Shown here: in pieces, positions 1 to 64,000 of the stretch
How the letters are laid out: the number at the start of each line of letters is the position of its first letter
How positions within the stretch are numbered: position 1 is the first letter of the stretch
NCBI GenBank assembly: GCA_963846575.1
Contig: CAWJWJ010000002.1
Coordinates: forward strand, 2,752,001 to 2,816,000
Direction of reading: 5' to 3'
Length of the DNA stretch: 64,000 nucleotides
Source: an uncultured Nitrospiraceae bacterium
Lineage (GTDB): Bacteria > Nitrospirota > Nitrospiria > Nitrospirales > Nitrospiraceae
Program-made: the position numbers and the translations under genes
Notes under the pieces: model-generated
What the model saw: only the letters and a program-made list of their open reading frames with translations
Databases searched by the model: none
Told to the model about the DNA's origin: nothing

Positions 1-725
1 GACAACAACGCCAACACCTGTTGAAGCGGCCAATTCGCGTGACCCAGAATGTACCGATGACCAATGCGTCCCTTGGTCGCAGCAAGCCAGTGTCCCGTCG
101 CGACATCCTCCACGGCGATCCAGTTCAGGACCGTGTTCAGAAACGCGGGAAGTCGCCCGTTCAGAAAATCCACGATCAGTTGACCGGTCGGGGTGGGCCG
201 ATGGTCGCCCGCACCGACGGGGGTCGAGGGATTGAGAATCGTGATCGGAGCACCCTGTCTCATGAACTCCCACACGGCCTGCTCCGCCAGAACTTTCGTC
301 CGTTGATAGGTGCTTCGGCAATCCGCGGGCGACACGAAGTCATCCTCTGTTCCAAGGCGGGACGCTGAACAGGCCACCGTCACGGTACTCGATGTGTACA
401 GGATGCGCGGAACTCCGGCATCCAAGGCCGCGCGCATGAGGGCCACGGTCCCCTCCACGTTCGCCTGCTGCATCGACGCGGGGTCCGGCACCCAGAATCG
501 GTAATCGGCCGCGACGTGAAACAGCACGTCGATGTTCTTGACCGCCGGTGCCAGCGACTGCGGGTCGCACAGGTCCCCGGGCATGTATTCCACCGGGAGA
601 TCTGCGATGGCGCGTCGGTCGCTGGTGTGCCTCACGAGCGCCCTGACAACGACACCCTGAGCGACGAGTTCACGCGCCAGGCGTCCCCCGACGAATCCCG
701 TTGCTCCGGTTACCAAAGCCCGCAT
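1..725 (-). CDS. NAD-dependent epimerase/dehydratase (HpnA / dihydroflavonol-4-reductase-like), 3' end runs off the window
   Basis: Not in the ORF track because there is no stop in the window. Manual translation from the ATG at 725 gives MRALVTGATGFVGGRLARELVAQG...FHVAADYRFWVPDP...ANVEGT...YTSS...YQRTK, containing the Rossmann GxxGxxG and YxxxK motifs. Confidence 0.88.
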   Translation of the reverse strand, partial: MRALVTGATGFVGGRLARELVAQGVVVRALVRHTSDRRAIADLPVEYMPGDLCDPQSLAPAVKNIDVLFHVAADYRFWVPDPASMQQANVEGTVALMRAALDAGVPRILYTSSTVTVACSASRLGTEDDFVSPADCRSTYQRTKVLAEQAVWEFMRQGAPITILNPSTPVGAGDHRPTPTGQLIVDFLNGRLPAFLNTVLNWIAVEDVATGHWLAATKGRIGHRYILGHANWPLQQVLALL

Positions 726-1316
726 CAATGGTGCCCCTGCTCAATAGACAGATCGGCCGCGCGAACGCCCCGATGGAAGGTCCGGGTTTCAGCCGGCAGT
801 GAGATACATCGCCCCAGCCCGGTGGTTCGACTACGTGCGCACTTCGAATGTCAGGTTATTGTGTGATTCGCGCGAAGGCGAGTTGCACGCGATAATGAGA
901 CAGTATCCATGCCTGACTGCTTCCTCGTGCGTGGCGTGACCCATTTCTCGGTCTCGCCCCTCTGAAGGACTTACGGATGAGTCAATCAAATCATGTTCAG
1001 CCTACCGCACCCTTCGGGGCATGTAAATAAGGAAATCTCGCTTCAGCTTTCGAAGGCGCCGGAATCGCCTGCGCCGCGATAGATCCGTTACCCATCCTCG
1101 GCCAGCACGTGCAGGCGCTAGTTGATCATGTGATTCCTGCAGTTGAGGTGAGGGTGGTGCGACGGACAGGGCCACCAACCGGAGCGGTACGGGAGAAGAG
1201 CGGAGTTGCATCTCTACAGAAGAGACGGCCGCCGGGCTATAAACCCGTGGGGAGCCTGTAGTAGATTTATGACGACTGACACTCACGCCATGCACTTCCA
1301 ACGAAAGGTCACCGGC

Positions 1317-1724
1317 ATGAACGGCTATATCACCCACATCGAAGACGCGACCATCAAGAACACTCTGTACCGGCAGGTTTTGTTTACGGCAAAAAACAGT
1401 CAGCTGGTGCTGATGAATCTGAGGCCGGGCGATGAAATCGGCGAGGAAGTGCATGAACTCGACCAGTTTCTTCGCTTCGAGGCGGGTGAGGGGAAAGTCG
1501 TACTGGATGGGCAGGACCACGCCGTCGGTGACGGAATCGCCGTCGTCATCCCGGCAGGGACGCGCCACAACGTGATCAACACGTCGAAGTCCGCCGATCT
1601 CAAACTCTACAGCCTCTACAGCCCACCGGAACACAAGGTCGGCACCGAGCATCGAACCAAAAAGGAAGCGGACGCCGACGCCCACCACCATTTTGACGGC
1701 CGGACATCGATGGACAGCAGGTAA
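1317..1724 (+). CDS. cupin domain protein
   Basis: MNGYITHIEDATIKNTLYRQVLFTAKNSQLVLM..GEEVH..DQFLRFEAG..IPAGTRHNVIN cupin motifs. Start trimmed to ATG 1317. Confidence 0.88.
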   Translation: MNGYITHIEDATIKNTLYRQVLFTAKNSQLVLMNLRPGDEIGEEVHELDQFLRFEAGEGKVVLDGQDHAVGDGIAVVIPAGTRHNVINTSKSADLKLYSLYSPPEHKVGTEHRTKKEADADAHHHFDGRTSMDSR

Positions 1725-1860
1725 ACAAAGCCCGTGGGAGACGTGAGGGAATGTACGTCTCTCTCACCTCTCCCCAGGCCGCATCATCACAGTTGAACCA
1801 AACCTCTGTGCCAAACTATGGAACGACTCATAGACGGCGCGTCCGCTTGAGCGGTGTTGG

Positions 1861-2727
1861 CTATGCCTCGCCTCCCTCTTTGAACAATTCCGTATCGACG
1901 AACTCTGCGCGAACCAGAGACCAGAAGTCGACGGCAATTCCTTTCAGAAGATAGGCATAAGGCAAATATCCATACCCCTCCTCCCCCCATCCCGTCCCCC
2001 ACGAATTCCTGATCAACAGCGCGCCCTTTTCCGAGCCGATTTTTTTCGAATCGTCGTAGCCGACCGCCACGACCGCATGCCCGCCCTCCAGCCTATCGCT
2101 CGGCCCTGGGAACGGAATGTCTCCGCTACCAGCGCCGATACCAGGCATGGAGCTATAAACGGAAAAGCCGAACATGCAGGGCAACTTGCCGGCGATGTTT
2201 TCCTTCACGTGCTGCAACACGGTGGCGGTTGCCATACCGGCCTGGTCCAATCGGAAATACTGCAGAGTCTTGTAACTTTGAGCAAAGGCATAACAGAAAT
2301 TCGGCGGTTCCTCATCGTACTTTGCCGTGTCGTAGCCCCAATATTTTTCCGGTGGGACACCGAATAACACCATAGCCTGCATGGTGGTCCGTAGATAGGC
2401 GCCTTGATCACCAGTCCAGCCGAGAAGATTCCGGGTGGCTTTGTAGAGAAAAATGCGCGAACCATCGAGATGTTTATTGAACGCGCGGCGTTGAAAATAT
2501 TCCAACAGCCCCACTCCGGCATTCGCGGTGCAGGATCCCAAGTGGCCCTGATCCTCGATCGGAGAACACCATTGGCGAAGATCCACCCTGGCAGGAGTCT
2601 TCTTCTTGGCTGCCTTCATTGCCTTGGATTTTTCCAACACCTCTCCTATGGCCGGCGTGTTCGGCCCATAATCGCGAAAATCCGGCAGGTCTCGCTCCCA
2701 ACCCATTGCGCCGAATCGCTGTCTCAT
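1861..2727 (-). CDS. papain-family (C1A) cysteine protease, no signal peptide
   Basis: VDLR..C.PIEDQGHLGSCTANA (catalytic Cys), GGHAVVAVGY (His) and IRNSWG (Asn). AGGAGG RBS lies upstream of ATG 2727. Confidence 0.92.
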   Translation of the reverse strand: MRQRFGAMGWERDLPDFRDYGPNTPAIGEVLEKSKAMKAAKKKTPARVDLRQWCSPIEDQGHLGSCTANAGVGLLEYFQRRAFNKHLDGSRIFLYKATRNLLGWTGDQGAYLRTTMQAMVLFGVPPEKYWGYDTAKYDEEPPNFCYAFAQSYKTLQYFRLDQAGMATATVLQHVKENIAGKLPCMFGFSVYSSMPGIGAGSGDIPFPGPSDRLEGGHAVVAVGYDDSKKIGSEKGALLIRNSWGTGWGEEGYGYLPYAYLLKGIAVDFWSLVRAEFVDTELFKEGGEA

Positions 2728-3291
2728 GGTCACCTCCTGTTGTCTTGTGAGCGTGGGTACAGGCCGCCGGCCGGGGGGCGTGCCGTCCGAATCGCGCCAA
2801 AGTCCCGGCCGTGACAGGCCACGATTCCTGTTATGACGATCAGTCGATTTCCATTCGCTCGGATATATGCACTCTCTGGCTCCGTCATCCACCATCTCCC
2901 ATCCAACACAACCCATCCTGCCTCCAACATTCGATGCCGGTGCTGCGGCAGGAGTGGTGACCAGCGGGGACGATGGATGCTATGGCAGGCTCAATCTCGC
3001 TTCATGGCTCCTCATCGTGACCTCAACAACCAGGCGACCAGTCCGAGGGTTTTCCTCCTGAGGAACCATCGCCGCCACACGATCACTCAAGGATTCGCGC
3101 AGTGCAGCTTCGGTTCGCAAAACTTGCGCCAGGTTCAAGCCCGAGGGAGGTGTCGTGAAGTCACGGTGAGAATAGGCGACCCTCGAACTGAGAGGAAGCG
3201 ATCGCAATATCTGCGTATCTATTCCGATACGAGAAGGTATCCTTTCGGATATTGCCCGGAATGAGGGCTCGCATCGCGAGCTAACCCCTGA

Positions 3292-4176
3292 TCACAAACG
3301 GTTGCTTTCATCCTCGGTCAACCGTCGCTCGATGAGCCAATAGGTGATACCCAGCGCGAGCACCACCGCGCCGGTCGCCAGAACCAGCGGCGGAGACACC
3401 TCCTTGAAATCGAACACGATGACTTTTCGAGCGATGGCCATGAGCGCCGTCGCCACCACCAGTTTGACGTGGATCACGTCCTTGCGAATGTAGAGCGTAA
3501 TGTTCAGGAAGATTTCGATCGCGATCAACACCGCCAGGAACGCCCCGAAGGTGGCCACGATGTCCCGGACGGCCAAATCCTCCACCGAGGGCAGAATGAG
3601 CCTCTGATAGATCACCATCACCACATCGGCCACGCCCCAGAAAATGGTGAAGACCATTAAGACCGCGATCACTCGCAACGCCCCTCGAATCGCATGATGG
3701 AGGTAAGTGATGAAGGGGTCTTCGTGTTCCAGGGAGAGTTCCTCGTGACCGATGGCTTTCGACCGTTGCTTCCGGAAATGCCCCAGCAGTAACTCCACAA
3801 CTGCAGCATGGTCGGCCAGATAGGACGAATTAAAATTTTTCTCGAAAAAGTTGTTCAGGCCCTCCACGTTCCGGAAGTCTTCTCCAGCCAGACGCTTGAA
3901 TCCCATGCTCCAATCCGAATACTCGCGCCGGTCGATCGGTTTTCGCTGGAGCAGCCTCACATCGGTGTGCCGGGGATCCCGCTTGATCGTCTCCAGCAGG
4001 ACATTGACGGTCTTCTCCTCTCCTTCGAGAATCTGGACGAAGGTTTGATTGCCATAGAGCAGCATGCCAGTGATGCCCAGTCTGGCATTGTTGTCCCGGC
4101 ATTCCTGCAACAGGCTTTGCAGTTCTTCCGTCGACATGTTCTTCGCGGTCGAACTGATATAGGAGGCCTGGATCAT
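3292..4176 (-). CDS. BLUF blue-light sensor domain fused to PsiE-family membrane domain
   Basis: N-terminal YIS..NNARLGITGMLL..FVQILEG..DPRH..WSMGF is BLUF. The C-terminal ~4 TM helices with LIAIEIF..ATALMAIARKVIVFD are PsiE-like. Confidence 0.9.
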   Translation of the reverse strand: MIQASYISSTAKNMSTEELQSLLQECRDNNARLGITGMLLYGNQTFVQILEGEEKTVNVLLETIKRDPRHTDVRLLQRKPIDRREYSDWSMGFKRLAGEDFRNVEGLNNFFEKNFNSSYLADHAAVVELLLGHFRKQRSKAIGHEELSLEHEDPFITYLHHAIRGALRVIAVLMVFTIFWGVADVVMVIYQRLILPSVEDLAVRDIVATFGAFLAVLIAIEIFLNITLYIRKDVIHVKLVVATALMAIARKVIVFDFKEVSPPLVLATGAVVLALGITYWLIERRLTEDESNRL

Positions 4177-4527
4177 GACAATCTTCCTTTCCTCCGAGAG
4201 TGCTCGATGACGGATGGCCGCACATCGCAGAGGCTCAGGCTAAGCAGTCCACGGTACGCTGTCAAGCCGACGACAGGCCCCAACCCCGGTGTTCGCGCGG
4301 CCCCGTTCGACCTCGGGAGACACGAGTTCTATCAGGCCTGACAGCCCCGCCGTCCACCGCCCTCCGGCTTGACAACCTTCCTGATCTCGAGGATATTTCG
4401 GGCGGGAGTCACGTCGAGATGACACCGCCACGGCAACAGCATGTGACCTGCCGGCTCCGCCCCTCCGGAGCGTCGTCAGGAGGTCCATCCCATCCCTCCG
4501 GGGAACCGCCTTCTCAGAACAGCAGCG

Positions 4528-4776
4528 ATGAACGGAGAACGGTACAGGCCCGGCCATGGGGGGTACGCGACCGGCGTCATGGCCAGGCGAACGCTCGCAT
4601 CGCACGGCGGTTTCTTCGAGCCCTATCTCGAGAGGGGCGGATCCCTGCTGGATTGTGGGTGCGGTCCCGGATCCATCACGCTCGGAATCGTTGCCCGCAC
4701 CGCCCCGGGCACTGTGAGGCCGTCCACGAGCCACTCCGGTGGATCGATCCGTGAGGCATGGAGGAACCTGTCATGA
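4528..4776 (+). pseudogene. truncated class I SAM-dependent methyltransferase fragment
   Basis: MNGERYRPGH..RRTLASHGGFFEPYLERGGSLLDCGCGPGSITLGIVARTAPG matches the N-terminus and motif I of UbiE-like methyltransferases. Similarity then stops and the ORF ends at 82 aa. Confidence 0.65.
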
Positions 4777-5729
4777 ACACACCCCGGCACCCGGCCGCAA
4801 GAGAAGCCAGAACCCTCGTCGGCACCCTGTCCGGAAAGCCCCTGACCCTCCCCGACGTCAATACCCCGCCCATGCCCGCCCTGGCGCCTCCCGGCATCAT
4901 CCACAACGGGCGGAAATCGGAGACCTTCGGCGGAATCGACTCATCCAGAGGGTATCCCGACGTGAACAGTTTCAGGAGGAAGTTCGGCCTGATTATTCCT
5001 GCGACCAATACCAGCATGGAGCACGACCTCTGGAGCATCATCTTCAGAAACCAGGGACCAGGCGGGCTCCGGGGCATCGGTCTTCATACCGCGACGGTCA
5101 TCACCCCGAAGCCCAAGCTGGAAACCGACGCCGACCTGATGGCCTACAAGGCGCAGTTTTTAGGCGGACTGAAGGCGGCCGTGGATGCCGCGGCGCTGGC
5201 GGAGCCGCAGTACATGATCATGGGTATGAGCTTGGAACACATCATCGGGGGGATCGAAGCGCTTCGGAAGCCCGTGACGGACATCGAGGCCTATTCGGGC
5301 CTGTCGTGGGCCACCTGGCATGACGCCATCCATGCGGCGCTGGGAAAGTACGGCGCGAAGCGGATCGGAATCCTGACGCCCTTCGACACAACAGGCAACG
5401 AGTTCGCGACGCGGATGTTCGGAGATCTGGGGTTCGAGGTGGTCTCCAGTGTGGGCTTTTCCTGCGCGAACGCGCTGCATATCGCCCATGTGCCGGACTG
5501 GGCCAAGGAGAAGGCCATCCTTGAGTTGTTGGCGACTAGCGACAACCGCCTGGATGCGGTCGTGCAGTGTGGCACGAACATGAGCGTGATGGACGTGACG
5601 GAAAAACTGGAGCCCGTCATCGGCATTCCGATCCTGGGAATCAATCCCGTGACCTTTTGGTACGCGCTCCGGGAAAACGGGTTCGCCGGGGCGCTGGCAG
5701 GGGCCGGGAGATTGCTGCGGGAGTTCTGA
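4773..5729 (+). CDS. maleate isomerase / arylmalonate decarboxylase (Asp/Glu racemase superfamily) protein
   Basis: KFGLIIPATNTSMEHDL..MIMGMS..GAKRIGILTPF..VVQCGTNM..LEPVIGIPILGIN pattern. Start is 4758 or 4773. Confidence 0.82.
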   Translation: MNTPRHPAAREARTLVGTLSGKPLTLPDVNTPPMPALAPPGIIHNGRKSETFGGIDSSRGYPDVNSFRRKFGLIIPATNTSMEHDLWSIIFRNQGPGGLRGIGLHTATVITPKPKLETDADLMAYKAQFLGGLKAAVDAAALAEPQYMIMGMSLEHIIGGIEALRKPVTDIEAYSGLSWATWHDAIHAALGKYGAKRIGILTPFDTTGNEFATRMFGDLGFEVVSSVGFSCANALHIAHVPDWAKEKAILELLATSDNRLDAVVQCGTNMSVMDVTEKLEPVIGIPILGINPVTFWYALRENGFAGALAGAGRLLREF

Positions 5730-5760
5730 CCTCCCTTCGAATCGCCACGCACCCTCGGCA

Positions 5761-5791
5761 GGGATGACCGCGTTCGGGATGGGGTCATCCC
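5761..5791. terminator. hairpin between convergent genes (possible bidirectional terminator)
   Basis: GGGATGACC (5761-5769) pairs with GGTCATCCC (5783-5791), a 9-bp perfect stem. No U-tract. Confidence 0.35.
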
Positions 5792-6258
5792 ACCCGCACC
5801 CTCGCGGCCATCGACGCGACCCGCTCGACGTCGAAACTCAAGGCGATGTCGATCGACCCCAGCATCGCCATCGAAACCCAACCGGCTTCTAACGCATCAT
5901 CGGCCGCTTCCGGCACACCCGACAGCCAGTCGCACAGCACGGCGACCAGCACGTAATGCATCAGCACCCGTCCGTCTTGGTCGCGATCGAACGCGTCCAC
6001 CGCCGTGAAGACCTGGAGGGGACGGGCCACGACCCCGGTTTCTTCCAGCACTTCCCGGACCGCGGCAGCCTGGATTGGTTCGCCCGATTCAATCTTGCCC
6101 CCGGGAAAGCCCCACTTGCCGGCATCGGGAGGGTTCGCCCGGCGCACGAGCAAGACCTCGCCGTCGCGGAAGACCACTCCGATCACCGCCGCGATCGGCT
6201 TCACCGGAAGGGGCTGGTCCGCTCGGCTCAGCTTGCTTGTCCCGCCACGATCGCCCAT
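5785..6258 (-). CDS. NUDIX hydrolase
   Basis: Nudix box GGKIESGEPIQAAAVREVLEETG. Confidence 0.92.
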   Translation of the reverse strand: MGDRGGTSKLSRADQPLPVKPIAAVIGVVFRDGEVLLVRRANPPDAGKWGFPGGKIESGEPIQAAAVREVLEETGVVARPLQVFTAVDAFDRDQDGRVLMHYVLVAVLCDWLSGVPEAADDALEAGWVSMAMLGSIDIALSFDVERVASMAARVRVG

Positions 6259-6299
6259 GCGACCATCTTACACGACCCCGCGCGGTGAAACCCGCCGGC

Positions 6300-7562
6300 T
6301 CAGTCCTCCAACTCGCTCAGACGCCGGCTGAGGAACCTCCGCTCCGGTTCCTGTTGGGTCAGCGCCAGCGCCCGTTCGTAGGACGCGCGGGCCTCGGCCG
6401 TCCGCTTCAGCCTCCGGCAGAGGTCCGCCCGTGCCGCGTGCGCCAGGTGATACTGCGTCAAGGCGCCCCGCGCGAGGATGGCGTCAATGAGAGTCAGCCC
6501 CGCCTCCGGCCCGTCGCGCATGGACAGGGCGGCGGCACGATTGAGTTCGATCACGGGGGAGGGATTGATACGCAGGAGCAGATCATAGAGGGCCACGATC
6601 TGGACCCAGTCGGTCGCGCCCGCGTTCGGCGCCTGGGCATGCACGGCCGCGATCGCCGCCTGGATGCCGTAGGGGCCGACCTCCCTCCCCGCGAGGCCCC
6701 GTTCCACGAGTGACAAGCCCTCGGCAATCTGGGCGTGATTCCAGAGCGAGCGGTCTTGATTCTCCAGCAGGATCAGATCGCCGGTCGGCGAGGTGCGCGC
6801 CGCGCGCCGCGAGTCTTGCAACAACATCATGGCCAAGAGCCCCACGGCCTCGGGCTCGGACAACAATCCGGTGAGCAGCCGCCCCAAACGAATCGCCTCC
6901 CCGGAGAGCTCGTGACGCGTGAGCGAGTCCCCGGATGAGGCGGAGTACCCTTCGTTGAACACGAGATACACGACCCGGAGCACGGCCTCCAGCCGATCCG
7001 GCAGATCGACCTGCGACGGGACCAGATAGGGAATGCGTGCCTCGCGAATCTTCGCCTTGGCACGCACGATCCGCTGCGCGATGGTGGAAGGTTTCGTGAG
7101 GAAGGCGCGCGCGATTTGATCCGTCGTCAGCCCGCAGACCTCGCGTAGCGTCATGGCGACTTGGGCGTCGGCCTGCAACGCCGGATGGCAGCAGGTGAAG
7201 ATCAGCCGCAGCCGGTCATCGTCCACGCTTTCGTCGTCCCGCTCCTCGGCGTCCCGGTCCATGCTGCCCGGGGATTCCAGCCGACGGGCAAGTTCGGTCA
7301 AGGAGGCATCGGACCGGGCCCGCCGGCGCATGCCGTCGATGACCTTGAAGCGGCCGGCCGAGACCAGCCATGCCCGAGGATTCGCCGGCACGCCATCCCG
7401 GGCCCATTGCTCCACCGCGGCGGCGAACGCCTCGTGCAACCCCTCCTCGGCAGCATCGAAGTCGCCCAGGAGACGGATCAAGGTCGCCAGGACCTGGCGC
7501 GAGTCCGAGCGGTAGACGCGGTCGACCAGCTCGCGTATGCCTGGGGTCGGCTCCTCACTCAT
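6300..7562 (-). CDS. ECF RNA polymerase sigma factor with C-terminal TPR-like extension (ECF42-like)
   Basis: LATLIRLLGDFDAAEE..AWL..DDRLRLIFTCCHPAL..LTLREVCGLTT..YLVFNEGY. The ORF-track N-terminal extension overlaps the next gene, so the start was moved to ATG 7562. Confidence 0.9.
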   Translation of the reverse strand: MSEEPTPGIRELVDRVYRSDSRQVLATLIRLLGDFDAAEEGLHEAFAAAVEQWARDGVPANPRAWLVSAGRFKVIDGMRRRARSDASLTELARRLESPGSMDRDAEERDDESVDDDRLRLIFTCCHPALQADAQVAMTLREVCGLTTDQIARAFLTKPSTIAQRIVRAKAKIREARIPYLVPSQVDLPDRLEAVLRVVYLVFNEGYSASSGDSLTRHELSGEAIRLGRLLTGLLSEPEAVGLLAMMLLQDSRRAARTSPTGDLILLENQDRSLWNHAQIAEGLSLVERGLAGREVGPYGIQAAIAAVHAQAPNAGATDWVQIVALYDLLLRINPSPVIELNRAAALSMRDGPEAGLTLIDAILARGALTQYHLAHAARADLCRRLKRTAEARASYERALALTQQEPERRFLSRRLSELED

Positions 7563-7666
7563 CGACGGCACAGCCTCCTGGCACATCCACTGGAAGAGAT
7601 CAGGTTTGCGGGTGCATGGCTCGGCGGACTCAGACTGTGAAGCCGCGCGAACGGGATCGGATACGA

Positions 7667-8854
7667 TTACTTGGCGATTGCGATGCCGGGCACGGGAGCC
7701 GTAACCGGTTTTTTCGTCATCTGATAGAGCTGATACAACATATTGAACGCCTTGAGGTTCCAGTTCGCGCCTTCGCCTCTGGCGAACGGCATTTCCTCGA
7801 CCGAATACACATGGTCGTGGTACTTGACGGAGATGGCGGCATCCGGCGGCACCGTCCCGGTCTCCCGGATTTGAAGCGTCTGGGCGGGATTGACCTCGAC
7901 GGGGCCCGTTCGAGGATCCTGGGCCACCGCATATTCGGGGCGGTCGCTGATACCTCGGGCCAGAAACTGCAGGATGGAATTGAAGCTGCGCAGGCTGATG
8001 CGGCCTTGAAACGAAAAGGCTCCGCCCGGATGGTCCGGCCGGATATCCACGAGTATCTCGTTGGGAGGCCAATCCAAGAGGTTCTTGACCAACTCGTTTC
8101 GCCCGTCCGGCCGCCGCGATGCATCGTAGTTCGACAGCAGCAGACGCGACTTACTGAGCGCATACCGATGGTCCCCTGTCTTGTACCAACGATGCCCGGT
8201 CTCCAAGGCTTGCAGGACGTCCTCCGGCGTCGGGCCCCGCTCCATGACCCCTTCCCAGAGCTTCTCGACCATCACGGGCTCGATGAAGAGCTGGTGATGG
8301 CGTTGCAGAGCGCTGAGATGGAGACAGCGCCGCCGGTATTCCTCGTATTCGGCGGGATTACCTGGTTCATTCTCCAGCAACGTCAGTCCGGCCTCGGTTT
8401 CCGACCGCATGGCGGCGCCCATCATCCGGAGCGCCATGCCCAGATCGCTCCCCAGCTCAAGAATCGACAAGAATCGCTCTTCCTCGAGGGGCGTCAAGAG
8501 GCGCTGTTCGAACTCCGCTCCGTCCATGGGGACGATGGTGATGGTGGGATTTTCCGCCACGGTGGTGCTGAAGATGGGAGCGACGAGTCCCCGCGCGTCG
8601 CCTTCAGGCGGACGGATACCGGCCGTCATGCGGAAATCGAACGTGGCGGCGACGCTGGAAACCGTGGTGAAATGCACGGGACGGTTATAGCGGGCGCGCA
8701 CGATGTTCAGGAGCAACTGCTCGCTGCTCACCTGCGTGACGGTCTCGTCGTAGGAGAGCACGGCCTGATGCAGGGCAATCGGCGAGAGGCACCCCGCGAC
8801 GAAGGGCCACCCGAATAAGGAAGAAGCGAGCAGGATGCGGACGGCAACGTTCAT
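7667..8854 (-). CDS. conserved hypothetical lipoprotein
   Basis: 395-aa ORF with a signal peptide and lipobox (VAGC), and motif QLLLNIVRARYNRP. Confidence 0.75.
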   Translation of the reverse strand: MNVAVRILLASSLFGWPFVAGCLSPIALHQAVLSYDETVTQVSSEQLLLNIVRARYNRPVHFTTVSSVAATFDFRMTAGIRPPEGDARGLVAPIFSTTVAENPTITIVPMDGAEFEQRLLTPLEEERFLSILELGSDLGMALRMMGAAMRSETEAGLTLLENEPGNPAEYEEYRRRCLHLSALQRHHQLFIEPVMVEKLWEGVMERGPTPEDVLQALETGHRWYKTGDHRYALSKSRLLLSNYDASRRPDGRNELVKNLLDWPPNEILVDIRPDHPGGAFSFQGRISLRSFNSILQFLARGISDRPEYAVAQDPRTGPVEVNPAQTLQIRETGTVPPDAAISVKYHDHVYSVEEMPFARGEGANWNLKAFNMLYQLYQMTKKPVTAPVPGIAIAK

Positions 8855-9394
8855 TGTAGCTCTGGTCGACCACGTTCAGCAGGGGCGCGCGCATTATAGA
8901 ACAGGTCGAGGCTGTGCGGTAGTAGGATTACGGCGCCAGGCCCGCCGCGGCGACAGTGAGGCACAGCCCGCCACCTCCCGCGCGGCGTCGGGCTCCGGAG
9001 CTCGCGTCCCGGGCGCGCAGCGCATGACGGCGAGACTCCCGCGCAAGAGCCTCCCCGGCACGCAACGGTTCGTCAGTATTCAAAGAGGACGTCGAGCAAG
9101 GCCGGCGTCATCCCCACTCCGATGTGCTGAGGCGCAGTCTTCATCGAACCGACGCTTTTGTCGTAGGCCTGCCAGTAAACCTTTTCGCTGTCCCATATGG
9201 CGACGCAACTACAGTTGTGCCGGCTCTCCGCCCGGAGACTCTTGTGGAATTTTCCACTGATGAAGACGGGTTGGTGGATAATATTGGCCCTCACCTTTTC
9301 CACCAGTCCACGAACTCACCTTGTTTGTCCCTGGGAACAGAAAAGACGTTGATCAGCGTCACGCTCATCCGGCACCTCCCTCGGTTCGGGACGT

Positions 9395-10189
9395 TCAGTG
9401 CGACGGCGGAAAGACTTCCTTGAAGAACCCCAGCAGCGCCACCCAGGATTTCTTGTCGGCCTCTGCGTTGTACTCGAGGGCGTCCAAACCCGCTTTACCC
9501 GCGTTGGGATTCGTAAAACCATGTTTGGCGTTCAGTAAGGTCACCACCTGGAACTTGGCGTCGGCCGCTTTCATTTCCTGCGTAAACGCTTTCACCTGCT
9601 CCGCCGGAACAAATGGATCGACCGCGCCGGTGAGTACCAGGATGTTCGCCTTGACCTTTCCCCGTTCCGCCGGCGTGTTCGTGCCCAGCATGCCGTGAAA
9701 GCTCACGACGCCATCCAGATCGGCCCCCGCACGCGCCTGCTCCAGGACCACGGCGCCACCGAAGCAATAGCCGATGGCGGCAATCCGTTCCGCATCCACA
9801 TGCGGATCCTGCTTCAGTTGCTCTAACGCCGCGCGAAACCGTGCCGTCATCACGGCCGGCTCCTTTTGAGCTTCGGTCATAAAGGCCTGAGCCTCTTCCG
9901 GATGAGTCGTCACTTTGCCCTTCCCGAACATATCCAGCGCAAAGCCGACGTACCCGGAGGCCGCGAGCCGTTTCGCTTGATCCCGCGCATGTTCGTTATG
10001 CCCCCACCATTCATGGACGACCAGGACACCGGGACGGCGGCCGGTCACGGCGTCGTCCCAGGCCATGAACCCCTGCAGCACCGTCTCGCCCTGCTTGTAT
10101 TCGATCTCACGTGTCCGAACTTCAGCATTCGCAGCCGACGCGAACCAGCACCAGGCCGACAACACCATTACGATGCGCAACATGTACAT
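9395..10189 (-). CDS. dienelactone hydrolase family protein, exported
   Basis: PGVLVVHEWWG, IGYCFGG nucleophile elbow and HGFTNP. Has a signal peptide and GGAGG RBS before ATG 10189. Confidence 0.92.
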   Translation of the reverse strand: MYMLRIVMVLSAWCWFASAANAEVRTREIEYKQGETVLQGFMAWDDAVTGRRPGVLVVHEWWGHNEHARDQAKRLAASGYVGFALDMFGKGKVTTHPEEAQAFMTEAQKEPAVMTARFRAALEQLKQDPHVDAERIAAIGYCFGGAVVLEQARAGADLDGVVSFHGMLGTNTPAERGKVKANILVLTGAVDPFVPAEQVKAFTQEMKAADAKFQVVTLLNAKHGFTNPNAGKAGLDALEYNAEADKKSWVALLGFFKEVFPPSH

Positions 10190-10401
10190 ATACGTGCCTC
10201 CATAGTCCGTCATGACGTGAACGGGATTGACTAGTATATTGCCAGGGACGACCGGGAACCAAGCTCTGCGTCCGACGGTTTCACCGGCAGCTAACAAATA
10301 CACCATGTCACCCCGCTACTTCACGTATGATGATGGGACGACGGCCAGGGAACGGCCCATAGGCCGGGAACGGGTTTCCATGAGAAAGGACGGGACGCAC
10401 T

Positions 10402-11199
10402 GTGGGTAATGGGAGTCGCTTTCTATCTTGCTGCATCAATGTCCGCGTGCTTGCAATCGCAGGCTTGCTGATGCTCTCGACCGGTGCTGGCGTCGCTGGG
10501 GCCTGGGAAGGCGCTCCTGACAGCCGCTTCTCGCTGGAGGTTGAGTCAGGTGCCATCTGGCAATCCCGTAATCAGATTCAGATTCCCGATAGCGCGGACG
10601 GCACGCGGTTTGCCTTAACCGACCTTCAAGGTCACGGCCCGGCGGTCCATCGCCGGGTCGAATTGACGTGGAATCTGAACCACCGCCACTCCCTTCGATT
10701 TGTCTATGCACCGATCGGATTTTCAGGCAGCGGCACCTTCAGCACGCCGGTCCGCTTTGCCGGAGGAACCTTTACGCCGGGCAGCGCGGTGGATTCAGAC
10801 TATAAATTCGACTCGTACCGGTTGAGCTATCGCTATCTGATCCATGAGTCCGAGCGATGGCGCTGGCGAATCGGGGCCACGGCTTTCATTCGCGATGCCA
10901 AAGTAGAGTTGCGCCAGGCAGGACGGGTCGCCACAGACAGCAACGTCGGCTTCGTGCCGCTCTTGAGTGCCGCGCTCGAATATGCCATTGCGCCGCGCTG
11001 GACGGCCTTGATCGATTTCGACGGACTGGTCAGCACCCAGGGACGCGCCATCGACGCCGCCGCTAAAATCCGGTACGACCTCAGCGATGCCTGGTACCTG
11101 TCAGCCGGCTACCGGGTCTTCGAGGGAGGGGTAGATAATGACACGTACGCATTCGGCTGGTACAACTTTGCGCTGCTGTCACTGGGGGTCCGGTTCTAG
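10402..11199 (+). CDS. outer-membrane beta-barrel protein
   Basis: Signal peptide, amphipathic beta-strands and C-terminal Phe (LGVRF). Confidence 0.75.
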   Translation: MGNGSRFLSCCINVRVLAIAGLLMLSTGAGVAGAWEGAPDSRFSLEVESGAIWQSRNQIQIPDSADGTRFALTDLQGHGPAVHRRVELTWNLNHRHSLRFVYAPIGFSGSGTFSTPVRFAGGTFTPGSAVDSDYKFDSYRLSYRYLIHESERWRWRIGATAFIRDAKVELRQAGRVATDSNVGFVPLLSAALEYAIAPRWTALIDFDGLVSTQGRAIDAAAKIRYDLSDAWYLSAGYRVFEGGVDNDTYAFGWYNFALLSLGVRF

Positions 11200-11552
11200 C
11201 CAATCGATCGCAGCGCCTCGCCGTCTGACTCACGCACTCTCCGCAGGCATTTCGAGCACTCTCATCGCACAGTCTCCTCTCGGCAGATCTTTCAGCATCA
11301 AATGCCCTGAGAGGCTTCGCAGATCCGGCTGGCTGTGGCATGGTCCACCGCCGTCATGGTGCGCCGGTCCGATCAAGAGAGGCTCGTGTCTTGACACAGC
11401 GTCCACGCACTCTGCGCGAAACTTTTGCTTGCCGGGGCTCTGCGGTAGCAGGCATCCGGCTGCCCGCCGGCAGAGGGGAGTAGGTTCTACGGACGGAAGG
11501 CTTTACAATCAGGCGTCGATGTCTGCCGAGCCGCCATCCTGACAACAGGAGC

Positions 11553-13265
11553 GTGACCATGGGCACAGCAGTCGTGATCCGGATCTTGATCGGTTTCCTC
11601 GTCTTCGCCTTGCACTCTCCCGTCCCCGGCAGGGCTGCGCAGGACGACGCTCCGCAATCCGAGGAGGGGTTGTTTTATGAGGTCGCGTCGCTCAACGAAG
11701 GGTTGCCTCCGCTCGAGCCTCCCCCCGACCTGACGACCCCGCGTGCCGCGCTCGTGAACATGATCCGCGCCTCCCATGACGGGGACTTCGAACGCGGGGC
11801 CCGCTCACTGAATTTTCAGGCCATTCCCGCGCAGCAACGCGCACCGGCCACGTTGGCCAAGCACTTCTACTATGTCATCACTCAGCGGGTTCAGGTCGAT
11901 CTCAAGAAGGTCCCGGACCGGCCGAACGGCGCGTTCGACGACGCGTCCAACGGGTCGGATTCCCCGGCCCCGTTCGATCGACCACGACGCAGCCTGAAGA
12001 TCGGTGAAGTCCCCTTGGCACTGGGAACCGTGGAGATCCGGCTGGAGCGCTTCAAGCCGTCGAAGGGAGAGCCGGTCTGGCTCTTTTCTCCCCGAACGGT
12101 CGAGAAGATCGCGGACATGTACGCCTTCCACGGACCAGGCCCGCTGTTCAATTACCTGCCCTTTCAGGCCAGGCAAGGCCTTCTGACCGATTCTTCGGCC
12201 TGGCAGTGGCTGGTCCTGATGGCGCTCGCAGGCCTGTCTACCGCCGCGGGATGGATCGGCACGCTACTGATCCGTGTGCCGTTGCCGCGCCTGACGACCG
12301 GCAAGGTCCTGGTCGCGGCCGCGAGGATGGCGGCGCCCCTCGGCCTGCTGATCGGGCTCCTGACGTTTCACGGGATGACCTACCGGCTCCTGGCTCCGCC
12401 CGGCACCGTCGTGCACGGGCTCTACGTGCTCCTCTCCATGCTGTTCGTCGCCGCCCTGACGTGGATGGGCGTCCGCCTGATCGAGGTGGTCTCAGCACTC
12501 GCTACCCGGCGATACCATGACCAGGCCGGCGCCCTGGAGGAAGAGGAGGCCCGCGTTCGTTTCACCAGGATCGCGGTCGGCCGGTACCTGCTGATCTTTC
12601 TCGCGATGTGCCTTGGGCTGGGATTGACCTTCTATCAACTTCATGTGATCAACAATCTTTCGCTGTCGTTTCTCGCGTCCGCCGGCGTGGCCAGCGTCCT
12701 GCTCGGGGCCACCGCCCACACGGTCCTGGGCAACATGCTCGCCGGACTCCAGATCGCACTGACCCGGCCCGTCTCCATCGGCGACAGCATTACATTCGAA
12801 GGCCATTGGGGCTGCGTCGAGGAAATCACCTATGGATATGTCGCCATCCACACCTGGGATGACCGGCGGGTGATCGTGCCGCTCAACTATTTCATTTCCC
12901 ATCCCTTCGAGAACTGGTCGAAATCCGGCACCAGGATCATCAAGCCGATTTTCCTGTATGCGGACTACCATGTCGACGTCGACGCGATGCGGAAAACGTT
13001 TCGCGACCTCCTGGACCGGTCCGATAAATGGGACCGGTCGTTCGAGCCGGTGTTCCAGGTCACGGGGATGTCCGAAAAGACGGTGGAACTCCGGGCGCTC
13101 TGCAGCGCCAAGGATGCAGGGGCTGCCTGGGACCTGCACTGCGAGTTGCGGGAGGGGCTCGTCGCCTTCTTGCAGAGGTGGGAGGGCGGCCGTTATCTGC
13201 CCAAACAACGCCTGGAGTTGTCCGGTCAGGGCGGCGACCAGAGTCCGCCTGCTCCGGGCGCATAA
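11553..13265 (+). CDS. MscS-family mechanosensitive channel with periplasmic N-terminal domain
   Basis: LASAGVASVLLG..LGNMLAGLQIALTRPVSIGD..GCVEEIT..IVPL..FENWS, with TM helices upstream. Confidence 0.92.
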   Translation: MTMGTAVVIRILIGFLVFALHSPVPGRAAQDDAPQSEEGLFYEVASLNEGLPPLEPPPDLTTPRAALVNMIRASHDGDFERGARSLNFQAIPAQQRAPATLAKHFYYVITQRVQVDLKKVPDRPNGAFDDASNGSDSPAPFDRPRRSLKIGEVPLALGTVEIRLERFKPSKGEPVWLFSPRTVEKIADMYAFHGPGPLFNYLPFQARQGLLTDSSAWQWLVLMALAGLSTAAGWIGTLLIRVPLPRLTTGKVLVAAARMAAPLGLLIGLLTFHGMTYRLLAPPGTVVHGLYVLLSMLFVAALTWMGVRLIEVVSALATRRYHDQAGALEEEEARVRFTRIAVGRYLLIFLAMCLGLGLTFYQLHVINNLSLSFLASAGVASVLLGATAHTVLGNMLAGLQIALTRPVSIGDSITFEGHWGCVEEITYGYVAIHTWDDRRVIVPLNYFISHPFENWSKSGTRIIKPIFLYADYHVDVDAMRKTFRDLLDRSDKWDRSFEPVFQVTGMSEKTVELRALCSAKDAGAAWDLHCELREGLVAFLQRWEGGRYLPKQRLELSGQGGDQSPPAPGA

Positions 13266-13866
13266 GGTCATCCCCGCGGCCATTCGTCTGGACCCACCAG
13301 CTCCAGCTCGCGCTCTTTTTCTCCGCCATGCGGCACTGCCCGACGAGCTCCTCAGGGCGGTGGCACGATGATCTACCTCGAACTGGTGCTGATCGACGGC
13401 AGGATCGAGGGCCTGATTTCAGCACCCTCCTCAAACGGGATGTCGCCCGCCTGAAACCCGAACACCTGGTCGTCACGGTGCCCGGCCACCACCGGGGTCT
13501 CACCGCATTGAAGCAAGCCGCCGCCGAGGTATGCGAGCGGTTTGTCGACGACCCCCCGCAAGGCCCTCAACTTCGGACGTCCAATGGATGGAGAAACGGC
13601 CAGACAGGATGGTGGCCATCCGTCACCGCGCGGAGCTCCTGCGCCGACGAAGGACTTCCCCGGCGCGATAACCCGGCGCGCGCTGCCTGGCACGGCAGGA
13701 AGAGAACAGCACGAGCGACCGGTCTCAGCCCCGACCGCAGGCATCCTCTTCCCGCTGCCAAGAGACCCGGACGGTTGATCCGGGCGGATGCCCGGCTCTT
13801 CCCCGGTAGCTACGTCCTCAGGGTGTACGTAAACCGGTGCCCCGGCTCCATCCGGCCGTTCGCGAA

Positions 13867-14724
13867 TCAGTAGAGGACCGACGGAAGAAATGCCCCGGCC
13901 GGTTTCTGATAGAGCCCCATGGTCATGAGCGTCATCGGCTGCACGATACGCAGCCCCTGCGCAAGGCACCAGCGAAACAGATCTGCGTTACGCGTCGGCA
14001 GCAGGAATCCCGGCCCCCCAAACGCCGCTGCCGCGCCAATCAGCGCCTTGAGCTCCTTGTTCGTCTGCCCCACCGCGTGGGCGAAGAAACCGATATCCGT
14101 GGCATACCCGGTCACCGCCCCGTCATGCTCCACGACGCGCGCGGTGCCCTGCGCGATCGCATCGGCGACCTCCTGACGACGATCATGCCCGTGCACGCTG
14201 AGACACAGCCGGTTGCAGGCGTCCAGATCGTGGGGCGTCGCCACTCGCACCGCGTAACCTGGTATCTCGATGTTCAAGGCCGTCCCCTGCAGACAGGACA
14301 GCGGTTCGCGCGCATCGAATCCGAGTTTGCTGTACAGGGACATCGACCGGTTATGGTACGCCACTTGGGCCAGTCTAACCCCGAGGAACCGTTTCGTCCG
14401 CGCCCGCTCCACAACCACCTCCATCATTCTGCGTCCGATGGAGCCGTTCTGTTCGGTCGGCAGCACGCTGATCGGGCCGATCCCTGCGATCGTGTCTCCC
14501 TCCCAGAGGAAGTTGCTCCCCACCACGCGGCCCTGGCGCTCGGCCACGACCGAATAGACGTCCTGGCGCGAGAGCACCATCGTCAGGAGGCCGACGGCCA
14601 CCTCGACCGAAGGGAAATCCGGCGGAAAGTTGTGCTGGCCGGCAATAGCCTTGAATGCTTCATAACAGACGGCACCACAAGCCTTGGCATCGTCGACCGT
14701 GCCCGAGCGGTATGTCACGTCCAT
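13867..14724 (-). CDS. GNAT-family N-acetyltransferase
   Basis: GIGPISVLPTEQNGSIGRRMM (acetyl-CoA motif A) and SLYSKLGF. Confidence 0.88.
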   Translation of the reverse strand: MDVTYRSGTVDDAKACGAVCYEAFKAIAGQHNFPPDFPSVEVAVGLLTMVLSRQDVYSVVAERQGRVVGSNFLWEGDTIAGIGPISVLPTEQNGSIGRRMMEVVVERARTKRFLGVRLAQVAYHNRSMSLYSKLGFDAREPLSCLQGTALNIEIPGYAVRVATPHDLDACNRLCLSVHGHDRRQEVADAIAQGTARVVEHDGAVTGYATDIGFFAHAVGQTNKELKALIGAAAAFGGPGFLLPTRNADLFRWCLAQGLRIVQPMTLMTMGLYQKPAGAFLPSVLY

Positions 14725-15007
14725 GACGGTTGGTCCTCCAGGTGAAGGGAAAAAGCAGGAGGCTAAATTACTGCGGTCGCAGCGACGGAGTCAACGAGAA
14801 GAGGTGCCGGACCCGTGCGGGTCGCACAGGGCTCTGGTCAACAGCCGGCAGCGGCCGTTCCACTCAGGCAAATGAACTGAATCGTACCGTGATCGAAGGA
14901 AGGTAGGGATGCAGTGAGGCCCGGTCATCGCGACGGATGGCCCGGGCCCAGGGAATGGGCTTAGGAGCGCTATAGTCGGTTGGCCGAACCGGTTGCGGGA
15001 ATCAAGG

Positions 15008-15493
15008 CTACTCGATCACCCAGATGGCGAGGCCCTTGGCATCACGCAGGAGCTGGTCGGTCACCCCGCCGCCGAACATCCGTTTGATCCGTGACGTCCC
15101 GTGGCGTCCAAGGACTATAGTGTCGGAGCCACCGGCCTTCGCCGTCTCCAGGATGTTGCGTGCGATGTCGTCCTCATGGCCGAACTTCAATGCGACCCGG
15201 CTCTCATCGAAACCGTATCGTCTCAGGGTCTCGAAGGCCGTATTCAGGACCCGGCATTCGGCTTCCCGCTCCTTCTCGATCCAGGTGTCCTGCTCCCTGC
15301 GCAACTCCTCCCCCAGGAGGGCCTCGGCGGCGGGATTCTCCGAGCCGCCGTGCTCCAGCAACTCACGGGGCATGGGCTTCAACACGTGAAAGAGCGTGAT
15401 GGCGATATCAGGCGTTCGGCTGAGCAGCGAGCCGACATATTCGACGGCGCGCTGAGAATTCTCGGACTCGTCGACCGCCAGCAGCATACGCAT
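15008..15493 (-). CDS. universal stress protein (UspA family)
   Basis: LLAVDESENSQRAVEY..LFHV..IVLGRHG....GGVTDQLLR. Confidence 0.92.
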   Translation of the reverse strand: MRMLLAVDESENSQRAVEYVGSLLSRTPDIAITLFHVLKPMPRELLEHGGSENPAAEALLGEELRREQDTWIEKEREAECRVLNTAFETLRRYGFDESRVALKFGHEDDIARNILETAKAGGSDTIVLGRHGTSRIKRMFGGGVTDQLLRDAKGLAIWVIE

Positions 15494-15515
15494 AAGAACC
15501 TCCCCCCTGTCCCCC

Positions 15516-15740
15516 TTATCTCACGCCGCAGGCTGTGGGATCGGCCACGTCGCGTGAAGGAAGCACACGATCGAGCACGTAGTATAACGGGCAAAAGCCA
15601 GTGGCCCCGCTTTGGATCAATGTGACGCCGAGCAACACCGGCAACAGAAGCCAGGCGGCGCTGACATAGTGGCCCAACAATACGCCGGCCGTCACCAGAA
15701 GTCCGACGATCGCATCGTGGATACGCCGTTTTTGATTCAT
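15516..15740 (-). CDS. DUF2892/YgaP-like small membrane protein
   Basis: Two TM helices followed by QSG.TGFCPLY. Confidence 0.8.
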   Translation of the reverse strand: MNQKRRIHDAIVGLLVTAGVLLGHYVSAAWLLLPVLLGVTLIQSGATGFCPLYYVLDRVLPSRDVADPTACGVR

Positions 15741-15795
15741 CAGGAGACCTCCTTCGTATAAACGGCCGCGAAGCCCCCGCTGCCGGGCCGTTGCA

Positions 15796-16194
15796 TCATG
15801 AGGGCATCAGCATGACATGCACGTCCCGCTCGCGCGGACCATCCAACTCGACCAGCATCACGGATTGCCAGGTCCCGAGCATCAGTTTGCCCCCGGCCAC
15901 CGGAATGGTCAAGGACGGTCCCAGGATCGATGAGGCCATGTGGGACCAGGCATGCGACGGATCGTGGGCATGCCGGAATTCGATGCGCGGGATCATCTCC
16001 TCCATGATCTGGAGAAAATCCTGTTCGGTGCCCTCCCCGATTTCGCCTGTCGTCACGGCAGCGGTCGTGTGGGTGACGAAGACCACACAGATCCCTTCCT
16101 GCATCTCGGCCTTGCGGATGAGGGCCTCGAGGCGATCGGTCAGGTCCACGACCTGCTTCAACTTGCCGGTGCTGACAGACAGAACGTCGCGCAT
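15796..16194 (-). CDS. YjbQ family (secondary thiamine-phosphate synthase-like) protein
   Basis: VFVTHTTAAV..H..SH..SSILGPS..LGTWQSVMLVELDGPRER. Start moved to ATG 16194. Confidence 0.9.
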   Translation of the reverse strand: MRDVLSVSTGKLKQVVDLTDRLEALIRKAEMQEGICVVFVTHTTAAVTTGEIGEGTEQDFLQIMEEMIPRIEFRHAHDPSHAWSHMASSILGPSLTIPVAGGKLMLGTWQSVMLVELDGPRERDVHVMLMPS

Positions 16195-16207
16195 GTTTCC
16201 ACGCGGA

Positions 16208-16597
16208 CTAGGCGGCCTTGCGGGCCGCGTCCACGCTCCAGATGCCGGATCCCTGACTCGCAATGTAGAGAAAGACAAAACAATAGAGGGCGGCGAGTTC
16301 GCCCTGGTTCTGAATCGGCAACAGGGCTTGCGTGCCATGGACCATCCAGTAGGCAAATGCCATCAGCCCGCTTGAGAGAAAGGCCGCCCAGCCGGCCATC
16401 AGTCCTATCATGACGAGGAACCCGCCCACCAGTTCGATGGGGCCTGCGATGAACACCACGAAGGCCGGGAGCTCCATCGGGGGCGGCATCGGCAGGTTGA
16501 ACAATTTCTGCGTGCCATGCCAGAGAAAGAGAAACCCCGTCACGATGCGCATCAAGGCGTAGGTCTGTGGAGCATAACCGCGCATGAATGATGGCAT
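16208..16597 (-). CDS. DoxX family membrane protein
   Basis: LMRIVTGFLFLWHGTQKLF..IELVGG..MAFAY..H..NQGELAALY..GSG.WSVD. GGAGG RBS before ATG 16597. Confidence 0.9.
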   Translation of the reverse strand: MPSFMRGYAPQTYALMRIVTGFLFLWHGTQKLFNLPMPPPMELPAFVVFIAGPIELVGGFLVMIGLMAGWAAFLSSGLMAFAYWMVHGTQALLPIQNQGELAALYCFVFLYIASQGSGIWSVDAARKAA

Positions 16598-16885
16598 CGC
16601 GTCCTCCCGGGGTGTGTGGTGAATGGCCGACGTGGCAGTGCGGGGAATTGAACACAATTACCGTAGCCAGATGGGCACACCCTGTCAACGAGAGAATCCC
16701 CTAGTCCCGTCTGTGAGCTGCCATGACCGCTGTTCGTCGAGCCGGGACCGGTAGGCCGCTCACGCTCAGTCCGGCCGTTTGACATGACCCCGAATACTTG
16801 CCTAAGGTCCCGATCAGGTCAAACCCAAAACGGTCACCGGCGCTGACAGCCGGATGGCCCGATACCCTGTGCACCGGGAGACAGG

Positions 16886-17428
16886 ATGTTTTTTCAAGAT
16901 GGAGCGACACTCCTCCGCATGCTCGTCATCGGGAGCCTCGCCTATGTCGCGCTGGTTCTCCTGTTGCGAATTGCCGGCAAACGGACCCTGTCGAAATGGA
17001 ATGCGTTCGACCTGGTCGTGACGGTCGCATTCGGCTCCACGCTGGCCACCATCCTCCTTTCGAAGGATACGTCGCTCGCACAAGGCGCACTCGCCTTCTG
17101 CCTGCTCATAACATTGCAGTGGAGCATCACGTGGTTGTCCGTACGGTTCGACAGGGTGGAACGCCTGGTGAAAGCGCAGCCGCGGCTGTTGCTGTTCCAG
17201 GGGCAATGGCAGCAGGCCGCCATGCGGCATGAACGGGTGACGGAAAAAGAAGTTCGTGCGGCCATCCGCGCGAATGGCCACACGACCGTCGAAGATGTCC
17301 ATGCCGTCGTCCTGGAGACCGACGGCAGTTTCAGCGTCATGCACCATCCCGGCGCTTCATCGTCGGCCCTCATCGACGTCCTGGGGTATCCTCCCGGGGA
17401 TTTTCAGCCGCCTGGACGGAGACAGTAA
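16886..17428 (+). CDS. DUF421/YetF family membrane protein
   Basis: LLLRIAGKRTLSKWNAFDLVVTVAFGS..VVLETDGSFSV. Confidence 0.9.
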   Translation: MFFQDGATLLRMLVIGSLAYVALVLLLRIAGKRTLSKWNAFDLVVTVAFGSTLATILLSKDTSLAQGALAFCLLITLQWSITWLSVRFDRVERLVKAQPRLLLFQGQWQQAAMRHERVTEKEVRAAIRANGHTTVEDVHAVVLETDGSFSVMHHPGASSSALIDVLGYPPGDFQPPGRRQ

Positions 17429-17474
17429 CGAACCCGTCTCCTCGCCCGCACTGTTTGCGGGCTGGTCCGTCGAG

Positions 17475-18497
17475 CTACTTTGAGGACACGAGCACCTGCT
17501 CCAGCGCGCCCGGCAGGGCCTGCAGTTCGGTCCGGGCAAAACCCGCGGCGCGGAACATCTGCTCAAATTCCTTGAAGGTGTAGGCGTCCCCTTCCGGAGT
17601 GGTCGCGAGCATGATCAAGCTGAACTCAGCCACCATGGGAGGCGTGACACGGTCCTCGTTCGGCACGAATTCCAGCGTGATGACCCGACCACCGGCGGTG
17701 AGGCTCCGATGGACCTTACGAAGCAGGGTCTCACATGTGGCGGCGGAGAAATGGTGGAGGAAATTCGTGAGGAGAACGACGTCATACCCGGTCCCGAAGT
17801 CCTGCTGGAACGCGTCGCCGGCGATGGTCCGATAGCGCTGCTGAACGCCCGCCTGGCGGGCCAGGCCTTCCGCAACCGCCAGCACGTTGGGCCAGTCCAG
17901 CGCCACGATCTCGGCCGAGGGGCACCGTTTGGCGATCTCGATCCCGAACAACCCGTGCCCCGCCGCAATATCCAATACCTTCTTCACACCGGGCTCGATT
18001 CGGCTCACCATTTGAGCGATTCCCTCGGCCGGCTTGGCCATCATGGGCATCATGGCCTTGGCAAACTCCACCCACAGCGGATGGTCAGGCGTCACGGTGC
18101 CGGCCCCTTCCAGCACGGTGCCCCCCTTCCGGACCGTTTCGGTCATGTTCCGAAAGGCCTCGGTAAATTGTGGAGCGAGAAGGAACCCGAGGAGAGATCC
18201 CATATAGGCCGGAGAGCGCCGGTCGAGGAATAGGCCGGAATCCTGCGTAAGTTTGTACCCGGGACCCTCCTTGGTCAGGAAACCTTGAATGGTGAGATAG
18301 TCCGCCAGAATCCTGACTCCCCGTTCCGCCGCACCGCAGCGTTGCGCGAGCGCCGCCACCTGCTCCTTTCCTTCAGCGATCGCCGTAAACAGATCCAGTT
18401 CAACGGCGGCCTTGAGGGCCTCCGTTCGTTGAAAGGCGTTGGCGGTCTGAAAAAACAATTGCGGGGTGGGCGTTCCGGGCTGATCCGTCTGCGGCAT
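17475..18497 (-). CDS. SAM-dependent O-methyltransferase (dimerisation plus catalytic domains)
   Basis: ALKAAVELDLF winged helix, VLDIAAGHG motif I and GDAF..YDVVLL.NFLHHF. Start moved to ATG 18497. Confidence 0.9.
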   Translation of the reverse strand: MPQTDQPGTPTPQLFFQTANAFQRTEALKAAVELDLFTAIAEGKEQVAALAQRCGAAERGVRILADYLTIQGFLTKEGPGYKLTQDSGLFLDRRSPAYMGSLLGFLLAPQFTEAFRNMTETVRKGGTVLEGAGTVTPDHPLWVEFAKAMMPMMAKPAEGIAQMVSRIEPGVKKVLDIAAGHGLFGIEIAKRCPSAEIVALDWPNVLAVAEGLARQAGVQQRYRTIAGDAFQQDFGTGYDVVLLTNFLHHFSAATCETLLRKVHRSLTAGGRVITLEFVPNEDRVTPPMVAEFSLIMLATTPEGDAYTFKEFEQMFRAAGFARTELQALPGALEQVLVSSK

Positions 18498-19124
18498 ATT
18501 TGAGCCTCCTCGATGTCGTCGGAAGTTAGGGAACTGATCCACGCTACTGCGGCTGGAAAGCGGAGTCAACATTCACTCCAAGGAGGCGGCGGTGTCCTCT
18601 CTCATCCTTCCCAACGTTGAAACGAGTGCTCCGGAGATCCATCGCCGGGAGGCGTTGAGGGAACCCTGCGCCGTCGTCTCCTCCCGGGCAGGGCCGGCTG
18701 CAGTGGCTTCCAGTCTGGACCGCAGCATCTTCGTTCACTCGCGCGATGAGGGGCATTGCAAGACAGGGCCATGGGAGACTCACAGCACCTTGCGTCCTGT
18801 ACTATGGAGATTCCGAGTTTTCCCGGACATACACACTGGCGCAGTATGTAGAGAGTAGCCAATGGTGTCGGAGGCCCCACGTGATTCACAGTGTCTGAAA
18901 CTCTGCTGACTCTCCCGACAACGCGCGACGCCCACGAGGCAGATCGCTCCGATCGATTCCAAGCGCGTGGTACAACGAGAGAGGCTGAGTGAGCCCCGAT
19001 CCCTGTTGGCGCAAGTCCGGTGATAGGCTGCTGAGACCACGTATGGTTGACTCAATCGAGGGCGAAGTGACGTCGCAGGCACCATCTGTTCCCCCTGTGA
19101 CACCTCGAGTCGGAAAGGAGCGCC

Positions 19125-20003
19125 TTGCAACGTTTTTTTCACCTGATACCGGTCCTCATGCTCTTGGTGACATCCTCCTGCACGCAAGTGGCCTTCACGG
19201 CGGTCAACCTTCCATCGCGCTTCGACGATATGGTGGTTGTGCAGGATGTGGCGTATGGACCTGAGCCGTTGCAAAAACTCGATATCTATATGCCTGCCGG
19301 TGCAAGGGACCAGCCATTCGATGTGATCGTGTTCCTGTATGGCGGGCGATGGACCAGTGGAACCAAGCAGGATTACCGGTTTGTCGGGGCTACGTTCACG
19401 GACAGGAATTTTGTGGTCGTCGTCCCCGACTGCCGTAAGTATCCGCAGGTACGCTTTCCTGATTTTGTCGAGGATGGGGCGAAAGCGCTGGCCTGGGTCT
19501 ATGACCACGTTGGCGAATACCATGGAAATCCGGAACGGATTCACATTGCGGGACATTCGTCTGGGGCTCATATCGGGGCACTACTCGCTGCGGATGCCCG
19601 CTATCTTGCACAGGAGGGCAAAAACAGATCGCTGGTGGTGCATGATTTTGCCGGCCTCGCGGGTCCCTATGCATTCACGCCGGATGAGCCCGATCTGAAA
19701 GACATGTTCGGTCCTCCGGGCAACTATCCGAACATGCAGGTCACCACCTTCATTGACGGTCACCAACCGCCGATGCTGCTGTTATATGGCGATGCCGACA
19801 AGACGGTAAAATACTCGAACCTTAAAAAGCTGGAGGAACGCATCAAGGTACAAGGCGGCGTGGTGCAATCGGAGGTGTACCATGGTGTCGGACATATCGG
19901 TCTTGCCGCAGCGATGACGTGGTACAACCCGAACGGGACTCCAGTCGTCCAAGACATGACCAGGTTTTTTAATGGAGATGATTCCCGGGTGGTAGCTGAG
20001 TGA
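19125..20003 (+). CDS. alpha/beta hydrolase (esterase/lipase), probable lipoprotein
   Basis: LDIY.P, VFLYGGRW, GHSSGAH (GxSxG), LLYGDAD and GH. Lipobox-like TSSC. Confidence 0.9.
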   Translation: MQRFFHLIPVLMLLVTSSCTQVAFTAVNLPSRFDDMVVVQDVAYGPEPLQKLDIYMPAGARDQPFDVIVFLYGGRWTSGTKQDYRFVGATFTDRNFVVVVPDCRKYPQVRFPDFVEDGAKALAWVYDHVGEYHGNPERIHIAGHSSGAHIGALLAADARYLAQEGKNRSLVVHDFAGLAGPYAFTPDEPDLKDMFGPPGNYPNMQVTTFIDGHQPPMLLLYGDADKTVKYSNLKKLEERIKVQGGVVQSEVYHGVGHIGLAAAMTWYNPNGTPVVQDMTRFFNGDDSRVVAE

Positions 20004-20372
20004 TAGCGACTCCGGGCGATAACGTGACCACGGTTTGCTCGAGGCTCCGGACGCCGGCCCGGGCCTTCCTTTCACGCCGATAGCCCCCGTCAAATTCATG
20101 ACCGCACCCCAAAAGGGTCGTACACGAGGCCCCGCTGGCACGACGACTCCGCAGGCCTACCGTGAGTGCCTTCCCGTGAAACACTTACCCTAATCTATTT
20201 AAGTGTTAAATCTAGGGTTTTGCCGAGGTCCTGAACGCGAGACGCCGTACTACGCTAACTCACCCTGTAAAGGAACCGACCCTCCCATCACCGCCAGTGG
20301 GAAATCCCTCATCCCGGCGGGACCCTTCCGGAAGTAACACCGACAGCTCCCACAGTACACATACAACAAGGA

Positions 20373-21353
20373 GTGAACATGGAACTCTCACGCACAGTTG
20401 GAGCCTGGAGCATCGGCGGCTCGCAGATTCGATGGAGCGCCGTCTTTGCCGGATTCGTCGTCGGCGTCGCGGTGCAGATGGTCCTGACGCTCTTAGGAAT
20501 CGCGATCGGTGCCTGGTCGATCAATCTACACGAAACACAGGCGGCGCAGGGCATTCCACTCGGGACCGGGATCTGGACCGGTATTTCAATGCTGATCTCG
20601 GCCTTCATCGGGGGTTATGTGACTTCGCGCCTGTCCGGCGCGCCGCTGCGCTCCGATGGGCTCTATCACGGGGCGGTCGTGTGGGGCGTGACGTGGCTCG
20701 TCTTTGCCTGGCTCACGACGACGGCGATGGCGACGATGATCGGCGGGTTATTCAGCGCGTTCGGAGCGGGGCTCCAAACGATCGGTCAAGCAGCAGGCCA
20801 GGGGGTGAGCACCGCCGTCTCCAAGGTTGTGGATAGGACCGATGTGAGCGCCACTGTCTCCTCGGAAGGATTGAGAAAACAGATCGAATCCATTCTACAA
20901 GCCACGCAAAAACCGGAATTACAGCCGGGTGAAATCAAGAAAGATGCGTCGAAGATCACGGAAAAAGCACAGAGCGGACAGGCCCTGAGTCAGGTGACCG
21001 ATGCGGGATTAGCCGAGCTGACAGCAAAGTTAACCGCATTGGATCGGGATGCCGCCATGAATGTGCTCGTCAATAAGTTCGGCCTGTCCAAAACACAGGC
21101 GCAGGAAGTCGTCCAGTCTTCCATCGGCATGGTTGAGCCTGTAAAGGCGAAAGTACAGGAGGTCAAGGAAAAATCAGTGGACATGGCCAATGCGACCATG
21201 AAGAACGTCGCGTCCGCAGCCTTGTGGATGTTTGTGTTAGCCATGCTGTCTCTTGTGGCGTCGCTGGGCGGCGGGGCCCTGGGTATCGAAGAAGGTATCA
21301 GGGTAGATGCGCAGGGACGTACGGATTTGAGACCGGCCCATGCAGGCGTCTAG
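20373..21353 (+). CDS. hypothetical integral membrane protein
   Basis: IRWSAVFAG..several TM helices..GLYHGAVVW, then a helical soluble region and a C-terminal TM. AAGGAG RBS. Confidence 0.8.
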   Translation: MNMELSRTVGAWSIGGSQIRWSAVFAGFVVGVAVQMVLTLLGIAIGAWSINLHETQAAQGIPLGTGIWTGISMLISAFIGGYVTSRLSGAPLRSDGLYHGAVVWGVTWLVFAWLTTTAMATMIGGLFSAFGAGLQTIGQAAGQGVSTAVSKVVDRTDVSATVSSEGLRKQIESILQATQKPELQPGEIKKDASKITEKAQSGQALSQVTDAGLAELTAKLTALDRDAAMNVLVNKFGLSKTQAQEVVQSSIGMVEPVKAKVQEVKEKSVDMANATMKNVASAALWMFVLAMLSLVASLGGGALGIEEGIRVDAQGRTDLRPAHAGV

Positions 21354-21531
21354 CTACTCAGAGGAGTGTGGGGCGCACCGGGTCACAGCTACGATGGTCG
21401 TGATTCCGGAAGGATTGACCCCACCGGGGTTCCGCTGATCTCAAACAGACTGGTCGAATTCGCTGTCGGTCCGCTTCGTCATTGAATACATGAGGGAGCG
21501 GACCTCAGCCGGACGGACCGCGGCCCGGCTG

Positions 21532-22743
21532 CTAGGACGCCTTCAGCTTTTGCACGAAGTGACTCACGGCGCGCTCGCCCGGATCGCTTCGAGGCGATGC
21601 AGGCTGTTTCGGAGGTACGACCCTGAGCGGCTCGTTGATGGTGGCGGCGCTGCCCATATTGCGGAACCGCATCCGCATCGACTGGTTCACCGCCTGGCCT
21701 TTCGACGCCACCAATTCGCCCCGGCTGCTGCGCACATCTTCTACCAGGATCATGCCATCTTGAAGGTCGGCGAGCCCGACCGCCATCACTTTGGCTGTTA
21801 CATCCGTCGTGACGCAGGCAATCAGCGCTTCGAGGACATTCCGATCGTACTGATCCTTTCGCCCTTTTAACAGGGTGAGGGCGCTCGCCTGTGACTTGCC
21901 CGACGAGAGGAGCGCATCAAAATCCAGCGCAACCTTGAGAATCCTGGCTCCCATGGGAAGTCCCTCCCCGGTGTGGGGATCCTGAGACCCCTCCGCGGCA
22001 CGAAAGGGCTTGTCCTGAAACCGGATGATCTCCGCGACGGGCTTCATCCGGGGAATGGCGGCCACCATGTCCGCGCCCATGAAGGGGTGCTGCTTATAGA
22101 GCTGGGATTCCTCCGCCGATAATCTCTCCCCGCGGTATACCTTATCCAGCACGATTTCCGGCAGGATCACGCAGCCGATCTGTGACAGCATGGCCGCGGT
22201 GGTGGTCAGCCAGGGATCAGGAAGCCGGAGTTGATCGGAGATCGCCTGTACCGAGCGGGTGATGCGGGAGGAGCGCCCGAAGGCTTCGGGGTTGGCAAAA
22301 GACAGCATGTCACACAGTACCCGGATACTGCCGCTCAATGTCTGCTCGAGCAGTTCACGTTCCGCGGTGATCAGCTTGTGCTGCTGCAGGGCGGCTGTGA
22401 GCGTGTCCATGAGGAGATCCGGAGGACAGGGCTTGGTCAGAAAGCGAAAGATCTGCCCCTCATTGATCGCCTGCACGGCTGCCTCAAGATTGGCGTTCCC
22501 GGTGAACAGGATCCGGACGCTGTCGCGGGAACGCTCGCGCACCTGACGCAAAAATTCCACCCCGTCCATACCGGGCATCTGCCGATCGGAAACGACCACG
22601 GCAAAGGGGCCGCGTTCGGCGATGGCCTGCAGTCCCTCCTGGGGGCCGGTCGCCGTGTCCACGTCAAAATCCTTTCGCAGCTGCCGTTTGAAGCCCTCCA
22701 GTACATTGGGCTCGTCGTCGACGAACAGGATGGTGTCACTCAT
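21532..22743 (-). CDS. response regulator: receiver plus degenerate HD-GYP-like domain
   Basis: REC domain (FVDDE, SDRQMP, LTKP). In the HD region LSQIG replaces the usual LHDIG. Start moved to ATG 22743. Confidence 0.88.
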   Translation of the reverse strand: MSDTILFVDDEPNVLEGFKRQLRKDFDVDTATGPQEGLQAIAERGPFAVVVSDRQMPGMDGVEFLRQVRERSRDSVRILFTGNANLEAAVQAINEGQIFRFLTKPCPPDLLMDTLTAALQQHKLITAERELLEQTLSGSIRVLCDMLSFANPEAFGRSSRITRSVQAISDQLRLPDPWLTTTAAMLSQIGCVILPEIVLDKVYRGERLSAEESQLYKQHPFMGADMVAAIPRMKPVAEIIRFQDKPFRAAEGSQDPHTGEGLPMGARILKVALDFDALLSSGKSQASALTLLKGRKDQYDRNVLEALIACVTTDVTAKVMAVGLADLQDGMILVEDVRSSRGELVASKGQAVNQSMRMRFRNMGSAATINEPLRVVPPKQPASPRSDPGERAVSHFVQKLKAS

Positions 22744-23947
22744 GGACTGGCTCCTTCCGCCATTCCACGGCCGCCTCACGCCAGGCTGGAATTCGACCGG
22801 CCAGCCCCAGACGGTCCAGATAGGCAGTATCCCATGACAGGAGCGGCGCTTCCGGCCTCGCCGGCAAGCCTTCACGTTGCAACAGATCGGCGACGTGCAC
22901 GGCCGTCAACGGAGAAAACATGTTCCCCGCATGACCGGCCGGCGCATGATGGTATCTCACGGCCTCCACGATCGGGCCGCTGATCCCCCACAACCCGAGC
23001 ACATAGGCTCCCAGCTCCGCATGGGTACAGCCGAAGATCTGTTGTTCCGCCATCCAGACGGGAATCCGGCGATCGGCGGAAAGTTGGAGCGCCGCCGCAT
23101 ATCCTGCGCTGGCATGTCCCGCAAGGACGACCGTGCCGATCTCATGAAGCAGGCCGGCTGTGCCCGCTTGCTCGATCGTCTGTGGCGTGGCCGCCTCGGC
23201 CCGTGCAATCACCCTCGCCATCAGCCCGGTCTCCCGGCTGTCCTGCCAAAGACGTTCGACATTGAGATGGCCGCTACCGGCAGTGGAGAGCACAGAACAA
23301 CCCTCGCCCAGGCGCACCATGGATTGAATGGCCTCGAACCCCAACATGTTCGCCGCCTGCTCCACCGTCGACACCTCGTCGCCGTGGCCGCCACAGGTTG
23401 AGTTGGCAATTTGCAGAATCTTGGCGGTCATGCCCACGTCTTTCGAAATAATGGAAACCACCGTCTGCAGACAGGGATTCTCAGCGGCCAGCTCCCTGGT
23501 GAGTTGGCCATACAGGCGTGGCAACATAGGCACACTGCTCAGCCCGGTGGCGAGCCGCCTCAACTCATCGTTCACTAGCCAGTCACGCAAATCGCACGCA
23601 CGCGAGATGGTGGCCTTCAGCTTGTCAGGTTGGCACGGTTTGGCGAGATATTGGTGAGCGGCACCACGCGCCTGATCGATCATGGCTTGATCGGATTGTC
23701 CTGAGAGCACGATGCGCACGATGTGGGGAAAGCGGTCCTGCACTTCCTTCAGGAGTTTCGCGCCATCCATGCCCGGCATCCGCATGTCCGACACCACCAC
23801 GTCGAAGGGCGTCCGCGTCAAGGTTTGCAAAGCGTCCATTCCGCCACTGACAAAGGCCATGGTCCATTCGTGCCGCATAGGCCGGAGCATGCGCTGCAAG
23901 CCATTGAGCACATTTTCCTCATCGTCGACAAACAACAGCCGCTTCAT
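22736..23947 (-). CDS. response regulator: receiver plus HDOD domain
   Basis: REC domain (FVDDE, SDMRMP) and HDOD (DVGMTAKILQIANS, GLLHEIG, HAELGAY..LW). Confidence 0.9.
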   Translation of the reverse strand: MKRLLFVDDEENVLNGLQRMLRPMRHEWTMAFVSGGMDALQTLTRTPFDVVVSDMRMPGMDGAKLLKEVQDRFPHIVRIVLSGQSDQAMIDQARGAAHQYLAKPCQPDKLKATISRACDLRDWLVNDELRRLATGLSSVPMLPRLYGQLTRELAAENPCLQTVVSIISKDVGMTAKILQIANSTCGGHGDEVSTVEQAANMLGFEAIQSMVRLGEGCSVLSTAGSGHLNVERLWQDSRETGLMARVIARAEAATPQTIEQAGTAGLLHEIGTVVLAGHASAGYAAALQLSADRRIPVWMAEQQIFGCTHAELGAYVLGLWGISGPIVEAVRYHHAPAGHAGNMFSPLTAVHVADLLQREGLPARPEAPLLSWDTAYLDRLGLAGRIPAWREAAVEWRKEPVHE

Positions 23948-25587
23948 GACGCTCCTTGGCCGGGTAATGCAGCACCCGGGGCCGCAAGCGGGAGCCGTAT
24001 CACGAACGTCGTGCCCCGGCCCGGTTCACTCTCCACCGTAATGGTGCCGCCATGCTTGTCCACGACGACCGAACGCGCGATGGCCAGCCCCTGCCCGGTC
24101 CCCTTCCCCACCTCCTTGGTGGTAAAAAACGGATCGAAGATCTTTGATCGAATCGAGTCCGGGATGCCGCCTCCGGTATCGGCAATACGAATCTCGGCCC
24201 ATTCCTCAACCCGGCTCGTGGAGACCGTAATCGTGCCTTTCGTCCCGGATGTCCTGACGACGTCGGCAATGGCATGGGCGGCATTCACGATAATGTTCAG
24301 CAGAACCTGATTGAGTTCGCCCACCAGACAGGGCACCGGTGGGAGCGACTGGTCCAGCCTCGTCTCCAACTCCGCCACATACTTCCATTCGTTGCTGGCG
24401 ACGGTGATGGTACTCTTGATGGCACTGTTCAAACTCACAGCCTTCTTTTCGCTGCTTCCCGGGTGGGCGAATTCTTTCATGGCCTGCACGATGGTTCCCA
24501 CCCGGGCGATCCCGTCGAGAGACTGGAAGATCGCCTGGGGAATCTCTGACAAGAGGTATTGCAGGTCGGCCTGGTCGTTGGCTCTCTCGCAGGCTTCAAT
24601 GAGGGCGGGTGAGCAGGCGCCTGCCTTCACGGCTTCGAGCAGGACCTGATATTGCTGCAGCACGCGCAGGAGATCGATGAACGACTCATTGAGAAACATA
24701 GTATTGTCGCCGACGAACTGCGTCGGAGTGTTGATCTCATGGGCAATGCCCGCCGCCAGCTGGCCGATGGATTCCAGCTTTTGCGACTGGGCGATCTCGT
24801 GATCGAGCTTGACCTGTTCGGTGATGTCTTTCCCCATGAAGATGTACCCGGTGCCGTGGCCTTGCACGACCGGCGTGACCGTCATCCCGATGAGTCGATC
24901 TGCCCCGGCATCCTGCCGCATACGCACTTTTATTCGCGTTCTGGAGAGCTGCATCATGCCGAGCACTTCGTCCCAATTCCAAGCAATCGGAAGGTCTTGC
25001 AGCTGCCGGTCCAAGACCACGTTCCTGGTCAGGCCGAAGGTCTGCTCCGCCATAGCCGTCCATTCGGTGACCACACCGGATGCATCGACATAAATACAAA
25101 ACACGTCGACTGCAGCCAAGATGCCGGCCCGGTCCCGCGCAGCCTGTTCAGCCCGTTCCTTCGCGTCCTTCAGCGATTGCTCCGCCTTCTTGCGAGCGGT
25201 GATATCGCGCACGAACGCACTGAACAGGCACCCCTGTTCGGTATTGGCCGAGGTCACGGTCAGCTCGATGGGGAATTGGCGTTGGTCGCGATGCCAGCCC
25301 TCGACCTCGATGCGTCTCCCCAGGACGGCACCTTTCCCGGTGGCGTGGAAGGTCTGAATCCCGCGCTCGTGTGCGGCCCGATACGCAGGCGGAATGATGA
25401 CGTCCGAAAGCCGGCGTCCCAAGACTTCTTTTGCGGACCATCCAAAAATGATTTCGCTCTGCGGATTCCAGCCGACAATGGTGCCGGCCGGGTTCATCAA
25501 AATATGAGCGTCCAGCGCGCTGTTTAAAATCGTGTGTGCAGTCTCTGACTCCAAAGCGAAGGACTGGCCCGTCAAGCTGGGTTCCAT
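23944..25587 (-). CDS. cytoplasmic PAS-PAS sensor histidine kinase
   Basis: Two PAS domains, H-box AHEINTP, N-box NQVLLNIIVNA, and G boxes DTGGG / FFTTKEVGKGTGQGL. Confidence 0.93.
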   Translation of the reverse strand: MEPSLTGQSFALESETAHTILNSALDAHILMNPAGTIVGWNPQSEIIFGWSAKEVLGRRLSDVIIPPAYRAAHERGIQTFHATGKGAVLGRRIEVEGWHRDQRQFPIELTVTSANTEQGCLFSAFVRDITARKKAEQSLKDAKERAEQAARDRAGILAAVDVFCIYVDASGVVTEWTAMAEQTFGLTRNVVLDRQLQDLPIAWNWDEVLGMMQLSRTRIKVRMRQDAGADRLIGMTVTPVVQGHGTGYIFMGKDITEQVKLDHEIAQSQKLESIGQLAAGIAHEINTPTQFVGDNTMFLNESFIDLLRVLQQYQVLLEAVKAGACSPALIEACERANDQADLQYLLSEIPQAIFQSLDGIARVGTIVQAMKEFAHPGSSEKKAVSLNSAIKSTITVASNEWKYVAELETRLDQSLPPVPCLVGELNQVLLNIIVNAAHAIADVVRTSGTKGTITVSTSRVEEWAEIRIADTGGGIPDSIRSKIFDPFFTTKEVGKGTGQGLAIARSVVVDKHGGTITVESEPGRGTTFVIRLPLAAPGAALPGQGAS

Positions 25588-26177
25588 TGGCGGCTCTTCC
25601 TCCGGTATCGCTACAACTTCGTTCTACCCAGCGCGTTCGCGCCTGAGTTCAGCGGGATTCGGCCCGCGGAGCCTGCCGGCAGGCCCTTACATCATATGGT
25701 TTCGGGGGTCATGGTCGTAGGAAGACCTTGTCGTCAGGGGAAGCGGAGGCATTCCCGCCATCCGCCCGGTCCAAACGAGGCTTCGAGACCGGTTACATCC
25801 TATCTGTGCCCCGCGACCCGCTCGGATCCCCGGCGAGTACCTAGGTAGTCATCTTGATTTCTGAACCGAGATGGCGGCGAGATCTATATCGGCGGTTTCC
25901 CTGAAAAATTGAATGGGCCGAGAGAGGAGCCAGGAGGAGTGCGCTGCGATGAACCGGTCCCAAGAGTGCCGGCGGAATTGACAAGCGAACGCGGCCGTGA
26001 GTCGCCTGCGGTCCGGACGGTTCAGGCCGTGCTTGCGGGCTGTGGCGAAGTAAGAGTGGAACCGGACGCACCATTGAAGCCCTTTGCCTTCTCCGTCTCT
26101 ACGAGGGCATGGGTCTGGCAGAGGCCACGTCCTTCATCGACCGGCCGCGACCATGCGCGACCTGCCCCAGGTCGCGC

Positions 26178-26528
26178 TCAACTGATTCGCACCGCGCCTT
26201 CTCGCTTGTTCCACGCGTCGAGTTCGGCCTGCGGCCGCTTTTTCGCATGCGCAGCGATCCATTCGGCTATCTGCTCGTCAGTGGCCCCGGTGGACACGAA
26301 CGATCTGAATTCATCGTATCTGATTCCGGCAAACGTCAGCCAACGCTGATCCAGCGGGCAATTGGAGAGATACTCCCCTTCCCGGCCCACGAGTTCGGCC
26401 CGGCATTTATCCACGGCCCGTGCGGCCAGCGCATATCCTCCTAACATTTCACGCGGCTTGCGAGGAGACTCTTTGTCATCCCTCAAGTCCCGCGCCAGGA
26501 CCTGGATTTTCTCAAGATGTGCGGTCAT
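26178..26528 (-). CDS. DUF5069-like protein
   Basis: DL...PR.PREMLGGY..ARAVDKCRA..GEY..NCPLDQ..L.F.GI. Start moved to ATG 26528. Confidence 0.75.
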   Translation of the reverse strand: MTAHLEKIQVLARDLRDDKESPRKPREMLGGYALAARAVDKCRAELVGREGEYLSNCPLDQRWLTFAGIRYDEFRSFVSTGATDEQIAEWIAAHAKKRPQAELDAWNKREGAVRIS

Positions 26529-26893
26529 CGTCGCTCCTTTCCCTACAGAGAATTGTGTCAGGACCCTGAACGGGCTGAACAGTTTCGGACCCGGTCGCTC
26601 TCGAAAGTCGATGCGCATGGCGGGTATTGCGCGGTGAGACCAGCGCCCGCGCGTGTCCTGGTCGCTAATCGGTGAGCCGGCTGGCGATTGATCTCGTTAT
26701 CGGTGTGGTTGACGCCGGAGCAGCGGGCCGGACCGACGCGGGCATTTCGTATCTTCCGCTGTGTTCCTCCACCGTGAGCGGCTCAAGGATCTGCCCCGTT
26801 CGGTCGCGCGCCGGGACCATGGTACAGGTCAGCGTACCGGCCGGATCATCCTTCGCTTCCCATGGGTCGCTTCACCCTACGATCCAGCTGCCG

Positions 26894-27640
26894 TCAGACT
26901 TTCACAGGGGTCGATCCCAGCACGTCGCGCATGGCCGTCGCCAGATCGCGTAGCGCTTGCCCCCCGTCGCCCTCGAAGGCGGAGCCATGCATGAGCGCCA
27001 ATCGCGCCGGCTGCAAATCGGCCAGTCCATGGAGGATCGGATCCGTCAACGGCGTGTAGGGGTAGGCATTCGCGAAGGGCCCTTGTTGCCCCTCGATCAA
27101 CCCCTGTTTCGCGCGATCGACCACATCCGAATCCGTGAGCGGCGCCACGTCCCCATTGTGGGTGAACAGATCCGAGCAGAACAACGTGCGCGTGACTTCC
27201 TCAAAGAGAAGGCTCGCCTCCCAGTTGTGGGGCACATGCGGGGTCTGCCGGAAGCGCAGCCGGTGCCTGCCGATCTTCAACACCTCATCCTGTGCCAACA
27301 CGCGGGCTGGACGGACAGCTAGATCGTTCACGCTGACGGCCGCTCCAACAAGCCCGCAGACCGGTTCCGCCCGAGGCGCCACCTGCAGCCACTCGTTCAA
27401 CGCCCCGCATTCGTCAGCCTCATAGTGACTGAAGCTGACCCATCGAATGCTCGAAGGATCGATCACGCGGGCCACCGCATCCCGCAGCAACGGGAACATC
27501 TGCTTCATCCCTGCGTGAAACAGCAGCGGCTCCTCATCCTTGATCAGGAAATGGTTGAACCGCAGATTGAAGGCCGGCACATAGATCGACAGGGCAAACA
27601 GATCGGGGGCAATCTCGGACACTCTCGCCTTCTCGTTCAT
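26894..27640 (-). CDS. metallo-beta-lactamase-fold protein (stand-alone FprA/ODP-like domain)
   Basis: [26 protein letters not shown] and MHGS. Confidence 0.85.
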
Positions 27641-27851
27641 GGAGTCTCCACTTCTTTGCAGGGTGTACGGTCACGGACATCATCCATGGCGCGCAGAGCC
27701 GCCGCCACCAGCTTTGACCGCTCAGGCACGGCACCACTCGAGCCGATCGAGCAGATCAGGATTGCCTGATCCTTTCCGGTCGAGCAGACGCGCTGTGTTC
27801 AACCCCGGCCACTCCCCCCGTGGCGGCCGCAGAAGCCATTCGCGTCCCCGG

Positions 27852-28340
27852 TCAGACAAAGTGGTTATCATGCCGGAGGCAGACATCCAGCCACTCCTGG
27901 GCGGTGAACGGACGCCCGGCGGCCCTTTCCGAGAGGGCTTCGAAATACCCTTCCCGGGGCGCACCCGGAGCAAAGAGCAGCAGCATCGAGGCAGGCTCGT
28001 CCGCCTCATTGTGAAAGGCGTGCAGGCCTCCCTCCGGGACATAAAGAAACGCTCCCGGCTTCGCGTCGATCCACCGGTCTCCATTGAAGAATCTGATGGT
28101 CCCGGACAGGATGAAGAACGATTCCGATATGGTCCGGTGGAAGTGAGTCTTCGGGCCGGGCGTGCGTGGCTTGGCATCCCACCGATAGAGGCCGAATTGT
28201 CCGTTGGTGGAGGCTCCGGTGGCCAGATAGTGGACGGCCGTATCGGAACCGATCATCAGCGGGCTGGCCTCATTGACGGGGCGAATGGTTGCACTGACCT
28301 CACCCTCGTCGCCACGGTAGCGGGGATCGGGATAGGACAT
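27852..28340 (-). CDS. cupin domain protein
   Basis: PKTHFHRTISESFFILSG..YVPEGGLHAFHN metal-binding cupin motifs. Confidence 0.88.
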   Translation of the reverse strand: MSYPDPRYRGDEGEVSATIRPVNEASPLMIGSDTAVHYLATGASTNGQFGLYRWDAKPRTPGPKTHFHRTISESFFILSGTIRFFNGDRWIDAKPGAFLYVPEGGLHAFHNEADEPASMLLLFAPGAPREGYFEALSERAAGRPFTAQEWLDVCLRHDNHFV

Positions 28341-28446
28341 TAAAGGCTCCTTTCACCGCGGGAGCGGTTGTCCGGTCGAGCCTGTTCATTGCAGCAGCGA
28401 CATCCTGCGAGACAACTCTCTTCGCCGCGCGGCTTCTCCGCCGCCT

Positions 28447-31400
28447 TTAGCGTGCGACCTGGCCCTCGGCCAGGACCAATTCCTCCTGATCGCTCTCCGC
28501 GTCGAGCCGGCTTGGCTGATGCCGGGCCGCAATCAGGGAATAAAACACCGGGACGACGAACAGGGTAAAGAGAGTGCCGACGGTCATGCCGGTGACCAGC
28601 ACCATGCCGATGCTGTTCCGGGCTTCAGCTCCCGGCCCGGAAACCAGGACCAGAGGCAGATGTCCGAAGACCGTGGCGGCCGAGGTCATCAGCACCGGCC
28701 GTAACCTCGTCAGGGACGCCTCGCGCAGGGCCGCGTCCTTGGAAAGACCGCGAGCCTGCAGCGTGTTGGCGAATTCCACAATGAGAATGCCGTTCTTCGC
28801 GATCAGGCCGACGAGGGTGATCAGACCCACTTGTGAATAGATATTGATCGTGGTGAGGTCCAGAAAACTGAACACCAGCGCGCCGGAGATCGCGAGCGGC
28901 ACCGAACCGAGCAGCACGATCAGCGGATCGCGAAAACTGTGGAACTGGGCCGCCAGCACCAGATAGATCAGGAGGACCGCAAACCCGAGGGTGACAGTGA
29001 GCGCCGAACCCTCTCGACGGATCTGCCGGGACTCCCCCGCATGGTCGAGCACCACTCGCGGGCCACGCGCCGCAGCCGCAGCCTCCTCCAGCACGCGCAA
29101 TCCTTCTTCCTTCGTCACCCCCGGCTTGACGCCGCCGAACACCCGGGCCGCGTTGCGCTGTTGAAAACGATTCAACGTGCGGGGGGCGGTCCCCGTTTCG
29201 ATGTGCGTGAAGGTGGAGACCGGCACGAGCTGGCCGCTCGGAGTCTTGATCTTCAAATCAAGCAAGGGACCGACTGTGGCGCGGTCCTCATCACCGATCT
29301 GCGGGATGACTTTGTAGCTGCGGTCGAAAAAGTTGAAACGATTCACGTAGGCCCCGCCGAGCAATGTCCCCAGTTCCTGCCCGACCCCGGCGAGGTCAAG
29401 CCCGAGATCCGCGAGACGCTCGCGATCGAGCACGACCCGCGCCTGCGGCAGGTCGATTTTCAAATCCGTGTCCACATACAGAAACTTGCCGCTCTGCCAA
29501 CCCGCGCCAACCACGGCTCCAAGGGTCTCGAGCATCTGCTCCGGCGGAGCATCATATTGCAAGACCAGCTCGACATCGTACTGTCCGGGGGTCGGCAGCG
29601 GCGGATCCAGACGGGGAAAGACCCGCAGCCCGGGCGTTTGCGACACGGCGCCGTAGACCTGGCCGTACATCTCCTCGGTCGAACGCGCCCGCTCATGCCA
29701 GTCTTTGGCGACCATCCCGCCAAAGCCCCCCCAGGACGTGGTCAGAGACCACATGAACTTCGCCTCGGGGAATGACGTGATCGCTTTGACGACGGTGTCC
29801 GCCTCGCGGTCGGTCGCCTCCAGCGTCGAATCCGGAGCCGCTTCGAGAAAGAGGCTGATGTGACTTTGGTCCTCGACCGGCGCGAGCTCCTGCCGCGAGA
29901 ACGTGTAGAGCGGCAACGCCGCGATCATGACGAGGAGGGCGGCGACGACAATCGCCCACCGCATCTCCAGCGCCCCGTCGAGCAGCCTGGCGTACCGGTT
30001 CCGCACCGCGTCGAAGACACGGTTGACGTGCCGGGTCAGCCAGCCCTGCTTGCCCTGTGGATGCACGAACCGCGAACTCATCATCGGCGACAGCGTGATG
30101 GCAACCACGCCGGAGACCACGACTGCCGCGGCCAGCGTGATGGCAAACTCGAGAAAAAGCGAGCCGGTCAGGCCGCCCTGAAACCCGATGGGCGTATAGA
30201 CCACCGCCAACGTGATGGTCATCGCGATGATCGGGCCGAGCAACTCCCGCGCGCCGATAAGGGCGGCTTCCAGCCTGGATTTGCCCAGGCGCACATGCCG
30301 CTCGACGTTCTCCACTACGACGATCGCGTCGTCCACGACGAGGCCGACCGACAGCACGATGGCGAGCATGGTCAACAGGTTGAGGCTGAACCCGAAAGCC
30401 AGCATGACGATCGCGGCACCGATGAGCGAAACCGGCATCGCCAGCAGCGGCACCAGGGCGGTGCGAACCGAGCCCATAAAGAGGAAGACCACCAGGCCCA
30501 CGATCATGATCGTCTCGGAGAGGGTCTTGGTAATCTCTCTGAGGGCATCTTCCATGAAGACCGTGCCGTCATAGGCGAGATGCATGTCGATGTCGCTCGG
30601 CAATGTCGGACGGAGTCGTTCCATTTCGGCCCGCAGGCGGTGAGCCACCTCGATCTCATTGGAGCCCACCAGAGGCCAGACTCCGAGATAGACCGCGTCG
30701 CGGCCGCTGAACTTCGCCATCATCTCAGCCTCTTCGGCACCAAGCTGGACCCGGGCCACGTCCCGAAGACGCACCATGGCCCCGCCCCGATCACTGACGA
30801 TCAGCTCTTCGAATTCCTTGACGGAGCGCAGGTCGGTGTTGGCCAGCAGGTTGAGCTGCACGACGTTGCCCTTCGTCCGGCCGACGGCTGCGAGGAAGTT
30901 GTTGCGTCGCAAGGCTGCCTGCACGTCGCCCGGCGAGAGGTTGAGCGCGGCCAGCCGATCCGGGTCGATCCAGATGCGCATGGCGATCTGCCGGCCGCCC
31001 TCGATGGTCACGCGCTGGACCCCGGCCAGGGTGGAAAGCTGCGGTTGCATGGTCCGCGCAAGCCAGTCGGTGATCCCCGGCACGTCCCGGCCAGTCGATG
31101 AAAAGCTGAGATAGAAGGAGGCATAGGGACGGTCGGCGCGCTGCACCTCGACCGCGGGAGGTTCGGCTGCCGCCGGCAGTTCCGAGCGGGCCTGCTGGAG
31201 GCGGGCGGTGATTTCGGCCAGCGCCGCCGTGCTGTCGTGGTTCAACTTCAGGTGGACGGTGACGGTGCTCACGCCGGCCCGGCTGGTCGATTCCAGATAG
31301 TCTACGCCGCCGATCGCCGACACCACCCGTTCAATGGGCGTGGTGAGGAATCCCCGCACCGTCTCTGCGCTGGCGCCATAATAGATGGTGGTGATGACGA

Positions 31401-31536
31401 CCGAGGAGCTCTCGATTTTCGGATACTGCTGCACGGGCAGCACGGTGAGCGCCCGCCACCCGATGAGCACGATCGCGAGGTTGACGACGATCGCGAGCAC
31501 GGGATGTCTGATAAAAGTATCGGTGATGGAACGCAT
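28447..31536 (-). CDS. RND efflux transporter permease (AcrB/MexI/MexW-like)
   Basis: FIRHPVLA..GLVVDDAIVVVENVER..GLIAKNGILIVEFAN..RLRPVLMT. Start moved to ATG 31536. Confidence 0.96.
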   Translation of the reverse strand: MRSITDTFIRHPVLAIVVNLAIVLIGWRALTVLPVQQYPKIESSSVVITTIYYGASAETVRGFLTTPIERVVSAIGGVDYLESTSRAGVSTVTVHLKLNHDSTAALAEITARLQQARSELPAAAEPPAVEVQRADRPYASFYLSFSSTGRDVPGITDWLARTMQPQLSTLAGVQRVTIEGGRQIAMRIWIDPDRLAALNLSPGDVQAALRRNNFLAAVGRTKGNVVQLNLLANTDLRSVKEFEELIVSDRGGAMVRLRDVARVQLGAEEAEMMAKFSGRDAVYLGVWPLVGSNEIEVAHRLRAEMERLRPTLPSDIDMHLAYDGTVFMEDALREITKTLSETIMIVGLVVFLFMGSVRTALVPLLAMPVSLIGAAIVMLAFGFSLNLLTMLAIVLSVGLVVDDAIVVVENVERHVRLGKSRLEAALIGARELLGPIIAMTITLAVVYTPIGFQGGLTGSLFLEFAITLAAAVVVSGVVAITLSPMMSSRFVHPQGKQGWLTRHVNRVFDAVRNRYARLLDGALEMRWAIVVAALLVMIAALPLYTFSRQELAPVEDQSHISLFLEAAPDSTLEATDREADTVVKAITSFPEAKFMWSLTTSWGGFGGMVAKDWHERARSTEEMYGQVYGAVSQTPGLRVFPRLDPPLPTPGQYDVELVLQYDAPPEQMLETLGAVVGAGWQSGKFLYVDTDLKIDLPQARVVLDRERLADLGLDLAGVGQELGTLLGGAYVNRFNFFDRSYKVIPQIGDEDRATVGPLLDLKIKTPSGQLVPVSTFTHIETGTAPRTLNRFQQRNAARVFGGVKPGVTKEEGLRVLEEAAAAARGPRVVLDHAGESRQIRREGSALTVTLGFAVLLIYLVLAAQFHSFRDPLIVLLGSVPLAISGALVFSFLDLTTINIYSQVGLITLVGLIAKNGILIVEFANTLQARGLSKDAALREASLTRLRPVLMTSAATVFGHLPLVLVSGPGAEARNSIGMVLVTGMTVGTLFTLFVVPVFYSLIAARHQPSRLDAESDQEELVLAEGQVAR

Positions 31537-31570
31537 GTGGAAAGGTCCTCTTCGCGGGGTTACGGTCCGT

Positions 31571-32722
31571 TCAGCGAGGCTCGCCGGCTTGATCCTGCCC
31601 CTGTGCAGGCTGGGGGGCATTGGCGACCGCCACGAGCACCGCGTCGCGAAGCTTGAAGGAGCCGGAGGCGGCGACCTGTTCACCCGCAGATAACCCGGCG
31701 AGCACGACGACCTCATCCCCGAGCATGGTCCCGCTATCGATCCGCCGCACATAGGCTCTGGTCTTGCCGTCCTCAGCCGGCGCGATCACGAACACCTGGT
31801 CGCCTCCGGGCCCCTTGCGTACCGCGCTGACGGGAACCGCCACGGCCTGCTGCATGGGACCGACCGGAACTTGGACTCGCACGGATGCCCCGGGCGAGGG
31901 CGCTCGAGTTCCGTTCTTGATCCGCGCACGCACCATCGCATTGCGGGTCGTGGGATCGACCCGCGCATCAATGGCCACGATCTTCGCGGGGATCGGTGAC
32001 GCATTGCCGCCGGTCAATACGTTGACCGTTTCCCCCACCCGCAAGATTGCGGCCACCTGCTGCGCAACCGAAAAGTCTACATGCACGGCATCGTCGATGC
32101 CCTGCAGGGTCGTCAGAAACGTGCCCTCATTCAAATACTGGCCGGGATGCACGTCCGCCAGGCCCACGCGCGCACGAAACGGGGCGCGGATGGTTTTACG
32201 GGCAATGATGGCCTTGGTCCGGGCTATCTGGGCGAGGGCGACCTGAAGATCCGCGCGGGCCCGATCGACCTCTTCCTGGGTGGTGGCAAGATCCTGTCTC
32301 AGGTTCTGCCTGCGTGACAGGATCGTCTTCGCCAGGGCAGCCTGGGCCTCCTGCGCTTTGAGCTCGGCCTCCTCCACGGAGACGTCGAGGGTGACGAGGA
32401 CGGAACCGGCCTCGACAATTTCGCCCGGCGTGAGAGCGGCGTGACGGACGGTTCCCGCCACCTCATTGCTTAAGGTAATCGAGCGCAGCGCGAGCACGGT
32501 TCCGATCGACGTAGTCACGGGGCGATGTTCAAGTTGTTTGACGGTGGCGACCGTCACCGCCTCCATCTGCTCAGGTTGGTTCGCGGACGCGGCCGCCGTG
32601 TTCTGCATCGCGGTATGCTTCCATTCGGCCAACAGCAGAGCGCAGGCGATCACCGTGCCAAGCAACAGAGCGGATTTGATCATAGTCTGACGGGTCATGT
32701 GCTGTACCCTCGCAACATCCAC
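31571..32722 (-). CDS. RND efflux periplasmic adaptor (MFP)
   Basis: Lipoyl/hairpin pattern, IRAPF..G, DPTTRN and AVAVP.SAV. AAGGAG RBS before GTG 32722. Confidence 0.93.
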   Translation of the reverse strand: MDVARVQHMTRQTMIKSALLLGTVIACALLLAEWKHTAMQNTAAASANQPEQMEAVTVATVKQLEHRPVTTSIGTVLALRSITLSNEVAGTVRHAALTPGEIVEAGSVLVTLDVSVEEAELKAQEAQAALAKTILSRRQNLRQDLATTQEEVDRARADLQVALAQIARTKAIIARKTIRAPFRARVGLADVHPGQYLNEGTFLTTLQGIDDAVHVDFSVAQQVAAILRVGETVNVLTGGNASPIPAKIVAIDARVDPTTRNAMVRARIKNGTRAPSPGASVRVQVPVGPMQQAVAVPVSAVRKGPGGDQVFVIAPAEDGKTRAYVRRIDSGTMLGDEVVVLAGLSAGEQVAASGSFKLRDAVLVAVANAPQPAQGQDQAGEPR

Positions 32723-32908
32723 GGCTCCTTCTCAACTCACATGGTAACGGCCGGGGCACCGATTCATCGATTGATCCGGGTCCAGGATAATTCTCTCCTC
32801 GACAGGATTCAATACATAGTCACTTCAGGCCGACTATGCGGCCTGAGAGACAGGCTGACATCTCCGTTACCCCACGAAACAAATTGCCATTCGCCAATAG
32901 AACCATTT

Positions 32909-33397
32909 TTAAAACACCAGGCCGATTCCCGATGACTTCGCCGAGTCCGGCACGGCCTGAGGCTTGGTCGTTCCGTCCTGTGCGGACATCATGAGGGGGT
33001 GTTGCTGTCCCTTGTCGATGAGGACAACGACGAGAAGCTTCAGAGTCTTCGTTCGACTGGTGTTCTTCAACAGGTGATGCGGTGTCGAACCCAGCGTCGC
33101 GACCGTGCCCGGTTTCAGAGTCACCGGAGGCCTTCCCTCCATAGCCATCTGACCGAGACCTTCCAGGACATACAGCAGCTCCTCGGAAGGGTTAAAATGC
33201 CATGACTGAGCGGCACCAGGCTGGAGTTCCACCGTGATGATATTCCAATCCTTGCCTTCCACGCCAGGAACGTGGTTCTTCAGGAATGTGGCGGAACGGG
33301 GTTCGTTCGTCGCCGCCTGCGCATTCCGGCTGACGTCTGTCGCGAACAGCATCACCACAACCCAGGCCATGCCGAAGCGGATCATCTTTAAACCCAT
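32909..33397 (-). CDS. exported cupin domain protein
   Basis: Signal peptide followed by VELQPG..WHFNPSEELLYVLEG..PHHLLKN. GGAGGA RBS before ATG 33397. Confidence 0.78.
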   Translation of the reverse strand: MGLKMIRFGMAWVVVMLFATDVSRNAQAATNEPRSATFLKNHVPGVEGKDWNIITVELQPGAAQSWHFNPSEELLYVLEGLGQMAMEGRPPVTLKPGTVATLGSTPHHLLKNTSRTKTLKLLVVVLIDKGQQHPLMMSAQDGTTKPQAVPDSAKSSGIGLVF

Positions 33398-33417
33398 GCC
33401 TCGTCCTCCTATCGAGC

Positions 33418-33639
33418 TCAATTCATTCCGATCGTAGCGGTACGCTGACGATTGAGCAGGATGACCGGATCCACGACGTCTCCACACTGCACGCAACGTT
33501 CAGACGGCAGATCGATCAACTGGTCCATGACCATGAGACCGCCGCAACGCGAGCAATATTCCACCCCTTTGGGAGACTTCCCCATCGGGCCCCTGATGTG
33601 GCTTGGCCCTCTCTCAGTCCTGATTGCTGTTGCCATCAT
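33418..33639 (-). CDS. small zinc-ribbon protein (CxxC..CxxC)
   Basis: YCSRCGGLMV..RCVQCGDVVDPVILLNR. GGAGG RBS. Confidence 0.75.
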   Translation of the reverse strand: MMATAIRTERGPSHIRGPMGKSPKGVEYCSRCGGLMVMDQLIDLPSERCVQCGDVVDPVILLNRQRTATIGMN

Positions 33640-33726
33640 AGGCCTCCGTTCCTTGACCTGTCATCCTCACATGTCCCTTGATGCCCCGCACGTTTGTCGT
33701 CGGCAAGGCGTCGGATCGACAACCGG

Positions 33727-33849
33727 TCAACGGGTCCTCACGCGAACTGCCCGCATTCGAGTCTTGGCGAGCCATACGTCCCACAGTGCAGCGGCAGCCA
33801 CCAGTGCCACTGGATACAAGTACGGTGCAACTACCATCATCCAACTCAT
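33727..33849 (-). CDS. small (40 aa) single-TM protein
   Basis: MSWMMVVAPYLYPVALVAAAALWDVWLAKTRMRAVRVRTR has a hydrophobic helix and a basic tail. GGGAG RBS; co-oriented with downstream genes. Confidence 0.5.
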   Translation of the reverse strand: MSWMMVVAPYLYPVALVAAAALWDVWLAKTRMRAVRVRTR

Positions 33850-33920
33850 GGCGCACTCCCTTCTCGATCGCTGCCGCCAGCACTGTGCCCGATAACGTCG
33901 CAACCGACAGGCCGGTAGTA

Positions 33921-33937
33921 CGCATAAGTCATTCCAG
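33921..33937 (-). promoter_or_regulatory. candidate sigma54 (-24/-12) promoter
   Basis: The minus strand reads CTGGAATGACTTATGCG, giving GG-N10-GC spacing, about 70 bp upstream of the small-gene/RND run. Confidence 0.35.
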
Positions 33938-34134
33938 AAATGGCACAACAGGCCGGATGAACGGGCAAGCCTCCTGGAGCCGACGTTTCAGTTCAAAACA
34001 ACGGGGACTACGGTAACGAGGGCAGTATGATGACGACCCTGTTGAGCCGACTATGCGGCACCGTGCCGAAAAATCGGCGCCTGTCCTGCCCAACGGCAGG
34101 CCCGCGGCGCCTGCAGGGAGAGCCATCAGCGGAC

Positions 34135-35277
34135 TCAATCCAAGGTCTGGTGGTAGCGCTTCACGCCGATGACCAACGCAACCGCGGCGAAGAGAAGGAT
34201 CTGCCAGAGCTGCAGGATGACATCCTCGAAACCATTTCCCTTGAGCAGAATGCCGCGCACGATTCTGAGAAAGTGGGTCAGTGGAAGCACTTCTCCGACC
34301 GTTTGGGCCCAGACCGGCATCCCCCGAAAAGGGAACATGAACCCGGACAGTAACAACGATGGCAGAAAGAAAAAGAAGGACATCTGCATCGCCTGCAACT
34401 GGTTCTGAGCCACGGTGGAAAACGTGATCCCCATGGCGAGGTTGGCGGCGATGAAGACCAGTGTGACCAGCAGGAGCAGAACGAGACTCCCGATCATGGG
34501 CACGTGAAACAGGATGGCGGATGCCAGCAGGATCAGTCCCATTTGGACATAGCCCACGAGAATGTAGGGGACGAGCTTTCCGATCATGACCTCGAAGGGA
34601 CGGGTCGGCATGGACAGGAGATTTTCCATCGTGCCGCGTTCACGTTCGCGAGTGATGGCCAAACCCGTGATCATGACCATGGTCATCGTCAGCACGACGC
34701 CCATCAAGCCGGGCACGATGTTGTATTGCGTGACCGCTTCCGGATTGTATGTGGCATGGATGCGCAGGTCGACGGGGCCGTCGCTGCCGGCCAGGTCGGC
34801 CAACGGACCTGTCAAATCACGTTGCAACGCCCTGTCGATGGTCACCCGCAGCGAGCCGATCGCGTTGCTGGTCGCGGCGGGGTCGGTGGCATCGGCTTCA
34901 ATCAACAGGGCCGGACGGTCGCCACGCAGCAGATCGCGCGTGAAATTCTCGGGGATGGTGATGACGAACTGAACTTCGCCCCGCGCGAGCGCATCGCGTG
35001 CGGCGGACTCACTCTCCACCTGCCGCACGAGGTTGAAGTAGCCACTGTTCTGAATAGCCGTCAGCAGGGTGCGGGTCTGGGGACCGTAATCAGCCATGAG
35101 CACGGCCGCCGGGAGGTGCTTCGGATCAGAATTGATGGCGAAGCCGAACAGGACGAGCTGCATGAGCGGGACACCGATCATCATGCCGAAGGTCACGCGG
35201 TCCCGTCTCATCTGGACGAATTCCTTCACCACCACGGCCCAGAACCGGGAGAGTGAGAACCTTCGGTGCCGGTTCAT
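34135..35277 (-). CDS. ABC-2 type transporter permease (YbhS/YbhR-like)
   Basis: KEFVQMRRD..RERERGTMENLL..P..LSGFMFP..MP. Confidence 0.93.
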   Translation of the reverse strand: MNRHRRFSLSRFWAVVVKEFVQMRRDRVTFGMMIGVPLMQLVLFGFAINSDPKHLPAAVLMADYGPQTRTLLTAIQNSGYFNLVRQVESESAARDALARGEVQFVITIPENFTRDLLRGDRPALLIEADATDPAATSNAIGSLRVTIDRALQRDLTGPLADLAGSDGPVDLRIHATYNPEAVTQYNIVPGLMGVVLTMTMVMITGLAITRERERGTMENLLSMPTRPFEVMIGKLVPYILVGYVQMGLILLASAILFHVPMIGSLVLLLLVTLVFIAANLAMGITFSTVAQNQLQAMQMSFFFFLPSLLLSGFMFPFRGMPVWAQTVGEVLPLTHFLRIVRGILLKGNGFEDVILQLWQILLFAAVALVIGVKRYHQTLD

Positions 35278-36215
35278 GATGTGACGTTATCCGTCGAATG
35301 TTCCATCAGATGAATAAACACATCCTCGAGGCTCGACCCGATCCTGGTCCACTCGTAGGGCTCCGTGCGAAACGGCGCGATCGCCTGCTCGAGTGCCGCG
35401 GCTTCATCTCCGCTCACATGCAACATGCTGCCGAAGGCCACCGCCTGCTTGACACCCGGTTGCCCTCGCAGTTGCTCTGCGAGGGCGTGCAACCCGGGCC
35501 CGACGACCGACCATGTGGTCAGGCGGGCCCCGGCAATGACCTCCGGAACCGTCCCGTGGGTCAGCAGTTTCCCATACGACAGATAGGCCAACCGATGGCA
35601 ACGTTCTGCTTCATCCATATAATGCGTGGTGATGAGAAAGGTCAGGCCTTCGGCGGCCAGGTCATGGATGCGCTCCCAAAAGTCACGGCGCGCTTTCGGG
35701 TCCACCCCGGCCGTGGGTTCATCCAGCAATAACAGTTTCGGCCGATGAATGAGGCAGGCCGCCAATGCGAGCCGCTGCTTCCAGCCCCCGGACAATTGCC
35801 CTGCCAATTGGTGTTCCCTGCCGCGAAGGCCGAGTTGATCAATGCTCTGTTGTACGGCCTCCCTCCGACGAGGGACTGAAAAGATGCGGGCGACGAAGTC
35901 GAGATTCTCGGCGATGCTCAGGTCTTCGTAAAAACTGAACCGCTGCGTCATGTACCCGACCTCGAGCTTGATCGCCTCGCTTTCGGTGATCACATCATGC
36001 CCCAGACAGGTGCCGCTTCCTTCATCGGACCGGAGCAGCCCGCACAGCATGCGGATGAACGTGGTCTTCCCGCTGCCGTTCGGGCCGAGAAACCCGTAGA
36101 TTTCACCCCTGCGAACCTGTAGGTCGATGTGATCGACCACGGTCCGTGCACCGAACCGTTTGGTCATTCCATGCACGTCGATCACCAGATCGGTTGAGAC
36201 CCGTCCGTTCGTCAT
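35274..36215 (-). CDS. ABC transporter ATP-binding protein
   Basis: Walker A GPNGSGKT, signature LSGG, Walker B LLLLDEP and H-loop TTHY. Confidence 0.96.
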   Translation of the reverse strand: MTNGRVSTDLVIDVHGMTKRFGARTVVDHIDLQVRRGEIYGFLGPNGSGKTTFIRMLCGLLRSDEGSGTCLGHDVITESEAIKLEVGYMTQRFSFYEDLSIAENLDFVARIFSVPRRREAVQQSIDQLGLRGREHQLAGQLSGGWKQRLALAACLIHRPKLLLLDEPTAGVDPKARRDFWERIHDLAAEGLTFLITTHYMDEAERCHRLAYLSYGKLLTHGTVPEVIAGARLTTWSVVGPGLHALAEQLRGQPGVKQAVAFGSMLHVSGDEAAALEQAIAPFRTEPYEWTRIGSSLEDVFIHLMEHSTDNVTS

Positions 36216-37204
36216 CGAGCTGACCCCAGTCTCACATCGACCGGCTGCCCCGGGTGGAGGTTGGCCGCCACGTCGGCAGCAAAGACCGCTTCCACCATGA
36301 ACACGAGCTTCTTGCGGCTCTCCTGGCTGTAAATCACCGGAGGCGTGAATTCAGCCTTCGGCGACACGTAACTCACCTTGCCGCTGAGCGGCCTGTCGAT
36401 GCCGTCGATCGAGACGAGGACAGGCTGGCCCGGTTGAACAGTACCGATCAGGATCTCCGGGACGAAGGTGCGCACCTTGATGTTCTGGGGCGGCAACAAC
36501 ACTACGACCGGCCGGCCGGCTGCCACCCATTCACCCTCGCGGTACAGCGTGTCGAACACCAACCCGGCTTTGGTGGCCTTCTGGCGTTTTTGAGATAACT
36601 CCCAGTCCGCTTTGACCAGGGCGGCTTCCCTGGCCCGAACTTCCGCTCCCGCCGCCAGGACCTGGTCCTTTCGAGACCCCAACTGCGCCGTTTGCAATTC
36701 AGCCTCGAGTTCCGCCACCCGTTGACGCGTCTGGTCCCGGGTGGCGCGGGCCCGGTCGACCTCGAGTTCGACCGAGGCACCCGGGACGCCGATGAGTCCC
36801 TCCTGCCTCGTCAGTTCTCGTTCCGCAAGTTTCAAAGCCGCCCGTGCCTGTTTCAGCTGCGCCTGCATGGCGGCAATCTCTGACGGACGTTTGCCCTTCT
36901 TGACGTCTTCCCACGTGGCCCGCGCTAGCGCCAACCGCCGTTCCGCTTCATCCCTGACAGACCGTTCGGAGGTGCTGTCGAGCGTAAACAGCGGATCACC
37001 CGCGTGAACCTGGCCGCCACGCTGCACGTGAAGCGACTCCAACGCGCCGGCAAACGGCGAAGCGACATAGACGAATTCACCTTCCACATACCCTTGCAGA
37101 ACATCGCGATCCTGCTTGGCACAGCCCGCCAGGGCGCAGAGCGTCCACAATGCGGCAGCGAGGGAGACGTTCGCCGGGCGGCGCACGGTCGACAACAGGT
37201 TCAT
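36212..37204 (-). CDS. HlyD-family secretion/efflux adaptor (YbhG-like), lipoprotein
   Basis: Lipobox LAGC, QGYVEGE and AEFTPPVIYS..LHPGQPV. Confidence 0.92.
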   Translation of the reverse strand: MNLLSTVRRPANVSLAAALWTLCALAGCAKQDRDVLQGYVEGEFVYVASPFAGALESLHVQRGGQVHAGDPLFTLDSTSERSVRDEAERRLALARATWEDVKKGKRPSEIAAMQAQLKQARAALKLAERELTRQEGLIGVPGASVELEVDRARATRDQTRQRVAELEAELQTAQLGSRKDQVLAAGAEVRAREAALVKADWELSQKRQKATKAGLVFDTLYREGEWVAAGRPVVVLLPPQNIKVRTFVPEILIGTVQPGQPVLVSIDGIDRPLSGKVSYVSPKAEFTPPVIYSQESRKKLVFMVEAVFAADVAANLHPGQPVDVRLGSAR

Positions 37205-37836
37205 GTTTTTTTCCTTACGGACCCGGTCAACACACCTTCCAGGATGACGGTCATGATGGCCGAGTACCCGCTCGTCGGCGACAGGCCCAGTTCCAGGATT
37301 CTGGGCGGGTTCATGATCGCCTGAACCGCGCTCAACAGAATGTCCATGATCACGTTGACGGGAATATCCTTGCGGATAATCCCTGACTTGCGGCCTTCCC
37401 CGAGCAACTTTCCGAAATGGCGCTGAATGATCTCCCGTCGCCGGCGCTCGACCATTCCGAAGACCTCCGGTGACTCGCGTTGCATATCCCGCACGAACGG
37501 CGGTTTGATTTCGTCGGTGTGCCGTTGCATGCAGGCCAGCAACTGATGCAGCGACGCCAGTACATCCGCCGAACCCCGCGAGGTGATCCCGTCGAGGTCC
37601 GCCTCGACATGGCGAAACTTATCCGCCAGTACGGCCTCCAATAGCAGTCTCTTGCTGGGGAAGGAGGCATACAGCGTTTTCTTGCTCATCCCCAGCTCCT
37701 CCGCCAGATCATCCATCGTGACGCGGCGGAAACCATGGCTCAGGAAATGATGACGCGCAGCAACCACGATCCGTTCGGCGGCGGACCGGGCATCCACAGT
37801 GAGCGGCGCGGTGCGGGATGATAGAGGATGTTTCAT
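37201..37836 (-). CDS. TetR/AcrR family transcriptional regulator
   Basis: HTH FLSHGFRRVTMDDLAEELGMSKKTLYASFPSK. The start is uncertain. Confidence 0.92.
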   Translation of the reverse strand: MKHPLSSRTAPLTVDARSAAERIVVAARHHFLSHGFRRVTMDDLAEELGMSKKTLYASFPSKRLLLEAVLADKFRHVEADLDGITSRGSADVLASLHQLLACMQRHTDEIKPPFVRDMQRESPEVFGMVERRRREIIQRHFGKLLGEGRKSGIIRKDIPVNVIMDILLSAVQAIMNPPRILELGLSPTSGYSAIMTVILEGVLTGSVRKKT

Positions 37837-37846
37837 GGGTACCTTA

Positions 37847-37872
37847 GAAACTATTATAGTACTACTAGTTTC
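37847..37872. promoter_or_regulatory. AT-rich inverted repeat, candidate TetR autoregulatory operator
   Basis: GAAACTA-N12-TAGTTTC lies immediately upstream of the TetR-HlyD-ABC operon. Confidence 0.55.
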
Positions 37873-38014
37873 CTGATGCCCGGTCAAGGGCGTCCGCGCG
37901 TACCCCTCTGAGGCGACGGTCGGGAACGCGCGACCCGCACAACAGGGAACGTGTTGGTGTCTGTGCCGGTGAGGATGGGACGGGGGATGAGCGGCGCCGC
38001 TTCCCGGCTCCGAC

Positions 38015-40609
38015 TCAGATGGGACGAACGATGCCGAGCTTCTGCATTCGCGACTGGAGCGTCGTACGTTTCATTCCAAGTTTAGCCGCTGCGCCTTGAG
38101 GCCCACCGATGACCCAATTCGCCGCCTGCAGCGCCCGCGTGATATGGACCCGTTCTGCGGTCTCCAACGTACTCACGACAGGAGTCTCCTGGTTAGCGCG
38201 GGGCACAAGCTGCTCTAGAGCGATCTGCAACTCTCCTCCTTGAGAAAGAATCGTCGCTCGTTCGATCACATTCTCCAATTCACGCACGTTGCCGGGCCAC
38301 TCATACTGCGCCAGGGCCGTCATTCCATCGGCTGAAATCGAATCGATGCGTTTTTTCATGCGCCGGGCGAACTTCTGGGCAAAATAACGGACCAACGACG
38401 GGATATCTTCGCGGCGGTCGCGAAGCGCCGGAATAGTGAGGGGAAATACGTTCAGCCGATAATACAAATCGCTTCGAAAGATCTTCTCGTCCACCATCTG
38501 CCGGAGATCGCGATTGGTGGCCGCCAGGAGACGGATGTTCACCTTGATCGTCCGCGTCCCTCCCAATCGCTCGAACTCCTGCTCCTGCAGGACGCGCAAC
38601 AGCTTGGGCTGCAATTCCAGAGGAATGTCACCGACCTCGTCCAGAAACAGCGTTCCCCCGTCGGCAAGTTCAAACCGTCCGACCTTTTGCGCGATAGCGC
38701 CGGTAAAGGCTCCGCGCTCGTGCCCGAACAATTCGCTTTCGAGCAGCCCGGTGGGAATCGCGGCGCAGTTGAGCTTGACCAGAGTGCGTTCCCGCCGGCT
38801 GCTGCGGTCATGGATGGCCCGTGCCATCAACTCCTTTCCCGTGCCGGTTTCGCCGAGAATCAGCACGGTCGAATCCGTCGGCGCCACGATCTCCACCTGT
38901 TTTAAGACTCGCTTAAGCGCGGCGCTGTTTCCGATGATGTCCTCGAAGTCATAATCCGTTTTGATCTCTTCCTCCAGGTATAACTTTTCCTTACTCAGCT
39001 TCTCCTTGAGGTCGGCGATCTCCCGGTAGGCCAATCCGTTTTCCACCGCGATGGCGATCTGCTGCGCCACCTGATTCAGCAGCTCGACATCCTCCTGCAT
39101 AAACGCGTCGTCACGCTCCCGCCCCACATTCAGCGCGCCGAATGCCTGGTTATGTGAGAGCAGCGGCAGGCAGCAGAGGGATTTGACTCCGGCATCGAGA
39201 ATATACCTGGCAATCGGCGATATGGCGGCCATCTCCCGCAAGTCCCGCTCTCGAAAGACCGCCGGTTGCCTGGTAGTAATGGCGACTCCGGAAGGAGAAG
39301 GGACGAGTGGATTTCCGCTGCAATCTTCGATGACGGAGTGATTCTTCGTAAAATGCAGGACATAGACCCGGCAGCGCTGGGTGGCGGAATCATAGAGCAG
39401 GAGGCTGGACGCGTCGTGCTGAATGACTTTGCGCAGGCACTCGCTCACGGCGGTGAAGACCGCGCTCAAGTCTAAATGGGAGACGACGGCATTATTGACC
39501 TCCAGCAGCATCCGCTGCCGGTCGCGCTCCCGGGCCAACTGCTCTTGAGCGGCCAGGGCCGCCTGCGCGTTGAGGGTATTGTCCACCGCCACGGCCACTT
39601 GCTTCGCCACCTCCCGCATGAAGGCGAGTTCATCCGATTGATAGACTTTCGGTTGCAGGCTTCCGAATCCCATCGCACCGAGACGCCGCTGCGCCGTCGT
39701 GAGCGGAACGGCGCAAAACGATCGGACCCCGTTTTCCCGCAACAGTGTCAGGAGCTTCGGAAAGCGCGACTCCTGGGCGATGTCGTTGACGATCAACGGC
39801 TGTTGGTATTGCCAGACCCATCCCCCCGGGGATTCCGCCACCGGCGTTTCCAACCCGGGGGTAATCGTGCTGGGTTGCGAGGTGGCCAGAAACCAGAGAC
39901 GCATCACGTCGCGGCCGGCCTCATGCAGAATCACGTTGATGTAATCGAAGGGAACCAGGTGAGGGAGACGCCGGGCGAGATCGCGCAGCAACTCGTCCAG
40001 ATCGCGGTGCGAGGCGATGGATTCCGATACTTCCAGGAGCAGACGCAACTGATCGCGGTCACGGGCTAACTCCTGATGGTGGAGCACATTGTCCACCGCC
40101 ACGGCGATCTGCTTGCCGACCTGTTCAAGAAATTCCACGTCCCTCTCGTCATAGGGTGCCTTGCGCAGGCTCGCGAACCCCAGGGTGCCAAGCCGGCGAA
40201 GGGCCGTGGTCAGCGGCACGATGCAGATGGAATTGACGCCGTCCTCCCGCATAAGCCCGATAGTCCCCGGCCAGCGGCGTTCTTCTGTGAGATCGGGGAT
40301 GAGGAGCGGTTGCTGCGTGTGCAGTACCAATCCGCTGGGGGACTCGTCGAGCGGGCATTCGTGGCCGCCCACGATGTCGGCCGGAACATTAGCCTGAATG
40401 CTGTGGGAACGGATCAGCTCCCGAGCGGGATCATACAGCGAGAGGGCCACAAAATTGACCTGCACGACCTGGGGAAGCCGCTGCGCAAGATCACGAAACA
40501 ATTCATGCAGATCCCGGTGAGCCGCAATGGCTTTCGACACTTCGAGCAATGCGCGATGCCGCACAATTTCCAACTCGTGCGCCTGAATATGTTCACTCTC
40601 GTCGATCAT
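38015..40609 (-). CDS. sigma54-dependent enhancer-binding protein with three GAF domains (FhlA-like)
   Basis: Three repeated GAF units, [31 protein letters not shown] and a C-terminal Fis HTH. The start is uncertain (40609-40627). Confidence 0.93.
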
Positions 40610-40650
40610 GCGCAGAATCCGTTTCAAGCCCGTGACATCCGGAGTGACGA

Positions 40651-40664
40651 TTGATCCCTGTCAA
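40651..40664. promoter_or_regulatory. candidate Crp/Fnr-family box
   Basis: TTGATCCCTGTCAA differs at one position from the consensus TTGAT-N4-ATCAA and lies just upstream of the FhlA-like gene. Confidence 0.4.
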
Positions 40665-40829
40665 AGAAACACGTGTGCAGTCGAGGCTCCTTCCGCGCGG
40701 CCTCACCGGGCCACAGGCACTCCCCGGGCCTCAGGAGGCAGCCCACCGGAGGGCCCCATTTTGGACGCGTTCGCGTAAATTGTCGAGATGAGACAAACGT
40801 GCCGGGAGAGGGAAGCGGGCGCGATAGGA

Positions 40830-41513
40830 TCAGGATGGACGGGAGGCGGCGAGGATCTGCTCACGATCGAAAGCCAGGAAGTCTCCGATCCGTGCAATCG
40901 AAAGGTCGGCCGGAGGGAAGGTTCGCTCGGCCTCAGCCTCCCTGGCGTAATGTCCCTGACGGGCGAAGACCGTGGTCACCCGGCTTCCCCAGTATTTTTT
41001 GACCGCGGTGAGTATCCGCAGTTTATCATCGACCAGGACGTACTGGTCGGCGGGGTACCGCCGCTCGACGTCCTCCAGCTCCTGCTCCTTGTGGATATAG
41101 ATCAGCACCTGCTCTTCCACCGCGTGGAGCAAACCCGAGCAATCGATCTTGCGCGGCTGAAAGACGACGTCTCCATCGGAGAGAATGACCGCCTTCCCCC
41201 AGTGGCGCACATGGCGCACCACCTCGAGGGCCTGCGGAAAGAGCCGCTGGGCAAAGGGATAATTCACCAGAAAGTGCGACACCGTCAGGAGATGCGGATC
41301 GCGCGGATACTGCAGGCGATACCGTTGCAACGCGCCGAGGTAATCCACATAGCCCAGCTCCCGGCGCAGTTGCTCGAAAATCTCCCAGTATTGCTGCTCC
41401 CGCGTCGATCCGACGGCCTGCTCCAGATGCTGTTTAAGATCCGCCGTCACGCGGTCATTGTCCAGCAAGGTGTTGTCAACGTCGAACAGCACCACCATCG
41501 TGGGAGACGTCAT
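40830..41513 (-). CDS. HAD-superfamily hydrolase
   Basis: LFDVDNTLLD motif I, LSDGD and LVDDK. Confidence 0.9.
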   Translation of the reverse strand: MTSPTMVVLFDVDNTLLDNDRVTADLKQHLEQAVGSTREQQYWEIFEQLRRELGYVDYLGALQRYRLQYPRDPHLLTVSHFLVNYPFAQRLFPQALEVVRHVRHWGKAVILSDGDVVFQPRKIDCSGLLHAVEEQVLIYIHKEQELEDVERRYPADQYVLVDDKLRILTAVKKYWGSRVTTVFARQGHYAREAEAERTFPPADLSIARIGDFLAFDREQILAASRPS

Positions 41514-41522
41514 GCCCGCCCT

Positions 41523-43901
41523 CTAGCGTCGGCCGCTCCACTGCCAGTTGCGGATCTCCGGCATATCGGTGCCATACTTCGCGATGAACTCCGTATGCCG
41601 GATGCGCTTGTCACGCATGTCCTGTTTGAGGTAGGCCGCACAGGCGCCGAGTTGAGGCACGCGGTCCACGACATCGGCCACGAGGTGAAAGCGGTCCAGA
41701 TCGTTCAGCACCACCATGTCGAACGGCGTGGTCGTGGTGCCTTCTTCTTTGTAGCCCCGCACGTGAAGATTGTCATGATTTGTCCGCCGATAGGTCAGGC
41801 GGTGAATCAGCCAGGGATAGCCGTGAAAAGCGAAGATGACCGGCTTGTCGGTCGTAAACAGGGCATCGAACTCTTTGTCCGTGAGTCCGTGCGGGTGTTC
41901 GCTGGGAGGCTGCAGCTTCATCAGATCGACGACATTAATGACGCGGACCTTCAGATTGGGCAATGCGTTGCGCAGGATTTCCACCGCCGCCAGGGTTTCC
42001 ATGGTCGGCACGTCTCCGCAACAGGCCATCACCACGTCCGGTTCATTGCCGCGGTCGTTGCTGGCCCACTCCCAGATGCCGATTCCGGCCGTGCAGTGCA
42101 GGACCGCCGCATCCATGTCCAACCACTGCGGAGCCGGCTGTTTGCCCGCCACGACCACATTGACGTAATCGCGGCTGCGCAGGCAGTGGTCCGTCACCGA
42201 GAGGAGCGTGTTCGCATCGGGCGGCAGATACACGCGAATCACCTCGGCCTTTTTATTCACCACATGATCGATGAACCCCGGGTCTTGATGGCTGAATCCA
42301 TTGTGGTCCTGCCGCCAGACATGCGATGTCAGGAGATAATTCAGGGAGGCGATCGGCCGTCGCCAGGGAATCTCGCGCGAGGTCTTGAGCCATTTCGCAT
42401 GCTGATTGAACATCGAATCCACGATGTGAATGAACGCCTCATAACAACTCATAAACCCATGGCGTCCGGTTAACAGGTAGCCTTCCAGCCATCCCTGGCA
42501 TAAATGTTCGCTCAGGATTTCCATGACACGTCCATCCGGCGCGACATGTTCATCGGTCTTCAGTGTCTCCTCCATGGAACAGCGATCGGTCACCTCGAAA
42601 AGCGGCGTCCACCGGTTGGAGGCGGTTTCGTCCGGTCCGACGACCCGGAAGTTCGTCTGGTTCATCTTCAGGATATCGCGCAAGAACAGACCCTGAACTC
42701 TCGTGGCCTCGGCCTGTTCGGCACCCGGCTTCGTCACGGGCACCGCATAGTCCCTGAAATCAGGCATACGTAGATCGCGGAGCAGGCTGCCGCCGTTCGC
42801 GCAAGGAATCGCACCCATGCGCCGGGCACCTGCCGGAGCCAACGCGGCCAGTTCCGGCATCAATGTCCCTTTGTCGTCAAACAACTCCTCCGGCTTGTAG
42901 CTTTTCATCCATTCTTCCAGCAGCAGCACATGTTCAGGCCGGTCCATATCTCCCATCGGGACCTGATGGGAACGGAAACTGCCCTCCACAGGCTTCCGGT
43001 CCACTTCCTTCGGCCCCGTCCATCCCTTCGGTGTCCGCAGGACGATCATGGGCCAACGCGGCCGGCCGGTCGCCCCCTTCGAGCGGGCCTCCTGCTGGAT
43101 GCGCCGGATCATCGCCGTGACCTCGTCCAGGGTGGAGGCCATGAGTTGATGCATCTCATCCGGATCGTCGCCTTCGACGAAGAAGGGCTGGTGGCCGTAC
43201 CCGACCATCAAGGATTCGAGTTCGTCCGGCGGCATCCGCGCCAGCACGGTCGGCCCGGCAATTTTGTAGCCATTCAGGTGGAGAATCGGCAGGACGGCCC
43301 CGTCCCGGGCGGGGTTGAGAAACTTGTTCCCATGCCAACTCCCGGCAAGCGCGCCGGTTTCGGCCTCTCCGTCTCCGATCACGCAGGCCACCATGAGATC
43401 AGGGTTATCAAATGCCGCTCCGTAGGCATGGGACAGCGCGTACCCTAACTCACCGCCCTCGTGAATGGATCCGGGGGTTTCCGGCGCGACGTGGCTCGGA
43501 ATCCCGCCGGGAAAGGAAAATTGCTTGAATAAGCGCTGCAGGCCTTCTTCATCCTGAGAGATGTTGGGGTAGACTTCGCTGTAGGTCCCTTCCAAATACA
43601 CGTTCGCGACAATCCCCGGCCCTCCATGCCCCGGTCCCGTAATGTACAGCACCGGAAGATCCTGCTCCTTGATGATCCGATTGAGGTGGACGTAGATAAA
43701 ATTCAATCCCGGCGTCGTTCCCCAATGGCCGAGCAGCCGCGGCTTGATATGGTCCCGTTTCAAAGGCTGCTTCAACAGCGGATTATCCAACAGGTAGATC
43801 TGTCCGACGGATAAATAATTCGCTGCGCGCCAGTACGCATGGATGCGTTGGACCATCTCGGGGCTGAGTGCCTGCTTCGCCTGCTGATTCGTTTGGTTCA
43901 T
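41523..43901 (-). CDS. xfp: xylulose-5-phosphate/fructose-6-phosphate phosphoketolase
   Basis: [35 protein letters not shown] motif GDGEAETG and [10 protein letters not shown]. Confidence 0.97.
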
Positions 43902-43972
43902 GAGTTCCCTCTTTCAGGTGCAAATGGTCCGTCACGCCTCGCACGCCACCGGTGGCGGCGACTGCCCATAGA

Positions 43973-45178
43973 TCAATGACTTGAGTGGGATGCCAGCAAC
44001 CGGCAGACGGATCGCGCAATCTGACTTTCTTCATCGGTGCGCATGACCCGTACCGTCACCCGGCTCTTCGGGGTGGAAATGACCGCAGCCCCGGCCTCAT
44101 TGCTGACCTGATCCAGTTCGATACCGAGAAACTCCAGGCCCTCGCACATACGAGCCCGCACGACGGGAGCATGTTCGCCGATTCCCCCGCTGAACAGGAG
44201 TTGATCAAGGCCGCCCAACGCCGCTGCATAGGCCCCGATCTGTTTCTTCCCGTGATAACAGAACAAGGCCACGGCTTCGGCCGCGCGCACGTCCCCGGTC
44301 TCCCGCTCCAGCAGGTCACGCATATCCGGGCTCGTCTCCGACAGCCCGAGCAGGCCGGAGCGGGCATTCACGAGGTCCTGAAACTGTTCCGCCCTCATGC
44401 CCTCAGCCAGTGACAAATAGGAAAAGAGACCAGGGTCCAAGTCGCCGGACCTCGTGCTCATCGGCAGGCCCGAGGCAGGGGTGAATCCCATCGTCGTATC
44501 GAGGCTCGTGCCGTCTCGCACCGCGGTCATGCTGGCTCCGTTTCCCAAATGGGCCAGGATGATCCGGTTGCGAGCAACCTCAGGCCCGGCGATCCGCTCC
44601 AATTCCTCCATCAGGTACGCATAGGACAAACCATGAAACCCATAGCGCCTCACCCCCAACTCTTCATAACGCCGCGGAATGGCCAGAACCCGAGCGACGC
44701 GCGGCAAACGTTGATGGAATCCCGTATCGAAACAGGCCACCTGCGGCACCTGCGGATACTGTCGACCAAAGGCTTCGATCAAGGTGATTTCGGCCGGCAG
44801 ATGCTCCGGATCGATCGGGCTCAGCCGGTGCAATTCCTCCATCACCTCGGGCGACAGCAGCGCAGGATCTGAGAATCGACTTCCCCCATGCACGACGCGG
44901 TGCCCGACGGCCTGAACCGGGACGCCCTTGACGCTCCTGCCCAGCTGGTCGATCAGGACTGGCACGGAAGCGGCATGGTCCGCCACCTGAACGGTTCGTC
45001 GATCGGTCCGGCCGGTCTGCGCATCGACGGTTTTGAGGAGTCCGTCTGAAAGGCCGATCCGTTCGATCGCCCCTCCCGTGAGCCGGACCGGCGGGGAGGC
45101 GCTGCGAAACAGCGCCCACTTCACGCTGGACGATCCGGCATTGAGCGTGAGGATGAGGGACGAATCGTCATGCGTCAT
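43973..45178 (-). CDS. ackA: acetate kinase
   Basis: LNAGSSSVK, GHRVVHGG, FDTGFH, RRYGFHGLSY, HLGNGAS and TDEE. Start moved to ATG 45178. Confidence 0.95.
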   Translation of the reverse strand: MTHDDSSLILTLNAGSSSVKWALFRSASPPVRLTGGAIERIGLSDGLLKTVDAQTGRTDRRTVQVADHAASVPVLIDQLGRSVKGVPVQAVGHRVVHGGSRFSDPALLSPEVMEELHRLSPIDPEHLPAEITLIEAFGRQYPQVPQVACFDTGFHQRLPRVARVLAIPRRYEELGVRRYGFHGLSYAYLMEELERIAGPEVARNRIILAHLGNGASMTAVRDGTSLDTTMGFTPASGLPMSTRSGDLDPGLFSYLSLAEGMRAEQFQDLVNARSGLLGLSETSPDMRDLLERETGDVRAAEAVALFCYHGKKQIGAYAAALGGLDQLLFSGGIGEHAPVVRARMCEGLEFLGIELDQVSNEAGAAVISTPKSRVTVRVMRTDEESQIARSVCRLLASHSSH

Positions 45179-45367
45179 GTGCACCTGGTTCCCACGATAG
45201 AAGGGCTGCAGAACGAGCGCAAGCTTAAAATCCCATCTGGCAGCATGAATCAGGGGATGACCGTCAGGCGCCGCATCGAAAGTTCGATATGACTGTGACA
45301 CAGTCTCTTCGATGGGCGTGACCAGGGAAGCCCCCAGTTTTTTCCTATCTTAAAAGGAGTACAGTGC

Positions 45368-45667
45368 GTGGTTATGATTGCTCCTCTATTGGTAACGGTG
45401 CTGGTGATGGCAGGAGGCCTCGGTGCAGCGGGAGCGGTGCCCCAATCGCTGGCGCAGATGGCTCTTCTCGGCGGCACGATTGTGTCGATCGATGAAGCCG
45501 GGATTTCGATCACCCTGCGAATGCCGGAAGGACACGTCCGATCGTTTGCAGCTAAGGACCGGCGCCTCCTTCAGGGGCTCGCTCTGGGGGACCACATCAG
45601 CTTCGAACTCGGCGACAACGATACGATCATCACACTGACGAAGCTCCCGACCGATCCCGCAAACTGA
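45368..45667 (+). CDS. small exported protein (OB-fold-like)
   Basis: Signal peptide followed by GTIVSID..ITL..GL.LGDHI. AGGAG RBS. Confidence 0.6.
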   Translation: MVMIAPLLVTVLVMAGGLGAAGAVPQSLAQMALLGGTIVSIDEAGISITLRMPEGHVRSFAAKDRRLLQGLALGDHISFELGDNDTIITLTKLPTDPAN

Positions 45668-45778
45668 ACGTTGCACGGGACCAGGCCGCTCCGGTTCCAC
45701 GTACGCCGTCCGCGGCCCGACAGGAGACCGGTCAGTGCGAGTTCGCCCGGGCGCGATCCCCGGCCCCTCCGCTTCCCG

Positions 45779-46720
45779 CTACTGCCGGTAGCACCAGGAG
45801 CTGTCCTCCAGACAATCTCGCAACCAGTGGGCCGGTTCGAATGAGTCCGCCAGGGGCGCGACCGATTGGTAGGCCTGGTAACTCCAACGGACAGGATCCT
45901 GTTTCATCAGGAAATCCGCCTGCAACAGAGCGCCAAGCATGTCCGGCACCTTCGATAGTCTCAAGGTCCGGTGTGAAGACGGCACCAGGCGCGCCGGGAT
46001 GAGTTCGAAGTTAGCGTGGGCTTCCTGGCCGCTGCTATCGTGAATGCTGACGCGCACGAACTGTTCACGCGACGCCCCGCCAGGCATCGGGATCTGTATC
46101 CGCTCTGATGAGACTCCCTCTTTTTTGAACAGCACGCGATGCGTGGCATCTGTCGAGACCAGTTCGACGCCATACGGCGGCTCCCCGCCCTTCCAGGCTA
46201 GAGACCACCCGGTCAGATCGTTTGCCAGTTGACTCATCCCCCCTTCCAGCAGGGGAATCACCAGGGGTTCATCCTCCCCACGGCTGCTGGTGCTGGTTTT
46301 GGTCACCCTTCTCACCTGCTGCGCCGTGAGGCGGCTGCCGAGATCCATGAGCAACGTGCCCAGACGCATCAAGAATCCAGGCGGTGATTCGGCAGGGGGG
46401 ACGACATACGGAGACTCCTTTTCGGTGACCGTGATCCGGCGGTTCCCGCATCGGAGCAGGACCTTATTCCAAGGTCCCTGCACCACGACCCGGTCCCCCG
46501 GCCGGACGGGCAACAGCAAGGCCAGCGATACAGGCGCCTCAGCTCGTTGCAGAGAAAAAGCCGTCATGTCGCCGACCAGTTGTTCGACGTAACCGACCGC
46601 CGTGCGAACGTCGGCCGTGGATTCGGCGCGCGACAGCCCCGTCCAGCCTGTCGCTCCCAGGACCAGCGCCAGCATGCACGAGAGGAAGTTCAGAGGCAGG
46701 GACGACGATTGATTACTCAT
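45779..46720 (-). CDS. exported hypothetical protein (FecR-like N-terminus, DUF928-like C-terminus by pattern)
   Basis: 313-aa ORF with a signal peptide, an ATGA overlap with the upstream CHASE2 gene, and a low-complexity linker TKTSTSSRGEDE. Domain names are by eye only. Confidence 0.72.
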   Translation of the reverse strand: MSNQSSSLPLNFLSCMLALVLGATGWTGLSRAESTADVRTAVGYVEQLVGDMTAFSLQRAEAPVSLALLLPVRPGDRVVVQGPWNKVLLRCGNRRITVTEKESPYVVPPAESPPGFLMRLGTLLMDLGSRLTAQQVRRVTKTSTSSRGEDEPLVIPLLEGGMSQLANDLTGWSLAWKGGEPPYGVELVSTDATHRVLFKKEGVSSERIQIPMPGGASREQFVRVSIHDSSGQEAHANFELIPARLVPSSHRTLRLSKVPDMLGALLQADFLMKQDPVRWSYQAYQSVAPLADSFEPAHWLRDCLEDSSWCYRQ

Positions 46721-48396
46721 GGTGTAGCCCGCGGGCGGATATGCTCCCGTTTGATTTTGGGAGATTCGACGTTGAAGTCAATGAACCGGCCATAGGCCTG
46801 GAGAACCAGCAACGGAAACACGACGTCCAGCCACCAGCCATACTGAAACAGCCACAGACTGACCGGCACCAGCAACACGTTGACGACGAAACGAGCCACC
46901 CGGGTTCCCCACGATTTGGTGAAGTAGGAGAATGACAGGCTGAAGGCGGCCACAATGGCGATCAGGATGGCCCATCGCATGCCGACGTTCAATTCCAGAA
47001 TCTGGCCATACTCCAGCAGCGCGTTGATCTCATTGATGACGATGAGAGCGCCGGACATCTCGCCCAGCGGGGTCGCGTGACTATCACCCGCCCTCGCGTA
47101 GCTCGATCCGATCACGACTATTTTGCCCGCCAGCCAGTCCGAACTGAGAGGACGCGCCGGTTGAGGATCGGTGATGATGGAGGCCTGCACCTGCGAGAAA
47201 TACTCGGCTTGTACGGACCCGGGGTAGAATTTATAAAAAATCCGCTGTTCGAGATCCGTCAGATGCGGACTTATGACGACCGGACGGGGGAGCACGCTAT
47301 CGCTCAACCGCCATTCCTGATGGGCCTGGCGATGGGCCGATAACGCCACGGCGCCATTGCCGTCGAGGCACTGCCCTGCCGGGGGTCCGAATCGACGCCG
47401 CAATTCGGCCAGAAATCTTTGAACAGAAAATGGTTCGCCGTCCATGGGCGGTTGGCGGATCAACGCCCACGAGAGGAGTGCCACGGAGGGCACGACATTG
47501 GGCGCCTGCTCCAAACAGGTCGGCTCGTAGAGACGCCAGCTTCGCAACACCCCGTCCTCATCCCGCTGAATGAGAGACGAAGCCCAGTGCAGCACCGGAG
47601 ATGGCTTCACCACGGTTTCCAAAAACTCGGACGGCCGTTCCTCGTAAAACAGGCCGGAGCCGTCGCCCTCCCCCGCTGCGGAGCCCTCCATCCCCTCCGG
47701 CATGTTGTGACGCAAAGACTGGCCAATGGTGCGGACAAAAATGATCTGGGTGGGTGACTGCTTCCCGACGGCTGACGCCCTTCCGGCCTCTGCCGATGCC
47801 TGCGAATAGGTGTGCAGGTAGTCCGCGAGTGAGGCATCCGGATCGGGAAGTGTCTGGCGAGCGGGGGCAGGACCCGGTGCAGGCTGTAACGGTCCGACAT
47901 ATTTCACCAACTCGATATCCACCACCAATAGCTTGGCGTGCGCCTCGACGACGAACTGAATCAGCCGCAGGAGCTTATCCCGCGGAACGAACAACGGTTC
48001 GTTCCAGCCTTGATGGGACTGCTCATCGATATTGACGAAGACAAATCGTTCCAGCGGGGAATGTTTGTGGGCGGGGCGGTCCCTCCAGAAGCTGATCGCC
48101 CAATCGGTGGCGGCGGTTTCCGCGAGATTGAAGGCCGGCAGGTACGGGCGCGCAACGGAAAGAAAGATGGCGGCTCCGAGACCGATGACCAGACTCTTCA
48201 GGAGATGCTGCGCGAAAGGCGGAAGACCGTGCCAGAGCCTGACAGCCGGTGCCGAATAAGGACTAAGCGGGCGCGCCGCTCGTTGGAGCGTGTGTTTCAG
48301 CCGTCCCAGGATATTGAAATAATCGACCACGAACCGCCTCGTGGAATCTCTGATCAGCTCGCCCCGTGTCCGGGGCCCATCGCACGTCAGCTCCAA
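46717..48396 (-). CDS. CHASE2-domain membrane sensor without cytoplasmic output domain
   Basis: N-terminal TM, FVFVNIDEQS..W..PRDKLLRLI..LVVDI, DEDGVLR, LAGKIVVIGS..DSHATPLGEMSGALI..N, three C-terminal TMs and a ~25-aa tail. The start is uncertain. Confidence 0.88.
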   Translation of the reverse strand: MELTCDGPRTRGELIRDSTRRFVVDYFNILGRLKHTLQRAARPLSPYSAPAVRLWHGLPPFAQHLLKSLVIGLGAAIFLSVARPYLPAFNLAETAATDWAISFWRDRPAHKHSPLERFVFVNIDEQSHQGWNEPLFVPRDKLLRLIQFVVEAHAKLLVVDIELVKYVGPLQPAPGPAPARQTLPDPDASLADYLHTYSQASAEAGRASAVGKQSPTQIIFVRTIGQSLRHNMPEGMEGSAAGEGDGSGLFYEERPSEFLETVVKPSPVLHWASSLIQRDEDGVLRSWRLYEPTCLEQAPNVVPSVALLSWALIRQPPMDGEPFSVQRFLAELRRRFGPPAGQCLDGNGAVALSAHRQAHQEWRLSDSVLPRPVVISPHLTDLEQRIFYKFYPGSVQAEYFSQVQASIITDPQPARPLSSDWLAGKIVVIGSSYARAGDSHATPLGEMSGALIVINEINALLEYGQILELNVGMRWAILIAIVAAFSLSFSYFTKSWGTRVARFVVNVLLVPVSLWLFQYGWWLDVVFPLLVLQAYGRFIDFNVESPKIKREHIRPRATP

Positions 48397-48513
48397 CCCT
48401 GGAGGCGCCAGCCCTTAGCCCCTGCAGATTTACGGCGACAGTGTACCAAAACGAGACGGAGTTCTGGTACCATCTCTCTGGCGCGGTGTTCAGAATCTGC
48501 GCGGAGCCGACTC

Positions 48514-50850
48514 ATGAAGCGCGTTCGTGTCTCCTTCAGGCATCTCCTCATCCCGTTGCTGCTCGTCGCCTTCAGTCTCCCTGTCAGCGTTACCGCGGAA
48601 GTCCGGCGGGCGCTCCTGGTCGGAATCGATCAGTATGATCGCGGCCGCTCTCCTTTGACGGACCCCTCCTTCTCCGGCACTCCTGGCCGCCGAACCTGGC
48701 AGAATCTTCAAGGGTCGGTGAACGACGCCACCACCATGCGGGAGGTGCTCATCCACCGGTTCGGGTTTCATGACGCAGACATTCTGATGTTGACCAATGA
48801 GCAGGCGACGCGCGCCAACATCCTCACTGCTTTTCAGCACCATCTCATCGACGCCGCGAGGCCGGGTGATCTCAGCGTGATCTTTTATGCAGGGCATGGG
48901 TCCAGGATTTACAACTCACGCTCCCCGGAACTCGATCGGAGGGACGAAACGATCGTCCCTGCCGATGCCAACCTGAACACCGATCCCAAACGCATCATCG
49001 ATATTCGGGATAAGGAATGGGACCGGCTCTTCACGCAGGTGCTGGACCGCGGGGCCAAACTCACGGCGATTTTCGACAGTTGCCACAGCGGCTCGATCTC
49101 CCGGGGACTCATCCCCATGACCATGGGTGTCCGCTCACTCCAGGAGGACGCACGGGATGTCGCCTTGCTGGTTGGACCTGAACCGCCTGTCCACGCACCT
49201 GGCCGGGAACCGGAAAAACGCGAGGGAGCCCTCATTGTCTCAGCCGCACAAGAAGACCAGCCGGCGCGGGAGGCGGCCCGCCGGGTCGGAGAGCGCAAGG
49301 AATGGCACGGCGCGTTCACCCTCGCGCTGGTCGATACGCTGAATGAACTACCGTCCACTGCGACCGCCCAGCGGGTCTTCGACCAGGTCACGGCCAAACT
49401 CAAAGCCGGAGGCCACAATCAAGACCCGGAACTCGCAGGCCCCCCGACGAGTCGCCATGCGCCGTTGTTCGGAGGCACAGTCGATGGGCACGAGCATGCG
49501 CTCCGACTCAATGTCGTGCGCGCCTATGGATCAGACAATGTCGAGATGCAGGGGGGAACGGCTTTGGGGCTGACCGTCGGAACGGAACTGGTCCGGGCCG
49601 CCGGGACATCAAACCGCGGATCCCTACGGCTGCGCATCAGCAGCGTGCGCGATCTGCTCGTCAGCCAGGCGATGGTTCTCCAGGGGTCGTGGAAGGACCT
49701 CAGGCCCGGCGACGAGTTCGAAATCGTCCACCGCGGCAGTAGCACCGACAGACCATTCCGGCTCTGGCTCCCGCCCACGACCGATGATGTCTCCGGTGCC
49801 CTGCGCCTGGCATCGGATCTACGCGGGGCCCTGCCCTCTTCAGCCACCTGGGTGGAAGATCCGACCGTCACGGCCCCCACCCATCTGATCTTTTGGAACG
49901 GGGCGGAATGGATCCAGAGCCCGCCGTCGAAGCTCCCGGTGGCGCTGGGACCCCGGCCCACCGTCGCACAGATCATCGGCTCGCTCGCAGCGGACAGCTC
50001 ACCGATCAAACTCTTTATGAATATTCCGCCATCCCGTGCGTTTCGCGAACGGCTGACCGGTCCCGGTCTCCCGGCAGAGTTCGCAGCCGAAGTGACGCGC
50101 GATGCGGACGAAGCGGATTACGTTCTGATCGGCCGTGCCCTCTCCGAGCAGAGTGAGCATGCCTGGGCGCTCCGCGCGTTTTCGGCGACTGCCGCCACCT
50201 CATCGCGTACGTCTCCCATGCCTCTGCCGGTTCGAACTGCCTGGGGGAGCGAGAGCACACATCACGACACCTGCCAGGCGGGAGGCCTCCGCGACTGCGT
50301 TTCAAGATTGGCAAAGTTACACCATTGGTTGACGGTCAAGGGACCTGAGGACAACGGACGGTTTCCCTACCGGCTCGGGTTTGAAGCACTCGCGAACAGG
50401 ACTCTGGTGACGGTGGATACCCTGGTAGCCGGATCCTATCAACTACTGCTCAATGGCGATCTGGAGTCGGTCCGCCGCGTGCAGGACTCGTGGGGCATAC
50501 AGTCACGATATGTCTATGTCTTTGTGATCGACCAACAGGGGCAATCGACCCTGCTGTATCCCAACGATTCCTCCCAGGACAAGGAAAACTGGCTCCCGAC
50601 CCCTGCTCAGCTCAAGCAGGCATCCACGGCCGCTGTACGGATCTCCCTGGGAGGGAGCGGGACCATGACGGTACATGAACCCTTCGGCACCGACACCTAC
50701 ATTCTGCTGACTTCCGTGCGACCCATTCCACATATCAAAGAACTGGTGGAATCGGAGGGAGTCGTGGGCAGGCAGGATCCCATGCGGGGACAGGGGGATT
50801 GGTCGATTGATCGTCAATTTGTACTCAGTGCGCCCGGCATGAGTCACTGA
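48514..50850 (+). CDS. exported caspase-like (C14) peptidase with C-terminal DUF4384-like domain
   Basis: Signal peptide, RALLVGIDQY..NLQGSVNDA, FYAGHGS (His), IFDSCHSG (Cys) and C-terminal YVYVFVIDQQG..LLYPN. Start ATG 48514; the ORF-track extension is antisense to CHASE2. Confidence 0.92.
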   Translation: MKRVRVSFRHLLIPLLLVAFSLPVSVTAEVRRALLVGIDQYDRGRSPLTDPSFSGTPGRRTWQNLQGSVNDATTMREVLIHRFGFHDADILMLTNEQATRANILTAFQHHLIDAARPGDLSVIFYAGHGSRIYNSRSPELDRRDETIVPADANLNTDPKRIIDIRDKEWDRLFTQVLDRGAKLTAIFDSCHSGSISRGLIPMTMGVRSLQEDARDVALLVGPEPPVHAPGREPEKREGALIVSAAQEDQPAREAARRVGERKEWHGAFTLALVDTLNELPSTATAQRVFDQVTAKLKAGGHNQDPELAGPPTSRHAPLFGGTVDGHEHALRLNVVRAYGSDNVEMQGGTALGLTVGTELVRAAGTSNRGSLRLRISSVRDLLVSQAMVLQGSWKDLRPGDEFEIVHRGSSTDRPFRLWLPPTTDDVSGALRLASDLRGALPSSATWVEDPTVTAPTHLIFWNGAEWIQSPPSKLPVALGPRPTVAQIIGSLAADSSPIKLFMNIPPSRAFRERLTGPGLPAEFAAEVTRDADEADYVLIGRALSEQSEHAWALRAFSATAATSSRTSPMPLPVRTAWGSESTHHDTCQAGGLRDCVSRLAKLHHWLTVKGPEDNGRFPYRLGFEALANRTLVTVDTLVAGSYQLLLNGDLESVRRVQDSWGIQSRYVYVFVIDQQGQSTLLYPNDSSQDKENWLPTPAQLKQASTAAVRISLGGSGTMTVHEPFGTDTYILLTSVRPIPHIKELVESEGVVGRQDPMRGQGDWSIDRQFVLSAPGMSH

Positions 50851-50930
50851 GTTCTCCGCGGGGCTTGACTGGGCGCCGGACTTTCTTTATAGGACTGCTG
50901 CCGACGAACACATCCACCAGAGGGTCCCCC

Positions 50931-51557
50931 ATGCGTATCCCCTCCTCTCGTCACTCGTGGCCTCTGGTTGTCGCCTCCCTCTGCCTCTTAGGGGCCAGCG
51001 GGTGCCCCGTGCAAGCCGGCTGTGGAGTATCCGGCGGAATGCCAGGGACGCAACAAGGCTTTGGCGCCCAAAGCTGGACCTGCCAGGCATCGGTTCAAAT
51101 TGCCAAGGGCGCGACCATCAGCAGTCCCGGCCCGGTCAAGAGAGAACTGCTGGCCAAAAAGGAATCGGCGAACGTCCAGATCGCCAGCCTGCGGAACGAG
51201 TTGTCGCAGTCGGAGGAACGGGGATTCGGGTTCAGCGGAAAAGACGGCGGCGGCGCGGCGGACGACACACAACGCACTGACGAGCTCACCAGTAAAATTA
51301 GCCGACTGCTCGATTCGACTGAGCAGCTGGACCAGGGGCTTAAAGTGCTGGAAGCCTTGACGCCTCCAGCCGGCAGTTACTCGCTCGACGATGGAAATTG
51401 GACCGTAAACGGCGATCGCGTGACCTTCCAGACGAAATCGCCCTACATTCCCAGCAAAAACGTCACCATCCCCTACGTCATCCGATCCCCGCAAGGCGAA
51501 CTGATCGAAAGTGGATTTCTGCCCATAGAATCGGTCCGGGTCGAACAACAACCCTAG
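50931..51557 (+). CDS. hypothetical lipoprotein with coiled-coil hairpin
   Basis: Signal peptide ending GASGC, a Cys pair, two heptad helices separated by EERGFGFSGKDGGG, and a beta-rich C-terminus. Confidence 0.65.
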   Translation: MRIPSSRHSWPLVVASLCLLGASGCPVQAGCGVSGGMPGTQQGFGAQSWTCQASVQIAKGATISSPGPVKRELLAKKESANVQIASLRNELSQSEERGFGFSGKDGGGAADDTQRTDELTSKISRLLDSTEQLDQGLKVLEALTPPAGSYSLDDGNWTVNGDRVTFQTKSPYIPSKNVTIPYVIRSPQGELIESGFLPIESVRVEQQP

Positions 51558-51620
51558 GTTCGCTCCGGCAGAGGACCCGGCTCACGTGGATGGAGTTCGA
51601 CGCTCCACAAAGAGGCTGCT

Positions 51621-53342
51621 GTGACGAGGTCCAGGCCGACGATTTTTTTTGCACTCGTCCTGCTCGTGATCCTGACGCCGCCCTCCTACGGCGAAACGTG
51701 GCTCCCCCCGTCTCACCCTAAAGTCAAAGACGCGCTCACTATTTATGACCGCCTGGTCCGCACGATCGGTGACTCCCGCATGCCGCCGGATCTCCGCATG
51801 GTGGCGGGCAAGGCATCAAATTTCGATGTCGCGCTCTATTCGCCAAGCCGTCGAATCATCTATGTGGAGGAAGAGTTCTACGATCTCGTGCAGTCAGCCT
51901 TGCCATCGAGTTCTTCTCATGGGCTGGCCTTAATCCTGGGCCACGAACTGGCCCATTTCTATCGCAACCATGCCTGGGCAGAAGACTTCAACCGGGCCTT
52001 CGCCCGGCGTCAGACGGCCCCTCCGGAACAGGGCACGGCTCCGGCCGGACCCGTCCCGCCGGAAACGGCCTCGGAGCGGCGTCGCCTGGAGGCGGAGGCC
52101 GATTACTTCGCAGGTTTTTATGGGTACCTCGCCGGGCTCCCCACCGTCTCCGTTGCATCCCAACTGTTCGACAGCATCTACCTCCACTACCATTATGACC
52201 CCGCATTGCCGGCCTACGAGCATCTGCGGCAGCGGAAGGACACCGCCCGCGAGGCCCAACAAAAACTGCGGGCATTGATTCCCCTGTTCGAAGCCGGCGT
52301 GCAGTCCCTCCTGATCCAGGACTATGAAAGCGCGGGGCGCATCTTCACCCGCGTCGCGGCCGACTTCCCCAGCCCCGAAGTCCTGAGTAATGCGGCGGTA
52401 GCCGACCTGCTCGCCGCCCTGCAAGGGGAGAGCGAGACCGACCGACGGTTCATCTATCCGGTCGAAATCGATCCCGATACGCGCCTCAACGGCGAAACCA
52501 CTCGAGGGCAACTCGACCTGACTCCGGAAGAGCGTCTCGCACGGCGACACATGTTGTTGGAGCGGGCCAGACGGACACTCGAACAGGCGACGAGGATGCA
52601 TCCTTCCTATGCGGCTGCCCAGCTCAACCTGGCCTGCGTACTCGATTTGTTGGGCGACTATGAATCCGCGGCAACCGCGGCCGGCCAGGCCCTCCTGTTG
52701 AGCCGCGCACAGCATCTACCCGTTTCGATGGCCCACGCCAGGAACATCGCGGGGATCATCCTCGCCCATCAGGGCCACGTCGACGAGTCGATACGGGAAT
52801 GGCAACAGGCCGCAGACATGGGTGACCGGACAGCGGCCCATAATCTTGCTGCCAGGCGTGCTGCGACAGAGGGCGACGAGGGGATTGCGCCTGCGCCCCC
52901 CTCTCCTCCGGACCAGGTGAATGGCCTCAACATCGGGGACATCACGGCGAACGACTTTCTGCAGGCGGCCAACGTCCGCATCCTGGGGCGCTGGGACGAA
53001 GACGTGGACGGGACCCCGCCCCTCACCGTTCAGATGATCGAAAAGGCCGACACCCGTGTCACGGCCCTCGTCAGAGGGGCGGGACCCACGAGGTCAGTCG
53101 TCTTTTTTGCAAGCACCGGACGGGGGGCCGCCGGCGAAACCATCCGGGGAGTCAGGACGGGACAACCGGCAGAAGCGGTAGAACAGGCCTATGGTGCACC
53201 GACATCGACCTTGAACCTTCCACGGGGTCGTTACGTCGGGTATCACTCTGCCGTCGGAGAGGGAGAAGTCGGAGTCATTTTCCGATACAACGAGGACCAG
53301 ACGGTGCAGGAATGGGTGGCCTACCGAATCGAACGCGATTAA
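51621..53342 (+). CDS. exported M48-like zinc metallopeptidase with TPR repeats
   Basis: Signal peptide, ALILGHELAH (HExxH), LEAEAD third-ligand motif and TPR helices (AAAQLNLACV..GDYESA). Confidence 0.85.
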   Translation: MTRSRPTIFFALVLLVILTPPSYGETWLPPSHPKVKDALTIYDRLVRTIGDSRMPPDLRMVAGKASNFDVALYSPSRRIIYVEEEFYDLVQSALPSSSSHGLALILGHELAHFYRNHAWAEDFNRAFARRQTAPPEQGTAPAGPVPPETASERRRLEAEADYFAGFYGYLAGLPTVSVASQLFDSIYLHYHYDPALPAYEHLRQRKDTAREAQQKLRALIPLFEAGVQSLLIQDYESAGRIFTRVAADFPSPEVLSNAAVADLLAALQGESETDRRFIYPVEIDPDTRLNGETTRGQLDLTPEERLARRHMLLERARRTLEQATRMHPSYAAAQLNLACVLDLLGDYESAATAAGQALLLSRAQHLPVSMAHARNIAGIILAHQGHVDESIREWQQAADMGDRTAAHNLAARRAATEGDEGIAPAPPSPPDQVNGLNIGDITANDFLQAANVRILGRWDEDVDGTPPLTVQMIEKADTRVTALVRGAGPTRSVVFFASTGRGAAGETIRGVRTGQPAEAVEQAYGAPTSTLNLPRGRYVGYHSAVGEGEVGVIFRYNEDQTVQEWVAYRIERD

Positions 53343-53400
53343 GCAGGTGGAACCGGGTGGAACCAGCAGCCGGAACGGTTTGCACGAAGGTGCGGCAGAA

Positions 53401-53432
53401 GTCCCGGCAGCGGACGGTGCGGCTGCCGGGAC
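53401..53432. terminator. GC-rich hairpin between convergent transcription units
   Basis: GTCCCGGCAGC (53401-53411) pairs with GCTGCCGGGAC (53422-53432), a perfect 11-bp stem with a 10-nt loop. No clear U-tract. Confidence 0.5.
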
Positions 53433-53476
53433 ATCGGACGTTCATCGCCCGGAGTCGATAAGAACCCGGGCCAGTT

Positions 53477-54328
53477 TTAGAACCGGGCGATCACCTGAAA
53501 CGTGGGTCCCCAGGTGATGTCATTATTGGCTGTCGGGGCATTGTTGATATTGATGATCTGCGCGCGAAAGCCCACCTGAATCGCAGACCCGATCCGGCCG
53601 GCCCCCGTTTTCAGAGCGGGACCATCGAACGAAAGCCCCATCTCAGCCGAATATCCGGTGACGCCATTGGCGGTCACGCGGCTCTGTCCGCTGGCGTTGG
53701 AATTTTCGTCGTAAAAACCGAGGGCAAGATTCCCGTAGGCACTGACCGGTCCGGCGACTGCGCCCGACCCGAAGACACCGATGATCGGGCCGCTGATCCA
53801 GACGGATTCCTTGGCCGGAACGCTCAGGGTCAACGATTGGCCGCTGAAACGTTGTTGCATGTGATAGTAACCGCCGAAGATGCCGAACCCACGCCAGATG
53901 GAGAGAGCCGCGGAAATGGAATAATCACGGCGAGTGGCTGATGTATTGTCGGTTCGTCCCGGAAATCCCGGAGCCACATCGTTGCCGAAGGAACTGAAAT
54001 CAAATCCGCCGGCCTGCAGCCAGGTAAAATTGACGGAGAGCCGGTTCATGAACTCATCGTCGCGGAGTTTGAAGGAACCGGTCACGCTGGGGCCCATCAA
54101 GGCGGTCGTATCCGATGTCCGGGAGGCGCTGATGCCCCGCGCGAACCCGGCAGCCTGCCATTTGGCAACCCAAAATTTCATGCCCATATCAAGGGAAAAC
54201 CGGTCCCCCAGAATCCTGCGACTGGTCGCATCCGGATCCTCAGCCGCCGTGACAGGCGTAACCGACATCGTCGCCATCACGGTCATGACGAATACCATCG
54301 CAAATAGTGTCTTCCTCACAGGTGCCAT
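53477..54328 (-). CDS. outer-membrane beta-barrel protein
   Basis: Signal peptide, alternating amphipathic strands and C-terminal VIARF. GGAGGAGG RBS; start is 54328 or 54334. Confidence 0.72.
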   Translation of the reverse strand: MAPVRKTLFAMVFVMTVMATMSVTPVTAAEDPDATSRRILGDRFSLDMGMKFWVAKWQAAGFARGISASRTSDTTALMGPSVTGSFKLRDDEFMNRLSVNFTWLQAGGFDFSSFGNDVAPGFPGRTDNTSATRRDYSISAALSIWRGFGIFGGYYHMQQRFSGQSLTLSVPAKESVWISGPIIGVFGSGAVAGPVSAYGNLALGFYDENSNASGQSRVTANGVTGYSAEMGLSFDGPALKTGAGRIGSAIQVGFRAQIININNAPTANNDITWGPTFQVIARF

Positions 54329-54397
54329 GCGCATCCTCCTCCAGAAATTGTGCCCTTCCACGCGTTGACGTCATACGTACTCTGCGTTGCGCGCTCA

Positions 54398-55855
54398 TCA
54401 GAACCCCCCGACAAACGGCGGGGGAGATCCTTTCCGCGGCTTTTCTTCAGGCTCCGGGGCCTGCCCTCTGACGGGAGCCTCTTTTGCAATCCGTTCCGCC
54501 TCCCGTCTCCGAATCTGCTCCTGCTCCAAGGCACGCCGCGTGTCCGCCTCACGCTGTTGCTGCTCCGCCAGCAACCGCTCGAGTTCTTCACGCTGCTTCT
54601 TCTCCTCCGTCGCCCTGCGTCTGGCCTCTTCTTCAGCGCGGCGCTGCTCGGAGACAGTTCTTTGCCTGGCCGCCTGTTCTGCTGCCTCACCACCCCTCCG
54701 GGCGTCGGCTGCCTGTCGTTCCGCTTCCAGACGCTGCCGGTGTTCGTCCTCGAGTTGACGCTTGACGTCGGCCTCGTCACGGCGCTGCTTTTCCAACTGA
54801 CGCTCGAGTTCGACAAGGTGAGCCCGTTCCCGCTCCAGTTTTTCCTTGGCATCGGATTCGATCCTGCGACGGTCCTCGGCCAGACGCTCTAACTCTTTCT
54901 GCAGTTCCTGCTGCGCTTTATCCCGCTCCTGTCGAATGCCCTGCTCGGCTTTGGCACTTTGTTCTTGCAGGGCTTGTGCCGCAGACGCGAGTTGCAAAAT
55001 GAATTGTCCGCCCTCGTCATTGGCATTCTGGAGCGGCTGACTGCGCGGCATCTGATCGGCATTGCGGGCAACCAGCGGAATCACGCTGTCGGCAATACGG
55101 CTTGGAACCAGATACGGCTCCTCATTGTCCCGAAGAAACTTGAGGAGGTGATACGCAAACACACTATGCCCGTCCTTCCCCTGGTCGGCCACCGGCTCGG
55201 TGCTTCCGGAGGTGAACCCCCAGCGGGAACGTTTGGCATAGAGTTTCGCGTAGTACCGGTCGGTCAGGCGGGGAAGTATCGCGCGGGTTTGAGCAAAGAG
55301 CGAGCCGCTGAAACAAGAATCCGCGATCACATACACGTGGCGGGCACGCATGACGGCGACATAATTACGGATCGCGGCGTCGAGGATCCACGATCCGGGT
55401 TCGTCGATGTTTCCATCGACCGGAACCCACCAGGCCAACTGATTGTCATCACTGTATTGCCCGTGACCGGCGTAATAAATCAACACACTGTCGGCGGCAC
55501 CGGCCTCGCGCGCCAGTTTGACGAATGCGCCCTCGATGCGGCTTCTGGTCGCATCCGCGTTCAGCAACATTCTGATGCGCTCCGGCTTGAACCCGTAGCG
55601 TTCCACCAGCACGTCACGGATGCCCATCGCGTCCGCCACTGCGGTGTGCAACCTCGGGGCGCCTGAATACTCGTTGATTCCGACGATCAGGGCCCAATAC
55701 TGGCCCTCGATCGAGACCTCTCCGGGAACCGCCTTCAGAACGGGACTGGCTCCGCGCGCGGCCCCCTTATCCTGCCCGCCCCATCCAAGAGAGGGTGTCA
55801 GGGCGAGAGTAACTATGGCGAACAAGGCACCCAATCGAAGAGCTAAATTGGGCAT
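54398..55855 (-). CDS. exported caspase-like (C14) peptidase with long C-terminal E/R/Q/A coiled coil
   Basis: Signal peptide, WALIVGINEY, YYAGHG (His), IADSCFSG (Cys), ~170 aa of charged helix and a PPPFVGGF terminus. Confidence 0.92.
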   Translation of the reverse strand: MPNLALRLGALFAIVTLALTPSLGWGGQDKGAARGASPVLKAVPGEVSIEGQYWALIVGINEYSGAPRLHTAVADAMGIRDVLVERYGFKPERIRMLLNADATRSRIEGAFVKLAREAGAADSVLIYYAGHGQYSDDNQLAWWVPVDGNIDEPGSWILDAAIRNYVAVMRARHVYVIADSCFSGSLFAQTRAILPRLTDRYYAKLYAKRSRWGFTSGSTEPVADQGKDGHSVFAYHLLKFLRDNEEPYLVPSRIADSVIPLVARNADQMPRSQPLQNANDEGGQFILQLASAAQALQEQSAKAEQGIRQERDKAQQELQKELERLAEDRRRIESDAKEKLERERAHLVELERQLEKQRRDEADVKRQLEDEHRQRLEAERQAADARRGGEAAEQAARQRTVSEQRRAEEEARRRATEEKKQREELERLLAEQQQREADTRRALEQEQIRRREAERIAKEAPVRGQAPEPEEKPRKGSPPPFVGGF

Positions 55856-56102
55856 AGATCCCTCAACAATCGTCGCACAGGCTATTACGCGAATTGCCGG
55901 AGGAGGGCGAGTCTACAACAGCCGCTTACACCTTTCAATCGGGAGCATCTGCATGTCCGCCATGAGCTGATCGTGATGCCTGGGAGGGCCTGCTCATTCA
56001 TCAGACTTCGTTCAGAAATGTGCGACGGTCCATCGTTCCGGCCGGACAGTTAGTGAGGCCGACCGGAATACCAGGGTTTTCGAAAAGTCGCCCATCTCCG
56101 CA

Positions 56103-56132
56103 TTGACAAGAGGGAGTACTGAAAAATAGACT
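56103..56132 (+). promoter_or_regulatory. sigma70-type promoter for the WD40-caspase operon
   Basis: TTGACA (56103-56108), an 18-bp spacer and TAGACT (56127-56132). Confidence 0.55.
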
Positions 56133-56270
56133 ACGCCCTCCTGCGTATGGTTGAACCTATTCATCAGCACGCGCGACAGAAGGAAAGGCCACGAGCGAAG
56201 GGTCGCCTTTCTTCGGCATCCCGACCAGGATGAGAACGCAGAAGGCATCGGGTTTTGAAAGGGGGATTCC

Positions 56271-59200
56271 ATGCGCAGGTTTCGGTGGGCTCTCAGCGCG
56301 GCCCTCTCGATCCTGACCCTCGCCCCGGTCCCTCTGTCAGCCACTCTGCCTGATACCTCCCCCCGCCTTCTGAGCGGTCACAACAGCGAGATCCTCACCA
56401 TGGCCTATTCGCCGACCGGGCACCTCCTGGCCACGGCCGGCATCGACCAAACCATCAGGCTCTGGAACCCGGAAAGCGGACGGGACCAAAAGGTCCTTCG
56501 CGGCCACATGGGAGCCGTCCATGCGCTGGCGTTCTCACCGAACGGGAAATTCCTCGCCTCCGGAAGCGCGGATACGTCGATACGACTCTGGGACGTCGAC
56601 TCAGGGCAGCCGGTCCATGCCGTGACATCCAATTTCGGCGCGGTACGGGCCGTGACGTTTTCGGCGGACGGAAAAATGCTCGCCACCGGGGGCAACGACG
56701 GCAGCCTTCGATTCTGGGATGCGGCGAGCGGCAAGGAGATCCGGTCGGTTCGAGGCCAGTTCGGCATCGTGTACAGCATCGCCTTCTCCCCCGACGGCAC
56801 GACGGTCGCTACCGGAAGCAGCGACATGCGCGTTCACCTCTGGGACCTCGCCACGGGACGTCAACGCAGTCTCCTGACAGGCCATACCGGCGCCGTCTAC
56901 GGCGTCGCCTTTGCACCGGGAGGCCGGCTCCTTGCCAGCGCGTCAGGCGACGGCAGCGTCCGCATCTGGAACGCCGAGACAGATCAGGAACAGCTCACCC
57001 TCCTGGGCCACAAGGGAGAGGTTCATGCGATCGCCTTTTCACCCGACGGCCGTTCGCTGATTTCCGCCGGGGCCGATGGGTCGGTCCGTGTCTGGGACAT
57101 CGGCTCGGGACATGAACGTTACCAACTCACGGGCCATAAGGGAGCAGTCCGCGCGCTGGCCATTTCTCCCGACGGACTCGTCGTGGCCAGCGGAGGACGC
57201 GATAAGACCGCGCGGCTGCAACCAAGCGTGTCGGCGGCCGTCAACGCACTCCTGGCCGACAAGATCAAACAGCGGGGAAACGAGACCGGCGCCAGCCCCT
57301 CCCCGCCTCCCCTGCCCGAAGCGGAACTCGCCATCCGCCCGGTCGAACTGAAAGCGGGACAGCCGGTGACCCTGACCTTGAACGTGACCAACCGGGGGAA
57401 GGGACCGCTCTACCGGTTTCAGGCCAGGACACAGAGCGACGATCCCGCTCTGAACGGCATCCTGTTTTACCTCGGAAAACTCGACGGCGGGGAGAGCGCC
57501 GCCGACAGCGTCACTCTGCCGCTGCCGGCCGACCGCCCGGACGGCACCGTTCCCCTGTCCCTGTTGTTCGAAGAGTACAACGGGTTCGTGCCGGCGCCCT
57601 TGCAAGCCGCGCTGACAATCACGGGTCTTCCACGGCCGCGTTTTGCCTTTACTCATCAAGTGTTGGATGACGGCTCCGAAGAGTCGGTCGGCAACGGGGA
57701 CGGACGCATCCAGAAAGGCGAAGCCGTGGATGTGCTGCTGACGGTCAAGAATGTGGGTGCGGTTCCGGCCCAACAGACCACCGTCGATGTGAACCTCTCC
57801 TCCTCGAATGATGTGCGCCTCAGCCACTCCGTCATCGACTTCGGATCGCTCAAACCAGATGAGACGAAAACCGCCCGGGTGAATCTCTTCGTCAGCCGCA
57901 ACACCACACTCGACGATATCCCTCTTCGACTCCTCATCCGGGAACGGGGCATGAACGTCACGCTCGACGAAACGGTGACGCTGGCCATCGACCATCGTGC
58001 CGCCCCGCAAATCATGGCCACCAACAAACTCGTCGCGGTCGGAGAAGCATCCGCCAAAATCCACAGCGGAGCCGGGGCCGAAACCTCCGTCATCGCCTCG
58101 GCAGGGAAGGATCAGGCGCTGGCGGTGACGGGCGAACTGGGCGACTGGTTACGCGTGCAGATGACGGACAAGGAGGCCGGCTGGATCGCCAAACGTGACG
58201 TGCGTGACACCGCCCAACCGGCCAAAGGAGAGATGCCGGTGCCGGTCATCGCGGGCGCGCCGGTGATGAAACTCTTTCAAAACGCGCCGCCGGTCATCGC
58301 CCTGGCTTCGCCTTCCGACGGCGCGGAGGTCACCGCGGACAGGATCCTCCTCGCCGGCGCCGCCGCAAGCGAACGGGGCATCGCGCGGGTGGAGATTCGT
58401 GTGAACGGTCAATTGCTCACCCATCGCGAGGCGCGCGGGATTGCCGTCAGGCCTGACGCGCCGGCTTCCCAACCCAACCTGGAATTCTCAGAACGGCTGA
58501 CGCTCAAGGAAGGCAAAAACGACATTCTCGTCTCCGCGATCGACCGGGACAATCTCTCCACGCAACGCACCATCACCGTCATGCGGAACATGGATCGCGG
58601 GAAGGTCTGGGCGGTCGTGATCGGGATTTCCAAGTATAAGACGGTCCACCCGCTCCGGTACGCGGACCTCGATGCGCTGGCCTTCAATGAATATTTGACG
58701 CGCAATGTGGGCGTGCCGCCGGCGCAGATTACCCTGCTGCTCAACGAACAGGCCACGTTGACCAGCCTCAAGCGCACCCTGGGCACCGAACTGAAACGCA
58801 AAGCCGCGGAGAAGGACACCGTCATCATCTATTACGCCGGGCATGGCGCCCCCGAAGCGGATGCCTCAGCCTCCGACGACGACGGACTGGAGAAGTACAT
58901 CGTTCCCTACGATGCGGATCCGAAAGACCTCTATACCACCGGCCTGCCGATGCGCGAGGTCGAGACGATCTTTAACCGGTTGGCGCCGGAGCGCGTCATT
59001 TTTATCAGCGATTCCTGCTACAGCGGGGCGACCGCCGGACGTACCTTTGCCACCGCCTCGCGCCGAGCCATCGTCTCCGACACCTTCTTGAATCGATTGT
59101 CGAAGGGCAAGGGACGCATCGTCTTGAGCGCGAGCAAAGCCAGCGAGGTCAGCGAAGAGCGGGAGGATCTGGGCCACGGCGTCTTCACCTACTATCTGCT

Positions 59201-59366
59201 GGAAGGGTTGCGTGGCAGCGCCGACACCGATCAAGACGGCATCGTGACCGTGGACGAAGCCTACAGTTATGTCTCGAAGAAGGTGCCGGACGTGACCGGC
59301 CAGAATCAGCATCCCATTAAAAAGGGAGAAGTGGAAGGACAACTGGTGCTGGGACAGGTGAGGTAG
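56271..59366 (+). CDS. exported WD40-repeat / Ig-like / SH3-like / caspase-like (C14) protein
   Basis: Signal peptide, ~7 GH..WD repeats, a Pro-rich linker, two CARDB/Ig-like domains, an SH3b-like region (GDWLRVQ..GWI), an Ig domain and a C14 domain with YYAGHG and ISDSCYSG. Confidence 0.93.
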   Translation: MRRFRWALSAALSILTLAPVPLSATLPDTSPRLLSGHNSEILTMAYSPTGHLLATAGIDQTIRLWNPESGRDQKVLRGHMGAVHALAFSPNGKFLASGSADTSIRLWDVDSGQPVHAVTSNFGAVRAVTFSADGKMLATGGNDGSLRFWDAASGKEIRSVRGQFGIVYSIAFSPDGTTVATGSSDMRVHLWDLATGRQRSLLTGHTGAVYGVAFAPGGRLLASASGDGSVRIWNAETDQEQLTLLGHKGEVHAIAFSPDGRSLISAGADGSVRVWDIGSGHERYQLTGHKGAVRALAISPDGLVVASGGRDKTARLQPSVSAAVNALLADKIKQRGNETGASPSPPPLPEAELAIRPVELKAGQPVTLTLNVTNRGKGPLYRFQARTQSDDPALNGILFYLGKLDGGESAADSVTLPLPADRPDGTVPLSLLFEEYNGFVPAPLQAALTITGLPRPRFAFTHQVLDDGSEESVGNGDGRIQKGEAVDVLLTVKNVGAVPAQQTTVDVNLSSSNDVRLSHSVIDFGSLKPDETKTARVNLFVSRNTTLDDIPLRLLIRERGMNVTLDETVTLAIDHRAAPQIMATNKLVAVGEASAKIHSGAGAETSVIASAGKDQALAVTGELGDWLRVQMTDKEAGWIAKRDVRDTAQPAKGEMPVPVIAGAPVMKLFQNAPPVIALASPSDGAEVTADRILLAGAAASERGIARVEIRVNGQLLTHREARGIAVRPDAPASQPNLEFSERLTLKEGKNDILVSAIDRDNLSTQRTITVMRNMDRGKVWAVVIGISKYKTVHPLRYADLDALAFNEYLTRNVGVPPAQITLLLNEQATLTSLKRTLGTELKRKAAEKDTVIIYYAGHGAPEADASASDDDGLEKYIVPYDADPKDLYTTGLPMREVETIFNRLAPERVIFISDSCYSGATAGRTFATASRRAIVSDTFLNRLSKGKGRIVLSASKASEVSEEREDLGHGVFTYYLLEGLRGSADTDQDGIVTVDEAYSYVSKKVPDVTGQNQHPIKKGEVEGQLVLGQVR

Positions 59367-59426
59367 TCCCGCTCCATCGTATTTCTCGCACAGTCCGTTT
59401 CGTTGTCGATGTAAGGAGGCCATCAC

Positions 59427-60425
59427 ATGCAGCGTTTATCATTCATTATTCTATTTATCGTGTGCGGACATTTCGCAGTGCTGTCAGGCTGCGCGGAAGT
59501 CGAAGTCGTCAAGGCGCCGGTCGAAATTCCGTCCCGCATCTATACCGCCAATGAAAGCTCAAACGACGTCAGCGTGATCGACGCCACGACGTTCGCGTCG
59601 ATCGGAAGCATCGACTCGAAGAATCAATCGACTCACGACATCGCCGTCTCTCGCGACGGCCGCCGCATCTATGCCACCAACCTGGCCAGCGGCCGACTCT
59701 CGGTCATGGATGCCGGAACCATGGAAACGATCGCCTCAATCTATACGGGCCAGCGCTGCCACGTCGTCGCGCTCACCAACGACAACAAGCAGGCCTGGGT
59801 GGCGAATATCGGCGACAACAATATTTCGATCATCGATACGGACACGTTTCGCATTCTGGGAACCATTCCGACGGGCAAAGGCCCCACGGGCCTCACCTTC
59901 TCGCATGACGGCAAGTTCGCCTATGTCAGCACCTCGGGGGACAAGACCGTCAACATCATCGACACCGCCACCCACCAGATCGTGAAGGCCATCCCGGTCG
60001 GAGCCAACCCGCATTTTCTGGTCGTGGGCCCCCAGGGCTTCGTGTGGGGCACCAATACCGGAGGCACGGACATCTATGTGATCGATCCGGCCACACAGGA
60101 AATCGCCGGCACGTTGGAGGTCGGAGCGAAGCCGCAGCAGATCGCGTTCGGCTACAAGGGGATCCAAGGCCCCAACGTCTATGTGACGGTCGGCGGGCTC
60201 AACAAGGTGCTCGCAGTCCCTGCAGATCCCAAACACCTGAAAATCATCGATGAAATCAGCGTCGGCGAAGGGCCGAACGGTATCTGGGCCAACCCGGAAG
60301 GCACCCGCCTGTTCGTCGGTCACGACAAGGGCAATGACCTGCGCGTCATTGATACCGGCACGAGCCAGGTCATCGCCACGGTTCCCGTCGGGCGCAAGCC
60401 GATCCGGGTAGTCGTGTCACGATGA
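59427..60425 (+). CDS. YncE/YVTN-type beta-propeller lipoprotein
   Basis: Lipobox LSGC and repeated Y..N..S..VSVID..T...IATIPVG..P units. Confidence 0.9.
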   Translation: MQRLSFIILFIVCGHFAVLSGCAEVEVVKAPVEIPSRIYTANESSNDVSVIDATTFASIGSIDSKNQSTHDIAVSRDGRRIYATNLASGRLSVMDAGTMETIASIYTGQRCHVVALTNDNKQAWVANIGDNNISIIDTDTFRILGTIPTGKGPTGLTFSHDGKFAYVSTSGDKTVNIIDTATHQIVKAIPVGANPHFLVVGPQGFVWGTNTGGTDIYVIDPATQEIAGTLEVGAKPQQIAFGYKGIQGPNVYVTVGGLNKVLAVPADPKHLKIIDEISVGEGPNGIWANPEGTRLFVGHDKGNDLRVIDTGTSQVIATVPVGRKPIRVVVSR

Positions 60426-60509
60426 TTTCAGCAGCGGTCCGGCTGACAGGGGCCGGGCGATACGACGATTAACATCGACATCGGCATTCCAGGGGGCATG
60501 GAGGACTCT

Positions 60510-61151
60510 ATGACAAAACAGACACTCATTGGTGCGATGGCCGTCACATTGACACTCGTCGGCCTGGCCTCGCTCGCCGGTGCCGCCAGTGCGCCGGTCG
60601 GCTGGGCCGTCAACGCCATCGGTACCCTGACGATCGTTCGGACGGATGGCGTCCAGGAGCAGCTGCAGGGCCGGAAGACCCTGCCACTTTATGAAGGAGA
60701 TGTGCTCAAGACCGACGCCTCGAGCCAGGCCTACGTGCAATTAAAACAAGGGGTGAACATCGCCCTCAACGAAGAGACGACGTTCAAAATTCTCTCGCGC
60801 TGGCAGAAGAACAAGCCGACGACCTGGATCCTCCGCCTCACGCAGGGTGAGGTCTGGGCCAAAACAGCCGGAGACGGGCCGAAGGCCTTTGAAGTCGAAA
60901 CCCCGGTCGCGACGGCGGCGGTGAAAGAAACGGAGTTCAATCTCAAAGTTCAGGAAGACGGCCAAAGCATCCTGACCGTCATCGAAGGAATCGTCCAGTT
61001 CGGGACAGCGTTCGGGACCTGCCCGATCCGCACCGACACCATTAGCTACGGCGTACGCGGGAAGAAATGCACCAAGCCGGCAGCCTCCGACGCCAAAGCC
61101 GCCAAGGCCTGGACGCAGACGTTGCTTCCTTCGTCGGCCCCGGTGCAGTGA
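60510..61151 (+). CDS. exported FecR-domain protein
   Basis: LYEGDVLKT..LNEET..LRLTQGEVW..FEVETPVATAAVKETEF..LTVIEG.V. GGAGGA RBS. Confidence 0.85.
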   Translation: MTKQTLIGAMAVTLTLVGLASLAGAASAPVGWAVNAIGTLTIVRTDGVQEQLQGRKTLPLYEGDVLKTDASSQAYVQLKQGVNIALNEETTFKILSRWQKNKPTTWILRLTQGEVWAKTAGDGPKAFEVETPVATAAVKETEFNLKVQEDGQSILTVIEGIVQFGTAFGTCPIRTDTISYGVRGKKCTKPAASDAKAAKAWTQTLLPSSAPVQ

Positions 61152-61267
61152 CAAGGCTGAACCTTGATGCGCAACCAGCGACTCACGTTGCAGGTGGTCG
61201 CTGGTTGTTCCGGATGACGGCAGAGAACGGATGACAGGCATCGGCCACCAACAACCGGATGGAGGAC

Positions 61268-61720
61268 ATGATGAATCGACGCATGGGACTCAGCCTCTGT
61301 GTGATTGCCATCACCGCCCTGGTTTCCATCTCGATGGAGGTGGATAGGCCTCCCGGCTCTCAGGCGCCGGAGATTTTCGCTACGGCGGTCGCAGCCGGTG
61401 AAGATGCGCCGAGCGGCGGCGGCTACGGCTGCCAAAGCAACGGGAATTGCCAAGGCACCCTCTATACGGACAGACGCAACCTCGATCGATGGTGGTATGG
61501 AATCTGTAGCGGCTGCCACAGCCCTCAGGCAGCTTCACCGGCCAATCCCCTTACCCCGCTCTCTCCGGCTCAACGCAAGTTTATCGGGGATGCCAAGGCC
61601 TTCTGGGCGTTGCACGCTCAAGCCAAATCTGATCCTGTACTCCGGGCGATGCTTCTCAAAACCAAACTCAAACCGATCCAGACCCTGTCGCCGGAGTTTC
61701 GCGCATTGACCGCGAAATAG
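61268..61720 (+). CDS. exported protein with a single CxxCH haem c motif
   Basis: N-terminal hydrophobic segment, GICSGCHS and an additional Cys pair. GGAGGA RBS. Confidence 0.65.
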   Translation: MMNRRMGLSLCVIAITALVSISMEVDRPPGSQAPEIFATAVAAGEDAPSGGGYGCQSNGNCQGTLYTDRRNLDRWWYGICSGCHSPQAASPANPLTPLSPAQRKFIGDAKAFWALHAQAKSDPVLRAMLLKTKLKPIQTLSPEFRALTAK

Positions 61721-62032
61721 CCTTCAACATGCTCTCAATACCTGGGTCCCTCCGTCTCTCACTAGTAGGCGGACGCGGAACGACTAGAGGAGATTCGAGA
61801 GCCGAATGGGAAAACAGAAAAGGGGAAAGCATAGGTGGGCTGTGACGAGGGGGCACTTACACCACTCATGACGCTGAAGGAGTGGTGGAGGCACGTTCCA
61901 GCATTCTCACTCACATGAGATGTAATCTAAAAAAGTGTACAGAAGCATTTCTGGACGTATGACAGGGTCAGTCACCGCTGCATCGCCCCCGAGGTCCGCA
62001 GCAGGAAGTCCATCAGCAGCTGAGAGAAATCC

Positions 62033-63013
62033 ATGAGTGATAGCGGAGCGTTTTCGCGAGTCAAGAAACTTGGAGTACCCGCAGTCATTGTGTCGTTATT
62101 GCTCTGCACAATCCCTGAGGCGTTTGCAGGCACGCTCAATGTAACCGTGCAGCAGGGCACGAATGCAGGAGCCGTCGTTCCCAACGCATTGGTCTGCTTA
62201 TTCCAGACTCCCACCAGTAGCCAGCAGATGGGACAGACCTTGGCGACCAACAGCACTGGTCTCGCGACATTTAATTTAGGTCCCAATGACCAGACGGTCA
62301 CGGCGAAAGCATGGGCCGGAGGCAATGTGCGCACGACCAAAAACGTGATTCTAACTGGCAATCAAACCGTCAATATTACACTTGCCCTTCAAGGAAACGG
62401 CACAATCCAAAATCCCTGCCTCGCGCTCAATAGCGGGCAACCGGGCGGAGGGATCCCTCCCGTTCCTCCCGGCGGGACGAGCCAGTCAAACTTCGAGCGG
62501 GATCGAATGCGTGCTGCCATACAGACGGCCAATTTTTTCGCCAATGAACTCTACCCCATCTTCTCCCACTCGCGCTGCTTGCATTGCCACGGCGGAGTCA
62601 TTCCTGGACCCGCCACAACCAGAGTGAACCACAGAGATATTGGGAGTCAGACCTGTGCGAACTGTCACAACATAGCAGGCTGGCATGTGGTGAGTTCAGC
62701 TCGCTTCGTCAATCTTGGCCAGCCGGATGCTGCCAGAAACGCCTCGATCACCGTGAAGCCGTGGATAGAGGTCTGCAACCTCGTTCGCACATTCAATCCG
62801 CTCTTCCCGAACGACCAAGCATTGGTGAGCCATGTCCAGATGGACACCCTGATCGGATGGGCATTTGTCCCAGGCACCGCGCCGCAACGTGCCCCGGCAG
62901 GAGCGACTCCTGGAACGCAGACAACCTTAGCGGCCAAGTTCCAACAATGGATCGCCTTAGGAAAACCTTGCGGACTGCAACCGGCGCAAGTGGGACCAGG
63001 CATGTTTCGATAG
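62033..63013 (+). CDS. exported Ig/carboxypeptidase-regulatory-like domain fused to a dihaem cytochrome c domain
   Basis: Signal peptide, a beta-sandwich N-domain, then IFSHSRCLHCH, TCANCH, HVQMDTLIGWAF.PG and W..LGKPC. Confidence 0.78.
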   Translation: MSDSGAFSRVKKLGVPAVIVSLLLCTIPEAFAGTLNVTVQQGTNAGAVVPNALVCLFQTPTSSQQMGQTLATNSTGLATFNLGPNDQTVTAKAWAGGNVRTTKNVILTGNQTVNITLALQGNGTIQNPCLALNSGQPGGGIPPVPPGGTSQSNFERDRMRAAIQTANFFANELYPIFSHSRCLHCHGGVIPGPATTRVNHRDIGSQTCANCHNIAGWHVVSSARFVNLGQPDAARNASITVKPWIEVCNLVRTFNPLFPNDQALVSHVQMDTLIGWAFVPGTAPQRAPAGATPGTQTTLAAKFQQWIALGKPCGLQPAQVGPGMFR

Positions 63014-63152
63014 GAGGGCCCCCTGGGCACCCGAGTTGACAGTACGGATTCTCGGCGGCGGGATCGAGTACAACTCAATACATAACAGGCCGTTTGACAA
63101 TCACGAGAGGAAATTCGCGAATCGAATGAGCAACGACGGAAGGAGATGAAGC

Positions 63153-64000
63153 ATGCGCGCTCTCACTGCCTCTACCAGAACACCACTTTTTTGTCTCTGT
63201 GTGCTGTCATGCGGCCTCTCGATCCTCACACCGAGAATGGCCGAAGGCATTATAAGCGAATTGGGAGGCGTGCAAATTACTGTCACCGACCAGGGCGGCA
63301 CGCCGATTTCGAACGTCTACCTCTGCCTCGCCATGCCTGGACAAAGCATGCAGAGAATGACGGATCAGAACGGCCGCTACAATACGCCTCTTCCCGTCGG
63401 CGTGACAACAATCCGCACGTCTCGGAACGGCTTCGCCAACAAAGAAGAGACGATCACCATGACTAACGGTGCCACCATCAAGCGTACGATTCGCCTGCAG
63501 CAAGGCCAATCAAGCCCCTTGCCCAGCAACTGCGGCACTATTTCGGCGACAACCACACCGGGACACCACTGTGCGGAGGTTGTCCACGTTGAAGTGGCCG
63601 GGGGAATGAAGACGACCAGCAGGACCGTGAATGTGGTAGCCGACTTCGAGAAACAGCCGTCGTTCTATCGCATGACGGAGTTCTCGGCGGCAGAGCGCTA
63701 CCCGGAGGCGCAGTTCAACGCGGATCGCGCGTTTTCCAAAAAAAATGTCCCCTGGCATGCGGTTACGACTCCGGTGCTGACGACAAATTTCACGCTGACC
63801 GAACCGCACTACGGGACTCATCACTTCTACCTGCAGACCAGCCTTGCACATCATGGGTGTATCTCTAGCACGCGCTCGATCAGCGTGATACTAGAGCCGG
63901 GCAAACTACAAACTTACGAGCTGACGGGACAGGCGGTGGAACGATTTGTTGCAGCCGCGAGGGCTCGCGGCTATCAGTTTCAAAGCCACTTCAAATTTAT
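63153..64000 (+). CDS. exported protein with carboxypeptidase-regulatory-like N-domain, truncated by window end
   Basis: Not in the ORF track because the frame is open to the end. Manual translation gives MRALTASTRTPLFCLCVLSCGLSIL..GGVQITVTDQGGTPISNVYLCL..TDQNGRY..RNGFANKEETIT. AAGGAG lies upstream. Confidence 0.75.
   Translation, partial: MRALTASTRTPLFCLCVLSCGLSILTPRMAEGIISELGGVQITVTDQGGTPISNVYLCLAMPGQSMQRMTDQNGRYNTPLPVGVTTIRTSRNGFANKEETITMTNGATIKRTIRLQQGQSSPLPSNCGTISATTTPGHHCAEVVHVEVAGGMKTTSRTVNVVADFEKQPSFYRMTEFSAAERYPEAQFNADRAFSKKNVPWHAVTTPVLTTNFTLTEPHYGTHHFYLQTSLAHHGCISSTRSISVILEPGKLQTYELTGQAVERFVAAARARGYQFQSHFKF

Follow-up and report, generated by a model that had tools for sequence, protein, structure and literature searches.

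The locus under study (45779..61151) lies in a 64,000-nt window, the whole stretch of DNA that was analysed and to whose positions all coordinates refer. Its ten genes are two gene sets sitting side by side, not one unit. The core of the first set is a trio: a predicted secreted protein of an unnamed family (g1), a CHASE2 protein with no output domain (g2) and an exported protease of the caspase clan (C14 in this locus, CHAT in many other bacteria); the three travel together. The preferred but tentative reading, a possibility short of probability, is that g1 is cleaved by an exported protease specific for Arg, which would alter its binding to CHASE2. The ten ORFs fall in four blocks of alternating strand (g1 and g2, -; g3, g4 and g5, +; g6 and g7, -; g8, g9 and g10, +; Table 1).

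Table 1. Predicted genes and candidate cleavage site of the locus
Feature	Position	Strand	Length (aa)	Description
g1	45779..46720	-	313	Predicted secreted, unnamed family; core component
Arg147-Gly148 codons of g1	46277..46282	-		Candidate cleavage site (linker conservation, low pLDDT)
g2	46717..48330	-	537	TM-CHASE2-3TM; PF05226 E 1e-20; core component
g3	48514..50850	+	778	Predicted exported C14 (His128, Cys190), C-terminal DUF4384-like domain; divergent from g2; core
g4	50931..51557	+	208	Probable lipoprotein; conserved Cys-rich N-terminus in 5/5; cassette accessory
g5	51621..53342	+	573	Predicted exported HExxH metallopeptidase (M48-like) with TPR region; cassette accessory
g6	53477..54334	-	285	Probable outer-membrane beta-barrel; pairs with C14 gene
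g7	54398..55855	-	485	Predicted exported C14 (His131, Cys181), long charged helical tail
g8	56271..59366	+	1031	Predicted exported WD40-Ig-SH3-C14 (His858, Cys916); separate three-gene block
g9	59427..60425	+	332	YVTN beta-propeller lipoprotein; separate three-gene block
g10	60510..61151	+	213	Predicted exported stand-alone FecR-domain protein; separate three-gene block

The ten-gene, four-unit layout proposed in the initial annotation, together with its domains and catalytic motifs, was borne out by ORF, motif and Pfam checks. The caspase motifs AGHG and DSC[H/F/Y]SG were intact in g3, g7 and g8, and all three proteins scored over the PF00656 cut-off. Of the three different scaffolds described for these proteases, the WD40 part of g8 was over the cut-off, the DUF4384 domain of g3 and the CARDB/Big_7/SH3 (Ig/SH3) matches of g8 were below the Pfam cut-off yet significant, and the coiled coil of g7 came down to a Glu/Arg/Lys/Gln-rich sequence. 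The HExxH motif of g5 is HELAH, and His108, Glu109 and His112 as well as the downstream Glu157 were invariant in 24 aligned sequences; its PF01435 score was 16.9 bits against a curated cut-off of 20.3 (M48 E 0.006), and its TPR region was likewise below cut-off yet significant. Several g5 homologues carry PF01435, and more distant g5 relatives pass the cut-off. The propeller lipoprotein g9 has a lipobox at residues 19-22, a TIGR02276 match (E 1e-48) and a YncE-type propeller over the Pfam cut-off, and the FecR domain of g10 matched PF04773 (E 1e-16). No family match was obtained for g4 (Pfam, NCBIfam, Atlas) or g6 (Pfam, NCBIfam), the latter probably being a beta-barrel judging by its sequence pattern and C-terminal Phe; a g6-like gene adjoins a C14 gene also in two other genomes (G081 and G031).

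Export of all ten proteins, or their anchoring, had also been proposed. A hydropathy scan, on which export of the locus proteins is judged throughout, found a hydrophobic N-terminal segment in eight of the ten, with g1 and g4 below threshold; 89% of 142 g1 relatives passed a hydropathy test, and the atypical lipobox Cys of g4 was kept in 5/5 aligned orthologues. Hydrophobic N-termini occur in 32% of the called genes of this genome, further runs of 8-9 such genes are present, and consecutive exported genes are therefore nothing unusual here. The clustering of three caspases at the locus is beyond chance, three of the genome's five PF00656 matches falling in 11 kb of 4.2 Mb; its two CHAT genes sit away from the locus. 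Scans for promoters (6 vs 3.4 in shuffled sequence) and terminators (16 vs 13.9) gave counts near shuffle level. A recent foreign origin of the locus was rejected, its GC and GC3 being typical of the genome.

The ten genes had been read as one ordered cascade, in which three caspases and the M48 peptidase activate one another while the FecR protein and the barrel relay a surface cue. Synteny of all ten genes in G023 and of eight in G049, a member of another genus whose locus lacks g4 and g5, is consistent with this, as are the Arg kept shortly after the catalytic Cys and the conserved Arg-Gly linkers in each caspase, and a g7-g1 hybrid protein on record (P0020). The two parts nevertheless each occur without the other, which makes a single cascade very unlikely. 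The seven-gene cassette g1-g7 (45779-55855) is found again in further genomes of the family and has no adjoining g8-g10 in G375 and G249. The WD40-caspase, propeller and FecR genes g8-g10 are found without g1-g7 in 11 relatives, and in six of these they share the same site on the chromosome. The CHASE2 (g2) query matched 2 of 120 relatives as against 24 of 120 for the FecR (g10) query; g10 was matched at E<=1e-30 in 25 of 121 genomes. The FecR gene belongs to a separate block, and g10 has no cytoplasmic anti-sigma part (a signal-like segment stands at its very N-terminus) and no adjacent ECF sigma and TonB-dependent receptor genes, the nearest ECF/anti-sigma pair being 23 kb off.

Within the phylum the distribution is patchy (5/301 genomes). 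The g7 protein is 71-87% identical in G023, G049, G375 and G249, and g3 adjoins g2 in these four genomes and in loci L065, L091 and L106. In modules from outside this bacterial family, one or two proteases are present, and CHAT frequently stands in for C14. The best explanation is that g4-g7 are a family-level elaboration of the core and that g8-g10 are an independent operon beside which the cassette landed. As regards the proposed co-occurrence of C14, CHASE2, M48 and FecR genes, exported caspase-clan proteases, M48-type peptidases and output-less CHASE2 proteins recur together, whereas the FecR block is separable; since this co-occurrence extends to many unrelated genomes, a periplasmic protease-signalling module remains a fair reading.

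The neighbourhood of g1 was consistent across several phyla. Of 41 loci that could be evaluated, 37 had CHASE2 immediately upstream of g1, and 17 of 19 had a C14 or CHAT protease no more than 9 kb away, compared with none of 21 control loci; these counts are not independent because many loci are kin, and after clustering at 50% identity they became 14/18 and 9/11, respectively. The loci had been gathered with a degenerate DNA pattern that favours GC-rich genes and whose motif and spacing cover 59 of 161 known g1 members; in a second, profile-picked sample, CHASE2 was adjacent in 9/14 loci and CHAT was near in 11/14. Fusions among the best 150 g1 matches comprised four with CHASE2, one with C14 and one with TPR-CHAT. 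Neither CHASE2 nor a protease was near g1 in L096, L151, L160 and L162, and a g1 profile run against 300 genomes from the phylum to which G383 belongs recovered the seed alone.

Alternatively, the proteases could process adhesins or other outside proteins while CHASE2 and g1 sense something unrelated to cleavage, their clustering then reflecting one pool of mobile exported accessory genes. In the 48-kb stretch beginning with the locus, 25 of 35 called genes look exported (21% genome-wide), some relatives have many exported C14 genes and no g2 match, and g1 adjoins two-partner secretion genes in L098 and L102, all of which fits such a pool. So does the distribution of the [STAV]RG motif over the whole locus, where an enrichment of Arg-Gly was rejected (10 seen vs ~6 expected, P 0.09, not significant). 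We consider this explanation unlikely, as the tight adjacency and the fusions across several phyla, against 0/21 controls, exceed what loose clustering would give.

The stop of g2 and the start of g1 share 4 bases. No cytoplasmic output domain was detected in g2, and all 46 homologues, with lengths up to 940 aa allowed, carried only PF05226; the g2 tail measures ~25 residues, and the tails of homologues are short and unconserved. Hydropathy resolved two of the three C-terminal TM helices in g2 and three in several homologues. Elsewhere, the same genome encodes a CHASE2-adenylate cyclase and a CHASE2-sigma54 activator. How a receptor without output could signal is not obvious, which argues against a signalling reading. 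A quite doubtful alternative casts g1 and g2 as a control device for the protease: g1 would occupy the active site through its Arg linker, as a bait or pseudo-substrate, and the membrane-anchored CHASE2 would tether the complex, so that the exported protease is kept idle or localised until a cue releases it. Under this alternative, CHASE2 needs no output domain, C14 and CHAT become interchangeable neighbours, and the g1 fusions to C14 and TPR-CHAT are explained, along with the g1-like C-terminal module that begins a CHAT protein in L055 and L089. It fits less well with the fold relatives MtxA and DUF928, which adjoin CHASE2 receptors that do have outputs (PMC4439547), or with G332, in which the g1 gene follows a CHASE2-adenylate cyclase gene.

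The g1 family, which comprises 1,069 clusters at E<=0.001, had no Pfam family match. In the initial annotation g1 was merely a FecR-like partner; an assignment as a FecR protein was rejected, only a weak N-terminal match to g10 being obtained (hhalign probability 20%, E 0.001), and g1 is instead the central component. A predicted model and fold search gave a small N-terminal beta domain (residues 39-115), a helix, a low-confidence linker and an Ig-like plus helical module. The best match of the N-terminal domain was the 'cell surface anchoring domain' 5IX9 (Z 9.4, rmsd 2.2, 72/76 aligned), which we take to be an RTX-adhesin retention module. The linker contained Arg or Lys in 134 of 142 family members and Arg-Gly in 100 of 142, and pLDDT was <50 over residues 135-149. 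The family thus keeps a basic residue in a linker predicted to be exposed, ahead of a module modelled as MtxA/DUF928-like.

When that module (residues 152-313) was compared with the Ig-like plus TPR-like fold of MtxA, chain 4Z29 ranked 7th (Z 6.1, rmsd 4.8, 143/169 aligned), a Z score within the generic Ig-fold range; Foldseek gave E 8e-4, and the Atlas lists an MtxA cluster at 0.89. Sequence searches gave no such match: MtxA/DUF928 Pfam families were found in 0/139 g1 members at E<=0.1 (25 of 28 families listed), PF22121 and PF24045 had no match at g1 when the genome was searched, and a PDB sequence search with g1 returned no MtxA. Further MtxA-like traits of g1 are a signal peptide (by hydropathy only), a length near 310 aa and a gene adjoining CHASE2. 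A DUF928 model matched MtxA 4Z29 at rank 1 (Z 9.7, rmsd 4.6, 159/169 aligned), the match beginning at the invariant Arg57 of DUF928; profile-profile comparison of g1 with DUF928 (PF06051) gave E 0.27 in hhalign, the Arg-Gly and Trp nonetheless aligning. According to the models, the C-terminal module of g1 may resemble the MtxA fold, as the DUF928 model does, and both are neighbours of CHASE2. Such a fold link would join three orphan families, g1, DUF928 and MtxA.

The preferred reading, cleavage of g1 by an exported Arg-specific protease, would run as follows. The C14 proteases of the locus would be active exported enzymes with cleavage after Arg. In alignments with metacaspases, g3 and g8 retain the flanking Asp residues, among which may be those of the acidic S1 pocket. 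Non-animal C14 enzymes cleave after Arg/Lys (PMC5756287). Cleavage of g1 by g3 after Arg147 would separate the N-terminal cap from the Ig-helical module, and the CHASE2 domain of g2 would bind cut and uncut g1 differently. Because g2 is without an output domain, it might, at the most speculative, serve other CHASE2 receptors as co-receptor or sink, the genome's CHASE2-adenylate cyclase and CHASE2-sigma54 activator being candidates, or, equally speculatively, feed back on the proteases. The linker Arg-Gly may also be structural, since it is kept beside CHAT proteases as well, and these are known to cut some targets at sites other than Arg (PMC11506125). Also weighing against this reading are the non-significant Arg-Gly enrichment over the locus, the g1 genes with neither partner nearby and the lack of a phenotype on mtxA deletion. 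A broader and somewhat doubtful generalisation is that CHASE2 domains are protein receptors and that g1, DUF928 and MtxA form one superfamily of secreted pro-ligands, for which exported caspase-clan proteases that cut after Arg would act as the switch at the conserved Arg-Gly linker, while CHASE2 proteins without output would be co-receptors or decoys; if true, this would be a bacterial counterpart of protease-activated ligand signalling.

An envelope-triggered anti-phage or cell-death system, with the four-TM CHASE2 protein as membrane effector, appears highly improbable. The patchy distribution noted above would suit it; caspase-clan proteases are common in defence, DdvA controls a defence island through its periplasmic TPR-CHAT (PMC11506125), and the locus caspases match a PADLOC caspase model. 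PADLOC run on 12 proteins returned, however, only these caspase matches and a WD40-driven repeat match, no gasdermin or CRISPR gene was present among the scanned neighbours, and the GC3 of the locus genes is typical of the genome.

What CHASE2 domains recognise was stated to be unknown in 2016 (PMC5192318), and exported bacterial caspase homologues were described as common yet unexplained in 2012 (PMC3501461). The trio is widespread and unstudied; it supplies candidates for a CHASE2 ligand, for the protease and for one cleavage site, all within reach of assays on three soluble recombinant proteins, and so offers a concrete test of what output-less CHASE2 sensors detect. Even if cleavage and binding fail, g1 is a large family lacking annotation whose gene neighbourhood follows a firm rule.

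Several known systems share parts of this arrangement. The initial annotation's statement that no such system has been described experimentally needs one qualifier, DdvA of Myxococcus xanthus, for whose periplasmic TPR-CHAT domain a signalling cleavage has been proposed but not proven (PMC11506125). DdvA-DdvS resembles the locus in its periplasmic caspase-clan domain and proposed trans-envelope signalling, but DdvA is described there as a single membrane anti-sigma factor with its own CHAT, no CHASE2 and no separate partner, and Pfam found no such anti-sigma-CHAT fusion in the locus. Burkholderia LysM/FecR plus CHASE2 histidine kinase operons also place a secreted partner directly beside a CHASE2 receptor; they differ in their kinase output and full FecR-domain partner, with no caspase mentioned in the available text (PMC5192318), whereas the true FecR gene here, g10, is part of a block found without CHASE2. 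Caspase-CHASE2 fusions, including EACC2-caspase-CHASE2, combine C14 with CHASE2, four TM helices and, as far as their accessible descriptions go, no other output (PMC3501461, PMC2853523, PMC8195603); their caspase is predicted to be cytoplasmic and is itself the receptor output, while here a gene of its own encodes the caspase, whose N-terminus is signal-like. The supplements of PMC8195603 may list neighbourhoods of this kind. A literature search covering few subscription papers and no supplements found no description of CHASE2, caspase and FecR together, nor any of CHASE2 with 'CHAT domain'. The orthocaspase MaOC1 and metacaspases share the His-Cys dyad of the locus C14 proteins, for which Arg/Lys specificity and self-processing would be expected by analogy; they are not exported, as the locus proteins are predicted to be, and are described in the accessible text without a receptor or partner gene (PMC5756287).

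The closest parallels concern g1. In Magnetospirillum gryphiswaldense, the gene after mtxA (MGR_0208) encodes a CHASE2-adenylate cyclase, trypsin digestion of MtxA leaves a stable fragment starting at residue 142, and deletion of mtxA gave no phenotype (PMC4439547, PDB 4Z29). MtxA is a 313-aa secreted protein with an N-terminal beta region, a protease-sensitive linker near 141-147, an Ig-like plus helical C-terminal module and a gene adjoining CHASE2; g1 has the same length and a gene adjoining CHASE2, and by its sequence and model would share the other features. Unlike MtxA, g1 has no MtxA Pfam match, a CHASE2 partner without cyclase and an exported C14/CHAT protease in its neighbourhood. CHASE2-DUF928-TPR-CHAT sets (CHASE2 and DUF928 cluster: PMC5587647) would likewise unite CHASE2, a secreted partner of predicted MtxA fold and an exported caspase-clan protease, and DUF928 shares with g1 an Arg-Gly 29 residues before a conserved Trp. 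DUF928 lacks the extra N-terminal domain of g1 and any significant sequence match to it, and in the g1 module CHASE2 has no output and C14 can replace CHAT. What is new here is the g1 family, the output-less receptor, the interchange of C14 and CHAT, and the fold link between g1, DUF928 and MtxA.

The ten ORFs in four alternating blocks described by the initial annotation were found, and the AGHG and DSC[H/F/Y]SG motifs it reported are present in g3, g7 and g8, all three scoring above the Pfam C14 cut-off. g2 encodes a CHASE2 protein, g10 a FecR protein, g9 a propeller lipoprotein and g5 an HExxH-TPR protein (HExxH and Glu157 kept in 24/24), while g1, g4 and g6 had no family match. From hydropathy, export is predicted directly for eight of the ten proteins and through relatives for g1 and g4. 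Nitrospira is the source named on records of close homologues. The genome has five PF00656 matches (seven by a custom-built profile), three CHASE2 genes and two CHAT genes.

The single ten-gene unit proposed earlier resolved into two, g1-g7 and g8-g10, each met without the other alongside. Queries with g2, g5 and g10 matched 2 (G023 and G049), 1 and 24 of 120 relatives, respectively. G023 has all ten genes with order kept, and G049 has eight, g4 and g5 being absent at the locus. Among regions fetched, g8-g9-g10 occurred without g1-g7 in 11 genomes, in 6 of which ackA, a CusF-like gene and g8 are consecutive, the site filled by g1-g7 here. Across 301 genomes of the phylum, five had a match to a g1 profile. 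G375 and G249 carry g1-g7 at other sites with order and orientation kept (36-83% identity), with no g8-g10 in the cassette surroundings. A cascade spanning all ten genes is thus improbable, intact as the set is in G023. A g6-like gene with a C14 gene was also found alone (G081, G031), and a 397-aa protein record (P0020), the product of a deletion fusion or else of a misassembly, joins the g7 caspase domain to the g1 C-terminal half.

The conserved core is smaller than, and unlike, the first reading: g1, an output-less CHASE2 protein and an exported C14 or CHAT protease form a module that is real, conserved and apparently undescribed in print. The g1 family, without a Pfam name, comprises 1,069 clusters at 50% identity; its best 150 hits include fusions with CHASE2 (four), C14, TPR-CHAT and TPRs (one each), some of which could stem from read-through in gene calling. 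Scanning by pattern gave 23 genome and 46 metagenome loci, with record titles from Alpha-, Gamma- and Deltaproteobacteria, Spirochaetales, Vulcanimicrobiota and Nitrospira; with six fetched stretches added, 51 of 75 loci had a g1 gene. Using profiles built in part from the same loci, CHASE2 was the next gene upstream, in the same orientation, in 37 of 41 loci (10 with <300 bases upstream left out) and C14 or CHAT within 9 kb in 17 of the 19 with 4 kb upstream (14/18 and 9/11, respectively, by 50% clusters). CHASE2, C14 and CHAT were all absent from 21 false-positive scan loci (228 kb). Pfam confirmed the profile-called CHASE2 (10/10 and 7/7 tested) and CHAT (2/2 tested), and gave no confirmation of C14 in L052 and L119 at E 1e-5. 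A second, profile-picked sample from two other orders (4/93 and 13/251 genomes) produced 16 loci, two already counted; of the 14 new loci, one of which stops 328 bases upstream, 9 had CHASE2 next to g1 (4 divergent, 1 downstream), 11 had CHAT nearby, and 3 had neither. In most partner proteases the N-terminus is hydrophobic and a catalytic Cys motif is present. Several g1 loci have M48 neighbours (L059, L066, L116, L119, L155). Loosely clustered processing enzymes seem a rather unlikely reading beside the frequent CHASE2 adjacency. Exported unnamed proteins of ~200-220 aa, with no Pfam match, adjoin the M48 or CHAT gene in several g1 loci (see table).

PF05226 was the sole domain in 46/46 g2 homologues, fusions up to 940 aa being permitted, and beyond the final helix 34 diverse sequences have just a short tail that is not conserved. 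One exception is G332, where TPR-CHAT, CHASE2-adenylate cyclase and g1 follow in that order, a locus bridging g2-type to ordinary CHASE2 receptors. The CHASE2-adenylate cyclase locus L004 is a possible output partner for g2.

The nearest structures of g3 and g8 are metacaspases, and the Asp residues near the first loop and ahead of the catalytic Cys are kept. Non-animal C14 enzymes characterised so far are described as cleaving after Arg or Lys (PMC5756287). An Arg is kept 7-16 residues past the Cys in g3, g7 and g8, and Arg-Gly linkers are conserved (g8 Arg722, 12/12; g7 Arg34, 4/4; g3 Arg758, 6/7), which fits candidate self-processing sites; against this, the Arg-Gly motif was not enriched over the locus (P 0.09). 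Several relatives have 5-9 C14 matches.

In the predicted g1 model (mean pLDDT 75, pTM 0.51), position 147 lies in the linker; 134 of 142 sequences have Arg or Lys there (Arg-Gly in 100), and the linker Arg is conserved and exposed. The N-terminal domain matched 5IX9 (Z 9.4, fold search), and residues 152-313 matched the MtxA C-terminal domain 4Z29 (Z 6.1, rmsd 4.8, 143 aligned; Foldseek E 8e-4). Atlas matches, a lead only, included clusters without a name (0.93-0.94) and an MtxA cluster (0.89); the g1 sequence search gave no MtxA match. DUF928 proteins have an invariant Arg and Trp spaced 29 residues apart, a spacing also present in g1, and their model shares with g1 the order of strands and helices; that model matched MtxA best (Z 9.7, rmsd 4.6, 159/169; next row 6.5), the g1-DUF928 link being unproven by sequence (E 0.27). 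MtxA is reported as a 313-aa secreted protein whose gene is followed by a CHASE2-cyclase gene; trypsin trims it to a stable fragment that starts at residue 142, and its deletion had no phenotype (PMC4439547). Two DUF928 genes lie in L007, which has no CHASE2 gene, and in G077 one is directly 5' of the g8 orthologue.

What is established is which genes are present, that they are inherited in modules, that the three core genes occur together, that the receptor lacks an output and that g1 keeps an exposed Arg. We tentatively favour a model in which proteases, probably exported and Arg-specific, would cleave g1, a pro-partner that would bind the CHASE2 receptor. Somewhat less probably, g1-g2 would inhibit or tether the protease. 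Defence has little likelihood.

An operon resembling that of L002 lies 8-40 kb from the g8 orthologue in G011, G013, G029, G039, G049, G077 and G101. It is possible that g8-g10 have their true partner block in the L002 operon, which would then link them directly to transcription. From its sequence match, the Ig/SH3 middle of g8 is predicted to be a substrate-binding scaffold common to unrelated exported proteases. FecR proteins usually carry an Arg-Gly-Thr self-cleavage motif, at the place of which g10 has Lys-Glu-Thr; its Arg-Gly at 183 is conserved (12/13).

Table. Positions of features in g1, the window and the compared loci (G000, source genome; C, contig; L, locus)
Feature	Position	Observation
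g1 beta domain	43-107	
g1 helix	116-139	
g1 linker	135-149	low confidence
g1 Ig-like sandwich		
g1 four helices		
~200-220 aa protein	L059:3051-3695	
~200-220 aa protein	L116:16546-17148	
~200-220 aa protein	L155:5264-5872	
~200-220 aa protein	L153:2663-3331	
~200-220 aa protein	L157:1706-2368	
~200-220 aa protein	L159:4184-4855	
g3 orthologue	G055:C168 (L038:447-5941)	in tandem with double-C14 and DUF4384 proteins
CHASE2-adenylate cyclase	G000:C2:327847-331350 (L004:9848-13342)	followed by exported SH3 protein and M48 lipoprotein
DUF928 genes (two)	G000:C1:1098900-1110999 (L007)	adjoin TonB-dependent receptor; two-partner secretion genes, exported TPR-CHAT
ECF sigma operon	G000:C2:2833729-2840020 (L002:5730-12021)	~20 kb past window end; zinc-finger anti-sigma, fourth exported C14-DUF4384 protease; divergent from DUF4384 lipoprotein gene
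g8 Ig/SH3 middle	357-772 (window 57258-58595)	matches C-terminal part of MXAN_5808-type S41 peptidase, TIGR03900, E 9e-73
g10	window 60510-61151	
Three further exported genes	window 61271-63998	after g10; function unassigned; two with carboxypeptidase-regulatory-like domains
CxxCH motifs	window 62033-63013	weak cytochrome c7 match

No description of the trio of CHASE2, g1 and protease was found in the open-access papers searched, in which related arrangements are on record. Surveys have noted bacterial homologues of caspases that are exported, as well as fusions of caspase with CHASE2 (PMC3501461, PMC2853523, PMC8195603), and FecR-CHASE2 kinase operons have been reported (PMC5192318), as has an exported FecR-domain protein that is a Clr target (PMC5498481). 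The CHAT domain of DdvA is described as periplasmic and its cleavage as unproven (PMC11506125), and one cluster combining CHASE2 with DUF928 has been presented (PMC5587647).
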